Source: a bacterium (GTDB lineage: Bacteria; Sysuimicrobiota; Sysuimicrobiia; Sysuimicrobiales; Humicultoraceae). From it: DNA of 36,444 nt. A model generated the notes under the pieces. That model saw only the letters and a list, made by a program, of their open reading frames with translations, did not search any database and had not been told where the DNA came from. Shown in pieces: positions 1-36,444 of this stretch. Numbering within the stretch: position 1 is the stretch's first letter; each line of letters starts with the position of its first letter. A program made the translations under genes and the position numbers. Location of the stretch: the NCBI GenBank assembly GCA_041497675.1, contig JBGQGY010000023.1, positions 1 through 36,444 on the forward strand, given 5' to 3'.

Positions 1-301
1 GACCGAGATCGTGGCCGGGGCCCTGACGGAGTACAGTGGGCGAGGGCTGGGACTGTTCCGGCTCGCCAAGAGCGTCGAGCTGGTCGTCGGGCTCACGCTC
101 ATCGCAGCGCTCTATCTGGGTGGCCTCGGCAGCCCGATCGCCTATCTTGTGAAGACCGGTGGCCTGCTCCTGGTCATGGCCATTCTGCAATCGCTGTTCG
201 CCAGGCTGCGCATCGACCAGATCGTCGGTGCCTGGTGGCGATACGGTGCCGTGCTGGCGCTGGGGCAGTGGCTGGTGATGATCACGTGGGCACACCTGTG
301 A
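1..301 (+). CDS. C-terminal fragment of a NuoH/HycD/EchB-like membrane subunit of a group 4 [NiFe]-hydrogenase (5' truncated by window)
   Basis: Frame is open from the window edge (TEIVAGALTEYSG). Contains the E-x-x-A-G-x-x-T-E-Y-S-G motif, hydrophobic helices and ARLRIDQ, typical of NuoH/ND1 proteins. Followed by NuoI-like and protease genes. Confidence 0.85.
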   Translation, partial: TEIVAGALTEYSGRGLGLFRLAKSVELVVGLTLIAALYLGGLGSPIAYLVKTGGLLLVMAILQSLFARLRIDQIVGAWWRYGAVLALGQWLVMITWAHL

Positions 302-311
302 AGGGGTTACG

Positions 312-737
312 ATGAGAGCGGGGCGATTGCTGCGCGAGATGCTGCGGGCGTTGTTCCGGCGTCCGGCCACGAGGCAATACCCGTCGGAGCGGCGTCCGGC
401 GCCCACACGCCTGCGGGGAGCGCTACAGTTCGATCCCACACGCTGCACGGGGTGCTGTCTGTGCGAGAAGGACTGTCCGGCACAGGCGATCGAGGTCGTC
501 ATGGTGGATCGCGCCACGAGGCGGTTCGCCCTGCGTTACCATGTCGACCGCTGCACGTTCTGCGCGCAATGCGTGCAGACGTGCCGCTTTGGGTGCCTGC
601 AAATGTCGAACGAGCAGTGGGAGCTGGCTGCCACCCACAAGGAGCCGTTCGAAATTCTTTACGGAGACGAGGCCGATGTCCGAGCCCTCCTGGCAAAGCT
701 GGCTCGCCCGGACGCTGAGAAGCCGGCGACGACGTGA
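312..737 (+). CDS. NuoI/HycF/EchF-like 2x[4Fe-4S] subunit
   Basis: PAT-x-x-YP-x-E N-terminal motif; two ferredoxin motifs CTGCCLCEKDCP and CTFCAQCVQTC. Confidence 0.9.
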   Translation: MRAGRLLREMLRALFRRPATRQYPSERRPAPTRLRGALQFDPTRCTGCCLCEKDCPAQAIEVVMVDRATRRFALRYHVDRCTFCAQCVQTCRFGCLQMSNEQWELAATHKEPFEILYGDEADVRALLAKLARPDAEKPATT

Positions 738-1200
738 CGGGCCGGCCCGCGTGGCGGTTGTCGGCATCGGCCACGAACTGAGGGGCGATGATGCGGCCGG
801 GGTGGTTGTGGCCCGCGTCCTGAAGGCGCGACTCCACCGCCACCGCGTCCTGCGACGGCCGGTCCTCGTCATCGACGCCGGGCCGGCGCCGGAGAATCAC
901 ACCGCGACGCTGCGCCGCTTTGCTCCCGATGTGATCCTGCTCGTGGATTCGGCAGAGATGGGTGTGCGGCCGGGGAGCGTGCGCCGGCTGCGACAGGAGG
1001 CCGCTTCCGGCGTTACGGCCTCGACCCACACCCTTCCACTCTCTGTTCTGTGCGCGTACCTGGTCCGCGAAACCAATTGTGTGCTGACGCTGCTTGGGAT
1101 CCAACCGGCCGGCAACGGTCTGGGCGATCCGTTGTCACCGGTGGTCGCCGGGGCCGTGGCGCGGGTGGTGCGGTCGGTGGAAAACGCGCTCAGTCAATGA
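676..1200 (+). CDS. hycI: Hydrogenase maturation protease (HycI-like)
   Basis: VAVVGIGHELRGDDAAG, PENHT, VDSA and STHTLPL motifs. Probable start is ATG 676 (GGAG upstream), overlapping the previous gene by about 60 nt; the exact start is uncertain. Confidence 0.85.
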   Translation: MSEPSWQSWLARTLRSRRRRDGPARVAVVGIGHELRGDDAAGVVVARVLKARLHRHRVLRRPVLVIDAGPAPENHTATLRRFAPDVILLVDSAEMGVRPGSVRRLRQEAASGVTASTHTLPLSVLCAYLVRETNCVLTLLGIQPAGNGLGDPLSPVVAGAVARVVRSVENALSQ

Positions 1201-4001
1201 ACGATGCCCGCCCTCTTCATAGCCTGCCTATCAACGACGTCTATGCGGCGCTGGGGACGCGCCCAGACGGTTTGTCGAAGGCGGAAGCCGATCAGCGTCT
1301 GCGTCGTATTGGTCCCAACGCGATTCGCGAGACGAAGAGAAGACCACTTGTCCTGAAGTTCCTCGGCAATTTCACTCACCTGATGGCGCTGTTGCTGTGG
1401 GCCGGAGGCATCATGGCGTTCATCGGCCACCTGCCGCAGTTGGGCTGGGCGGTCTGGGCCGTCGTTGTCATCAATGCTGTGTTTTCCTTCTGGCAGGAAT
1501 ACAAGGCCGAGCGTGCCACTGCGGCGCTCAAAAGGCTGCTGCCGTCCTATGTGCGCGCGATGCGTGGAGGTCAGGAGCAGCGCATCCTGGCCGAACACCT
1601 GGTGCCCGGCGATGTGATGCAGCTCGCAGAAGGCGATCGCATCTCCGCCGATGGACGCTTGATAGAAGAAGCCGAACTGCGCGTCGATCAATCCACGCTC
1701 ACCGGTGAGTCGCATCCAGCGCACAAGACGAGCGAGGTGGTCCTGGGCGCGAATCTTGCGCGAGTGGAGCTGCCGAATCTGATCTTCGCCGGGACGAGTG
1801 TGGCCGCCGGTTCGGGCACAGCGGTGGTCTTCGCCACCGGGATGGAGACAGAGTTCGGCAAGATCGCGCAGTTGACGCAGAGCGTCGCCGAAGAACTCAG
1901 CCCTCTGCAGCGTGAAGTTGATCGCCTGACGAAAGTCGTGACCGTCCTCGCAGTAGGCATCGGCGTGCTCTTCTTTGCGTTGTCCGTGCTCGTCGTCCAC
2001 CGGCCGGTGGGCATCGGGTTCATCTTTGCGGTGGGGATGGTTGTGGCGTTTGTGCCGGAGGGCCTCCTGCCGACGGTGACGCTGGCGCTGGCCATGGGCG
2101 TACAACGCATGAGTAGGCGTCATGCGCTTATCAAGAGGCTGTCGTCGGTGGAGACACTCGGCAGCACAACCGTCATCTGCACCGACAAGACGGGGACGCT
2201 GACACAGAATGAGATGACCGTTCGGGCGCTGTGGAGTGGAGGCCGGCGCTTGAGCGTCACGGGCGTCGGGTATGGGCCGACCGGACACATCCTGGATGGC
2301 GCCGAGATCGGCCCGGCTCATGTCGATGAGGATCTGACCCGGATGCTCATCATTGCCGGACTGTGTAACAATGCCCGACTGCTGCCACCCGATGCGGAGA
2401 CAGCCCGGTGGTCGATCCTCGGTGACCCGACCGAAGCCGCTTTGAGGGTTGTGGCGCCCAAGGCCGGGCTGGATCTGGACGCTGAGGCACGGCGGAGTCC
2501 AAGGCAACGGGAACTGCCCTTCGAGTCTCGCCGCAAGCGCATGAGCACCATCCATCGGACCGACACGGGCCTGGTGGCCTACGTCAAAGGCGCACCCAAG
2601 GAGGTGCTCGCCCTTTGCCCACGGGTCCGGATGCCCGGGGAGGATCGGCCGCTGGACGAGGCCCTGGAGTCTCGGATCATTGCGGCCAACGACGAGTTTG
2701 CGGCTGCCGGACTGCGGGTGCTGGCGATTGCGCAGCGGCGGCTTCCCGATGGGCTCGCGGAGTATACCCCCGAACTGGTCGAACGGGATCTTACCTTTTA
2801 CGGCTTGATGGCGATGATGGATCCCCCCCGACCCGAAGTCGCCGAGGCGGTCGACAAGTGTCACCGGGCTGGGATTCGTATCGTCATGGTTACGGGCGAC
2901 TATGGGCTGACCGCCGAAGCCATCGCCGCGCGGATAGGTATTGTTCGAAGCGCGCGACCTCGCATTGTCACCGGTGCTGACCTGGACGCGATGGGAGATC
3001 AGGCGTTGAGAGACGCACTGGGGGGCGAGGTGATCTTTGCCCGCGTGGCTCCAGCGCACAAACTGCGGGTTGTCAGCGTGCTCCAGGACATGGGGCATAT
3101 CGTCGCCGTCACCGGCGACGGCGTGAATGATGCGCCGGCACTCAAGAAGGCCAACATCGGCGTCGCGATGGGTCTGGCGGGGACGGACGTGGCTAAAGAG
3201 GCCGCCGATATGATCCTCACCGACGATAACTTTGCCTCAATCGTGAACGCGGTGGAAGAGGGTCGGACCGTCTATGCGAACATCAAGAAGTTCATCACGT
3301 ACATCTTTACGAGCAACACTCCAGAGGCCTGGCCTTTCATCTTACAGATCATGTTCAACATCCCGCTGGCGCTGACGGTGATGCAGGTCCTGGCGATCGA
3401 TCTGGGGACCGACCTGGTGCCCGCATTGGCGCTCGGCACCGAAGCGCCCGAGCCCGGCATCATGGACCGACCACCGCGCCGGATCACCGACCGCCTCATT
3501 GACCGCAAGTTGCTTGTCCGCTCGCTTGTCTGGCTGGGCAGCATACAGACCGCGCTGTGTTTCCTTGGGTTCTTCTACCTCTATTGGACGTTCGGCTACG
3601 GCGATCTGGCCCGCGTACCGCGGGTTGACCTGCTCCCGTACGCGCAGCGACTCTTGACCCATGACGGCGTGGTCTACGTCCTGGCGACAACGATCTTCCA
3701 TGCAGGCGTGATCACGACCCAGATCGGCAACGCATTCGCCTGCCGCACCGAGCGGACGTCGGTGTTCAAAATCGGCCTATTCAGCAACCGCTTCTTGCTC
3801 GTCGGGTTTCTGGTAGAGCTCACGCTCATCACCATCCTGATCTACGCAAAGCCGTTTCAGGTCATTTTCGAGCACGGACCGCTGCCGGCGCGGTACTGGG
3901 CGTTTATTGCCCTGTACGCCCCAGCAATGTTGCTGGCTGAGGAAGGTCGCAAGGCCATCGTGAGGCGGTTAGAGGCGCGCAGTCTCAGGAGGACGTCATG
4001 A
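1197..4001 (+). CDS. Cation-transporting P-type ATPase, P2 class with Na/K-ATPase-like (P2C) signatures
   Basis: TGES, VPEGLLPTVT, DKTGTLT phosphorylation site, KGAP, MDPPR, TGDGVNDAPALKKA, TSNTPE, IDLGTD. ATGA overlap with the hycI stop at 1197-1200. Confidence 0.93.
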   Translation: MNDARPLHSLPINDVYAALGTRPDGLSKAEADQRLRRIGPNAIRETKRRPLVLKFLGNFTHLMALLLWAGGIMAFIGHLPQLGWAVWAVVVINAVFSFWQEYKAERATAALKRLLPSYVRAMRGGQEQRILAEHLVPGDVMQLAEGDRISADGRLIEEAELRVDQSTLTGESHPAHKTSEVVLGANLARVELPNLIFAGTSVAAGSGTAVVFATGMETEFGKIAQLTQSVAEELSPLQREVDRLTKVVTVLAVGIGVLFFALSVLVVHRPVGIGFIFAVGMVVAFVPEGLLPTVTLALAMGVQRMSRRHALIKRLSSVETLGSTTVICTDKTGTLTQNEMTVRALWSGGRRLSVTGVGYGPTGHILDGAEIGPAHVDEDLTRMLIIAGLCNNARLLPPDAETARWSILGDPTEAALRVVAPKAGLDLDAEARRSPRQRELPFESRRKRMSTIHRTDTGLVAYVKGAPKEVLALCPRVRMPGEDRPLDEALESRIIAANDEFAAAGLRVLAIAQRRLPDGLAEYTPELVERDLTFYGLMAMMDPPRPEVAEAVDKCHRAGIRIVMVTGDYGLTAEAIAARIGIVRSARPRIVTGADLDAMGDQALRDALGGEVIFARVAPAHKLRVVSVLQDMGHIVAVTGDGVNDAPALKKANIGVAMGLAGTDVAKEAADMILTDDNFASIVNAVEEGRTVYANIKKFITYIFTSNTPEAWPFILQIMFNIPLALTVMQVLAIDLGTDLVPALALGTEAPEPGIMDRPPRRITDRLIDRKLLVRSLVWLGSIQTALCFLGFFYLYWTFGYGDLARVPRVDLLPYAQRLLTHDGVVYVLATTIFHAGVITTQIGNAFACRTERTSVFKIGLFSNRFLLVGFLVELTLITILIYAKPFQVIFEHGPLPARYWAFIALYAPAMLLAEEGRKAIVRRLEARSLRRTS

Positions 4002-4648
4002 GGGTCGTGATTATCGGCTGTGGACGGGTGGGGTCGGGGCTGGCCAAAACATTGAATCTGCGGGGCCATCTGGTGACGGTCGTGGATCGGGACGGCGCGG
4101 CGCTCACACAACTAGGCGCATCGTTCAAAGGTGAAACGGTCACCGGCGTCGGGTTCGATCGCGAGATCCTGCTCCGCGCGGGCATCGAAAGAACCGATGG
4201 CCTGGCGGCCGTGACGGGTAGCGATGAGGCCAACGTGGTCATCGCGCGCCTGGCGCGGCAGGTCTTCCGAGTGCCGAGAGTCGTCGCTCGGCTCTACGAT
4301 CCGCGCAAGGCGGCGATCTACCAGCGGCTTGGCCTGCCGACGATCGCGCCCGTGGAGTGGGGGATCGGCCGGCTGGCCGAGTTGTTGTGCTACTCCTGGC
4401 TCGACACGATTCTCAGCCTGGGCAACGGCGAAGTGGACATCGTGGAGGCCGAAGTCCCGTCGCTCCTGGTCGGCCGTACAATCGTCGAACTGTCGGTGCC
4501 GGGCGAAATCCAGGTGGCGGCGATCAGTCGCAGGGGCAAGACGTTTCTGCCCACGCAGGGGACCGTCTTCCAGGCGGGCGACCTGGTGCACCTGGTCCTG
4601 CTCGCGGAGGCCGCCGACCGGCTCAAGAATCTGCTCGGGCAATCCTAG
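3998..4648 (+). CDS. TrkA/KtrA-family RCK protein (TrkA_N + TrkA_C)
   Basis: MRVVIIGCGRVG Rossmann motif, AVTGSDEAN, VPRVVARLYDP, C-terminal RCK_C. ATGA overlap with the ATPase stop. Confidence 0.92.
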   Translation: MRVVIIGCGRVGSGLAKTLNLRGHLVTVVDRDGAALTQLGASFKGETVTGVGFDREILLRAGIERTDGLAAVTGSDEANVVIARLARQVFRVPRVVARLYDPRKAAIYQRLGLPTIAPVEWGIGRLAELLCYSWLDTILSLGNGEVDIVEAEVPSLLVGRTIVELSVPGEIQVAAISRRGKTFLPTQGTVFQAGDLVHLVLLAEAADRLKNLLGQS

Positions 4649-4659
4649 GAGGTGTGCCG

Positions 4660-5328
4660 ATGACCGTCGTTATCGTAGGCGGAGGCAAAGTGGGGAGCTA
4701 TCTGGCGACGTTGCTGCTCGCCGAGGGCCATCGCGCGGTCGTCATCGAGGAACGCCCGGAGCACCTGGAGGCGTTGCGGCGAGACCTTCCCGCCGACGCC
4801 GTGGTCCACGGGAGCGGCACCGATCCGCTGGTCCTTGAACGAGTGGGAGTCCGTGAGGCCAACGTCGTGGCGGCGGTCACGGGCACAGACGAGACGAACC
4901 TTGTCGTGGCAAGCCTGGCGCGTTTCGAGTTCGAGGTGCCCAGAGTCATCGCGCGGGTAAACAATCCCCGAAATGCCTGGATGTTCACACCGGAGATGGG
5001 GGTGGACGTGGCGCTCAACCAGGCTGACCTGATGGCCCATCTGATCGAGGAAGAGATGTCGTTGGGCGACATGATGACCCTGATGAAGCTGCACCGCGGG
5101 CAATATGCGCTGGTCGAAGAACGCGTGCACCCGGGCGCCGCGACCGTCGGGAAGGCGTTGCGCGAAATCCCGTGGCCGCGGGAGTGCGCGGTGGCGGCGA
5201 TCATCCGCAAAGGACAGTTGCTGATTCCCCGTGGAGAGGTCGTACTCCAAGTCGGGGACGAGGTGCTGGCCCTCGTCCACGCGTCTGAAGCTCCCAAACT
5301 GGCGTCACTGCTGGGAGAGCGGACCTAG
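4660..5328 (+). CDS. Second TrkA/KtrA-family RCK protein
   Basis: VVIVGGGKVG, AVTGTDETN, ARVNNPRN, RCK_C domain. AGGAGG at 4647-4652 precedes ATG 4660. Confidence 0.92.
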   Translation: MTVVIVGGGKVGSYLATLLLAEGHRAVVIEERPEHLEALRRDLPADAVVHGSGTDPLVLERVGVREANVVAAVTGTDETNLVVASLARFEFEVPRVIARVNNPRNAWMFTPEMGVDVALNQADLMAHLIEEEMSLGDMMTLMKLHRGQYALVEERVHPGAATVGKALREIPWPRECAVAAIIRKGQLLIPRGEVVLQVGDEVLALVHASEAPKLASLLGERT

Positions 5329-5342
5329 TAGCAGGAGCGCCT

Positions 5343-5894
5343 CTAGGCCGGCTGCGCGACTGCCGTAGTCTCTCGCGCCCCGCGCTCCAGCGCAGCGGCG
5401 TTCAGGGTTTTCGCCTCGGGGTCGGCGACCATCTCATCGAGGACGGCCCGCGCGGTCGCTGTGGTAACCACCGGTCGTATCGCGAGCAGCGCGCCGAGCA
5501 GCACCACGTTCGCCGCGCGCGTCGATCCCAGGCCGGACGCCACGGCCGTCGCCGGGACCGCGACCACGCTGACATCGGTTCGGATGGGCGCACGGGTCAC
5601 CATCGTGCTGTCATAGACGATCATCCCGCCGGGCCGCACCTGCGGTTCGAAGCGGTCAAGGGACGGCCGGTTTAAGACGATGAGGATCGAAGGGTCTGCG
5701 ACCACCGGCGACCCGATGGGCTCGTCGCCGATCACGACCGTACAGTTGGCCGTGCCGCCTCTCTGTTCGGGGCCGTAAGAGGGGAGCCAGGTCACCTCCC
5801 GGCCTTCACGCATCCCCGCCCGCGCCAGCACCTCGCCGAGAAAGAGCACGCCCTGGCCGCCAAACCCCGCGATGACGATCTCATGCGAGGGCAT
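5343..5894 (-). CDS. 2-oxoacid:ferredoxin oxidoreductase gamma subunit
   Basis: [30 protein letters not shown] motifs. Confidence 0.92.
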
Positions 5895-6651
5895 TCTTGA
5901 ACACCCCCAGCGGGTAGGCGGGGATCATGTGTGTCTCGCACCACTTCAGCGATTCGACCGGGTCGAGACCCCAGTTGACCGGACAGGTCGACAGGAGTTC
6001 GACGAGGCCGAGTCCTCGGTCATCGAGTTGGGCCCTGAATGCCGCCAGGATCGCGCGTTTCGCCTTGTGGATGTGCGCCGGATCGATCACCGCTGCGCGC
6101 GCCGCGTAGGCCACGCCGTCCAACTGGGCCAGCAGTTCGGTCATGCGCAGCGGGTAGCCGTGGGTGCGCGGGTCGCGTCCGAGCGGCGTGGTCGTGGTCC
6201 GCATGCCGACGAGCGTCGTCGGCGCCATCTGCCCGCCGGTCATCCCGTAGAGCGCGTTGTTGACGAAGATGACGGTGATGCGCTCGCCGCGAGCGGCGGC
6301 GTGCAAGATCTCCGCCGCGCCGATCGAGGCCAGATCGCCGTCGCCCTGATAGGTAAACACGACGCGGTCCGGTAGCACCCGCTTGATCCCGGTCGCCACC
6401 GCGGGCGCGCGGCCGTGCGCCGCCTGCTGGAAGTCGACGTCGAAGTAGTCGTACGCGAACACTGAGCACCCCACCGAGGCCACGCCGATCGTCCTCGTCC
6501 TGATGTCGAGTTCGTCGATGACCTCGGCGACCAACCGGTGGATGATGCCGTGGGTGCAGCCCGGGCAGTAGTGCATCGGAACGTCCAGCAGCGCGCGGGG
6601 TCTGCCGGCGACCCGTATCATCTCGTCCACTCGTTCGACGACCCCAATCAT
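5881..6651 (-). CDS. 2-oxoacid:ferredoxin oxidoreductase beta (TPP-binding) subunit, Vor-like
   Basis: [33 protein letters not shown]...NN TPP motif, [15 protein letters not shown]. Confidence 0.93.
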
Positions 6652-7703
6652 GCCGGCGCCACCTCCTTGCGGGCTGCGGCCGTCCGGATCGCGCTGGCAA
6701 TCTCCACCGGCGATGGAACCATCCCGCCGACGCGGCCATAGAACTCCACCGGCGCGCGCCCTGCGACCGCCAGCCTGACGTCTTCAATCATCTGGCCGGC
6801 ACTCATCTCGGTGACCAGCCACACGCCCACGGGCCGATCGAAGGGCTCGGCGGGGAACGGCCAGAGGGTGATCGGACGGACCAGACCGGCCGCGATGCCG
6901 TCACGACGCACGCGGTCAACGGCCGAACGCGCGATGCGGGCCATCGACCCGTACGCCACGACCACGACATCGGCGTCGTCCGCACGGTACGTCTCGAACC
7001 GCGGCTCGTGTCGCTGGATCGTGCGAAAGGTCTCCATCAAGGCGAGCACACGCCGCTCGAGGTCTTCGGGCACCAGATACACCGAACTGATAACCCGGCG
7101 GTCACGTTCCGCGCCGGTGGTCGCCCAGGCTGGGGCCGGCGGCGCCGTCCGCGGCTCCGGCAGGATCACCGGTTCCATCATCTGACCCAGCAGGCCGTCG
7201 GCCGCGACGACGGTCGGCAGCCGGTACCGCTCCGCCAGGTCGAAGGCCAGACCGACCAGTTCAATGGCCTCCTGGACGGTCGACGGCGCCAGGACGATCC
7301 CGTGGCTGTCGCCGTGACCCAAGCTGCGTGTCGCCTGGAAGTAGTCGCCCTGAGACGGTGCGATGTTGCCCAGGCCGGGGCCGCCGCGCATCACATTGAC
7401 CACGACACACGGCAACCGCGCACCCACGATGTAGGATAATCCTTCCATCATCAGGCTAAAGCCGGGGCTGCTGGTGGTGGTCATGGTCCGGGCGCCGGCG
7501 CCGGCCGCGCCGTAGACCATATTGATCGCCGCGACCTCGCTCTCGGCCTGGAGGAAGACGCCGCCCGCTTCAGGCAGGTGGCGCGCCATGTATTCTGCGA
7601 GTTCGGTCTGCGGGGTGATGGGATACGCGAAGTACGCTCCGCAGCCGGCCCGGATCGCCGCTTCGGCGATCGCTTCATTGCCCTTCATGAGGACCCGGGT
7701 CAT
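6648..7703 (-). CDS. vorB: 2-oxoacid:ferredoxin oxidoreductase alpha subunit (VorB-like, 3-methyl-2-oxobutanoate dehydrogenase type)
   Basis: [51 protein letters not shown]. Start ATG 7703 overlaps the upstream stop (ATGA). Confidence 0.9.
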
Positions 7704-7987
7704 GCGCGGACTTCCTGCCGCGGGCCATGCCGGCGCGGTCGGAAGACGGTGATAGCCACATCGGGACAAATCAGGACGCAGGCGGTGCAGGATGTGCAGC
7801 GTTCGTTGTCGAGGAGTACCGCCGCCGCGTAGCCCTTGGTGTTCAGCGCGCCCAGTCCAAGCACGGCGGGCGGACAGACCTCGATACACAACCCGCAACC
7901 CTTGCAGCGCTCGGTCTCGATCACGACCCGCAGCGCCGCGGGCCTCAGTGCGGCCTCGTCACCGTCCCACACCACGACCGCGCTCAC
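7700..7987 (-). CDS. 2x[4Fe-4S] ferredoxin / delta subunit of the oxidoreductase
   Basis: [12 protein letters not shown] and [13 protein letters not shown] motifs; coupled to the alpha subunit. Confidence 0.9.
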
Positions 7988-7991
7988 GCGG

Positions 7992-8729
7992 TCATCGCCT
8001 CGGCAGTTCCGGGCGGATCTCCCTGTCGTCGGTCTGGTAGGTCAGCCGGCTCTCGACACCTACCACGCCGTCGGCCAGCGACGCCCACTTCTCGACCAGC
8101 TCCTTCTCCGAGCGGCGGTCGAGGGTGCCGTCCAGAGAGACCACGCCGTCCTTGACCTCGATGGTGAGCTTGCTGACATCCACCCAGAGGTCATGCAGGA
8201 TCCCGTCGCGGACCGCCTCGGCGAGTTCTTGATCGGTGCGGGTGAAGGCCTTGAGCACATCCGCGCGGCTGACGATGCCGACGACCTTTCCGGCGCGGAG
8301 CACCGGGATGCGGTTGACCTTGTACTTGGTCATCAGTCCGGCGATCTCGTGGACCGAGGCGGCCTCGGTGACCGTGATGACCGGCGAGGTCATGATTTCA
8401 TCGGCGCGCAGGCCCTCGGCCTTGCGGGCTCGCTCCGCCGCTTCCGCCGTGCCTGGGAGGTGCAGCCGCTGCGCGATCGGCGCGGGCTCGTGTGGCCTTG
8501 GCAGCACTTCCTTGTAGAGAATGTCGGCCTCGGTGACAATGCCGACGAGCTCATGCTCGACGGTGACGATGGGAATCCCGCTGATGCGGTGCGTCGTCAT
8601 CAGCGCGACCAGATCCTTGACCCGGGCATCGGGCCGGGCCGTGATCGCCGGCGACGTCATGATGTCGCGGGCGATCATCTGCATTTTCGGTCCACCCTTC
8701 GATCGTACGCGTTCGGCAATCGATGCCAT
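7992..8729 (-). CDS. CBS-pair + BON domain protein
   Basis: ARDIMTSP...GIVTEADI and ADEIMTSP...GIVSRADV CBS repeats, then IEVKDGVVSLDG...GVVGVESRL BON domain. SD AGGAGG upstream. Confidence 0.88.
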   Translation of the reverse strand: MASIAERVRSKGGPKMQMIARDIMTSPAITARPDARVKDLVALMTTHRISGIPIVTVEHELVGIVTEADILYKEVLPRPHEPAPIAQRLHLPGTAEAAERARKAEGLRADEIMTSPVITVTEAASVHEIAGLMTKYKVNRIPVLRAGKVVGIVSRADVLKAFTRTDQELAEAVRDGILHDLWVDVSKLTIEVKDGVVSLDGTLDRRSEKELVEKWASLADGVVGVESRLTYQTDDREIRPELPRR

Positions 8730-8741
8730 GGCGCTCCCTCC

Positions 8742-9215
8742 TCATGGGGTACCGACGGCCGCCGTCTCGCGCAGCCGGCCGGCGAGAATGCTGAGCGGAA
8801 CCAACACGACCGGGCACGGCGCCCGGCGGAGCACACCTTCGGCCACACTGCCCATCAAAAGGCGCGGGAGGCCGACGCGCTTATGCGTCCCCATCACAAT
8901 CAGATCAGTCTTCATCTCCGCCGCGCGGGTGAGGATGACGGGCACGGGATCGCCTTCGAGCACCTCGATGCGAGGTTTCTGCCCTGCGATGCTGGCTTGT
9001 GCCCGGAGGAAGTTCAACTCGGATCGCAGCCGGGCGACGTAGAGATCGAGAAACAGACCCGCCTCGCGCAACGCGGCAGATGCGGTTTCGTGGCTGTAGA
9101 CGTGCAGGATGGTCAGCTCGCCGCCGACACGCGAAGACAGCCCCGCGGCGTAGCGGACCAGCGCGGCGGATTCGTCGGTCAGATCGACGGGCACGATGAT
9201 GCGCATCGCGATCAC
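8742..9215 (-). CDS. Universal stress protein (UspA family)
   Basis: IIVPVD, DLIVMGTH, LLMGSVAEGVLRRAPCPVVLV. Confidence 0.93.
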   Translation of the reverse strand: MIAMRIIVPVDLTDESAALVRYAAGLSSRVGGELTILHVYSHETASAALREAGLFLDLYVARLRSELNFLRAQASIAGQKPRIEVLEGDPVPVILTRAAEMKTDLIVMGTHKRVGLPRLLMGSVAEGVLRRAPCPVVLVPLSILAGRLRETAAVGTP

Positions 9216-9859
9216 CCTTCCACCGAGTGCTCCAACGGACGTTCGGTGCTGGCGTCGAGAGTCAGCGCGCGGATCACCTCTCGCGCCTGGCGTTCATCGC
9301 CCTCTCGGACGACCACGTCAACGGCCTCGACCCCATGGAGCCGCGACGTGTGGATCGACAGGATCGGCACACCGACCCGGGTCAGTTCCGTGACCAGGCG
9401 CGGCACTTCAACGATGAGACTGACAACCGGGACGTGCAGACGGACCTCGTCTGGCCCGATCGCGAAGAAATCGACGAAGACGTCGAACAGATCACTTTCG
9501 GTGATGATGCCGGCGAGCCGGCCGTCCTCGACCACCGGCAGCCCGCCGACCTTGCGACGCCGCATGAGCGCGGCCGCCTGTTCGATCGCGACCTCAGGCC
9601 CGATAACCACCGGGGCGGCGGTCATCAAATGCTTTACTTTGACGCCGGACGCCAGATTCGGTACGGTCAAACGGCTGCCGATGACCGGGGGGCGGATACG
9701 CACTAAGTCGGTCCAGGTGACGATGCCGACCAGCTTGTCCTCTTCAACGACCGGTAGCCGCCGGATACGGTGGCTGCGCATCAACCCGATGGCCTCCCAG
9801 GCCGGCGCCTCGGGGTCGATCGTGTGCACCGGGCTCGTCATCAGCTCACGGACTCTCAT
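9212..9859 (-). CDS. CBS-pair protein with degenerate ACT-like C-terminus (AcuB-like)
   Basis: MRVRELMTSPV, IRRLPVV, GIVTWTDL, VGGLPVV, GIITESDLF. SD GGGAGGG precedes ATG 9859. Confidence 0.85.
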   Translation of the reverse strand: MRVRELMTSPVHTIDPEAPAWEAIGLMRSHRIRRLPVVEEDKLVGIVTWTDLVRIRPPVIGSRLTVPNLASGVKVKHLMTAAPVVIGPEVAIEQAAALMRRRKVGGLPVVEDGRLAGIITESDLFDVFVDFFAIGPDEVRLHVPVVSLIVEVPRLVTELTRVGVPILSIHTSRLHGVEAVDVVVREGDERQAREVIRALTLDASTERPLEHSVEG

Positions 9860-9932
9860 GGAAGCCGCCCTCCCAATGCCAGCATAGGCCGGGGCCACCT
9901 GCCGGCCTATCGGACGTAGGCTGTATTTGACG

Positions 9933-10376
9933 CTAGGGTGCGCGCGTGGCGGGAATCAGGAGCCGTTTGATGGCCGCGACGGCCTTGGGGATCAGTCGGC
10001 GAACCGATGCGGATAGGTCGGTGCCGGGCCGGAAATCGCTGCCGGGCACCCTGACCAGGTACGCTGCTGGCATTCGCCCGTAGAGGCGCCGGGAGAGGGC
10101 GAGGATGGTTTCGGCGGCGATCACATGGGTCAGGGGGCTCCCGTCGTGGGCGTCTGCGGCTTCGCTCACGCGGCTGACGGTCAGCCTGCCGCCGCGCCCA
10201 GCGTCGACGAACACCACGCGGTCGGCCGCGGCCACATCCCCGGCCAGTTCGGGCGTGAGTTGATGGCTCATCCGGACGGTGACGTCCGGCGTATCCTCCA
10301 GACGTTCGGCCACCGCCGGGCCGGCTCCGTCGTCTCCGGCCAGGGGGTTGCCAATGCCGATGACGAGTGTTCTCAT
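9933..10376 (-). CDS. hoxW: Hydrogenase maturation protease (HoxW-like)
   Basis: [39 protein letters not shown]-coupled to hoxH. Confidence 0.88.
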
Positions 10377-11803
10377 CGCGCGTCTCGCCTGAGCGTTTGC
10401 ACCAGACGCCCGGCGGTGTCGATGACGTCCACCACCAGCGGCATGGCGCCGACCGCGTGCGTCGAGCACGACAGACACGGGTCGTACGCGCGAATCGCGG
10501 CCTCGATCCGGTTGAGGATGCCTTCGGTGACGGGGTGGCCGTCGATGTAGTGGCGCGCCACCTGTTCAACGGCGCGGTTCATCGCCAGGTTGTTTTGGCC
10601 GGTGGCGATCAACAAGTTCACGCGGGTGATCAGGCCCTCGTCGTCCACCTGATAGTGATGGAAAAGCGTGCCCCGCGGCGCCTCAGCGACCCCGACCCCC
10701 TCATGGCGGTTGCGGGCGGCGTGCGCGCGCACGTCGTGATCGAGAATCGCCGGGTCGTCGAGCAACTGTCCGATCCGCTCCAGGCCGAAGACGATCTCGA
10801 TGAGCCGCGCGGAATGATAATAGAAGGAACTGAGCACCACGCGGCCGGCGCGCTGCCGGTATTCGGCCAGTTCGGCGTCGGCGATCGGCGTGCCACAGTG
10901 CGAGGCGACGTTCAGTCGTGCCAGCGGCCCCACCCGGTATGAGCCTACGGGATACCCCAACGGACGGTAGTAGGGGAACTTGAGATACGACCATGGTTCG
11001 GTGGCTTCACCCAGGAACTCCCAGTACCGCGTGGGATCCAGGGCATCAGCGACGACCCCGCCGCCTGCGTCGACGATCCGCAAGCGACCGTCATAATGCT
11101 CCAGCCCGCCGTCCGGCGTCACGAGCCCGGCAAAGAGCGATGGGAAGTTTCCAAAAACCTGCGCTTCTTCCCGGTGCCGATCCAACAGGCGTTTGAACAT
11201 CTCGAGGGTCGCACGCGCCGTCTGCAACGCCTCGGGCCACCCGACCAGCAAACGCTCGCGCTGTTCAGGACTCATCGGACCGCTGACCCCGCCGGGGACG
11301 ACCCACGCCGGATGGATGCGCTTCCCGCCGAGGGCCTCGATGATCTCCTGCCCGTACTGACGCAACCGTATGCCCGAGCGCGCCAACTCCGGGTAGCGCT
11401 CGATGACGCCGAGGATGTTACGCGATTCGGGCGGTGCGTCATAGCCCAACAAGAGGTCGGGCGATGACATGTGGAAGAAGCTGAGCGCATGCGACTGGAC
11501 GAGCTGCGCCAAGTGCATCAGACGGCGCAGGCGCTCGGCCGCGGGCGGGATGGCCACAGCCAGCAGCGCGTCGCAGGCCTTGGCCGACGCCATCAGGTGG
11601 CTGACCGGGCATATCCCGCAGACGCGCGAGGTGATGGCGGGCATCTCGTGGAAGAGGCGCCCTTCACAGAACTTCTCGAAGCCCCGAAACTCGGTGACGT
11701 GGAACCGGGCCTCGCGCACGGCGCCCGCGTCGTCGAGGTGCAGCGTGATTTTTGCGTGTCCCTCGATGCGGGTCACCGGATCGATGACGATGCGTCTGGT
11801 CAT
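10373..11803 (-). CDS. hoxH: Group 3d bidirectional [NiFe]-hydrogenase large subunit
   Basis: [11 protein letters not shown]1 motif [18 protein letters not shown]2 motif DPCLSCSTH followed by a cleavable C-terminal extension. Confidence 0.96.
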
Positions 11804-11821
11804 GCGGGGTCTCCTATCCGC

Positions 11822-12379
11822 CTATCCGTACTTCAGGCGGCCGGCGAGGTCGGGTGTCCGGCCGTCCAGGAGATCGGTCAAAACGCTATAGATCAGGTCG
11901 GGCGACGGCGGGCAGCCGGGCAGGTAGACGTCCACCGGTACGACGTGATGCACGGGCAGGACGCGGTCGAGTAGGGCCGGCACGATGCCTTCGGCCGCCG
12001 GCAGGCGCGGGTGCAAGGTCGCCGTCTCGATGTAGGCCCGCTGCAGCACGGATTCGGCGCTGCGCAGGGGGTTGCGCAACGCCGTGACGTTGCCCGTCAC
12101 GGCGCAGTCGCCGAACGAGACCAGAACGCGCGTCCGCTCGCGGATCACGCGGATCTGGCGCAGGTGGTCTTCGTTGGCGACGGCGCCCTCGACGAGCGTG
12201 ACATCGACGTTGTCCGGGAACTCCTTGATGTCGATGAGGGGACTGTAGACGAGGCGCGCGCGCGCGGCGAGATCGATCAGGCGCTCATCCAGGTCGAGGA
12301 AGGACATGTGACAGCCCGAGCAACCGCCCAGCCAGACGGTCGCCAGCCGCGCCAGAGTCTGAGGCGTCACTTGATCCAC
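11822..12379 (-). CDS. hoxY: Hydrogenase small subunit HoxY
   Basis: [32 protein letters not shown]. Start is GTG 12379 or GTG 12370 (GTGA overlap with the hoxU stop). Confidence 0.93.
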
Positions 12380-13083
12380 CGGTGCTTCTCCCTCGCCGTG
12401 GTGATGTACGTGAGGAACTCGCGGTGCTTGACCATCTCGGCCGCGGACACACCCTTCTCGAACAGCGCGCCGGTCGGGCAGACCTGCACACACTTGCCGC
12501 ACGAGGTGCAGGTGTCGGACGTGCCCCATGGTTGGCCCAGGTCGATGATGACCCGCGATGCGTGCCCGCGCCCGGCGACGTCCCACGTGTGGGCGCCCTC
12601 GACCTCGTCGCAGACGCGCACGCACCGCGTGCACATGATGCAGCGGTTGTGGTCGACGACAAAACGCTCGTGTGACGCATCGACGTGCCGCTCCGGCGCG
12701 CGGTACGGATACCGGACGTGCGTCATGCCGACCGCATAGCCAATGGTTTGCAAATCGCAGTGGCCGTTGGCCACGCAGACGGAGCAGATGTGATTGCCCT
12801 CCGCGAAGAGCAACTCCACGATCATGCGGCGGTACGCCTGCAGCCGCGGCGAGTCGGTCGTGACCTCCATGCCTTCGGCCACCTTCGTGACACAGGCCGC
12901 GACCGGTCGGCTCGCCCCCTGCACCTCGACCATGCACAGGCGGCAGGCGCCCACCTCGGACAGGCCGTCGAGATGGCACAGCGTGGGAATCGTGATGCCG
13001 TGCTCGCGCGCCGCTTCTAGGAGCGTCTCGTCCTCGTGGGCGCCGACCGGCGCGCCGTTAATGGCCAGCGTCTTGACGCTCAC
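12367..13083 (-). CDS. hoxU: Diaphorase Fe-S subunit HoxU
   Basis: IPTLCH...GACRLC...AAC [2Fe-2S]; [29 protein letters not shown] and [16 protein letters not shown]-coupled to hoxF. Confidence 0.95.
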
Positions 13084-14726
13084 GGCGCCACCCCTGCGGA
13101 TGGCGCCGGCTGCATCACACAGACGCCGGCCGGGCACGTCCGATCGACAATGTGGCTCACGTACTCGTCGCGGAAATGGCGCAGCGTCGAGAGCAGCGGG
13201 TTCGGTGCGTTTTGTCCCAGACCACACAGGCTGGCATGTCTGACCATGTCGCTCAACTCCTCCAGCAGGATCAGATCGGCCGTCGTCGCCTCTCCACGCG
13301 TGATCTTGACCAGCAGGTCGTGCATCTGCACGGTGCCGGCGCGGCAGGGGATGCATTTGCCGCACGACTCGTCCATGCAAAAGCGCATGAAGTACCGGGT
13401 CAGGTCGACCAGACAGGTGGTGTCATCCAGGACGATCATGCCACCCGACCCCATCATCGAGCCGAGACCGGTCAGGGACTCGTAGTCCACCGGCGTGTCG
13501 AGCAACGAGGCCGGGACGCAACCGCCACCGGGTCCGCCGGTCTGCACGGCCTTGATGGTCCGCCCGGGCAATGGGCCACCCGCGATGTCCTCGACGATAC
13601 GCCGCAGCGAGATCCCCATCGGCACCTCGATCACGCCGGTGCGCCGCACCGAACCGGCTAGGCTGAAGACCTTGGTGCCCCGGCTGCGTTCGGTGCCGAT
13701 ACCCGCGTACCAGGCGGCGCCCCGCGCGATGACGGCCGGCACGCTCGCGAACGTCTCGACATTGTTGATCAACGTGGGCGCCCCCCAGAGTCCGGACTCG
13801 GCCGGATAGGGTGGCCGCGGGCGCGGCTGCCCGCGCTTGCCTTCGATGGAGGCGATGAGCGCGGTTTCCTCGCCGCACACGTATGCGCCGGCGCCGATGC
13901 GCAACTCCACGCTGAAGCTGAAGCCTGAATCGCCGAGGCGCGCGCCGAGCAGCTGCAAGGCTTCCGCCTGGCGAATCGCAATCCGCAGGCGCTTGATGGC
14001 CATCGGGTACTCGCCACGAACATAGATATAGCCATGGGTGGCGCCGACCGCGTAGGCACCGATCGCCATCCCTTCGAGGACGCGGTGCGGATCGCCCTCG
14101 AGCACCGTGCGATCCATGAATGCGCCTGGGTCGCCCTCATCGGCGTTGCAGATGACGTACTTGCGCTCGCCCGGCGACTTGGCAACGGTCGTCCACTTCA
14201 ACCCGGTGGGGTATCCTGCGCCACCCCGGCCCCGAAGGCCGCTGGCGCGCACCTGCTCGATCACTTCCGCGGGCGTCATGTCCTTGACGGCGCGCGCCAG
14301 GGCGCCATAGGCGCCGGCGGCGATCGCCTCTTCGATGCGTTCGGGATCGATGCGGCCGCAGGAGGTCAGGACCACGGGCTGCTGGCCGGCGAAGAATGCG
14401 GCGTCGGACTCCAGGCTGAGATGGTGGACGGGCGTACCGCGGCGCACATGCCAGGAGACAACCTCGTCGACTTCATGCGATGAGGGACACGCGTACAGGG
14501 TGCCCTCGGGTTCGACCCGTACGAGCGGACCGGCGCTGCACAACCCCATGCAGCCGGCTCGCGTGACTTCGATGCCTGTCGCCGCCTCGTTGACGAAGGC
14601 CTGCCGGATGCCCTCGGAGCCCCGCGCCATGCAGCCGGCGCCGGTGCACACGCGCACGAGGTGCGTGCAGCCTCGCCGGCGCTGCCGCTCGGCCGCTGCG
14701 ATGCCGTCGAGCGCTTCGCGCATCAT
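13080..14726 (-). CDS. hoxF: Diaphorase flavoprotein HoxF (NuoF family)
   Basis: N-terminal CTGAGC...GCMGLC [2Fe-2S], [53 protein letters not shown]-coupled to hoxE. Confidence 0.95.
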
Positions 14727-15217
14727 GGTGTGCCCGCCCACTGCCGCACCCGCGCGACGACCTCGGCGGTACTCCGCGCGCCGGTGATCTCACCGTCGAA
14801 GACGACCACGGGTGCCTGGTTGCACGGCCCCAGACAGCGCACGGCGTGCACCGACACCACCCCGTCCGATCCGGTGGTGCCGGCCCGTACGCCGGTCGCG
14901 TGTTCCACGGCGGCGAGGACGTCGTCGGCACGCTTCACATAGCAGGCCGTGCCGGTGCAGACCGTCACCCTATGACGGCCGGGTGGGGTCAGCGAGAAGA
15001 AATGGTAGAAGGTCGCCACGCCGTACACGCGGCTCAGCGGAGTGGCCAGCCCGTGCGCGACATACGCGAGCACCTCGAGCGGCAGGTGGCCGAACCGGCG
15101 TTGGGCGACGTGCAGTACCTCGATCAGGCCGTCGGGTTGGCGTCCCTGGCGTCCCATCGCCTCGTCCAGTTCGCGATAGCGCGGGTCGAAGGCGGCGCGG
15201 TCCTGCGCGGACGTCAT
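14723..15217 (-). CDS. hoxE: HoxE (NuoE-like [2Fe-2S] subunit)
   Basis: LIEVLHVAQ, SRVYGVATFYHFF, CTGTAC...CLGPC. ATGA-coupled to hypB. Confidence 0.93.
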   Translation of the reverse strand: MTSAQDRAAFDPRYRELDEAMGRQGRQPDGLIEVLHVAQRRFGHLPLEVLAYVAHGLATPLSRVYGVATFYHFFSLTPPGRHRVTVCTGTACYVKRADDVLAAVEHATGVRAGTTGSDGVVSVHAVRCLGPCNQAPVVVFDGEITGARSTAEVVARVRQWAGTP

Positions 15218-15882
15218 GACCGGTGCCCCCGCGGCTGCCCGACGATCCACTCGATCCACGGGTTCAGCCCGTCGCCCGTCGAGGCCGAGAGCGCAAACAG
15301 CGGCGCCTGCGTGACCTGCCGCAGGCCTTCTGCGAACGTCTCCATGGAAAAGTTGGTGAACGGCAGCAGGTCGATCTTGTTGAGGATGACGGCATCCGCG
15401 CGGGCAAAGGTGGAGGGGTACTTCCACGGTTTGTCATCGCCCTCCGGCACGCTCGCGACCACGACCCGCAGGTGCTCGCCGAGATTGTAGGCCGCCGGGC
15501 ACACCAGGTTGCCGACGTTTTCGATGGCCAGGACGTCGAGATCGGTCAACGCGAGACGGGTCAGCGCGGTGCGGACGAGATGCGCGTCGAGATGGCAGGC
15601 GTTGCCGACCAGACGCGTCTCGATCTGCACGGCGGGCACCCCGCACCGGGAGAGACGCTCCGCGTCACGGGTGGTGGCGATGTCACCCTCGATGACCCCA
15701 AGGCGAAGGCGCGAGCGCAGGAGCGCGGCCGTGCGCTCGAGCACCGCAGTCTTCCCGCTGCCCGGCGATCCGATGAGGTTGAGCGCCAGCACGCCGGCGG
15801 CGTCCAGCGCCGCACGGACCTCCTCGGCCAGCGCGTCGTTTGCACGCAGCACGCGCTCGACCACCTCGACACGCATCGTCAT
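15214..15882 (-). CDS. hypB: Hydrogenase nickel-insertion GTPase HypB
   Basis: GSPGSGKT, IEGD, CHLDA, ENVGNLVCPA, EGDDKP-x-KYP, NKID. No His-rich N-terminal extension. Confidence 0.95.
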   Translation of the reverse strand: MTMRVEVVERVLRANDALAEEVRAALDAAGVLALNLIGSPGSGKTAVLERTAALLRSRLRLGVIEGDIATTRDAERLSRCGVPAVQIETRLVGNACHLDAHLVRTALTRLALTDLDVLAIENVGNLVCPAAYNLGEHLRVVVASVPEGDDKPWKYPSTFARADAVILNKIDLLPFTNFSMETFAEGLRQVTQAPLFALSASTGDGLNPWIEWIVGQPRGHRS

Positions 15883-16121
15883 TCCCCCTCCAACCACGTG
15901 AGGCGCAGGTCGGCGCCGTCGGCATCTTCGATGTCGAGCACGGCCCGCCCCAGCACGGGCCCTTCCCGCAGGATCTCAAACGCCATCGCCAGCGCGTGCG
16001 TGGCGACGCCACTCAATCGACCGACGCGAACCCCTACCCTGTTCACCGCCCGCAGCCCGTGATTGGCGGCCGCCACGGAGGCTTCGTTCAGCAGCGAATC
16101 GGCCAGCGACAGTTCGTGCAC
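15879..16121 (-). CDS. hypA: Short HypA-like nickel metallochaperone lacking the zinc finger
   Basis: MHELSLA Ni-binding N-terminus, VGRLSGV, A-x-L-x-I, C-terminal G-x-DLRL-x-x-LE. Only 80 aa, with no cysteines. SD AGGGAG upstream. Confidence 0.85.
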   Translation of the reverse strand: MHELSLADSLLNEASVAAANHGLRAVNRVGVRVGRLSGVATHALAMAFEILREGPVLGRAVLDIEDADGADLRLTWLEGE

Positions 16122-16133
16122 CGCCGTCTCCCT

Positions 16134-16898
16134 CTAGAACGTCTGATTGGCCAGCGCGAGCATGCAGCGTGTATAGCGCTCCAGGTGCATCGCCTGCGCG
16201 GGCGTCAGCACCCAACACGCCCATCGCCAGTGAAACGCCAGGATCTGGCCCGGCGCCGCGCCGTCCAGGAACCGATCGTCGCCGATCGCCCTGAGAATGC
16301 GTACGGGTTGCGGCGCGCCGAAGTCCAGCCGTCCATCGTGGCTGACGATCGGACGATAGGATACCGTGAACGCCTCCGGGTCCATGGTGGTGATGGCGCC
16401 CCAGCCGATCCGGCAGTGGTCCAACCCGTCGGACAGCGGCCTGCCGGTGCGGCGCCAGACGTCAAAGACATGGAACGCGTGGTGCGCGCGGGCGCCGGCG
16501 ATCGGCTTGCCCACCAGGAGGTCGAGTGTCGACGGCCGGACTCGCCCGCGAAAACGCTCGTGTAGGTGCTGCGCGTAGCGCGGCCAGTCCACCCGCTCTA
16601 ACAGATCGTTGCCAATCCAGTATGCTTCGACGACCCGCGCGTCGAGCGCGTCGGCGATTCCGTTGGCGGCCGCGATGAGCTTCAGATAGGGGTAGGCGCC
16701 TTCAAAGGTTCGCAGGTGGCGTCGCAGGCCCTGATCGGCGGTCTGTTCCTTGAGATAGGCGAGCAACTCGGCGTTGACGTCTCCGCCGCAGTATCCGAGG
16801 TGGTTGGGCATGAACGCGAACCGCGCGAACAACAGCATCCCGTTGAGAGACGCGGCGCCGCTCGCTTCGGAGGTCGACAGTGTTGGCGCTTCTCGCAT
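16134..16898 (-). CDS. Cys/His-motif protein resembling DUF6390 (hydrogenase-cluster associated, function unknown)
   Basis: FARFAFMPNHLGYCG, FEGAYPYL-x-LIA, VVEAYWIGN, HHAFHV, DHCRIGWG, HWRWAC. Family assigned from memory of these motifs, not from a search. Confidence 0.75.
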   Translation of the reverse strand: MREAPTLSTSEASGAASLNGMLLFARFAFMPNHLGYCGGDVNAELLAYLKEQTADQGLRRHLRTFEGAYPYLKLIAAANGIADALDARVVEAYWIGNDLLERVDWPRYAQHLHERFRGRVRPSTLDLLVGKPIAGARAHHAFHVFDVWRRTGRPLSDGLDHCRIGWGAITTMDPEAFTVSYRPIVSHDGRLDFGAPQPVRILRAIGDDRFLDGAAPGQILAFHWRWACWVLTPAQAMHLERYTRCMLALANQTF

Positions 16899-16907
16899 CA
16901 CACCCAC

Positions 16908-17756
16908 CTATCGCGGCGACGGATTCAGCCGGGACTCGATCTCGCGACCAGCAGCAATCAACCCCAGGGTGGTCGCGACAATGCCGATCGCGGGTGGGCC
17001 GGCCCACCACGCCCATGCATCGGTCACGAACAGCAAGGGATAGGTCAACGCCTGATGCAGGATCAGGCCCCAACTCACACGCGAGGGGTCGGCCAGTCCC
17101 AGCAGGCCCAGCGTGGCCTCCATCAGGATGGCCCACCGGGCGGTCAACAGGAACTTGGTGAAGAGGATCGGGGCGATCTCGGGCACGATGGCGGAGCGGA
17201 TGATGCGGGCCTCAGACGCCCCCTGCGCGCGCGCCGCCTCCACGTAATCCCTTCCCCACGTTGCGGTGACCTGCATGCGCACGATGCGCGCAAACGGCGC
17301 CCAACTCAGGAGGGCCAGGATGCCGATCAGCGACCAGAGGCCGGGCCCCAGGGTTGCGATCAGCAGCACGGCCAGCGGCATGCTGGGCACCGCGAGGAAG
17401 AGATCGATAACGGTGAGCGCTACGCCACGACCTCTGCCCCGGCTCCCGGCTGCGACCCCGGCGAGGGCCGACAGGATCACCGACAGCGCCGCCGCCGAAA
17501 ACCCCACGATAAGCGATGTCTGCGCCCCGTAGATCATCTGGCTGAACAGGTCATGTCCCTGTGCGTTGGTGCCCAGCCAGAAGCGCGGCGTGGGTCCGCT
17601 CACCGGATCGCCGACGATCCGCTGCGGGTCCATCGGCAGGAGCAGCGGTGTCAGGGTGGCCGCGGCGGCGACGAACAGCAGGAGGGCCGCGCCGATCAAC
17701 GCTGCGGCCGGCAGCGCGCGAGGCCTGGGTGCCGAGAGCGCGGCGGTGGTGATCAT
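16908..17756 (-). CDS. ABC permease, NikC/OppC/DppC type
   Basis: WLGTNAQGHDLFSQMIYGAQTSL, EAA loop DYVEAARAQGAS, EATLGLLGL-x-DP-x-x-x-SWG. Confidence 0.92.
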   Translation of the reverse strand: MITTAALSAPRPRALPAAALIGAALLLFVAAAATLTPLLLPMDPQRIVGDPVSGPTPRFWLGTNAQGHDLFSQMIYGAQTSLIVGFSAAALSVILSALAGVAAGSRGRGRGVALTVIDLFLAVPSMPLAVLLIATLGPGLWSLIGILALLSWAPFARIVRMQVTATWGRDYVEAARAQGASEARIIRSAIVPEIAPILFTKFLLTARWAILMEATLGLLGLADPSRVSWGLILHQALTYPLLFVTDAWAWWAGPPAIGIVATTLGLIAAGREIESRLNPSPR

Positions 17757-18706
17757 GACGGGGCGCTCCGGGGATCCAGCCGGGCGCCGATCGCGTCGAG
17801 GGCAAAGTTCGTCGTCAGCACCGCGAGGCTGGAGACGAGGACGATCCCCTGCAAGAGCGGATAATCACGGGTCGACACGGCTTCGAAGAGCAACCATCCC
17901 ATGCCGGGATAGGCAAACAGACGCTCAACGACGGCCGCGCCGGCGACAGCGGCACCGAGCCGTAGCCCCAACAGCGTGACCACCGGTGGAAGCGCGTTGC
18001 GCCACACGTGCCAGGCCAGGCGCCGCGCGGGCAATCCGCGGGCCCGGGCTGCGGTCAGGAACGGCGCGCCGAGCACGGGAGCAATGGCGTTGCGGACGAG
18101 CAACGCGAACGCCGGGGCGATGATGAGCACAAGCGTGAGCCCGGGCAACACCGCGTGCCACGCAAGATCAATCAGGCGCTGGAGCACGCCCGCGTCGTCG
18201 ATGAAGAGTGTCTGCCCGCCCCCCGGCGGAAATACGCGCAGCTTCGACGCGAGCCCCACGATGAGGAGCATCCCGAGCAAGAACTCGGGCAACGCTCCGA
18301 TCCCGAACACGGCGGACGTCAGCACCCGTGTCCCGTTTTCCCTTGGGTGGGTCGCGGCACGCCAACCCACCGCTGCCCCGAAGACCGCCGCCACCAGGAC
18401 GGCGCCGCCCACGAGGCCCAGCGTCCACGGGAGTCGCTCGGCGAGCACCAGGCGGACCGCGCGGTGCGACGTCATCGACCAGCCGAGGTCGCCGTGTCCC
18501 AAGTCCGCGAGGTAGCGGGTGAACTGTCGCCACAGCGGATCATCCAGGTGATAGGTCTCTGTCAGGATCTGCCGCGCCGCCGCGGGCAGCGCGGCCGCCT
18601 GATCGCCGCCTGCCACCGGGCTGCCCGGGAGCCAGCGGGGCAGCACGAAGTTGAGCCCCACGAGCAGCGCGGCCACCCCCGCATAGCGCAGCAACCGATG
18701 CGTCAT
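17753..18706 (-). CDS. ABC permease, NikB/OppB/DppB type
   Basis: LNFVLPRWLPG, LDDPLWRQF, GDLGWS, FLTAARARGL, VERLFAYPGMG, RDYPLLQG. ATGA coupling on both sides. Confidence 0.92.
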   Translation of the reverse strand: MTHRLLRYAGVAALLVGLNFVLPRWLPGSPVAGGDQAAALPAAARQILTETYHLDDPLWRQFTRYLADLGHGDLGWSMTSHRAVRLVLAERLPWTLGLVGGAVLVAAVFGAAVGWRAATHPRENGTRVLTSAVFGIGALPEFLLGMLLIVGLASKLRVFPPGGGQTLFIDDAGVLQRLIDLAWHAVLPGLTLVLIIAPAFALLVRNAIAPVLGAPFLTAARARGLPARRLAWHVWRNALPPVVTLLGLRLGAAVAGAAVVERLFAYPGMGWLLFEAVSTRDYPLLQGIVLVSSLAVLTTNFALDAIGARLDPRSAPS

Positions 18707-20235
18707 GGCAGGAAGATCACCTTGTTTTCGATCAGCGGGATGCCGTTCATCAGCCCGCCCCGCGTGGCGACCGGCCGGAGTTTGCGGCCGTCGTAGACCC
18801 ACGTGAAGCGTCGGTAGTAGAGGGCCAGGGTCGGGAGCTCCTCGGCCAGGATCGCCTGCATCTGATTCACGACACCACGACGGCGGACCGGGTCGAGTAT
18901 TTCCGCCTGCTCGCGGGCAAGACGCGCGTAGGTCGGATCCGCGAAATCGGAGCCTTGTCCAAACTGGTTTGCATCCTCGCCGGTCATCCACCGCCGGAGG
19001 TAGTCGGGATCGCCGCCTGCGCCAATGTGGGAGGTCAGGGCCAGCTGGAACTTGCCCTCCCCAATCAGCGCCGCCCGCGTTCGCGCGTCGACGACCCTCG
19101 CCACCGCATCGATCCCTACCGCCCGCAGCATCTCCTGTATCAATGGGACGGCGGGAGACGGGCTGGCCAGCAGTTCGATCTGGGATGACGACAGGCCGGA
19201 CGCACTTTGGAGCGTTCGCGCCCGCACCGGGTCATAGGGGTAGGCGCGCGTCCCCGGCGCGTACCAGGGATCCGTAGGCGGGACGAGCCCCGGGCTACCG
19301 GGGATACCGGCGCCGCGAGTCAGCGTCAGCGCGAGTTGCGTGCGGTTGAGCGCGTAGGCGATGGCCTGGCGTGCCATCTTAGGCTCGAAGGGCGGACGCC
19401 GGAGGTTGAACAGCAGACGCGCCACCGAGAGTGGCTCAGTGCGCCAGACGCGAAGATACGAGTGACCGGCAAACGCCCGCGCGACCTCTTCGGCGTCCGT
19501 CATGGCCACGTCGACCTCGCCGCCCTGCACCGCGAGCATCTGCCGCTCGGGGGCGACCAGCAGGTACTGGATCTCGCCAACGGCGGGGCGCCCGCGGAAG
19601 TACCGGGGATTGGCACCGAGCCGGTATGCGCCGGCGGTGGGACGGTAGTCGACGAGTCGATAGGGACCGGTGCCCACCGCCATCGCAAGGGTCTGCGCGC
19701 GCTGCGGCTCCTGGACGTCCTTCCAAACGTGTTCAGGGATGATGGGGACGATGCCGGCGACGTCGTGGAGGAATGGGGCAAACGGCCGCCGCAGACGCAG
19801 CCGCACCGTGAGTGCGTCGTCGGCAACGACGCCAACCACCATGCTGGTATCGACCCATGCAAACGGGTGAGCGCGGTAATACTCGAACGTAAACTGGACG
19901 TCGCGCGCGGAAAAGGGACGGCCGTCGTGCCACACGACGCCCGGGCGAAGATTGAACGTGTAGGTCGTGCCGTCAGGCGAGACGCGCCAGGACTGCGCCA
20001 ACCACGGGATCGTCCCGGTGTCGTCCTTCCAGACCAGGGAGTCGTAGATCAGACTCAGGCGGACGAGCCCGCCGGGGCCCAGGGTCGAGACGGCGAACGG
20101 CGTGAGGAATCCCACGTCCGTCCACCAGGCGATGCGGACGACATCTAACGCCGTCACGGCGCCGGCAACAGATGAGGCGACCACAAGGAGCACGACGGCG
20201 AGGAGCGCGAGGCGGCAGAGGAGTACCGTCCTCAC
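18703..20235 (-). CDS. ABC substrate-binding protein, family 5 (NikA/OppA type), probably for nickel by context
   Basis: Signal peptide, LIYDSL, PWLAQSW-x-VS-x-DG-x-TYTFNLR-x-GV-x-WHDG-x-P, VGTGPYRL. GTGA-coupled to hypC. Confidence 0.9.
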   Translation of the reverse strand: MRTVLLCRLALLAVVLLVVASSVAGAVTALDVVRIAWWTDVGFLTPFAVSTLGPGGLVRLSLIYDSLVWKDDTGTIPWLAQSWRVSPDGTTYTFNLRPGVVWHDGRPFSARDVQFTFEYYRAHPFAWVDTSMVVGVVADDALTVRLRLRRPFAPFLHDVAGIVPIIPEHVWKDVQEPQRAQTLAMAVGTGPYRLVDYRPTAGAYRLGANPRYFRGRPAVGEIQYLLVAPERQMLAVQGGEVDVAMTDAEEVARAFAGHSYLRVWRTEPLSVARLLFNLRRPPFEPKMARQAIAYALNRTQLALTLTRGAGIPGSPGLVPPTDPWYAPGTRAYPYDPVRARTLQSASGLSSSQIELLASPSPAVPLIQEMLRAVGIDAVARVVDARTRAALIGEGKFQLALTSHIGAGGDPDYLRRWMTGEDANQFGQGSDFADPTYARLAREQAEILDPVRRRGVVNQMQAILAEELPTLALYYRRFTWVYDGRKLRPVATRGGLMNGIPLIENKVIFLP

Positions 20236-20462
20236 GAGTCCGCATCCTCCGCGTCGATCTCGTGCCAAACCTCGAGGATCTCAGCGGCCTCGTCTGCGGT
20301 GACAACATTAGTGGCCGACCCGTAGGTGACGAGCACGTAGGTTCCCGGTACGACCGGGCCGATCAGGGATATGTCAATCTGACGCGAGCCGCCCGGCCCC
20401 TCGCCGACGGCGCGGGCGGTATCGAGTAGCGTGACGATGCGATACGGCAGCGCAAGGCACAT
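20232..20462 (-). CDS. hypC: HypC/HybG/HupF-family chaperone (His-less variant)
   Basis: MCLALP N-terminus, PG-x-YVLV-x-x-G-x-A, EA-x-E-x-L helix. The canonical VLVH is replaced by VLVT. Confidence 0.85.
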   Translation of the reverse strand: MCLALPYRIVTLLDTARAVGEGPGGSRQIDISLIGPVVPGTYVLVTYGSATNVVTADEAAEILEVWHEIDAEDADS

Positions 20463-20482
20463 TCCACGCTCAAAATACCACA

Positions 20483-20558
20483 CTGCCCGAACCGTGCACA
20501 TTCGGCTCCGAGCCGGATTCAGCCTCGGGCGGACGCCCGATCGAGGCTCGGCCGGCAG
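20483..20558. other. GC-rich multi-stem inverted-repeat element in the intergenic region upstream of hypC
   Basis: CTGCC(20483)/GGCAG(20554), CCGAGCC(20508)/GGCTCGG(20545), AGCCTCG(20521)/CGAGGCT(20542), TCGGGC(20525)/GCCCGA(20535). Confidence 0.45.
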
Positions 20559-20596
20559 CCAGAAATCAACTCATCGCTCGATGGATACTACGACTG

Positions 20597-21316
20597 CTAC
20601 TGGGGTCGAGAATCTACGCCGAACACGGACCGCGCATCCGCCTGACGATTGGGTATTGCACTGTCTGGCCGTACTTGCGCGGGCAAGGCGGCCAGATGCA
20701 CTACCCGGAGGCCCCTTTTACCCAGCGCCTGAACCAACGGGACGGGATTGTCGGTGTCCACGCGGACGATGGCCAGCCGCTCGTGCTCCTGCGAGTAGGT
20801 GGCTATCGAGGCCAGCTGCAATCCTGTCTCGTCAGCCACGGCCGCGATCTCCGCGACGGCCTTGGGATGGCCGGTGAGATCGACGACGAGACGGGTACCC
20901 GGCCCACGGACGCCGGTCAGGTCCACGAATGCCTGGAAGATGTCGCTTTCGGTGATCACGCCAATCAAGATGCCGTCTTCTACCACCGGAAGCCCGCCGA
21001 TCTTTTCCTGGCGCATGACCAGCGCCGCCTGCTCGATAGGCTGGTTGGGCAAGACGGTAATCGGATTGGGCGTCATGATTTCCTTGACGCTGGCGCGCAG
21101 CAGCAGCCCCGGCGTTTCCCAGGCTCCGAGCGGCGTGGCGCGAGAGGGCAGCGCCCGCATCAGATCAGTCCAGCTGACGATGCCAACCAGGCCTCCCTTC
21201 TGGAGAATGGGGACGCGGCGGATATCGTAGTGGCGCATGAGCCCGTGGGCCTCGGCGATCGAGCCCCGAACATCCATCGTGATCGGCGGGGTCGTCATCC
21301 GGTCGCGTACGAGCAT
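20597..21316 (-). CDS. CBS-pair + ACT domain protein (AcuB-like)
   Basis: MLVRDRMT, IRRVPIL, GIVSWTDL, IGGLPVV, GVITESDIF, ACT-like C-terminus. Confidence 0.88.
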   Translation of the reverse strand: MLVRDRMTTPPITMDVRGSIAEAHGLMRHYDIRRVPILQKGGLVGIVSWTDLMRALPSRATPLGAWETPGLLLRASVKEIMTPNPITVLPNQPIEQAALVMRQEKIGGLPVVEDGILIGVITESDIFQAFVDLTGVRGPGTRLVVDLTGHPKAVAEIAAVADETGLQLASIATYSQEHERLAIVRVDTDNPVPLVQALGKRGLRVVHLAALPAQVRPDSAIPNRQADARSVFGVDSRPQ

Positions 21317-21328
21317 CGCGCTCCCCCC

Positions 21329-21832
21329 TCAGTCGTGCCCCATCTGGTCGCCGACCGCGAGGGCGTGTACGACTTCAGCCTCGGACAGGTGACGGCGAAG
21401 CAGAGACACGTAGACTTCTTCTTCCTTCAGACAGTGGACTTCAACCAGCGCACGGATCTGATAGGCGAGGATCCGAGCGCGATCGATCAACGATGGATCG
21501 GCGGCGCCCGCCTCAATCTGGCCCGCCAGCCGGATGAACTCCGAGATGCGGGCGAGAATCTCGCGGTGGTCGATCAGCATCGTGGCGTTGACGTCGCCGT
21601 GGCGCCGGACCAGGTCACCAACACCCGGGTAGAAGGTGATCTCTTCCCATTCCGCATGGGGGACCAGCACCTGACGGAAGAACTGTTCGGTCTCGCGTAG
21701 CATCTCCGCGGCGGCGGGGCCGGCGCCCTGTTGCAGACGGTCCATCGTGCCGGTGAGCACCGCGAGTCCTGCGCCGAGCTGCGCGTGTTCGGCTTTGAAC
21801 CCCTCAATCAGCGACGTCTTGGCCTCGCTCAT
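21329..21832 (-). CDS. Hemerythrin-like (HHE) di-iron domain protein
   Basis: EH...HAEWEE-x-x-FYP...DH...HCLKEEEVY His/Glu pattern. SD GGAGGTG upstream. Confidence 0.85.
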   Translation of the reverse strand: MSEAKTSLIEGFKAEHAQLGAGLAVLTGTMDRLQQGAGPAAAEMLRETEQFFRQVLVPHAEWEEITFYPGVGDLVRRHGDVNATMLIDHREILARISEFIRLAGQIEAGAADPSLIDRARILAYQIRALVEVHCLKEEEVYVSLLRRHLSEAEVVHALAVGDQMGHD

Positions 21833-21922
21833 GGCCCCTCACCTCCCAAGTGCTTATCTGCATCCTAGGAGACGGCAGGGGGACCGGCCATCGGGTTTTG
21901 GACCGATTTTGGCAGGATGGCG

Positions 21923-22378
21923 TCAGTTCGCGCCGCGCAGCAGCATCACGGCGGTCACCACCAAGGCCACCCACAGGGCGGCACTGGTGGCGCACCAGGC
22001 GCACACCGCGTGGAGCACGCCCACCTGGAGCCACACCAGGTAGGCGGAGAAGGCGGCGCCGAAGACGACCAGGCCAAAGAGGGCTGGCGACAGCGTCGCG
22101 CGGTGCCTTGGCCTGAGGGCGCCCGTCAGTGCCACCGCCCAAACGGCCAAGTAGAGCAGCAGGCCCCACCCGGCGACCGGGAGACCCAGCATCCGGGCGT
22201 ACGGGCTCGTCGCGACCCGTTCGCAGGCGCCTGTCAGGCAGATCGGCGCGTAGCCTCGGAGCGCGGCCAGCAGTAGATAGCCAGACACAGCCAGACCGGC
22301 TGTCGCGAGCCCCGACGCCGCCCACCAGATGCGGGCGCCTGTCTCGCTAGCGCTTGAGCGCGGTTTCGATGGCCCCAC
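21923..22378 (-). CDS. Vitamin K epoxide reductase (VKOR) family, DsbB-like partner
   Basis: C-x4-C loop (CLTGAC), V-x-x-SPYA-x-x-LGLPV, TM helices, active-site CAWC. Start is uncertain (GTG 22378 with GAGGTG upstream). Confidence 0.88.
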   Translation of the reverse strand: MGPSKPRSSASETGARIWWAASGLATAGLAVSGYLLLAALRGYAPICLTGACERVATSPYARMLGLPVAGWGLLLYLAVWAVALTGALRPRHRATLSPALFGLVVFGAAFSAYLVWLQVGVLHAVCAWCATSAALWVALVVTAVMLLRGAN

Positions 22379-23030
22379 GAAACACCTCGATCGGCTGGGC
22401 GCCGGCGACCGGCTCGCCATTGATGAAACTTGTGGGGGTGCCGCTCACGCCGCGGCGCTTCCCTTCTGCGAAATCGGTGTCGACGCGGCCTCGGGTCGCC
22501 CCGCGGCGCACGCACTGTGCAAAGGCTGCCTGATCGAGACCGATCTTGGCAGCGGCCCCCTCGAGGTCACCCCTGGTGCGCAGCGCGCTCCGGGAGGCCA
22601 GCGCGAACAACTCGTCGTGATAGGCCCAGAACTGCTGCTGGTCCGCGGCGCACTCGCTGGCCGCCGCCGCGGTGACGGAGAACCTCTCGTCGACGATCGG
22701 GAAGTGGCGATAGACCAACCTGACGGTCCCGGGTTTGACGTAGTCGGCGATGATCGCAGGTTCGACCTGCGCGGCAAAGTCGGCGCAGTGGCTGCAGAGA
22801 AAGTCTGAGAAGACCTCGATCGTCACCCGCGCGGCGGCGTTGCCCATCGTCGTGCCGCCGGTCGTTGCCGCTGGCTGGCGGCCGGGGGGTGGTGCGGGCG
22901 GCGTCGCTGTGGACCAGTGGATCACGGCCACCGCAAGCGCCGCCGCCGCGGCCGCGACACCCACGATGAACACCGCCCGATTCGTCCGGCGGCGCGCGGC
23001 GATTTCTCGTTGACGCTGGCGTGCAGACAT
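22347..23030 (-). CDS. Membrane-anchored DsbA-family thiol-disulfide oxidoreductase
   Basis: N-terminal TM, G-x-x-x-A-x-VTI-x-x-FSDFLCSHC, YRHFP, GVSGTPTSFING cis-Pro loop. SD AGGAGG upstream. Confidence 0.9.
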   Translation of the reverse strand: MSARQRQREIAARRRTNRAVFIVGVAAAAAALAVAVIHWSTATPPAPPPGRQPAATTGGTTMGNAAARVTIEVFSDFLCSHCADFAAQVEPAIIADYVKPGTVRLVYRHFPIVDERFSVTAAAASECAADQQQFWAYHDELFALASRSALRTRGDLEGAAAKIGLDQAAFAQCVRRGATRGRVDTDFAEGKRRGVSGTPTSFINGEPVAGAQPIEVFRGAIETALKR

Positions 23031-23041
23031 CAGGCTACCTC

Positions 23042-23869
23042 CTAGATCTGGTCGCGCCCGTCGAAGAGCGCCACGGCGATCAGCACCGGCGCGACGGTCC
23101 ACAGGGCCAGCGCGCCGGCCAGCAACGCGGTCGCGCCACCCGATCCAAATCGCGCGATCAGGAAGCCGCCGACCGGTCCCAGCATCTCCAGGGACGAATC
23201 GAGCAGCAGCAGCGCGAGCAGGCGCGCGATGTCAACCGGATTGAGCAGCAAGAGCGCCGCGAGCAGCCGTGTCCCCGCGCCGGCCACCGCGCCGGCGCCG
23301 ATCAGCATCAGGTCGAAGAAGACCACACTGGCGAACCAGACCACGAGGGCCATGGCCGTCGCCCGGGTCCTGCTGCGCGCGGCAACAGCGATGACGATGC
23401 CGATGGCCAGGTAGACGGCGGCCAGGGCCAAGGAGATGCCCAGGAAGGCCAGGTATTGCAGCCCGCCGGTCGCGCCGGTCGCCAACCCGACCAACACACC
23501 GGCCAACCCGAAGCCGGTCAGGGTTGCCAGCCCGATCGCCGCGAGCGAGCCCACGAATCGACCGATGAGCAGTTCGCTGCGTTCGACCGGCTGCGCCAGG
23601 AACAGTTCCAATGCGCCGGATTCGCGGTCGCCGCTGATGCCCGCGCTGCCCAGTAGCAGGGCGACCAACGGCACCAACAGCAAGCACAGGTTGATGAGGC
23701 TGGCGGTGGTGCGGCCGTAGCCTTCGAGGCCGACAGCGCCGATCGTAGACAGCCCGATCAGCGACAGCCCGAGCGCCAGCACGGCGAACAGGGCTCCGTA
23801 CGCGAGGAGCCACCGGTTGCGTATGGCTTCGCTCAGCTCATACCGAGTCATCACGAGAATGGCGTTCAT
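23042..23869 (-). CDS. nosY: ABC permease NosY
   Basis: E-x-x-EAIRNRW, LVPLVALLLG...DRESGALELFLAQPV-x-R, LLLNPVD-x-x-R. Downstream of nosF. Confidence 0.9.
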   Translation of the reverse strand: MNAILVMTRYELSEAIRNRWLLAYGALFAVLALGLSLIGLSTIGAVGLEGYGRTTASLINLCLLLVPLVALLLGSAGISGDRESGALELFLAQPVERSELLIGRFVGSLAAIGLATLTGFGLAGVLVGLATGATGGLQYLAFLGISLALAAVYLAIGIVIAVAARSRTRATAMALVVWFASVVFFDLMLIGAGAVAGAGTRLLAALLLLNPVDIARLLALLLLDSSLEMLGPVGGFLIARFGSGGATALLAGALALWTVAPVLIAVALFDGRDQI

Positions 23870-24756
23870 CGATTGGTGGCCTCGCCGAGACGGCGGGCGT
23901 CGATCGACGGCTCTTCGAGATGCACACCGAGCGGATGCAACCCGGCGGCAGCCACGGCGGCGAGGAGATCGAACGCCGTGCCGACCGGTGTCGTAGCCAC
24001 GACGGTGCTTTGCGTCTGCGTGAACTGCACTCCCGGCCGCGCTTCCAGCAGATCGGCCAGTTCCTTGTGCCCGGTGCCGTTGAGCGTGAAGATGACCCGC
24101 TGCTGGACGGCCATGCCCATGCCGTCTGGCCGGCCGCTGTAGACGAGCCGGCCGCGGTCGAGCACCATCGCGCGTGAGGCCACGGCCAGCGGGTCGGCGA
24201 CCAGGTGCGTGGCCAGGACGATCGTTCGACCGGCTTTCGCCAGCGCCTCCAGGTCGCGATGCAAGGCGCGCCGCGCCTGCGGATCCAGATGCGCCGCCGG
24301 TTCGTCGAACAGGATGACCGCAGGATCTGCCTGGAGCGCCGTCGCGAGCGCCAACCGCTGCCGCATGCCGCCCGACAGCGTCCGCACCGCGGCGTCGGTC
24401 TGGGCCTCGAGCCCGACGCGCGTGAGCCACTCGGCGTCGCCGCGGCGCAGACCGCGCAGGCGCGCGAAGAGATCCAGCACTTCCAGGCAGGTCAGGTCGG
24501 GTGGGAAGGAAGGACGCTGGGGCACATAGCCGATCAACCGGCGCGCCGCCTTCCCGTCGTTCAGCACATCGTGGCCACCGACGGTCGCCGCGCCTTCAAA
24601 CGCCAGCAGCCCGGCCAAGCACCGCAACAGGGTCGTCTTCCCGGCGCCGTTCGATCCGAGCAACACCGCGAACGCGCCCGGCTCGATCGTCGCCGTGACG
24701 CGGTCGAGCGCGGTCGTGGCGCCGAAGCGTTTGGTCAGGTCGCGAATCGCGATCAC
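23866..24756 (-). CDS. nosF: ABC ATPase NosF
   Basis: Walker A GSNGAGKT, LSGGMRQR, FDEP, H-loop ATH. GTGA-coupled to nosD. Confidence 0.92.
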   Translation of the reverse strand: MIAIRDLTKRFGATTALDRVTATIEPGAFAVLLGSNGAGKTTLLRCLAGLLAFEGAATVGGHDVLNDGKAARRLIGYVPQRPSFPPDLTCLEVLDLFARLRGLRRGDAEWLTRVGLEAQTDAAVRTLSGGMRQRLALATALQADPAVILFDEPAAHLDPQARRALHRDLEALAKAGRTIVLATHLVADPLAVASRAMVLDRGRLVYSGRPDGMGMAVQQRVIFTLNGTGHKELADLLEARPGVQFTQTQSTVVATTPVGTAFDLLAAVAAAGLHPLGVHLEEPSIDARRLGEATNR

Positions 24757-26753
24757 CGCGATCGCCGTCCCGGTCTGAGCGCGGCGAGGCTCAGGGCCGC
24801 CGGAACGAGCAGGAGTGCGCCGATCCAGAACACGCCGGCGTGTGGGGCGGTCTCCGAACCCGTCGAAGGGACCGGCGGCACTCCGCTGGCGGGTGGCTTC
24901 ATCAGTGGGGCGCGGTCCTCCACCACGGGCGCGGCACCGAGCAACGGGAGCATCCGTGCGGCCGTGTCGATGGCATGGTGGGCCGGGGTGAAGAGAAACG
25001 CCTGCAGCGCCGGAACGCGATCCGCCAGGTCTTCCAGCAGGTCGGTTCGGCGGTAGGGGACGTCACCAACGCCGTCACCGGCAACGTCAAAACCGGTGTA
25101 GTCGCCCCAGTAGTTGCCGCGACCGTCCACCCACCAGTGGTTGGCATCGGCCCGTACGGCGCCCCGCGATTGGACCTGCCGCAGGTTCTCGACGATGGTG
25201 TTCTCAGTAACGGTGATCGCCGCGGTGCTCATCAGCGAGAAACCGGTCTCGTTGAAGGCGATCAGGTTCCGCTCGACCTTGACCCAGCCGTCGGGCGTCG
25301 ACGGCGCGTTGTCGAACTCCAGCGCGATTCGGTTGCGGACCACGCGGTTCTCGCGGATCAGGACGCGGTCGACATCTTTGAAGATCAGGCCGACGCCGAT
25401 CTCGGCCGACCGGCTGCCCTCGAACGTGTTGCCCGCCAGCGTGACGTCGGCCGAGTTCATGACGGCTCCGCCCACCGCGTTGTCCTTGAACACGTTGGCG
25501 CGAAACGCGTTGTTGTTCGAGTACATGTAGTGGATTCCATAACGGCATCCCGAGACGGTGTTGTGTTCGACGGTTATCAGGTCCGAGAACGAGATGTAGA
25601 ACCCGTCCTTCCCCCGCGTGATGCGGTTGTGACGCACTTGCACGCTCCGCGCTTTCCACAGATAGACCGCATGCCCGCGCCGCTCCACCGGCAGGTCGGC
25701 GGTGGCGATCGTATTGTCCTCGACGATCGTCCCCGTCGTCCCGGCCAGGTACACGCCAAACAGCACGTCGGTCACCTGGTTGTTTCTAATCACCGCTCGA
25801 TCGCCTCGAACGACAATCCCAGCAGCCTCGCTACTGTATGCCAGCGCGCTGCCTCGAATCACGAACCCCTCCAGCCGCACATCCGGTCCGGTGATGACCA
25901 CAACGTCGCCTCGCCGTTCGCCGTCGATCACCGGATAACCCTCGCCGCGGAGCGTGATCGGTCGTGAGAGGACCAGCGGGCCGCGATACCATCCCGCCGG
26001 CACGGTGATGACCGCACCGGGAGGCGCCGCCGCGACGGCCGCCGCCAGGTCGAACGCGCTGGGCGGCGCGGCATGGGCAGCGAGCGGGAGGGCCGTGAGC
26101 GCCATGATGAACGCCAGTCCGGTGACGGCCGCGGCCGTCATGACCTGCCGCCGCGCGCGACCGCCGGCGGGCAGCCGCGGCCCCAGGGTCAGCAGCAGCG
26201 CGCTCAGCGCGAAGAGGAGCAGCCCCGGCCCGGGCCAGGCCGTGACGTTGAAGTTCATCACCACCGTTGGGCCGATCACCTTGGGGGTAAACGCGGGCAT
26301 CCGGAACGCCGCGTTCGGGTTCAGCGTGTGGCCGAACACGTAGAGTCTATACTGCAGATCCACGAGAAATCCAAACGGCAGCGCCCAGGCTCCCAAGACG
26401 ACCAATAGGCGGAATGCCCTCCACGCTACGAAGGGGAGGGCCAGGATCGCCAGCGCGAGCATCGCGACACCCGGGGTGAAGAGCCGCAGTTCCGGGAACA
26501 CTTCCTCCAACCCTTCGCTTCGCTCGCGATCCTCACCGGGCTCGGCCCCGGGTATGGGCCGCATCCCGATATAGTGATTGAGGGTGTTTAACTCGTCGAC
26601 ATCGCCGCGGGTGCCGCGTCCATCGATGAGGAGTCGTACCCCCTGAGGATACTGCGGCGCGTGCAGCGTCATCGTCCACAGCGGCAGCGCCGCGCCGGCG
26701 AGCAGCATCGCGAGCGCTCCGCCCGTCACCGCGATCCGTTGAAGGCGATTCAT
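24753..26753 (-). CDS. nosD: Fusion of a NosB-like membrane domain (N-terminal) and NosD copper-maturation beta-helix (C-terminal)
   Basis: N-terminal PLW-x-x-x-L-x-APQYP-x-G, LNTLNHYIGM, FGH-x-L-x-P-x-A. C-terminal RYGIHYMYS, GNYWGDY-x-GFD-x-x-GDGVGDVPY, D-x-x-PLM. One uninterrupted 666-aa frame. Confidence 0.88.
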   Translation of the reverse strand: MNRLQRIAVTGGALAMLLAGAALPLWTMTLHAPQYPQGVRLLIDGRGTRGDVDELNTLNHYIGMRPIPGAEPGEDRERSEGLEEVFPELRLFTPGVAMLALAILALPFVAWRAFRLLVVLGAWALPFGFLVDLQYRLYVFGHTLNPNAAFRMPAFTPKVIGPTVVMNFNVTAWPGPGLLLFALSALLLTLGPRLPAGGRARRQVMTAAAVTGLAFIMALTALPLAAHAAPPSAFDLAAAVAAAPPGAVITVPAGWYRGPLVLSRPITLRGEGYPVIDGERRGDVVVITGPDVRLEGFVIRGSALAYSSEAAGIVVRGDRAVIRNNQVTDVLFGVYLAGTTGTIVEDNTIATADLPVERRGHAVYLWKARSVQVRHNRITRGKDGFYISFSDLITVEHNTVSGCRYGIHYMYSNNNAFRANVFKDNAVGGAVMNSADVTLAGNTFEGSRSAEIGVGLIFKDVDRVLIRENRVVRNRIALEFDNAPSTPDGWVKVERNLIAFNETGFSLMSTAAITVTENTIVENLRQVQSRGAVRADANHWWVDGRGNYWGDYTGFDVAGDGVGDVPYRRTDLLEDLADRVPALQAFLFTPAHHAIDTAARMLPLLGAAPVVEDRAPLMKPPASGVPPVPSTGSETAPHAGVFWIGALLLVPAALSLAALRPGRRSR

Positions 26754-27223
26754 GACTGCTCCTTCGCCATCGCCGCGAGCAGGTCGTCCAAGGTCATCAC
26801 CGGCGCCTTCGGGTAGGCTCGATGCGCTTCGGCGTTGTCCGCGTATGCGGCGATGTTGTAATTCATCGGAGTCCGGATGACGGGAGATCGCACGTACCAG
26901 GCGTGGGGCGCGTCGATCCAGGCCTCTGTGCCCGCGTCGTGGACGAACCCCTTCGCGTGACCCGATGCGGCCGCATCAGCGCTATGGCGGATCAGGCACC
27001 CGATGTCGTCGAAACGATGGACGGTCGATCCCCCGCGCGTGGCGGCCGCGAACCGCCGGTCGCCGATGATCATGCCGCACTGCTCACAGCGATCGCGTCC
27101 ATAGGCGATCGCCGGGGCGCCGCTCTCGTCGCCCTGACGGGTCGCCAGTGCCCACAGTGCGGGGGCCGCCGCCGCGGCCGCGGCCCCACCGATCGCCACC
27201 CTGAGGAATCGTCGTCGTGTCAT
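26750..27223 (-). CDS. nosL: NosL-family copper chaperone with a twin-arginine leader
   Basis: MTRRRFL leader, CEQCGMII, FDDIGCL, WI-x-A-x-x-A-x-YV, RTPM. Confidence 0.88.
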   Translation of the reverse strand: MTRRRFLRVAIGGAAAAAAAPALWALATRQGDESGAPAIAYGRDRCEQCGMIIGDRRFAAATRGGSTVHRFDDIGCLIRHSADAAASGHAKGFVHDAGTEAWIDAPHAWYVRSPVIRTPMNYNIAAYADNAEAHRAYPKAPVMTLDDLLAAMAKEQS

Positions 27224-27239
27224 CCCATCGTCTCCGCGC

Positions 27240-27264
27240 CGGGGGAGGGCGACGCCCTCCCCCG
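27240..27264 (-). terminator. Perfect 11-bp GC hairpin between nosZ and nosL (transcript stabiliser or partial terminator)
   Basis: CGGGGGAGGGC-GAC-GCCCTCCCCCG, with no U-tract on either strand. Confidence 0.6.
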
Positions 27265-27278
27265 CAGGACTCGCGTGC

Positions 27279-29252
27279 CTACGGCTCGACCACGAGCCAC
27301 CCGTGCATCTCGAGGTGGAGCGCCGAGCAGAACTCGGTGCAGTAGTGGCTGAACGCCCCAGCCTTGTTCGCGACGAATCGCACCGTCACCGTCTCACCGG
27401 GGTCGATGCTGAGCTGGATATTGTACTGCGGGATCGCGAACCCGTGGGTCGCGTCCTTTTGCTTCTCGGTGTTGGTGATGTGCAGCACGACGGTGTCACC
27501 CTTCTTCACGCGGATGATGTCGGGCCGGAACGAGCTGCGCATCGCGGTCATCCAGACCGTCATGGTGTTGCCTTTGCGCTCCGCGCGCTCCTTGCCGCGC
27601 TCGACGAAGTAGGGGCTCTTCTCCATCGTCCGGATGTCGGTGCCCATCGGATAGACGTCCCACGCCTTGATCTTGTCCATCCGAATGATCTGAGCGTAGT
27701 GGGGCTCGGCGTTCGCCACCGGCATGTCGTAGATGACCTTCATCTTGGGCGCGTTAAGGTCAATCAGTTGCAGGTTCTGCGGGTGCAGCGGGCCGACGGT
27801 TGGGAAGCGGTCGACCGACCACTTATTCAGCGCGACGAGATACTTGCCCGCGGGGCGAACGGTGTCACCTTCGGCCGTCGCGAGATGGCCGATGTTGTAG
27901 TGGACCGGCACCTTGTCGACGAGTTTCCATGCCTGGTCGCCCTTGAAGTACGGCTCGCCGAGCGACCACTTGGCGACTGCGCTCTCGACGAACAGGCTGG
28001 TGTAGGCGTACCCCTGGTTGTCGAACTGCGTGTGCAGCGGGCCGTTGCCCACCGCGACCCGGCCGGCGACCACCGCGTCAAACTTCAGGATCGGGACGCC
28101 AAACGGGTCCGTACCCTCGAAGTTCTTATCCGCGATCGCCTTCTTGATCTTGTCGATGCTGTAGACGGTCGTGTGCGGGTCGAGCTTGCCCGAGACCACG
28201 ATGTACTGGCCGTTGGGCGCGACGTCCACGCCGTGCGGGCTGCGCGGCTCGGGCGCGAAGTACAGGATGCCCTCGGCAACCGCGGTCTTCAGCGAGATGA
28301 CCCTGACGCCGTTCTTCATCTCGAACTTACCCGCCTTCACGACCTCTTCGGCCTTCTTCCAGTTGATGATGTGGAGGAAGTCAAAGTCCTTGGCCGAGGC
28401 CCCCGCTTCGATCGCCGGTTTGCCCTCCATGTTGCCGCCGGTTGCCATCTCGGTGTTGAACGAGTTGATGAAGCCCCACCCGTCGCTGACCAACTTGCCG
28501 GCGTCGGCCAGATCCTGGCTGTACGGCGGGAGCTCGATCTCGAAGGAGCGCGCGAGATCGATCCGGCCGGTGGTCTTGTCGACCGCCAGCCATGCCGACG
28601 CGCCGCGGTACCGCTCCTTGTATTGCTCCAACGGGGCAAACCCGCCGTCCCATACCATCGGGATCTTGCTCGACACGTGCACATAGTCGGTGTTGGGCGT
28701 CGCGAAGACCCCGCCGTGCGACGTCTGGATGTTGGGGATCTGCAGGATCTGCTTCACCCTGAAGTCGCGGAGGTCGATCATCGCGATCCGGCCGTTGGCG
28801 CGGTCGTTGATGTACAGCCACCGGCCGTCGTACTCGCCGCCGGTCTCCGACAACGCCGGGTGGTGGGTGTCACCCCAGGTCAGCGCGGGGCCGCCGTTGC
28901 TGCCCTCGTCCAGGATCTGCTTGCCCCAGTCGGCGCCGTAGCCGTACCCCTGCCACGGCTCCGGCGAGAAGACCGCGATGACTTTGAGCATGCGCATCGA
29001 CGGCAGGCCGATCGCCAGCATCTGCCCGGAATGTCCGCCGGAGGCGAACATCATATACTCGTCGCGCTTCCCCGGCGGGACGAAGCTCTGCACGGCCGCC
29101 GTGACCTCAGCCGGCGTCAGATTGCGGGTCTGTGCGACGACGCTGGCGTCGGCAAAGGCCACCATCTTGGAAGACGACCGGGCGCCGAAGAGGTAGGCAC
29201 CGGCGACCAGCACCACCACGAGCACTAAAGCCACGATGTTGAATGATTTCAT
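27279..29252 (-). CDS. nosZ: Clade II (Sec-dependent) nitrous-oxide reductase
   Basis: Hydrophobic leader without RR; FASGGHSGQ, GLPSMR, WGDTHHP, SHG, SPHG, GPLHT, EPH (CuZ His ligands); CuA HGF...CTEFCSALHLEM. No C-terminal cytochrome c domain. AGGAG 8 nt before ATG 29252. Confidence 0.97.
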   Translation of the reverse strand: MKSFNIVALVLVVVLVAGAYLFGARSSSKMVAFADASVVAQTRNLTPAEVTAAVQSFVPPGKRDEYMMFASGGHSGQMLAIGLPSMRMLKVIAVFSPEPWQGYGYGADWGKQILDEGSNGGPALTWGDTHHPALSETGGEYDGRWLYINDRANGRIAMIDLRDFRVKQILQIPNIQTSHGGVFATPNTDYVHVSSKIPMVWDGGFAPLEQYKERYRGASAWLAVDKTTGRIDLARSFEIELPPYSQDLADAGKLVSDGWGFINSFNTEMATGGNMEGKPAIEAGASAKDFDFLHIINWKKAEEVVKAGKFEMKNGVRVISLKTAVAEGILYFAPEPRSPHGVDVAPNGQYIVVSGKLDPHTTVYSIDKIKKAIADKNFEGTDPFGVPILKFDAVVAGRVAVGNGPLHTQFDNQGYAYTSLFVESAVAKWSLGEPYFKGDQAWKLVDKVPVHYNIGHLATAEGDTVRPAGKYLVALNKWSVDRFPTVGPLHPQNLQLIDLNAPKMKVIYDMPVANAEPHYAQIIRMDKIKAWDVYPMGTDIRTMEKSPYFVERGKERAERKGNTMTVWMTAMRSSFRPDIIRVKKGDTVVLHITNTEKQKDATHGFAIPQYNIQLSIDPGETVTVRFVANKAGAFSHYCTEFCSALHLEMHGWLVVEP

Positions 29253-29266
29253 GTCCATCCCTCCTG

Positions 29267-29659
29267 TCATGGGTGTCGTGCCAGATCTGCGATCGTGACG
29301 TCGTCGAGCAAACCTTCGAATGCGTGCTGAATCCGGCCGAGCGTCAGACGTACCGGGCAGGGTTGCTTGCACGGGCAGTCGTTCCAGGCGAGGCACCGCG
29401 CCACAACGATGGGACCCTCGATGGCCTCAATGACCTGCCGAACGGTCATCCGTTCAGGCGCCCGGGCGAGCCGCACGCCGCCCCCCGCGCCCCGGCTGGT
29501 GCGGACGATGCCACCCCGGGCCAGCTGCTGCACGACCTTGCCCGCCTGAGCGGGAGGGATGCCGCGCCGGGCGGCAATAGCTGCTGTCTGGCCCGGTCCG
29601 TTGACGGCCAGGTCGAGCAGGGTGCGCAGCGCAAACTGGGTGGCTCGAGTCAATTCCAT
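29267..29659 (-). CDS. Rrf2-family Fe-S transcriptional regulator (NsrR/IscR-like)
   Basis: M-x-LT-x-x-x-x-FALR, wHTH with RGAGGG-x-x-LAR-x-P, IEAIEG, Cys cluster CLAWNDCPCKQPC, TIADL. Confidence 0.92.
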   Translation of the reverse strand: MELTRATQFALRTLLDLAVNGPGQTAAIAARRGIPPAQAGKVVQQLARGGIVRTSRGAGGGVRLARAPERMTVRQVIEAIEGPIVVARCLAWNDCPCKQPCPVRLTLGRIQHAFEGLLDDVTIADLARHP

Positions 29660-29662
29660 CTG

Positions 29663-29682
29663 AATCCGGAAGAATCAGGCTT
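29663..29682. promoter_or_regulatory. Candidate Rrf2 autoregulatory operator (imperfect 8-4-8 inverted repeat)
   Basis: AATCCGGA-AGAA-TCAGGCTT (6 of 8 positions symmetric), 3 nt upstream of the Rrf2 start codon. Confidence 0.35.
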
Positions 29683-29800
29683 GTTTGTCGCCTTTCACCC
29701 TACGGTGAGGGCGAAGCGGTCACAATCGGGTGGAGGCCCGATTTGGGGTCGGGCGCGGCACCCATGGGCCTCGCCATCCATCGCCTCGACCGGCCGGCAA

Positions 29801-29809
29801 TGCTAGAAT
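29801..29809 (+). promoter_or_regulatory. Extended -10 promoter element candidate for the IMPDH/GMPR gene
   Basis: TGCTAGAAT fits TGnTAnnnT; it lies 10 nt before the TTG at 29820. Confidence 0.45.
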
Positions 29810-29819
29810 CGAGGGTGAG

Positions 29820-31256
29820 TTGTTTGAGCCCCGCGTTGGATTGACGTTCGACGACGTCCTGCTGGTGCCGCGCCGCTCTGGTGTGCAGAGCCGCTCGCAG
29901 GTTGATACTCGGGCGCCCTTGTGCCGGCGTATCGAGATGACGATCCCGATTATCAGCGCTAACATGGACGCGGTCACCGAAAGCGAGATGGCGATCGAGA
30001 TGGCGCGCGCCGGCGGCATCGGCGTGATCCACCGATTCCTGCCGATCGAGAATCAGGTCGCGCAGGTGCGGCGCGTCAAGCGAGCCGAGAGCATCGTCAT
30101 CGAAGAACCGTACACGATGGCACCAGAGCGCCCGATCCGCGAGGCCGTGGAATTCATGGACGAACACGGGTCGGCCGGTCTGCTCGTGCTCGACCGAAAC
30201 GGCCACCTGCTGGGGTTGATTACCGCCCGCGACCTGCTGTTCGTCGATGATCAAGACAAGCCTGTGGCGACGGTCATGACTCCGCGGGAACGCGTGGTCA
30301 CCGCGCCCCCCGGCATCAGCATGGAAGAGGCGCGCGCGCTGCTGCACAAGCACCGCATCGAGAAGCTCCCGCTGGTGGACGGCGACGGCACCCTGCACGG
30401 TTTGATTACGAGCCGTGACATCCGTAGTCGGTTGAAGCACCCCCACGCGACCAAAGACGCACGAGGGCGGCTGCGCGTCGGCGCGGCGGTCGGCATCCGA
30501 GGGGACTACCTTGAGCGGGCGGAAGCGCTGGTGGGCGAAGACGTCGATGCGCTCGTGATGGACGTGGCCCACGGTCACACCGAGGCCGCGCTGTCGGCGC
30601 TCCAGACACTGCGCGCGCGGTTCCCCAACGTCGGCCTGATCGCCGGCAATGTGGCCACCGCGGAAGGCACGCGCGATCTGGTCGAGCGGGGTGCCGACGC
30701 AGTGAAGGTCGGCGTGGGACCGGGGTCGACCTGCACGACGCGCATCGTGACCGGGGCCGGCGTGCCGCAGATCACGGCGATCCTCGACTGCGCGCGAGAA
30801 GCCGCCGACGCCGGTGTGCCCATCATCGCGGACGGCGGCATTCGCTCCTCCGGCGATCTCACGAAGGCGCTCGCGGCAGGCGCGAGTACGGTGATGCTCG
30901 GCAACCTGCTGGCCGGCACGGAGGAGAGCCCCGGCGCCCTGATCATCCGCAACGGCCGGCAGTACAAGACCTATCGGGGAATGGCCAGCCTGTGGGCGAC
31001 GGCCCGCCGTCGGGCGCTCGATGGTGACGTTGAGGAAGAAGACCTGACGCAAATTGTCGAGGAGGGCGTCGAAGCGACTGTGCCGTATCGCGGCAAAGTG
31101 TCAGATGTGATCGATCAACTCGTTGGAGGTCTTCGGTCCGGGATGTCGTACTGCGGCGCGCAAACGATCGCAGAGATACGAGAGCGCGCCGAGTTCATGC
31201 GCATTACGCCGGCCGGGCTCAAAGAGAGCCTCCCGCACGACGTGGAGCCGATCTAG
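29820..31256 (+). CDS. IMP dehydrogenase / GMP reductase family enzyme with CBS pair (possibly a GMP reductase)
   Basis: [30 protein letters not shown] pair, [47 protein letters not shown]. Start inferred (TTG 29820). Confidence 0.9.
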
Positions 31257-31264
31257 CAACCCGG

Positions 31265-32341
31265 CTACGCGACGAGCGGACCCGTGGACGGTTGATACGC
31301 GCACAAAGGATCGGCGCCGAGATAGTCGCCGCTGTGCGCATACGCCCGGGCCCGCGACCCACCGCAGATCGCTTTGAACGAACAGCGCGCGCACTTCCCA
31401 CGCAGCTGGGCGGTGTCTCTGAGCGCCGAGAATAGCGGCGCGGTTCGGTAGAGGTCGACCAGCGACGTGTCGCGGACGTTGCCCGCGACCACCGGGAGGA
31501 AACCCGACGGCTGAACCGCGCCCCGATGAGACACGAAGGCGATACCGTTGCCGTCGCGGATCCCGAAGGATCGAGCGAAGGGGCCGGCCTGGTTGGCTCG
31601 TTCGAGCGCCACGCGCCTGAAGAACGGCGCCTCGGTTGCGGCCACAGTGAATGACGCTTCGCGCGATTTGGTGAACAACCAGTGGCAGGCCTGCTCCGCC
31701 TGCTCGGGCAGGATATTCTGCAGCACACTGCCGCGTCCGACGCCTATCAGGAAGAACAGGCTCCAGCGCTGGATCGGTAGTGTCTGCAGGAGCGCGTAGA
31801 TCCCGGGGAGGTCGGGCAGGGTCTGCGCGCTCACCAGCGTGTTGATCTGCAGGGACAACCCCAGGTTGGTCGCCGCGCGTGCCGCCGTCAGGGTGCGCGC
31901 GAAGCACCCCACGACGCCGCGCAGCCGATCGTGCCCTCTTGCCGTGGAGCCGTCGAGGCTGAGGCTGAGCCCGGAGAGGCCCGCGCGCTGAAGCTTCGCG
32001 AGCGCCGCCGAGGTCAAAAGCGGGGTCGCGCTGGGCGCCAACGAAGTGGGGATCCCAAGACGCACGGCCTCCTTGACGATGTCCTCCAGGTCGCGCCGCT
32101 TGAGGGGATCGCCGCCGGTGATCACCAGGTGGGGGAGCGGTGATCCGAAGTCCGTAATCTGCGACAACAGGCCTATCGCCTCCAGGAAGTCTAGTTCACC
32201 GGGGTCCCGACACGGCAGCGCATCCGCCCGGCAGTGCTTGCACGCGAGATCGCACGCCCGGGTAATCTCCCAGTAGAGCATCACCGGCGCACGGTCGAAC
32301 ACATGAGCGCTCCGCGCCTCCACCGTCGTCGTCTGGCTCAT
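31265..32341 (-). CDS. Radical SAM/SPASM protein, TIGR04053-like (NirJ/Ahb-related)
   Basis: WEITRACDLACKHCRA (CxxxCxxC), ITGGDPL, SLSLDGS, QINT, PSGFLP-x-x-x-GNVR, GKCARC...CGGSRARAYA...DPLC. Confidence 0.85.
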   Translation of the reverse strand: MSQTTTVEARSAHVFDRAPVMLYWEITRACDLACKHCRADALPCRDPGELDFLEAIGLLSQITDFGSPLPHLVITGGDPLKRRDLEDIVKEAVRLGIPTSLAPSATPLLTSAALAKLQRAGLSGLSLSLDGSTARGHDRLRGVVGCFARTLTAARAATNLGLSLQINTLVSAQTLPDLPGIYALLQTLPIQRWSLFFLIGVGRGSVLQNILPEQAEQACHWLFTKSREASFTVAATEAPFFRRVALERANQAGPFARSFGIRDGNGIAFVSHRGAVQPSGFLPVVAGNVRDTSLVDLYRTAPLFSALRDTAQLRGKCARCSFKAICGGSRARAYAHSGDYLGADPLCAYQPSTGPLVA

Positions 32342-32484
32342 CGTTAGCCCCCTCCGGCCGGGCATGCCATCTTGCTCCCAACCCTAACCGAAGCCGGACT
32401 TGCTGATGATCGGGTGAGGACAGTATTTCCGCCGCCGCCGCCGGCCTCTACACTTGCACTCGAATTCGAAGGGGGAACCCTGCC

Positions 32485-33906
32485 GTGCCCAGGCTCGACA
32501 AGCGCGAGCGTCTCAAGCAGCCGCACGTTGCGATCCCGAAACGTCCCGCGCACGACCGGGTTGCCGACTTCTGCGAGGTGACGCTCACCTACAGCCCCGA
32601 ACAGGCGATCGCCGAGGCGTCGCGCTGCGTCGAGTGCACCAAAGCGCCGTGTGTTGTGGCCTGTCCGTTGCACAACCCAATCCGTGATTGGCTGATACAC
32701 ACGATGGAGGGCCGTTTCCTCGATGCGGCGCATGTGTCGCAGACGACCAGCAACATGCCCGAGATCTGTGGCCGCATTTGCCCGCAGGACCGGCTGTGTG
32801 AGGATGCGTGTATCGTCGGGGTCAAGCACCCGCCGGTCGCGATCGGCGCGATCGAGAAGTTCATCAACGAATATGCCTTCGCGCACGAGGGTCTGCCGCT
32901 GCCTGCGATCGCACCGCCGAGCGGGCATCGGGTCGCGGTCGTCGGATCGGGCCCGGCGGGTCTAGCGTGCGCCGAAGAACTGACGAAGCGTGGGCACCGT
33001 GTAACCGTCTACGATGCGTACCCGCGACCGGGTGGGCTGCTGCGCTATGGCATTCCGGGCTTCAAATTGGACAGAGCCGTGGTCGATCGCCGTGTGCAGT
33101 ATCTTACACGGTTAGGGGTCGAGTTTGTCGGCAACACGCGGATCGGGCGGGACGTGAGCCTCGACGGGCTGCTCGACAACGGGGTCCACGCGGTGTTCTT
33201 GGGTACCGGCGCGACGGCGCCAAAACGCCCAGGCCTCCCGGGCATCGATCTGCAGGGCGTCGAAGACGCGCTCCCATTCCTCATCCGCAACAATCCCGAC
33301 GGATCAGCGGCCCGGCAGGACGATCTGCGTGGTCGCCGCGTGGTGGTGCTCGGTGGCGGCGACACGGCGATGGATTGCGTGCGGACCGCGAAGCGGTTGG
33401 GCGCCACGACCGTCACGTGCGTCTACCGTCGCGATGAGGCCAACATGCCCGGCAGCCGCCGTGAAGTGCAGTCGGCCAAGGAAGAAGGGGTGGACTTTCA
33501 GTGGCTTACTGCGCCGATCCGGTTCGTCGACAACGGGGTCGGCACCGTGCGGGCGATCGAGTGCGTTCGCATGACGCTGGGTGAGCCGGATGCGCAGGGA
33601 CGCCGCCGGCCCGTCACGGTCGAGGGCAGCAATGTTGAGATTGAGGTCGATCTCGCGATCCTGGCGTTTGGGTTTGACGGCAGCCCGGTGCCCGGCGCGA
33701 GCGGCCCCGAGGTGACGGGTTCACAGACGTACGTGATTGATCAGAGCGCCATGACAACCCGACGCGGTGTGTTTGCGGGCGGCGACGCCGTGCGGGGACC
33801 GGACCTGATCGTAACCGCGATCCGCGACGGCCGCCGCGCCGCCGAGGCGATCCACTCGTATCTCAACACGTTGGATTACCGTGATGGGTCCAGCACGACC
33901 AGATAG
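32485..33906 (+). CDS. GltD/NfnB/SudA-like NAD(P)H-dependent Fe-S flavoprotein
   Basis: EASRCVECTKAPCVVACP, CGRICPQDRLCEDAC, GSGPAG (FAD), YGIPGFKL, GGGDTAMD...YRR (NADPH), FAGGD. Confidence 0.9.
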   Translation: MPRLDKRERLKQPHVAIPKRPAHDRVADFCEVTLTYSPEQAIAEASRCVECTKAPCVVACPLHNPIRDWLIHTMEGRFLDAAHVSQTTSNMPEICGRICPQDRLCEDACIVGVKHPPVAIGAIEKFINEYAFAHEGLPLPAIAPPSGHRVAVVGSGPAGLACAEELTKRGHRVTVYDAYPRPGGLLRYGIPGFKLDRAVVDRRVQYLTRLGVEFVGNTRIGRDVSLDGLLDNGVHAVFLGTGATAPKRPGLPGIDLQGVEDALPFLIRNNPDGSAARQDDLRGRRVVVLGGGDTAMDCVRTAKRLGATTVTCVYRRDEANMPGSRREVQSAKEEGVDFQWLTAPIRFVDNGVGTVRAIECVRMTLGEPDAQGRRRPVTVEGSNVEIEVDLAILAFGFDGSPVPGASGPEVTGSQTYVIDQSAMTTRRGVFAGGDAVRGPDLIVTAIRDGRRAAEAIHSYLNTLDYRDGSSTTR

Positions 33907-34346
33907 CCCACCTGCGTCTCGTGGTCTGGAGAGCAGTCGCCCGTCGTAGGGTTGTACGGGACGTTGCAGTGAAATTTGAACACACCCGCCTTGTTGGCAA
34001 CAAAGGTGAGGGTCTCCTGGCCTTTGGGCCCACCGGGCAGGCGGCCCGTCCCGATGCCGTAGCCCTGGATCTCGAAGCCGTGGGTGGCGAAAGTCAGGTT
34101 CATCACCCGCAGCCGTACGGTGTCGCCGCGGCGCACGACGATCATCGAGGGGTTGAAGAAGTGGTGTCTCGACTCGCCGACGGCGCCGATGCCAGTGATG
34201 ATCACCGACAGCTCAACGGTGGTGGGTGCCGCCTCGGGCGGTACCTGAGCCGGTTGCGGCACTGAGGAGATCGACAGGGCGCTGACCACCAACGCAAATG
34301 CTCCCAACACGACAGCGGCCAGCGCCGAGGACGTTTGAGCGGTCAT
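33876..34346 (-). CDS. Membrane-anchored cupredoxin-domain protein (Gln variant)
   Basis: N-terminal TM, FNPS-x-I-x-V-x-x-GD-x-V, HGFEI, F-x-A-x-KAG-x-F-x-FHC-x10-C-x3-H-x2-Q-x-GYL-x-V. Confidence 0.82.
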   Translation of the reverse strand: MTAQTSSALAAVVLGAFALVVSALSISSVPQPAQVPPEAAPTTVELSVIITGIGAVGESRHHFFNPSMIVVRRGDTVRLRVMNLTFATHGFEIQGYGIGTGRLPGGPKGQETLTFVANKAGVFKFHCNVPYNPTTGDCSPDHETQVGYLVVLDPSR

Positions 34347-34359
34347 CGGAGGTCCGGCC

Positions 34360-34824
34360 TCACCGCGAGGTCACGATCAGGTAGCCACGCATCTGATCGT
34401 GATCGGGCGTGCAGTGCTTCTTGGTAGGATCGTACGGCAACGAGCAGTGGTACTCGAAGACCCCGTTTCGGTCGGCCACGAAGGTCAATCGGTCGCTTTC
34501 CCCAGGGTTCAGGATTTTCGTCTTCTGATTGTACCCGGTCAATTCGAGTTGATGCGCGAACTCATCGGGGTTCGCGACCACCAGATCCACCGTGTCGCCC
34601 TCGCGGACGACCATCATGGTGGGATACCAGCGGTGCGCGAACACCCCCTGACCCGAGAACGTGGCCACGACCATTGAGAGCGATATCTTGGCCGGTGTAC
34701 TAGGCGGCGCGGCGACGCCGGGGCCCCCCCGCGGCCTGGTCGTGTAGACGACGAGGCTCACGAGCAGGGCCAGCCCCGAAAGGATGAGCGCGAAGTATGC
34801 GAGACCACTGCTCTTGGCGTTCAT
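34360..34824 (-). CDS. Membrane-anchored cupredoxin-domain protein (Met variant)
   Basis: N-terminal TM, WYP-x-x-x-VV-x-x-GD-x-V, HQLEL, YHC-x10-C-x3-H-x2-M-x-GYL-x-V. SD GGGAGG precedes ATG 34824. Confidence 0.82.
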   Translation of the reverse strand: MNAKSSGLAYFALILSGLALLVSLVVYTTRPRGGPGVAAPPSTPAKISLSMVVATFSGQGVFAHRWYPTMMVVREGDTVDLVVANPDEFAHQLELTGYNQKTKILNPGESDRLTFVADRNGVFEYHCSLPYDPTKKHCTPDHDQMRGYLIVTSR

Positions 34825-34941
34825 GAACTGCTGTCCTCCCGGATACGACGGTGCCGCCGCGGAACCCCAAATGGTGAACGAAACAAAATGTGCTTCGTGA
34901 TACCCTCGTGGCTCTCCTGGCAACGACCGTCGATTCGAGAC

Positions 34942-34960
34942 CCGATTTGTATACATTCGG
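34942..34960. promoter_or_regulatory. Palindromic operator candidate in the divergent cupredoxin / DUF1573 intergenic region
   Basis: CCGATT-TGTATACA-TTCGG: perfect 8-bp AT-rich core with CCGA/TCGG flanks, in a GC-rich context. Confidence 0.4.
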
Positions 34961-35038
34961 CGCCCGATGGCGGCGGCTGCGTCGCCGGATTATCGTGTTG
35001 TGTAAGCGACCATGCAACTGGGTCAGCGAGGTGCAGGC

Positions 35039-35626
35039 ATGAGCCACAAGAGGAAACCGACCCGCACCGCACCGCGCAGGCGGACAAACTCTTCCGGCAG
35101 GACGCTGGTGCTGGTCGTGGCGGCGGGCGTCATCCTGGCAGGCGGTGTGCTCCTTGCCGGACGCCTGAGCGGACCCTCCGGAGCGTCCATGGCGACATCG
35201 CCGGGCAACCCCGCACCGGCCGTCGGGTCGGCGCAGGCGTCAGCGATTGCCGTAACCCCTGCGGTGTATGACCTGGGCCGGGTCAGCCAGGCGAAGGGCA
35301 TCGTCACGATTGAACTGACCGTTGCGAACACGGGCGCGGCCGACCTGGTCATTCGAGAAATGGAGACATCCTGCGGATGCACGAGGGCGGCGCTCGTTGT
35401 TGACGGTCGCGCCGGCCCCTGGTTTGGAATGCGCGGCCACGGCGAGTGGCCCACGGGATGGTCGGCGAACCTGCGTCCAGGTCAGCGGGCGACGCTGCGT
35501 GTCCAGTATGACCCCGACGCCCACGGCATCTACCGGGGGGCCATTGACCGCACCGTCGTGATCTACTCGAATGATCCGCGTCGATCAGAGACCCAGGTGC
35601 GCCTGACCGGTACGCAGGTGCCGTAG
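35039..35626 (+). CDS. DUF1573-like Ig-fold protein, membrane-anchored
   Basis: N-terminal TM, YDLG-x-V, N-x-G-x-x-DL-x-I, TSCGCT, L-x-PG, YDP-x-x-HG, SNDP. Confidence 0.8.
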   Translation: MSHKRKPTRTAPRRRTNSSGRTLVLVVAAGVILAGGVLLAGRLSGPSGASMATSPGNPAPAVGSAQASAIAVTPAVYDLGRVSQAKGIVTIELTVANTGAADLVIREMETSCGCTRAALVVDGRAGPWFGMRGHGEWPTGWSANLRPGQRATLRVQYDPDAHGIYRGAIDRTVVIYSNDPRRSETQVRLTGTQVP

Positions 35627-35648
35627 GCCGCCCATCTCTTCCTCCACG

Positions 35649-36062
35649 ATGCGGCGCATTCTGATCGCGGCCGGCGCAGCCAGCGTGCTGATCGCCTCGG
35701 TGGGTCTCTGGGCAGCATGGACCGCTTCCGCCCACCCGGCACTCCGCCTTGAACCGTCCGCCGTGGACTTTGGGCGGCTGGCGCAGCGGGCCACCAGAAC
35801 CGTTGAGGTTCGCAACGACGGGCGAGCGCCGCTGCGCGTGTTGGGGATCAGCACCTCTTGCGGGTGCACGACGGCGGTGATCAGTATGTCCGTGCTGCGT
35901 GCCCGCGGCAGTGCGCGTCTGGAGATCACCTTCGATCCCGCGGCGCACGGACCCGTTCCGGGCCCGGCCCGACATGCCGTGTACCTTCGCACCGACGATC
36001 CCAAGACCCCGGAAGCCGAAGTCGAGGTGCGCGCCGTCGTGGTGAAGGGAGACACGCGATGA
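35649..36062 (+). CDS. Second DUF1573-like Ig-fold protein
   Basis: Signal/TM, DFG, N-x-G-x-x-PL-x-V, TSCGCT, FDP-x-x-HG, TDDP. Confidence 0.8.
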   Translation: MRRILIAAGAASVLIASVGLWAAWTASAHPALRLEPSAVDFGRLAQRATRTVEVRNDGRAPLRVLGISTSCGCTTAVISMSVLRARGSARLEITFDPAAHGPVPGPARHAVYLRTDDPKTPEAEVEVRAVVVKGDTR

Positions 36063-36444
36063 CGCACGCCGCCCTCCGCCCGGCACGGGTGGTGGCGATG
36101 CTTACCGCGGTGGTGCTGCTGGGTTTCGTGATCGCCGGCCTTGTGGACGCAGAACCTGCGCCGCCTGTGACCATCTATTTCAACGGATCCTGCCACGACT
36201 GCGTGCCCTATCTCGATCACGAACTGATCCCGCTGCTGCGCGGACTCGGCGTCGCCGAGATGGTGCGGCGTGACTACATCCTTGAGCGGCGCTGGCGCGC
36301 CGAGCTGGTCGAGCGCAGCACGGCCCTGGGAGTTCCTCCGCAACTGCAGGGCCACATGACCATCTTCATTGGAGACCGGATCATCCTCCAGGGCCATGTG
36401 CCTTCGGGGATCATCCGCGATCTCTTCGCGCCGGCGCAGGCGCA
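36059..36444 (+). CDS. Exported thioredoxin-fold CxxC protein resembling DUF411/CopG (3' truncated; absent from the ORF track)
   Basis: My translation: MTHAALRPARVVAMLTAVVLLGFVIAGLVDAEPAPPVTIYFNGSCHDCVPYL...LGVPPQLQGHMTIFIGDRIILQGHVPSGIIRDLF. ATGA-coupled to the upstream gene; open to the window end. Confidence 0.7.
   Translation, partial: MTHAALRPARVVAMLTAVVLLGFVIAGLVDAEPAPPVTIYFNGSCHDCVPYLDHELIPLLRGLGVAEMVRRDYILERRWRAELVERSTALGVPPQLQGHMTIFIGDRIILQGHVPSGIIRDLFAPAQA

Follow-up and report, generated by a model that had tools for sequence, protein, structure and literature searches.

A conserved hydrogenase maturation cassette encoding a DUF6390 protein with a predicted HypC-like domain

Gene content and conservation of the cassette

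The window, i.e. the whole 36,444-nt stretch of DNA analysed, carries at 15214-20462, on the reverse strand, seven genes in the order hypC (with a His to Thr replacement), family-5 solute-binding protein (SBP), permease, permease, DUF6390, hypA (without zinc finger) and hypB, followed directly by hoxEFUYH and hoxW (Table 1). Genes were identified using Pfam and NCBIfam profiles with their curated cut-offs. GTGA or ATGA overlaps are found at the HypC/SBP, SBP/PermB, PermB/PermC, HypA/HypB and HypB/HoxE junctions, the spacing is 0 nt between PermC and DUF6390 and 12 nt between DUF6390 and HypA, and none of the cassette genes contains an internal stop; for the SBP two starts are candidates, GTG at 20235, which overlaps the hypC stop, and TTG at 20268. 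Junctions, intact reading frames and profile matches thus bear out the preliminary description of a tightly packed, coupled cassette leading into the hox operon. An Rfam scan of the whole window gave no matches, a promoter scan one site (1.6 expected), and a terminator scan nine (4.7 +/- 2.4 expected), none of them at gene ends, which were left out of the interpretation.

Table 1. Features of the maturation cassette and of the adjoining hydrogenase operon
Feature	Coordinates	Strand	Length and profile evidence
HypC-family chaperone	20232..20462	-	76 aa; PF01455 59.3 bits (cut-off 28.5; 4e-16); TIGR00074 62.7 (cut-off 48)
Periplasmic solute-binding protein, family 5 (SBP_bac_5; NikA/Opp/CntA-like)	~18703..20235	-	PF00496 5e-68
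ABC permease PermB (NikB/OppB-like)	17753..18706	-	317 aa; BPD_transp_1 PF00528 1e-28
ABC permease PermC (NikC/OppC-like)	16908..17756	-	282 aa; BPD_transp_1 PF00528 4.6e-20
DUF6390 protein	16134..16907	-	257 aa; PF19927 206.8 bits (cut-off 25)
HypA, nickel-binding domain only	15879..16121	-	80 aa; PF01155 52.1 bits, profile positions 1-68 of 112
HypB GTPase	15214..15882	-	222 aa from the ATG overlapping the hypA stop; TIGR00073 245.2 bits (cut-off 121.2)
Client hydrogenase operon hoxEFUYH and maturation protease (hoxW)	9933..15217	-	Pfam domains
hoxE	15217..14723	-	Pfam domains
hoxF	14741..13080	-	Pfam domains
hoxU	about 13092..12367, start approximate	-	Pfam domains
hoxY	about 12400..11822, start approximate	-	Pfam domains
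hoxH	11803..10373	-	Pfam domains
Maturation protease (hoxW)	about 10370..9933, start approximate	-	TIGR00072 79.5 bits (cut-off 47.45)

The cassette is present in all 12 of the closest loci (L001-L012), with the DUF6390-hypA-hypB order kept in 12/12, and the median dN/dS ranges from 0.17 to 0.35 across its seven genes, compared with 0.20 for a flanking CBS gene. It is a conserved, hydrogenase-specific maturation operon segment under purifying selection, in which the HypC paralogue and DUF6390 form the novel core.

HypC, HypA and the transporter set

Four traits had been singled out as atypical, namely a HypC without His, a HypA without zinc finger, an ABC set without ATPase and the lack of hypD after hypC; alignments, Pfam and six-frame phmmer confirmed all of them. 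The usual genomic neighbour of hypC is hypD. The window HypC resembles the HypC/HybG/HupF family in its above-cut-off scores (Pfam, TIGR00074) and in its N-terminal Met-Cys (Cys2), but differs in having Thr at the conserved His position of Thermococcus kodakarensis HypC (PDB 2z1c/3vyr; VLVT versus VIVH), and no hypD follows hypC in 80 loci. When HypC and HypA were located across loci by HMM over all ORFs, the Cys was kept in 70/70 DUF6390-linked HypC ORFs while the His was missing in 54/70, so that co-occurrence of DUF6390 with a His-less HypC is the usual situation; in 55 of 62 loci a HypC gene precedes DUF6390 in the same orientation. According to the available text of PMC9002611, HypC binds HypD efficiently only with its highly conserved His (H51 in E. 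coli), which lies close to Cys2 where the two proteins meet, and the Cys/His pair is implicated in Fe(CN)2CO and HypD contact (available text of PMC12134894 and PMC9002611).

The window HypA shares with the HypA metallochaperones its MHE N-terminus and nickel-domain fold, and differs from them by the absence of the zinc-finger module: in alignments exactly the CxxC...CxxC module is missing, with the N-terminal MHE and the final strand kept, and the TIGR00100 score (50 bits) falls below the cut-off of 88.1. Its AF2 model has a pLDDT of 96.5, and the top 11 Foldseek matches in the PDB are all HypA, with 3a43_B fitting best (TMq 0.90, rmsd 1.8 A), from which an intact nickel domain is predicted. 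Among 46 DUF6390-linked HypAs the zinc module is kept in 27 and missing in 18, and a tie between DUF6390 and a Cys-less HypA was not found; 78 of the 150 best HypA cluster representatives are devoid of any CxxC, and zinc-less HypA is a large natural class.

The transporter genes resemble those of the NikABCDE importer in comprising a family-5 SBP and two permeases, in having nickel systems as best-scoring models and in being hydrogenase-linked. They differ from it in their sub-cut-off scores (SBP on nickel nikA TIGR02294, 141.7 bits, cut-off 393; PermB on the Opp2B nickel permease, 206 bits, cut-off 350; permeases on nikB, 145.5 versus 447, and nikC, 121 versus 358, all below the equivalog cut-offs) and in the absence of NikD/NikE ATPase genes, here and in 29/29 linked sets. 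Models of binding proteins for opine (CntA) and glutathione (GsiB) match the SBP as well. The sole ABC ATPase that Pfam detects in the window belongs to a nos cluster (23866-24756), and an ATPase HMM built from a single seed found none within 2.5 kb of 29 DUF6390-linked permease sets; transport by the SBP-permease set is therefore putative.

The DUF6390 protein and its genomic context

The protein first described as DUF6390-like is a true DUF6390 member by PF19927 (Table 1). In the AF2 model (pLDDT 86.6) a helical N-domain (about residues 20-165) is followed by a HypC-like beta-barrel with a C-terminal helix (167-256), and six residues, C40, H143, H146, C165, H226 and C231, are invariant; the Mycobacterium and Sulfobacillus proteins, at 31-40% identity, retain this Cys/His set. 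The barrel was aligned by Foldseek with HypC 2z1c_B (probability 0.99, TM on target 0.60, E 0.056); hhalign with HypC reached a probability of 57.7% (E 1e-4), and for the C-domain 87.4% (E 3.7e-6, 30 columns), against 0.1% for the N-domain control. C165 falls on HypC Cys2 in the alignment, and the canonical His is matched by H226. Model and alignments show DUF6390 to be a predicted cytoplasmic two-domain protein, whose C-terminal half is a HypC-like barrel retaining Cys and His. With the HypC family it shares barrel, helix and the equivalent alignment positions of Cys and His; it differs in that the Cys is internal (residue 165 of 257) rather than N-terminal, and in the fusion of the barrel with a helical domain (about 145 residues) for which Foldseek gave no PDB match. 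The whole protein gave no PDB match at E <= 0.001, the barrel alone matching OB folds; NCBIfam has no model for DUF6390; each half searched against Pfam at E up to 10 returned PF19927 alone and no NiFeSe_Hases match; and the best ESM Atlas look-alikes (PF19927 skipped), at 0.83 and 0.76, are unnamed clusters below the 0.9 lead level. Pfam, Foldseek and ESM Atlas pointed to no enzyme family, cofactor motif or structural match. HypD-like sequence is absent from the protein, and its conserved Cys are too few to form a [4Fe-4S] site.

For the pair HypC-DUF6390 the predicted complex reached an ipSAE of 0.36, compared with 0.00 for the best of three controls. The ipSAE mark is reached by 116/157 solved complexes and 2/215 mismatched pairs, and values at or below 0.60 that still pass it comprise just 18/157 solved complexes and both passing mismatches. 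The runs share at least 64% of contacts, with a partner pLDDT of at least 76, and the prediction weakly supports a HypC-DUF6390 complex.

The genomic context was surveyed in 80 DUF6390 loci from 80 genomes (1.22 Mb in total). A hydrogenase large subunit lies within 9 kb of DUF6390 in 31 of the 32 loci with flanks of 8 kb or more in each direction, and a transporter adjoins DUF6390 in 54/65 (EamA 23, SBP5 downstream 21, permease upstream 10), the other 11 having no adjacent transporter. The stop codons of EamA or PermC overlap or abut the DUF6390 start. Four of six longer DUF6390 homologues carry both EamA and DUF6390 Pfam domains, and three are clean full-length fusions having all six invariant Cys/His, P0283-P0285 being left out as fragmentary or missing some invariant residues. 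The EamA subfamily matches only generic carboxylate, amino-acid and amine DMT models, and transport of bare metal ions is not known for DMT carriers. DUF6390 occurs in Chloroflexota, CSP1-3/Armatimonadota, Actinomycetota and Bacillota. On plasmid clusters of two cultured organisms, a Mycobacterium and a Sulfobacillus, it is found alongside hypF, hypC, hypD and hypE, adjoining hypD/hypE (and tatA) with no importer: in M. intracellulare its start overlaps the hypD stop, and in Sulfobacillus it lies downstream of hypFCDE.

DUF6390 is thus a widespread hydrogenase-cluster gene, with a HypC paralogue as constant neighbour and a transporter as frequent neighbour or fusion partner. A module built around DUF6390, as had been proposed for this locus, agrees with these data, but the protein is not peculiar to this cassette. 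In E. coli, protease, HypA-like and HypC-like genes come after the hyb structural genes, an arrangement that most DUF6390 loci share; they differ in the appended DUF6390 and transporter genes, in a HypA that is often zinc-less (18/46) and in a HypC that is usually His-less. HybF and HybG are named as paralogues in the available text of PMC12134894. A name search of the literature found no paper mentioning DUF6390, and the available part of the Parageobacillus Huc gene listing (PMC12976888) has no DUF6390 gene; the M. smegmatis hyp gene order is given in PMC2799521. New here are the HypC-like barrel and unmatched helical domain of DUF6390, its pairing with HypC, and its adjacency or fusion to transporters.

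Proposed role of DUF6390 in metal delivery

We propose, at a probability of about 0.45, that DUF6390 is a transporter-coupled hand-over factor for a metal, probably nickel, which works together with HypC and whose metal binding is predicted. The Nik-like SBP and two permeases would take up nickel, which probably enters in the form of a small chelate, with an ATPase acting in trans; DUF6390 would dock to the importer on its cytoplasmic side, take the metal onto its invariant Cys/His cluster and, via its HypC-like domain and the partner HypC, deliver it to the HypC-bound apo-large subunit (HoxH), where zinc-less HypA and HypB would finish nickel insertion before cleavage by the protease. Fe(CN)2CO synthesis would still depend on HypD/E/F and a canonical HypC, with their genes lying elsewhere in the genome. 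Conservation of and selection on the cassette, the context of DUF6390 near large subunits, HypC and transporters, the overlapping or abutting EamA or PermC stops and DUF6390 start, the three clean EamA fusions, the nickel systems as best, though sub-cut-off, matches of the SBP and permeases, the HypC-like domain, the conserved Cys/His set, the predicted intact HypA nickel domain and, weakly, the predicted HypC-DUF6390 complex all speak for this hand-over. Against it count the loci without an adjacent transporter, the generic DMT models for EamA, the lack of an ATPase in the ABC set, the weakness of the complex prediction, the internal position of the conserved Cys, and the retained Cys/His pair, which is the one tied to Fe(CN)2CO and HypD contact in HypC (available text of the sources cited above). 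The Mycobacterium and Sulfobacillus clusters, with DUF6390 beside hypD/hypE and no importer, fit a role on the iron/HypD side better.

Such a role is the main rival, and a plausible though clearly minority reading: DUF6390 and the mostly His-less HypC would carry or scaffold Fe(CN)2CO in the manner of HoxV/HupK with HoxL/HupF, the Cys165/His226 domain docking HypD, taking the iron group and passing it to an operon-specific HypC that escorts the large subunit, and the transporters being co-regulated nickel importers. It would account for HypC adjacency as the most constant feature, for the position of DUF6390 relative to hypD in both plasmid clusters, and for Cys and His being kept in DUF6390 where most neighbouring HypCs lack the His that efficient HypD binding requires (available text of PMC9002611); extra scaffolds also have precedent (available text of PMC12134894). 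The three EamA-DUF6390 fusions, the coupling of the DUF6390 start to the stop of the final membrane gene of the transporter and the transporters lying between hypC and DUF6390 are left unexplained by it, and hypD was found within 10 kb in 0/80 loci. DUF6390 shares with HoxV/HupK the accessory status in hydrogenase clusters and the pairing with a HypC paralogue (available text of PMC12134894), but HoxV/HupK resemble large subunits whereas DUF6390 resembles neither these nor HypD, and a HupK seed matched true large subunits only. HoxV/HupK are moreover from Pseudomonadota in the available text of PMC12134894, in contrast to the transporter-linked or -fused DUF6390 and its phyla. It is improbable that DUF6390 is instead a metabolite-handling enzyme with catalytic Cys/His, acting on an organic molecule moved by EamA or SBP5, for example in nickel release from a chelator, chelator synthesis or supply of a diatomic-ligand precursor; the fused or adjacent DMT carriers with amino-acid and carboxylate transporters as nearest models, the CntA and GsiB matches of the SBP and the N-domain fold without a PDB match would suit an enzyme, while the negative searches for enzyme features, the chaperone-type barrel of the C-terminal half and the loci and plasmid clusters devoid of transporters argue against it.

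Two further readings have very little probability. Searched with Pfam on the main ORFs and by six-frame phmmer with real seeds, the window contains no HypD/E/F, and seeds from two plasmid records had no matches in the window and the 80 loci (1.22 Mb), which indicates non-linkage and not genome-wide absence; the two HypD seeds likewise gave none in six frames. This, and the position of DUF6390 after hypC, where hypD is usual, would suit the alternative maturation route raised earlier, with DUF6390 in place of HypD and independent of HypDEF. It was not borne out and is highly improbable: DUF6390 shares a cluster with hypF, hypC, hypD and hypE in two cultured organisms, has neither HypD-like sequence nor Cys enough for a [4Fe-4S] site, and the cassette lacks a carbamoyltransferase or HypE-like function. 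Because of this coexistence DUF6390 supplements the canonical pathway and does not replace it, and the cassette most plausibly relies on putative HypDEF encoded elsewhere, as the preliminary description had also supposed. Least probable is that the cassette holds hyp paralogues that are decaying or redundant beside a canonical set. The missing HypC His and HypA zinc finger, taken alone, might resemble degeneration, but the reading frames are coupled and intact, the short HypA is confidently predicted and folds onto HypA structures, and HypAs without CxxC are common; since the cassette recurs in all of the closest genomes and all its genes are under purifying selection, it is not decaying but, as anticipated, a functional module. 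Decay was rejected on the dN/dS values.

More tentatively, DUF6390 may represent a new class of maturation factor, a HypC-domain metallochaperone physically coupled to an importer, by EamA fusion or by docking to an ATPase-less ABC set, that channels metal directly from the membrane to the HypC-bound large subunit. The [NiFe]-cofactor accessory proteins covered in the available text of a 2025 review are HypA-F, HoxL/HupF, HoxV/HupK and HypX (PMC12134894). If true, DUF6390 would bridge the gap between metal uptake and insertion of the cofactor in five or more phyla, hydrogenase clusters of mycobacteria among them. Large lineages naturally do without the HypA zinc finger and the HypC His, features usually taken as hallmarks, and this matters to annotation pipelines and to the heterologous production of O2-tolerant Hox-type hydrogenases. 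DUF6390 clusters encode hydrogenases of groups relevant to atmospheric H2 oxidation and chemolithoautotrophy, and the protein provides a concrete, testable handle on the unsettled question of how nickel or iron, once imported by uptake systems, reaches the Hyp machinery.

Gene content and conservation of the cassette

The cassette comprises seven genes, assigned to families by Pfam and NCBIfam (see the table below), and is directly continued by hoxE, F, U, Y and H and a maturation protease gene. All cassette junctions consist of a GTGA/ATGA overlap or a gap of 0-12 nt, none of the genes contains an internal stop, and a GC3 of 0.80-0.86 indicates that the frames are coding. Four peculiarities claimed in the preliminary description were borne out: HypC carries a Thr in place of the His that is conserved in the solved T. 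kodakarensis HypC, with Cys2 being kept; HypA has no zinc finger, the missing part being exactly the CxxC...CxxC module; the ABC system has no ATPase of its own, as the sole ABC ATPase found in the window by Pfam belongs to the nos genes; and the DUF6390-like protein is a true DUF6390 member (206.8 bits versus a cut-off of 25). No hypD, hypE or hypF was found with Pfam among the main ORFs of the remainder of the window. Pfam places genes for a CBS protein, a hemerythrin, a DsbA-like protein and a nos cluster upstream of the cassette, and CBS and USP genes and a 2-oxoacid:ferredoxin oxidoreductase downstream; CBS, hemerythrin and USP genes again adjoin the cassette in related loci. At its start the window contains the end of another hydrogenase cluster, group-4-like and with a HycI protease of its own, from which it follows that the genome matures at least two [NiFe] enzymes.

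Features of the cassette, of the window and of related loci (L numbers, loci of DUF6390 relatives)
Feature	Location	Strand	Basis or remark
hypC, 76 aa	cassette start at 20462	-	Pfam, NCBIfam
Family-5 solute-binding protein, then two ABC permeases	between hypC and DUF6390	-	Pfam, NCBIfam
DUF6390 protein, 257 aa	16907..16134, between permeases and hypA	-	Pfam, NCBIfam
hypA, short, 80 aa	between DUF6390 and hypB	-	Pfam, NCBIfam
hypB	cassette end at 15214	-	Pfam, NCBIfam
nosZ-nosL-nosD-nosF-nosY (nitrous-oxide reductase), DsbA-like thioredoxin, hemerythrin, CBS	window 21329-29396		just upstream of hypC
Tail of second hydrogenase cluster, with NuoH/HycD-like membrane subunit and 2x[4Fe-4S] protein	window 1-1200		group-4-like
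HycI-type protease	window 541-1200		part of second cluster
Two DUF6390 genes	L077:12092-13508 and 3550-4523		Chloroflexi contig
His-rich protein	L021:3482-4687; L074:10776-12002; L079:6696-8156; L026:10827-12104		after DUF6390
156-aa ORF	L055:9510-9980		between hypC and DUF6390
MvhD/FlpD, called as two ORFs	L015:4723-5145		profile positions 1-59 and 81-123
Extra gene beside hypC	L083:10106-10816		236 aa, annotated HypC-family (Mycobacterium plasmid)
Extra gene beside hypC	L084:11215-11466		83 aa, 'hypothetical' (Sulfobacillus plasmid)
Operon-tail HupF/HypC	L084:20006-20248		Glu at His position

The closest genomes are 12 MAGs (L001-L012) labelled Armatimonadota or 'Candidatus Fervidifonticultor', the latter a genus assigned to the phylum CSP1-3/Sysuimicrobiota in PMC11604079. 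DUF6390, short hypA and hypB are retained together in all 12, hypC lies upstream in every one with enough upstream sequence, and the ABC genes stand between hypC and DUF6390 in most (they are missing in L009 and L012). Only L004 carries HoxEFUYH downstream of the cassette, the others serving a different soluble hydrogenase; the module thus travels independently of its client. Median pairwise dN/dS values over the window and these loci were 0.32 for HypC, 0.19 for the solute-binding protein, 0.24 and 0.28 for the permeases, 0.21 for DUF6390, 0.35 for HypA and 0.17 for HypB, compared with 0.20 for the flanking CBS gene. Decay of the cassette, which had been envisaged as relaxed selection without conservation in relatives, was rejected given the 12/12 conservation, these medians of 0.17-0.35 and the intact nickel domain of the short HypA.

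DUF6390 and its genomic neighbours

The DUF6390 family is large, with 2332 of 5628 candidate proteins matching at E <= 0.001 and carrying no names beyond 'DUF6390 family protein' or 'hypothetical'. When each species was represented by a single genome, a relative was encoded in 364 of 406 pattern-matched stretches, and the best 80 of these 364 served as the locus set; it was analysed by Pfam (283 called ORFs of 22 loci, with a few re-checks) and by local HMMs over all ORFs. Among the 32 loci with at least 8 kb on both sides, 31 have a hydrogenase large subunit within 9 kb of DUF6390 (L027 is the exception). By subunit composition the clients are of several kinds, which we take to be soluble NAD(P)-linked, Mvh/Hdr-linked (Dehalococcoidia) and cytochrome-b-linked uptake hydrogenases; still others adjoin NifU/DUF5947/DUF6084. 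The usual order is small subunit, large subunit, protease, [hypA], [hypB], hypC, [EamA], DUF6390, [SBP-permease-permease], with a same-strand HypC-family ORF upstream of DUF6390 in 55 of 62 loci whose upstream flank measures at least 4 kb, and immediately before it (<=250 nt) in 38/72.

A transporter adjoins DUF6390 in 54 of the 65 loci with both flanks and is absent from 11. In 23 loci it is a permease of the EamA/DMT type with a stop codon that overlaps the start of DUF6390, in 21 a family-5 solute-binding protein and permease set just downstream, and in 10 permeases just upstream, as in the window. An ABC ATPase lies within 2.5 kb of none of the 29 DUF6390-linked permease sets, a count that is a little soft because the ATPase HMM was built on one seed. 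The coupling extends to gene fusion: six proteins of 451-2000 aa match DUF6390 at E <= 0.001, four of them with both PF00892 (EamA) and PF19927 (DUF6390), and three (P0280-P0282) are clean fusions, in which a complete EamA domain is joined by a short linker to a complete DUF6390 that has all six invariant residues; the remaining three are fragmentary. For the EamA subfamily, the only models matched are generic ones for carboxylate/amino-acid/amine transporters, with scores far under their cut-offs.

The neighbourhoods hold further genes. In eight loci (the four in the table and L041, L058, L070 and L076), though not in the window, the gene directly after DUF6390 and before the solute-binding protein gene encodes a conserved protein of about 400-490 aa that is rich in His (13-20 in the four counted); apart from a weak DUF4159 match in one, it falls into no Pfam or NCBIfam family, and it may be another nickel-related accessory protein. 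The 156-aa ORF of L055 aligns with no more of the [NiFe] large-subunit profile than its first 81 positions and may represent a gene remnant or a small HupK-like fragment, and the split MvhD/FlpD of L015 could be due to a sequencing error or to a stop codon in frame, possibly one for selenocysteine.

The invariant residues of DUF6390 are C40, H143, H146, C165, H226 and C231 (28 sequences), which Mycobacterium, Sulfobacillus and the second copy of L077 retain at 31-40% identity, except that C231 is Ser in Sulfobacillus. This second copy is preceded by a short hypA and a canonical-His hypC, and has a much stronger Pfam score (322 bits). AlphaFold2 predicts a helical domain, a beta-barrel (167-234) and a C-terminal helix (pLDDT 86.6, pTM 0.86), and a structure search with this model found no PDB chain matching the whole protein or its N-domain. 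The barrel resembles OB folds, including HypC 2z1c_B (probability 0.99, TM 0.60 on target), 3vyr_A and 3vyt_A, at E-values of only 0.06-0.16. Profile-profile comparison with a 24-sequence HypC alignment gave a probability of 57.7% (E 1e-4), in which C165 falls opposite Cys2 and H226 opposite the position of the canonical His; compared on its own with 62 HypCs, the C-domain reached 87.4% (E 3.7e-6, 30 columns across the GD...H motif) versus 0.1% for the N-domain as control. This concordant evidence argues with moderate strength for an internal HypC-like module within DUF6390.

HypA and HypC paralogues and the canonical pathway

The short HypA is, according to its predicted fold (pLDDT 96.5), an intact nickel domain: all 11 PDB matches of the model at E <= 0.001 are HypA (3a43_B, TMq 0.90, rmsd 1.8 A). 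Among the 1.84 billion cluster representatives searched, 334 matched at E <= 0.001, and of the best 150 of these 78 have no CxxC, 62 at least two and 10 one; HypA without the zinc module is thus a large natural class, 62 of the 78 being 70-100 aa long and 71 beginning with MHE. Cys-less HypA is not tied to DUF6390: HypA near DUF6390, present in 46 of the best 80 of 364 loci, lacks the module in 18 (all 12 close relatives and six Chloroflexota), keeps it in 27 and is intermediate in one.

Most HypCs linked to DUF6390 lack the His. Cys2 is kept in all 70 DUF6390-linked HypC ORFs, from 69 of the best 80 of 364 loci, and the canonical position is occupied by His in only 16, otherwise by Tyr (25), Ala (10), Asp (10), Asn (6), Val (2) or Phe (1). 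Seeds for HypD, HypE, HypF, HypC and HypA from annotated plasmid clusters were searched in six frames of the window and the 80 loci (1.22 Mb); the HypD, HypE and HypF seeds had no match there, and those for HypC and HypA, from the same plasmid records, matched 57 and 42 ORFs. The DUF6390-linked hypC thus never adjoins hypD in these sequences. A full canonical hyp set occurs with DUF6390 in two cultured organisms, on plasmids of M. intracellulare (hypF-hypC-...-hypE-hypC-hypD-DUF6390, with DUF6390 overlapping the hypD stop) and Sulfobacillus acidophilus (hypF-hypC-hypD-hypE-tatA-DUF6390, ahead of the structural genes), and the HypCs adjoining hypD keep the His. Both plasmids carry an extra gene beside hypC with an unusual Cys-rich N-terminus (Val-Cys-Val-Thr-Cys) and the His kept. 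The Glu in the operon-tail HupF/HypC of Sulfobacillus acidophilus indicates that His-less paralogues also occur some distance from DUF6390.

According to PMC9002611, the HypC His is located where HypC meets HypD, the two proteins require it to associate efficiently, and it affects which client is chosen; H51A HypC nevertheless remains functional if co-overproduced with HypD. The His may also ligate the iron (PMC12134894). Given this role, a His-less HypC is expected to be a poor HypD partner, which fits a paralogue acting downstream of HypD.

A possible role in late maturation

The pathway and five of the seven cassette gene families are already known. New, as far as searched, are three findings on DUF6390, namely its tie to the maturation of [NiFe]-hydrogenases, the HypC-like domain and the coupling to transporters. 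They are regarded as new because DUF6390 is not mentioned in the literature searched (outside bioRxiv supplements and subscription journals), and on the basis of the ancillary-protein list in a 2025 review (PMC12134894).

We tentatively propose, at a probability of about 0.45, that the cassette is a hydrogenase-specific late-maturation module in which DUF6390 would hand imported nickel to HypC-bound apo-HoxH. The complex prediction suggested in the preliminary description weakly supports this for the HypC-DUF6390 pair, with contacts agreeing to at least 64% between runs, a partner pLDDT of at least 76, and an ipSAE of 0.36 versus 0.00 for the best of three controls. Of 157 solved complexes, 116 attained the mark, as did 2 of 215 mismatches; both of these mismatches, but just 18 of the 157 complexes, did so at <=0.60. 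A relay on the iron side, by analogy with HoxV/HupK and HoxL/HupF, is the main rival and seems less likely; the position of DUF6390 next to hypD in Mycobacterium and the nature of its retained Cys/His residues favour it, but it leaves the transporter-DUF6390 fusions unexplained.

The data show the gene content, domain architecture, synteny, conservation, selection and fusions; as to cargo, docking and order of events in the nickel model, we infer the following. The importer would bring in nickel, and DUF6390, at its cytoplasmic face, would capture the metal on a putative Cys/His cluster and, via its HypC-like module and its partner HypC, would present it to HypC-bound apo-HoxH. HypDEF encoded elsewhere would make the Fe(CN)2CO group, and HypA and HypB would finish the insertion.

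Follow-up and report, generated by a model that had tools for sequence, protein, structure and literature searches.

HypA and HybF (PF01155; structures 6G81/2KDX, 3A43, 5AUN and 5YXY) are proteins of about 113-139 residues in which a nickel domain with an N-terminal Met-His-Glu (MHE) motif is accompanied by a zinc site built from two CxxC motifs. All HypA proteins have been said to have nickel and zinc sites (PMC7055735; this and the other papers are cited for the portions of their text that were available). HypA belongs to the canonical HypABCDEF maturation set of [NiFe] hydrogenases, as in E. coli and T. kodakarensis. HypD, HypE and HypF are regarded as required for assembling the iron-cyanide centre of these enzymes. 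All six Hyp proteins have been stated to be necessary (PMC12134894), and HypC binds the iron unit through its Cys2 (PMC11565642).

Here we describe a hypA gene from a bacterium of the order Sysuimicrobiales, found in a window of 36,444 nucleotides (contig JBGQGY010000023.1 of assembly GCA_041497675.1). Its product shares with HypA/HybF the N-terminal MHE and the whole nickel domain including the last strand, and the gene adjoins hypB in a [NiFe]-hydrogenase operon (Table 1). It differs in having no zinc domain, no cysteine and a length of only 80 residues; since both CxxC motifs are missing, we classed it as a variant with a presumed HypA-like function and not as a canonical member. The operon shares with the canonical system a HypA-like protein, a GTPase HypB, Cys2 of HypC, a maturation protease and a four-Cys large subunit with a C-terminal extension, whereas HypD, HypE and HypF went undetected, the usual His is missing from HypC, and a DUF6390 protein and an Opp importer are encoded among the hydrogenase genes. 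HypA-like proteins with both CxxC motifs have been reported (10.1101/2022.11.16.516518, available portion) and are not relevant here.

Table 1. Coordinates of the hydrogenase operon in the window and of the sites in and around its hypA gene.
Feature	Position	Strand	Basis
hypC, Cys2 kept, usual His gone	20232..20462	-	Profile and alignment
Family 5 solute-binding protein	18703..20235	-	Start set at GTG overlapping hypC stop
OppB/NikB-like permease	17753..18706	-	Profile matches
OppC/NikC-like permease	16908..17756	-	Profile matches
DUF6390 protein, helical N-part and C-terminal HypC-like domain (about residues 162-250)	16134..16898	-	PF19927
Shine-Dalgarno-like GAGGGAG	16128..16134	-	Sequence; overlaps DUF6390 stop
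Zinc-free HypA, 80 residues, GTG start, no Cys	15879..16121	-	Translation, Pfam, predicted structure
N-terminal M-H-E nickel motif codons	16113..16121	-	Translation; H2 and E3 conserved
Junction, residues 67/68, zinc-domain site of full-length HypA	15918..15923	-	Alignment
hypB, GTPase type, short N-terminus	15214..15882	-	TIGR00073, 245 bits (cut-off 121)
hoxE-like subunit	14723..15217	-	Best match NF005747, 213.8 bits, just below cut-off 224
hoxF-like diaphorase subunit	13080..14726	-	Profile matches
hoxU	12367..13080	-	NF005745 over cut-off
hoxY-like small subunit	11822..12370	-	Profile matches
hoxH-like [NiFe] large subunit, both CxxC motifs, C-terminal extension	10373..11803	-	Profile matches
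Hydrogenase maturation protease	9933..10376	-	TIGR00072, 80.4 bits (cut-off 47.45)

The short hypA gene and its product

The operon runs in the order hypC-oppABC-DUF6390-hypA-hypB-hoxEFUYH-protease on the minus strand (9933-20462). Scans of the sequence returned one promoter-like site, against 1.4 expected, and seven terminator-like sites, against 4.0 ± 2.4 expected. The hypA gene begins 12 bases after the DUF6390 gene and directly precedes hypB, and its GC content at codon position 3 (0.82) matches that of its neighbors (0.82-0.88). Translation agrees with the first-pass annotation in giving 80 residues, a stop codon and no cysteine. The MHE motif that it had called intact is present: the start codon is GTG, so the M holds once the initiator is read as Met, and H2 and E3 are invariant in all 57 short HypA forms. 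A Shine-Dalgarno sequence and ATGA coupling to hypB had also been proposed. The purine-rich run GAGGGAG is found 6 bases upstream of the GTG, and the hypA stop and a hypB ATG do overlap as ATGA, but another in-frame ATG lies 2 bases past the hypA stop, and several relatives have an ATG at this second position with GTGA as the overlap there. The start of hypB is therefore uncertain, and the two genes abut whichever start is used.

The Pfam HypA profile matched residues 1-68 only, over profile positions 1-68 of 112 (52.1 bits, cut-off 28.9), and the NCBIfam model TIGR00100 gave 50 bits, below its cut-off of 88.1. When aligned with 51 full-length HypA proteins, all read from DNA, the short protein has its gap between residues 67 and 68. 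The missing stretch is 32-47 residues long, most commonly 33, and the G-x-D/E-L opening of the last strand returns to register after it; the zinc finger is gone, as had been noted. The joining sequence pointed out earlier, LDIEDADGADLRL, comprises residues 62-74. In this region an AlphaFold2 model made from the alignment of the 57 short forms (pLDDT 97) has a strand at residues 61-67, a turn, and a strand at 72-79, bearing out the earlier view that the final strand was kept by way of a short turn. Structure prediction, one of the checks then suggested, returned the whole nickel-domain fold: 80 of 80 residues aligned with residues 1-115 of H. pylori 6g81 (Z 13.7, rmsd 1.6), and all 80 with residues 1-134 of T. 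kodakarensis 3a43 (Z 13.6, rmsd 1.7). The next match in the structural search reached only Z 6.6, and the top 11 Foldseek rows were all HypA. As modeled, the short protein is the HypA alpha/beta nickel domain in its entirety, and a short turn at the usual place of the zinc domain connects the third strand with the last.

No other HypA was found in the source genome (98.6% complete, 272 contigs). Its fragmentation, together with the score below the NCBIfam cut-off, might suggest a pseudogene or a deletion made in assembly. However, contigs from two further public runs read across the junction with neither gap nor insert (X14, 14700-16121; X2, 15872-17000), and the 61 genomes of the order include 15 with a HypA of 79-81 residues encoded immediately before hypB, namely the source genome and 14 relatives; HypA scores above the Pfam cut-off in 30 of the 61. 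RNA contigs are short, with a depth of about 2, and one of them (X19) spans 15871-16053 with 11 differences. All 105 hypA pairs have dN/dS below 1, with a median of 0.34 (hypB, 0.18), as calculated pairwise by Nei-Gojobori from pairs that are not independent and of which the distant ones are near saturation. Values for close within-genus pairs are 0.09-0.33, and a 98% identical metagenome copy shows 13 synonymous and 2 non-synonymous codon differences. The short HypA is real, conserved and under purifying selection, and a pseudogene or assembly deletion is highly improbable. The first-pass annotation had asked for dN/dS and had argued that the gene was not a pseudogene; the constant length in 14 relatives, the purifying selection and the independent contigs over the junction agree with it. 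Neither of the two sequence-based objections it had raised against itself, an assembly deletion or a lack of shortened homologues, was borne out, the latter given the 14 relatives and at least 51 short forms among the 150 cluster representatives listed (see below).

Distribution and history of short HypA

Zinc-free HypA is found again in other phyla, including cases alongside normal HypD and HypF. At least 51 of the 150 50%-cluster representatives listed were clean short HypA; these catalogue forms were chosen by eye from protein records and not checked against DNA, so some may be errors. ESM Atlas clusters of HypA have representatives of 81, 74 and 87 residues, with 140, 131 and 60 members, respectively. 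Among 80 loci from named genomes, eight carry clean short HypA: four from close relatives, three from Desulfobulbaceae and one from a member of the Spirochaetota. HypD is present in all four of the Desulfobulbaceae and Spirochaetota genomes, where the short protein is the only Pfam HypA match and its gene adjoins hypB, with hypF adjoining as well in three of the four loci. A second zinc-free type of 87-90 residues, with a longer acidic and proline-containing loop at the hinge, was found in three genomes of the order (L027/G048, L031/G055 and L033/G054). The opposite loss was also observed, in that a second HypA-like reading frame at locus L130 (G029:C44, about 52900-53210, plus strand) has both CxxC motifs and lacks MHE.

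The history of the short form was examined in a nickel-domain tree of 64 DNA-read rows and 80 columns, from which L012 was excluded as a long branch. The label short or full-length changes four times on this tree, and at least two of the changes are forced by starred branches. The source HypA lies within a starred clade of nine short rows, and the short forms of Desulfobulbaceae group with full-length proteins of the same family, in a starred set holding 14 full-length rows. One origin for all short HypA was considered and rejected: a single clade of all 14 short rows gave a p-AU of 0.027, a modest result, with only 80 columns and a group picked after an earlier tree. In that earlier tree, with the zinc columns kept, p-AU was 0.115 for 12 rows. 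A 107-row tree that includes catalogue proteins needs 24 changes, seven of them forced. Loss and ancient absence are indistinguishable from the tree alone; from these sequences, the zinc domain was likely lost repeatedly, more than once, at the hinge. No description of a zinc-free HypA was found in the literature searched, with most subscription papers outside it, and this widespread single-domain variant is apparently undescribed.

Proposed nickel delivery by a single-domain HypA

The most likely reading, and one we consider well favored, is that the product is a functional nickel chaperone made of a single domain. Nickel would be handed over from the G-domain site of HypB, held at the N-terminal M-H-E site of the short HypA, and then given to immature HoxH. 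HypB, by way of a hydrophobic stretch at its N-terminus, and the large subunit, by way of its N-terminal tail, would both dock on the nickel domain. With both partners docking on the nickel domain, the zinc domain is proposed to be an accessory that is removable at the hinge. The source HypB keeps C96, H97 and C128, which are invariant in 52 rows, and a CH...C metal-site motif of the HypB G domain is described in the available part of PMC13202556. The same protein has a short N-terminus with V-E-V just before the G domain, and two hydrophobic residues just before the G domain of HypB are needed for HypA binding (PMC3287977, available portion). A model of the HypA-HypB complex scored 0.49, against 0.01 for the best control, and gave no interface; its runs share at least 95% of contacts, and partner pLDDT is at least 88. 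Of 157 solved complexes, 116 attain the mark for such models, as do 2 of 215 mismatched pairs; just 18 of these complexes and both of these mismatches attain it at scores of 0.60 or less. The model lends weak support to HypB binding by the short HypA. Urease was sought as a second nickel client and gave no match over cut-off in the genome.

Several observations count against a working chaperone. Single Cys mutants of the H. pylori zinc site retain 9-60% of hydrogenase activity (PMC7055735, PMC5557546), and the zinc site has been called essential for partner interaction (PMC13202556), in the portions available. In the T. kodakarensis HypAB complex, the tight nickel site uses His98. Judged by its position, His98 should fall in the stretch that the short HypA lacks, and no stand-in His is conserved in the short form. 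Asp40, a proposed nickel ligand of the H. pylori protein, is Ala in the short HypA; this position is Val in 36 of 51 full-length relatives. The dN/dS of hypA is also about twice that of hypB.

A rival reading is a weakened or adaptor-only HypA that keeps the link between HypB and the large subunit, binds nickel poorly and is compensated by nickel import through the Opp system. The difference in dN/dS (0.34 against 0.18) and the absence of any conserved extra nickel ligand favor such a protein, as do the two permeases, which match nickel/oligopeptide families best, all below cut-off, and the statement that high nickel can bypass HypAB (PMC12134894, available portion). But all 57 short forms keep H2 and E3, the short protein is also the sole HypA where HypD is canonical, and the same solute-binding protein is carried by genomes with full-length HypA (G009, G017 and G023). 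We consider a weakened HypA unlikely and retain the working chaperone as the better account. The importer genes (16908-20235, minus strand) comprise a binding protein and two permeases with no adjoining ATPase gene, and dipeptide- and nickel-binding proteins score alike against the binding protein.

HypD, HypE and HypF and the DUF6390 cassette

No match to HypD was found in the source genome (98.6% complete, 272 contigs), which gave only weak paralogue matches, far below cut-off, to HypE and HypF; HydG, an alternative source of CN and CO, was not found in it either. A large-subunit match occurs in 37 of the 61 genomes of the order, and DUF6390 in 29, all within those 37. HypD is found in six of the 61 and HypE in the same six, and DUF6390 was accompanied by HypD in none of its 29 genomes. 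Similarly, a second phylum, to which a Ktedonobacteraceae genome belongs, was covered by 201 genomes, of which 20 have DUF6390 and 97 HypD, with an overlap of zero against 9.7 expected; we give no probability for this exclusion because kin genomes are not independent. It is unlikely that hypDEF merely went unassembled, as HypD and HypE are found in 0 of 29 DUF6390 genomes, one of which (G009) consists of four contigs. A partial HypF-like match below cut-off (G016:C4:84401-85042, profile positions 383-598) was seen in a DUF6390 genome lacking both HypD and HypE.

The conserved His of HypC is missing in 16 of 16 cassette HypC proteins, and all 25 others have it. At its C-terminal end, DUF6390 resembles the HypC/HybG/HupF family (PF01455; 2Z1C, 2OT2), but here the HypC-like part follows, in one fused protein, a helical domain of some 160 residues with invariant Cys and His. 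This C-terminal part matched the HypC profile with a probability of 88.7 (E 2.6e-6, 40 columns) and its His aligned; comparison with HypC structures gave a VIA Z of 8.5 (rmsd 2.1, 71 residues) and a middling Foldseek E-value of 0.048. The pocket motifs of HoxH are identical to those of large subunits from HypDEF genomes. In relatives, the cassette lies upstream of hoxEFUYH or of a more distant type of large subunit. Of the 29 DUF6390 genomes, 25 have an orthologue of the solute-binding protein, which also occurs in one further genome of the source genus and in none of the six HypD genomes. The four DUF6390 genomes without it belong to one family, and in both that were examined the cassette contains an EamA gene: at L131 (G053) and L142 (G059), the DUF6390 cassette has a full-length HypA, and EamA follows hypB in place of the Opp genes.

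Zinc loss might instead be an adaptation to a DUF6390 route, with the shortened HypA fitted to act alongside DUF6390 and a HypC without the His. In the order, each of the 18 genomes carrying zinc-free HypA has DUF6390 and lacks HypD, and the two genes are only 12 bases apart here. Yet the 18 genomes are kin and represent about two events, full-length HypA adjoins DUF6390 in the HypD-less genomes G047, G053, G056 and G059, and zinc-free HypA sits beside hypB, and in three of four loci also hypF, in HypD genomes. We consider such an adaptation distinctly improbable. On the same two grounds, zinc-free HypA in HypD genomes and full-length HypA beside DUF6390, we rejected a tie between the loss of the zinc domain and the loss of hypDEF.

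DUF6390 and HypD never co-occurred in these two sets of genomes, an exclusion that may not be universal but that hints at a so far undescribed way of making the iron centre. We tentatively suggest, as a possibility somewhat short of an even chance, that the operon is a complete, undescribed [NiFe] maturation system free of HypD, HypE and HypF, in which the importer would supply a cyano-iron unit, or the ligands for one, to be loaded into the large subunit of a working hydrogenase by DUF6390 together with the His-less HypC, and the zinc-free HypA and HypB would add nickel. The unit would arrive ready-made, through OppABC here and through EamA in the sister family. Nickel is the plain alternative as the cargo of this importer. 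No paper on DUF6390 was found in the literature searched, and no hydrogenase arrangement without hypDEF is described there.

Other hydrogenase-related genes were observed in this survey. The plus strand of the window begins, at the contig start, with two reading frames resembling membrane and 4Fe-4S subunits followed by a hydrogenase-type protease (11-1200); this second protease matches Pfam HycI (about 676-1200), and a matching large subunit was not found. At G000:C57, about 5300-6900 on the minus strand, a large-subunit-like protein, putatively Ehr-like, lacks the NiFe-binding Cys motifs. A large subunit with two in-frame TGA codons, perhaps encoding selenocysteine, occurs in the HypD-less genomes G009 and G017 (L134, G009:C1 near 808972-810522). 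The window also encodes, at 23042-29659 on the minus strand, a Sec-dependent nitrous-oxide reductase, which scores above the TIGR04246 cut-off, accompanied by nosL, nosD, ABC genes and a regulator of the Rrf2 type.

What the zinc domain contributes to HypA is debated: mutants indicate that it matters, and reviews treat it as universal. A natural, selected and, as the tree suggests, repeatedly evolved deletion of this domain is a direct test of its role, and an 80-residue minimal chaperone would be useful in structural studies and in producing hydrogenases in other hosts. In addition, the operon flags genomes that retain [NiFe] hydrogenases while HypDEF is missing, contrary to the six-Hyp rule in the available text of PMC12134894. 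If these HypDEF-less hydrogenases are active, there would be a second way to the Fe(CN)2CO centre. Zinc-free HypA by itself is of moderate interest; maturation without HypD, HypE and HypF would matter more, if true.

Follow-up and report, generated by a model that had tools for sequence, protein, structure and literature searches.

Two tandem genes, here called A and B, encode a real, conserved and apparently undescribed variant of the CuA-type cupredoxin, with ten residues between the two cysteines of the copper loop. They lie in a stretch of 36,444 nucleotides, the whole of which is referred to below as the window. Judged by sequence, both products would be membrane-anchored, outward-facing copper electron carriers with a CuA-derived site, a reading to which somewhat better than even chances can be given. 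Its components do not all have the same standing: binding of copper by the two domains is highly probable, a role as electron carriers is probable, and the presence of two coppers per domain is slightly favoured.

The A/B pair and its surroundings

The pair and its elements are the following.

34360..34824, minus strand: protein A, 154 aa, N-terminal membrane helix (about 5-29) and cupredoxin domain (ORF, Pfam and model)
33876..34346, minus strand: protein B, 156 aa, paralogue of A with membrane anchor and cupredoxin domain (ORF, Pfam and model)
34390..34446, minus strand: ligand loop of A, C127 to M145 (sequence and predicted structure)
33912..33968, minus strand: ligand loop of B, C127 to Q145 (sequence and predicted structure)
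34835..34839, minus strand: GGAGG, ribosome-binding-like site, 10 nt before the ATG of A (read directly)

A and B are separated by 13 nt and are 38% identical. Each has two cysteines and no others, together with one N-terminal hydrophobic segment (19-residue hydropathy peak of 2.5 from residue 8). The ligand residues are H64, H91 and C127-x10-C138-x3-H142-x2-M145 in A, and H62, H89 and C127-x10-C138-x3-H142-x2-Q145 in B, the spacing from His to first Cys being 35 (A) and 37 (B). The initial annotation had described in both paralogues an upstream His followed by C-x-x-PY-[ND]-PT-x-x-x-C-[ST]-PDH-x-x-(Q/M)-x-GYL, and this pattern is exact in A and B. The Pfam family Cupredoxin_1 scores 28.6 bits with A and 22.2 bits with B (cut-off 27), and no NCBIfam family reaches its own cut-off for either protein. 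A promoter scan returned three weak sites, none of them upstream of A, and two sediment RNA runs had only 0.05-0.07 of the sampled words in common. At its 3' end, B overlaps a convergent gltD-like gene by 31 nt.

Among the six-frame ORFs of the genome (G000), the motif occurs four times, all within two gene pairs; shuffles gave 1 match in 20. The second tandem pair, on contig C26 and not noted earlier, carries Met in both partners, and C26 also encodes a third paralogue, whose motif is C-x4-C-x3-H-x2-Q. All three versions (Met/Met, Met/Gln and x4-Gln) coexist in this genome.

The window also contains a cluster of nos genes.

27279..29396, minus strand: NosZ, clade II (Sec-type), canonical CuA C-x3-C-x3-H-x2-M, candidate electron acceptor (profile)
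23042..27223, minus strand: nosL, nosD, nosF-type ABC ATPase and nosY-type permease (profile)

NosZ scores 823 bits against a cut-off of 625 for the Sec-type clade II profile, and the canonical CuA motif previously read in it is indeed present. The gene lies 4.5 kb from the A/B pair. Four genes stand between them, two of which are on the other strand (gltD-like, plus; radical SAM, minus; IMPDH, plus; Rrf2, minus), and because of this separation the pair is considered to be outside the nos operon. A CxxCH scan found no c-type cytochrome gene in the window, its two matches falling in a 48-residue frame and in a hydrogenase small subunit. As side observations, nosD carries a 235-residue membrane N-terminal extension, and nosY is followed by DsbA-like and VKOR-like genes, which would favour disulfide formation.

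Conservation, loop and copper site

A search with A gave 195 matches, and the x10 loop is present in all 120 that are listed. Among these 120, 119 are of the A type and carry Met; the remaining one is an apparent fusion of A and B (P0005, 259 aa, on a 1 kb contig), which lacks the last strand of A and is probably an assembly or gene-call artefact. Longer forms were absent from 833 candidates, a weak indication. Residues H64, H91, C127, C138, D141, H142 and M145 are invariant throughout 96 A sequences; the 32 B matches all have the x10 loop, with an axial Gln in 27 and Met in 5. The four residues H91, C127, C138 and H142 (A numbering) do not vary in any of the 96 A, 42 B and 54 wide-family sequences aligned. 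The CuA-like motif C-x10-C-x3-H-x2-(M/Q) proposed for the pair is confirmed. The further His (H64 in A, H62 in B), overlooked earlier, is invariant across both subfamilies. It was considered as a family-wide ligand and rejected, being His in only 31 of the 47 readable long-loop representatives.

By sequence relationship, A and B belong to a wider uncharacterised family of bacteria and archaea. A profile search of 1.84 billion representatives retrieved 411 proteins at E 1e-10 or better; in the best 150 of these 411, which were read, the loop between the cysteines has 3, 4 or 9-16 residues. The axial residue also varies: it is Met in 23, Gln in 21, Ile in 8, Leu in 3 and Val in 1 of 56 long-loop representatives, and Gln in 10 and Met in 3 of 13 x4 forms. 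On a wide tree (160 rows, 92 columns), which is weakly supported, the axial position changed at least 24 times and canonical x3 forms are placed among the long-loop forms; the tree is compatible with one origin of the long loop or with several. The source labels of close relatives indicate Armatimonadota or Sysuimicrobiota, and distant members come from Nitrososphaerota, Caldarchaeum, Bathyarchaeia, Thermoplasmatota and Chloroflexota. The best 60 PDB matches of each sequence search included no solved member. A description of the family was not found in the literature covered, from which subscription journals are mostly absent; the main text of the Sysuimicrobiota paper (PMC11604079), whose supplements may bear on the topic, mentions neither cupredoxin, copper nor alternative complex.

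In 97 of 115 long-loop domains the loop begins with C-x-x-P, similar to type 1 C-S-V-P-G-H proteins among the same matches. The second half of the loop reads C-S-P-x-H-x-x-M-x-G, as in stand-alone canonical CuA proteins from the same searches. The last His is immediately preceded by an Asp in 111 of 115 long-loop domains and in all 28 x4 domains, but in no more than 2 of the 43 canonical x3 domains; this residue had also been overlooked.

Structure prediction, which had been suggested as a check, gave a cupredoxin fold for both proteins (AlphaFold pLDDT of 91.7 for A and 88.0 for B). Both models have a membrane helix, a cupredoxin sandwich, a beta-bridge 132/137 and a short helix 142-144. From this predicted secondary structure alone, the x10 loop may be read as an x4 loop plus a closed six-residue hairpin held by the 132/137 bridge; by folding out, the hairpin could leave both cysteines near the CuA register. 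The earlier proposal of a CuA-derived ligand set with a 7-residue loop insertion is supported, the insertion being conserved as that of a real family. The best fold match of A is nitrosocyanin (Z 13.8, rmsd 2.0, 97 residues aligned), followed by a nitrite-reductase N-terminal domain (12.7), the CuA domain of NosZ (Z 12.4, rmsd 1.7, 95 aligned), subunit II of ba3 oxidase (Z 11.0) and CupA (Z 10.8). The list for B is nearly the same, with nitrosocyanin at Z 13.7. On the predicted models, the fold by itself does not separate CuA from type 1 sites. H64 and D141 occupy what we take to be the position of the electron-entry patch of NosZ and CoxII CuA domains. A heterodimer prediction with the soluble domains of A and B and their own alignments scored 0.01 against a mark of 0.32, which counts neither for nor against binding.

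A mononuclear, type 1-like copper is the alternative that survives best, and it can be regarded as possible if rather doubtful. The metal would have as ligands H91, a single Cys, H142 and Met, Gln, Leu or Ile in the axial position; the second Cys would be an additional ligand or a redox switch, and the respiratory role would be the same. The C-x3-C spacing that defines CuA is absent from A and B, the C-x-x-P start of the loop is type 1-like, and the top matches by fold (nitrosocyanin) and by PDB sequence (type 1 nitrite-reductase domains) are mononuclear. The natural series of axial Met, Gln, Ile and Leu is typical of type 1 sites, where it is known to tune the redox potential (PMC4059628), and loop swaps alone have turned CuA into type 1 sites and back (PMC7480511). 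What a mononuclear site accommodates less readily is the second Cys, which is invariant and in CuA register, x4 forms included. The two cysteines being the only ones, a disulfide between them would take away the type 1 thiolate, and the placement of canonical x3 forms among long-loop forms on the weakly supported tree also argues for a CuA relationship. In the preferred reading, H91, C127, C138, H142 and the axial Met or Gln would hold a Cu2(Cys)2 core, outside which the extra loop residues would form a small hairpin.

Genomic neighbours and the Gln partner

In 94 genomes of the phylum, which by database labels is probably Sysuimicrobiota, 25 pairs were found in 21 genomes, always in the order A then B and neither gene alone. 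In one pair the B gene is truncated at a contig end, leaving 24 readable pairs, and two pairs are identical (those of G053 and G054). Of the 25 pairs, 12 have an NrfD gene at a distance of up to 5 kb, 7 have nosZ at up to 8.6 kb and 1 has only coxI nearby; the other 5 have no NrfD, nosZ or coxI on the available surrounding DNA. The common operon comprises a sensor kinase and a regulator, a type 1 cupredoxin, A, B, the x4-Gln paralogue, nrfC, nrfD and a small anchor protein. The position of the x4 protein, directly before nrfC-nrfD, is taken by the pair itself in G024, G053 and G054. The neighbouring NrfD is closest to ActC of alternative complex III (E 1e-61 to 6btm_C). In G000, the NrfC/NrfD module is outside the window, on contig C26. 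A family member is present in 22 of 23 genomes having a close NrfD orthologue (motif read in 19 of the 22), and in the one exception NrfD is at a contig edge.

The same partner is found beyond the phylum. The 14 distant loci examined, of archaeal and Chloroflexota origin, have one long-loop gene apiece; NrfD is encoded within 8 kb in 8 of them, and 7 of these 8 proteins are 46-61% identical to the G000 NrfD. The long-loop gene stands immediately before nrfC-nrfD in three distant loci. Two others (L048 and L050) have or share a trio of CuA-cupredoxin, NapH-like and CuA-cupredoxin genes; such a trio is also immediately upstream of nosZ in G030. Three Nitrosopumilaceae loci have neither NrfD nor the trio, and their family members carry a long Met-rich linker. 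In two Anaerolineaceae loci, a TlpA-like thioredoxin gene follows the long-loop gene; TlpA maintains the cysteines of CuA in the reduced state (PMC6669012).

The link to NosZ suggested by the initial annotation holds for the lineage of the window (nosZ is no more than 8.6 kb away from 7 of the 25 pairs) and does not extend to the family, in which NrfC/NrfD is the commoner neighbour, being close to 12 of the 25 pairs and present at 8 of the 14 distant loci. As a family-wide partner, nos was rejected on these counts. The motif search proposed earlier did return a real family. As to its co-occurrence with nosZ, among 41 genomes nosZ is present in 8 of 13 with a pair and in 9 of 28 without. No nosZ match was obtained in 5 of the 13 pair-bearing genomes (69-96% complete), and none of the ORFs picked in the 14 distant loci is NosZ-like. 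Of 80 metagenome loci kept, 39 annotated ones were counted and 41 partial matches left out; nosZ was reached in 0 of the 39, short contigs among them. Four tandem-type Gln loci, on contigs of 1.8-7.9 kb, are without NrfC/D, and NrfC or NrfD is found in 10 of 29 Met loci.

What the window adds is a Gln-bearing, nos-adjacent clade of B. The axial residue of B is Gln in seven pairs; six of these lie close to nos genes, and the remaining one is on a contig of 6 kb. It is Met in 17 of the 24 readable pairs, which are Met/Met and include all 12 NrfD-adjacent pairs and one nos-adjacent pair. In a tree built after masking the axial residue, B sequences with Gln make up one clade (97/96), nested in the Met forms when rooted on A (92/84). 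Since there is a single Gln clade, the gain of Gln and the move to nos count as one event and not as a statistical correlation. The x4-Gln paralogue has no match in 6 of 7 Gln genomes and is present in 10 of 14 Met genomes, G000 entering both groups. At E 1e-30, no NrfD match was found in the nos-adjacent genomes G016, G022, G041 and G042. By these comparisons the clade is of single origin and nearly complementary to the x4-Gln paralogue in its distribution. This complementarity, itself one evolutionary event, is compatible with a requirement for two carriers, one of low and the other of high potential. The earlier idea of a Met/Gln two-potential relay has to be recast accordingly: as a conserved trait of the pair it was rejected, Met/Met being the rule and Gln having arisen once, and it subsists in another form, in which the x4-Gln paralogue would complement a Met-bearing B.

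Proposed function and comparison with known systems

The family would ordinarily carry electrons to copper terminal enzymes from a quinol-oxidising module devoid of haem, made of an ActC-like NrfD followed by the exported Fe-S protein NrfC. In the lineage of the window, the pair would have moved beside clade II nos genes and B would have taken Gln, which should lower its potential. Electrons might then pass from the quinol module, encoded elsewhere, to B, to A and to the CuA of NosZ, the carriers shuttling on the outer face of the membrane and NosZ being a plausible CuA-bearing end enzyme. That NosZ is the acceptor of the pair in this lineage is a tentative assignment, somewhat short of even odds, and an ordered relay from B to A is distinctly less probable. 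The direction of electron flow is not fixed by gene order, and reverse flow to the quinone pool is possible. G000 also encodes, elsewhere, a Rieske/cytochrome b pair, so that the quinol module is not the sole route from quinol. It may be speculated, as a rather unlikely scheme, that natural CuA centres can accommodate a hairpin adding as many as 13 residues between the bridging cysteines, with a natural axial series of Met, Gln, Ile and Leu setting their potential; that the Gln (low) and Met (high) partners form an ordered haem-free copper wire from the quinol module to clade II NosZ; and that the Gln of B stands in for a lost Gln-bearing C-x4-C paralogue.

A second alternative is that the proteins are copper chaperones or buffers, loading the CuA or CuZ of NosZ, CoxII and others by means of the Cys/His site and perhaps surface residues H64/D141. 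This had been put forward earlier beside the relay and now appears the weaker of the two, and improbable. Copper-demanding neighbours are common (nos in some loci, coxII/coxI near the pairs of G025, G031, G053 and G054), and a CopD-like gene follows the second pair of G000. The fold match to the chaperone CupA and the Met-rich linker of the three Nitrosopumilaceae members, in loci devoid of NrfD, are also compatible with copper handling. However, NosL and NosDFY are already encoded in the cluster and a Sco protein in the G000 genome, and the dominant partner of the family is a quinol module having no copper of its own. Moreover, Cu(I) is poorly bound by Gln, Ile and Leu; the axial series is the one known from redox tuning, not the ligand set of a Cu(I) chaperone. 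A structural disulfide that would pin the hairpin of a metal-free scaffold or adaptor subunit, conceivable for an extracytoplasmic domain with exactly two cysteines and DsbA/VKOR-like genes in the window, is very improbable, given that both His ligands are invariant, that axial substitutions stay ligand-type and that the cysteines occupy cupredoxin ligand positions.

The family provides a natural series of loop lengths (3, 4 and 9-16) and of axial Met, Gln, Ile and Leu in small domains, whose expression should be straightforward. To our knowledge, the C-x-E-x-C loop and axial Met of CuA have been treated as fixed, and we know of axial-ligand effects on the CuA potential only from engineered mutants, with conflicting results between scaffolds. 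The data also suggest how copper carriers could supply a clade II N2O reductase that has neither a cytochrome c gene nor NosGH in its vicinity. The phylum concerned is widespread and uncultured, and the matter bears on N2O sinks.

Comparison with known systems helps to situate the pair. With the CuA domains of NosZ (2iwf, 1fwx) and CoxII (1ehk_B), A and B share the cupredoxin fold (Z 12.4 and 11.0, respectively), the ligand order His...Cys, Cys-x3-His-x2-Met (Gln in B) and a His-to-Cys spacing near 34; the membrane anchor is common to CoxII. The CuA consensus is H-X34-CXEXCX3HX2M (PMC6669012). CuA has three residues between the cysteines, whereas A and B have ten. Its axial residue is Met, as in A (96 of 96) and unlike the Gln of B in the window. 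These CuA domains are fused to the enzyme, in contrast with stand-alone tandem genes, and they seldom have the Asp that is near-invariant before the last His in domains of the A/B type. Because the defining C-x-E-x-C spacing is absent, A and B are not filed as members of the CuA family, though they would work like a CuA carrier.

Nitrosocyanin (1iby), a red copper protein, is the best fold match of both models, its long first beta-hairpin included. It is a homotrimer with a Glu/Cys/His/His ligand set, in which a hairpin caps the site of the adjacent subunit. This set does not fit the two-Cys, Met/Gln loop of A and B, which score 24.1 and 29.6 bits with TIGR03096 (cut-off 142.85). Type 1 cupredoxins have in common with the A/B family the axial Met/Gln/Leu series (Gln in stellacyanin, Leu in ceruloplasmin), and the N-terminal domain of the Hyphomicrobium nitrite reductase (2dv6/6tfd) is the best PDB sequence match (E 9e-11). 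These proteins have one Cys in a short C-xn-H loop, whereas A and B have another invariant Cys, separated from the His by three residues, and 14 residues between the first Cys and that His.

Finally, the NrfC/NrfD module can be compared with alternative complex III (ActABCDEF; 6btm, 6f0k, 6lod, 8k9e). ActD (PF11821) was not found in G000 (98.6% complete), and NrfC matches only the Fe-S part of ActB. ActB has a molybdopterin-like domain, whereas NrfC is here a small stand-alone protein of 339 aa. In the NrfC/NrfD module, the place of the cytochrome subunits of alternative complex III is taken by cupredoxins.

Genes around the nos cluster and the second cupredoxin pair

24753-26753, minus strand: NosD with a membrane N-terminal extension
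21300-23100, minus strand: DsbA-like, VKOR-like and hemerythrin genes
35012-36444, plus strand: two DUF1573 Ig-like proteins and a CxxC protein
300-16900: low-oxygen island

The NosD of the window carries a 235-residue membrane extension N-terminal to its NosD domain and, judged by the NosB motif, resembles a nosB-nosD fusion; no family model matched this extension. The DsbA-like, VKOR-like and hemerythrin genes come after nosY, and in genome G023 of the same phylum a DsbA/VKOR pair likewise lies downstream of nos.

The DUF1573 and CxxC genes run divergently from the cupredoxin pair A/B. Both DUF1573 proteins contain an S-C-G-C motif, and the same arrangement is found at two metagenomic loci (L069, L070). 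The low-oxygen island encodes a NiFe hydrogenase with NuoE/F-like diaphorase subunits and maturation genes. It further includes genes for a 2-oxoacid:ferredoxin oxidoreductase, for CBS and Usp proteins, for a P-type ATPase and for TrkA.

Contig C26 of the same genome, 8617-15048 (L001): second A/B pair (Met/Met) and surrounding gene run

This run also comprises a type 1 cupredoxin, a C-x4-C Gln paralogue, nrfC and an ActC-like nrfD, as well as genes for a SHOCT protein, a CopD-like protein and cytochrome c maturation; a multihaem cytochrome c adjoins it.

Cupredoxin variants at other loci

L040 (genome G030), 7095-11346; L048, 8378-10683; L050, 10430-12741: CuA cupredoxin/NapH-like/CuA cupredoxin trio
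L042, 11331-12275; L046, 6751-7593: anchor protein following nrfD, fused to an extra cupredoxin domain

In the trio, a NapH-like Fe-S membrane protein is encoded between two CuA cupredoxins, the first of them canonical. It stands immediately 5' of nosZ in G030 and close to the long-loop gene in two archaea (L048, L050). The additional cupredoxin domain of the anchor protein has altered ligands, namely C-x3-C-x3-H-x2-L in the archaeal version and a Met replacing the His in the Anaerolineaceae one. At the loci of the ammonia oxidisers Nitrosopumilus and Nitrosarchaeum (L051-L053), where NrfD is absent, a long Met-rich linker joins the membrane anchor to the long-loop domain. Finally, P0226, retrieved by profile search, is a three-domain protein of which two domains are canonical C-x3-C CuA-like with an axial Gln.
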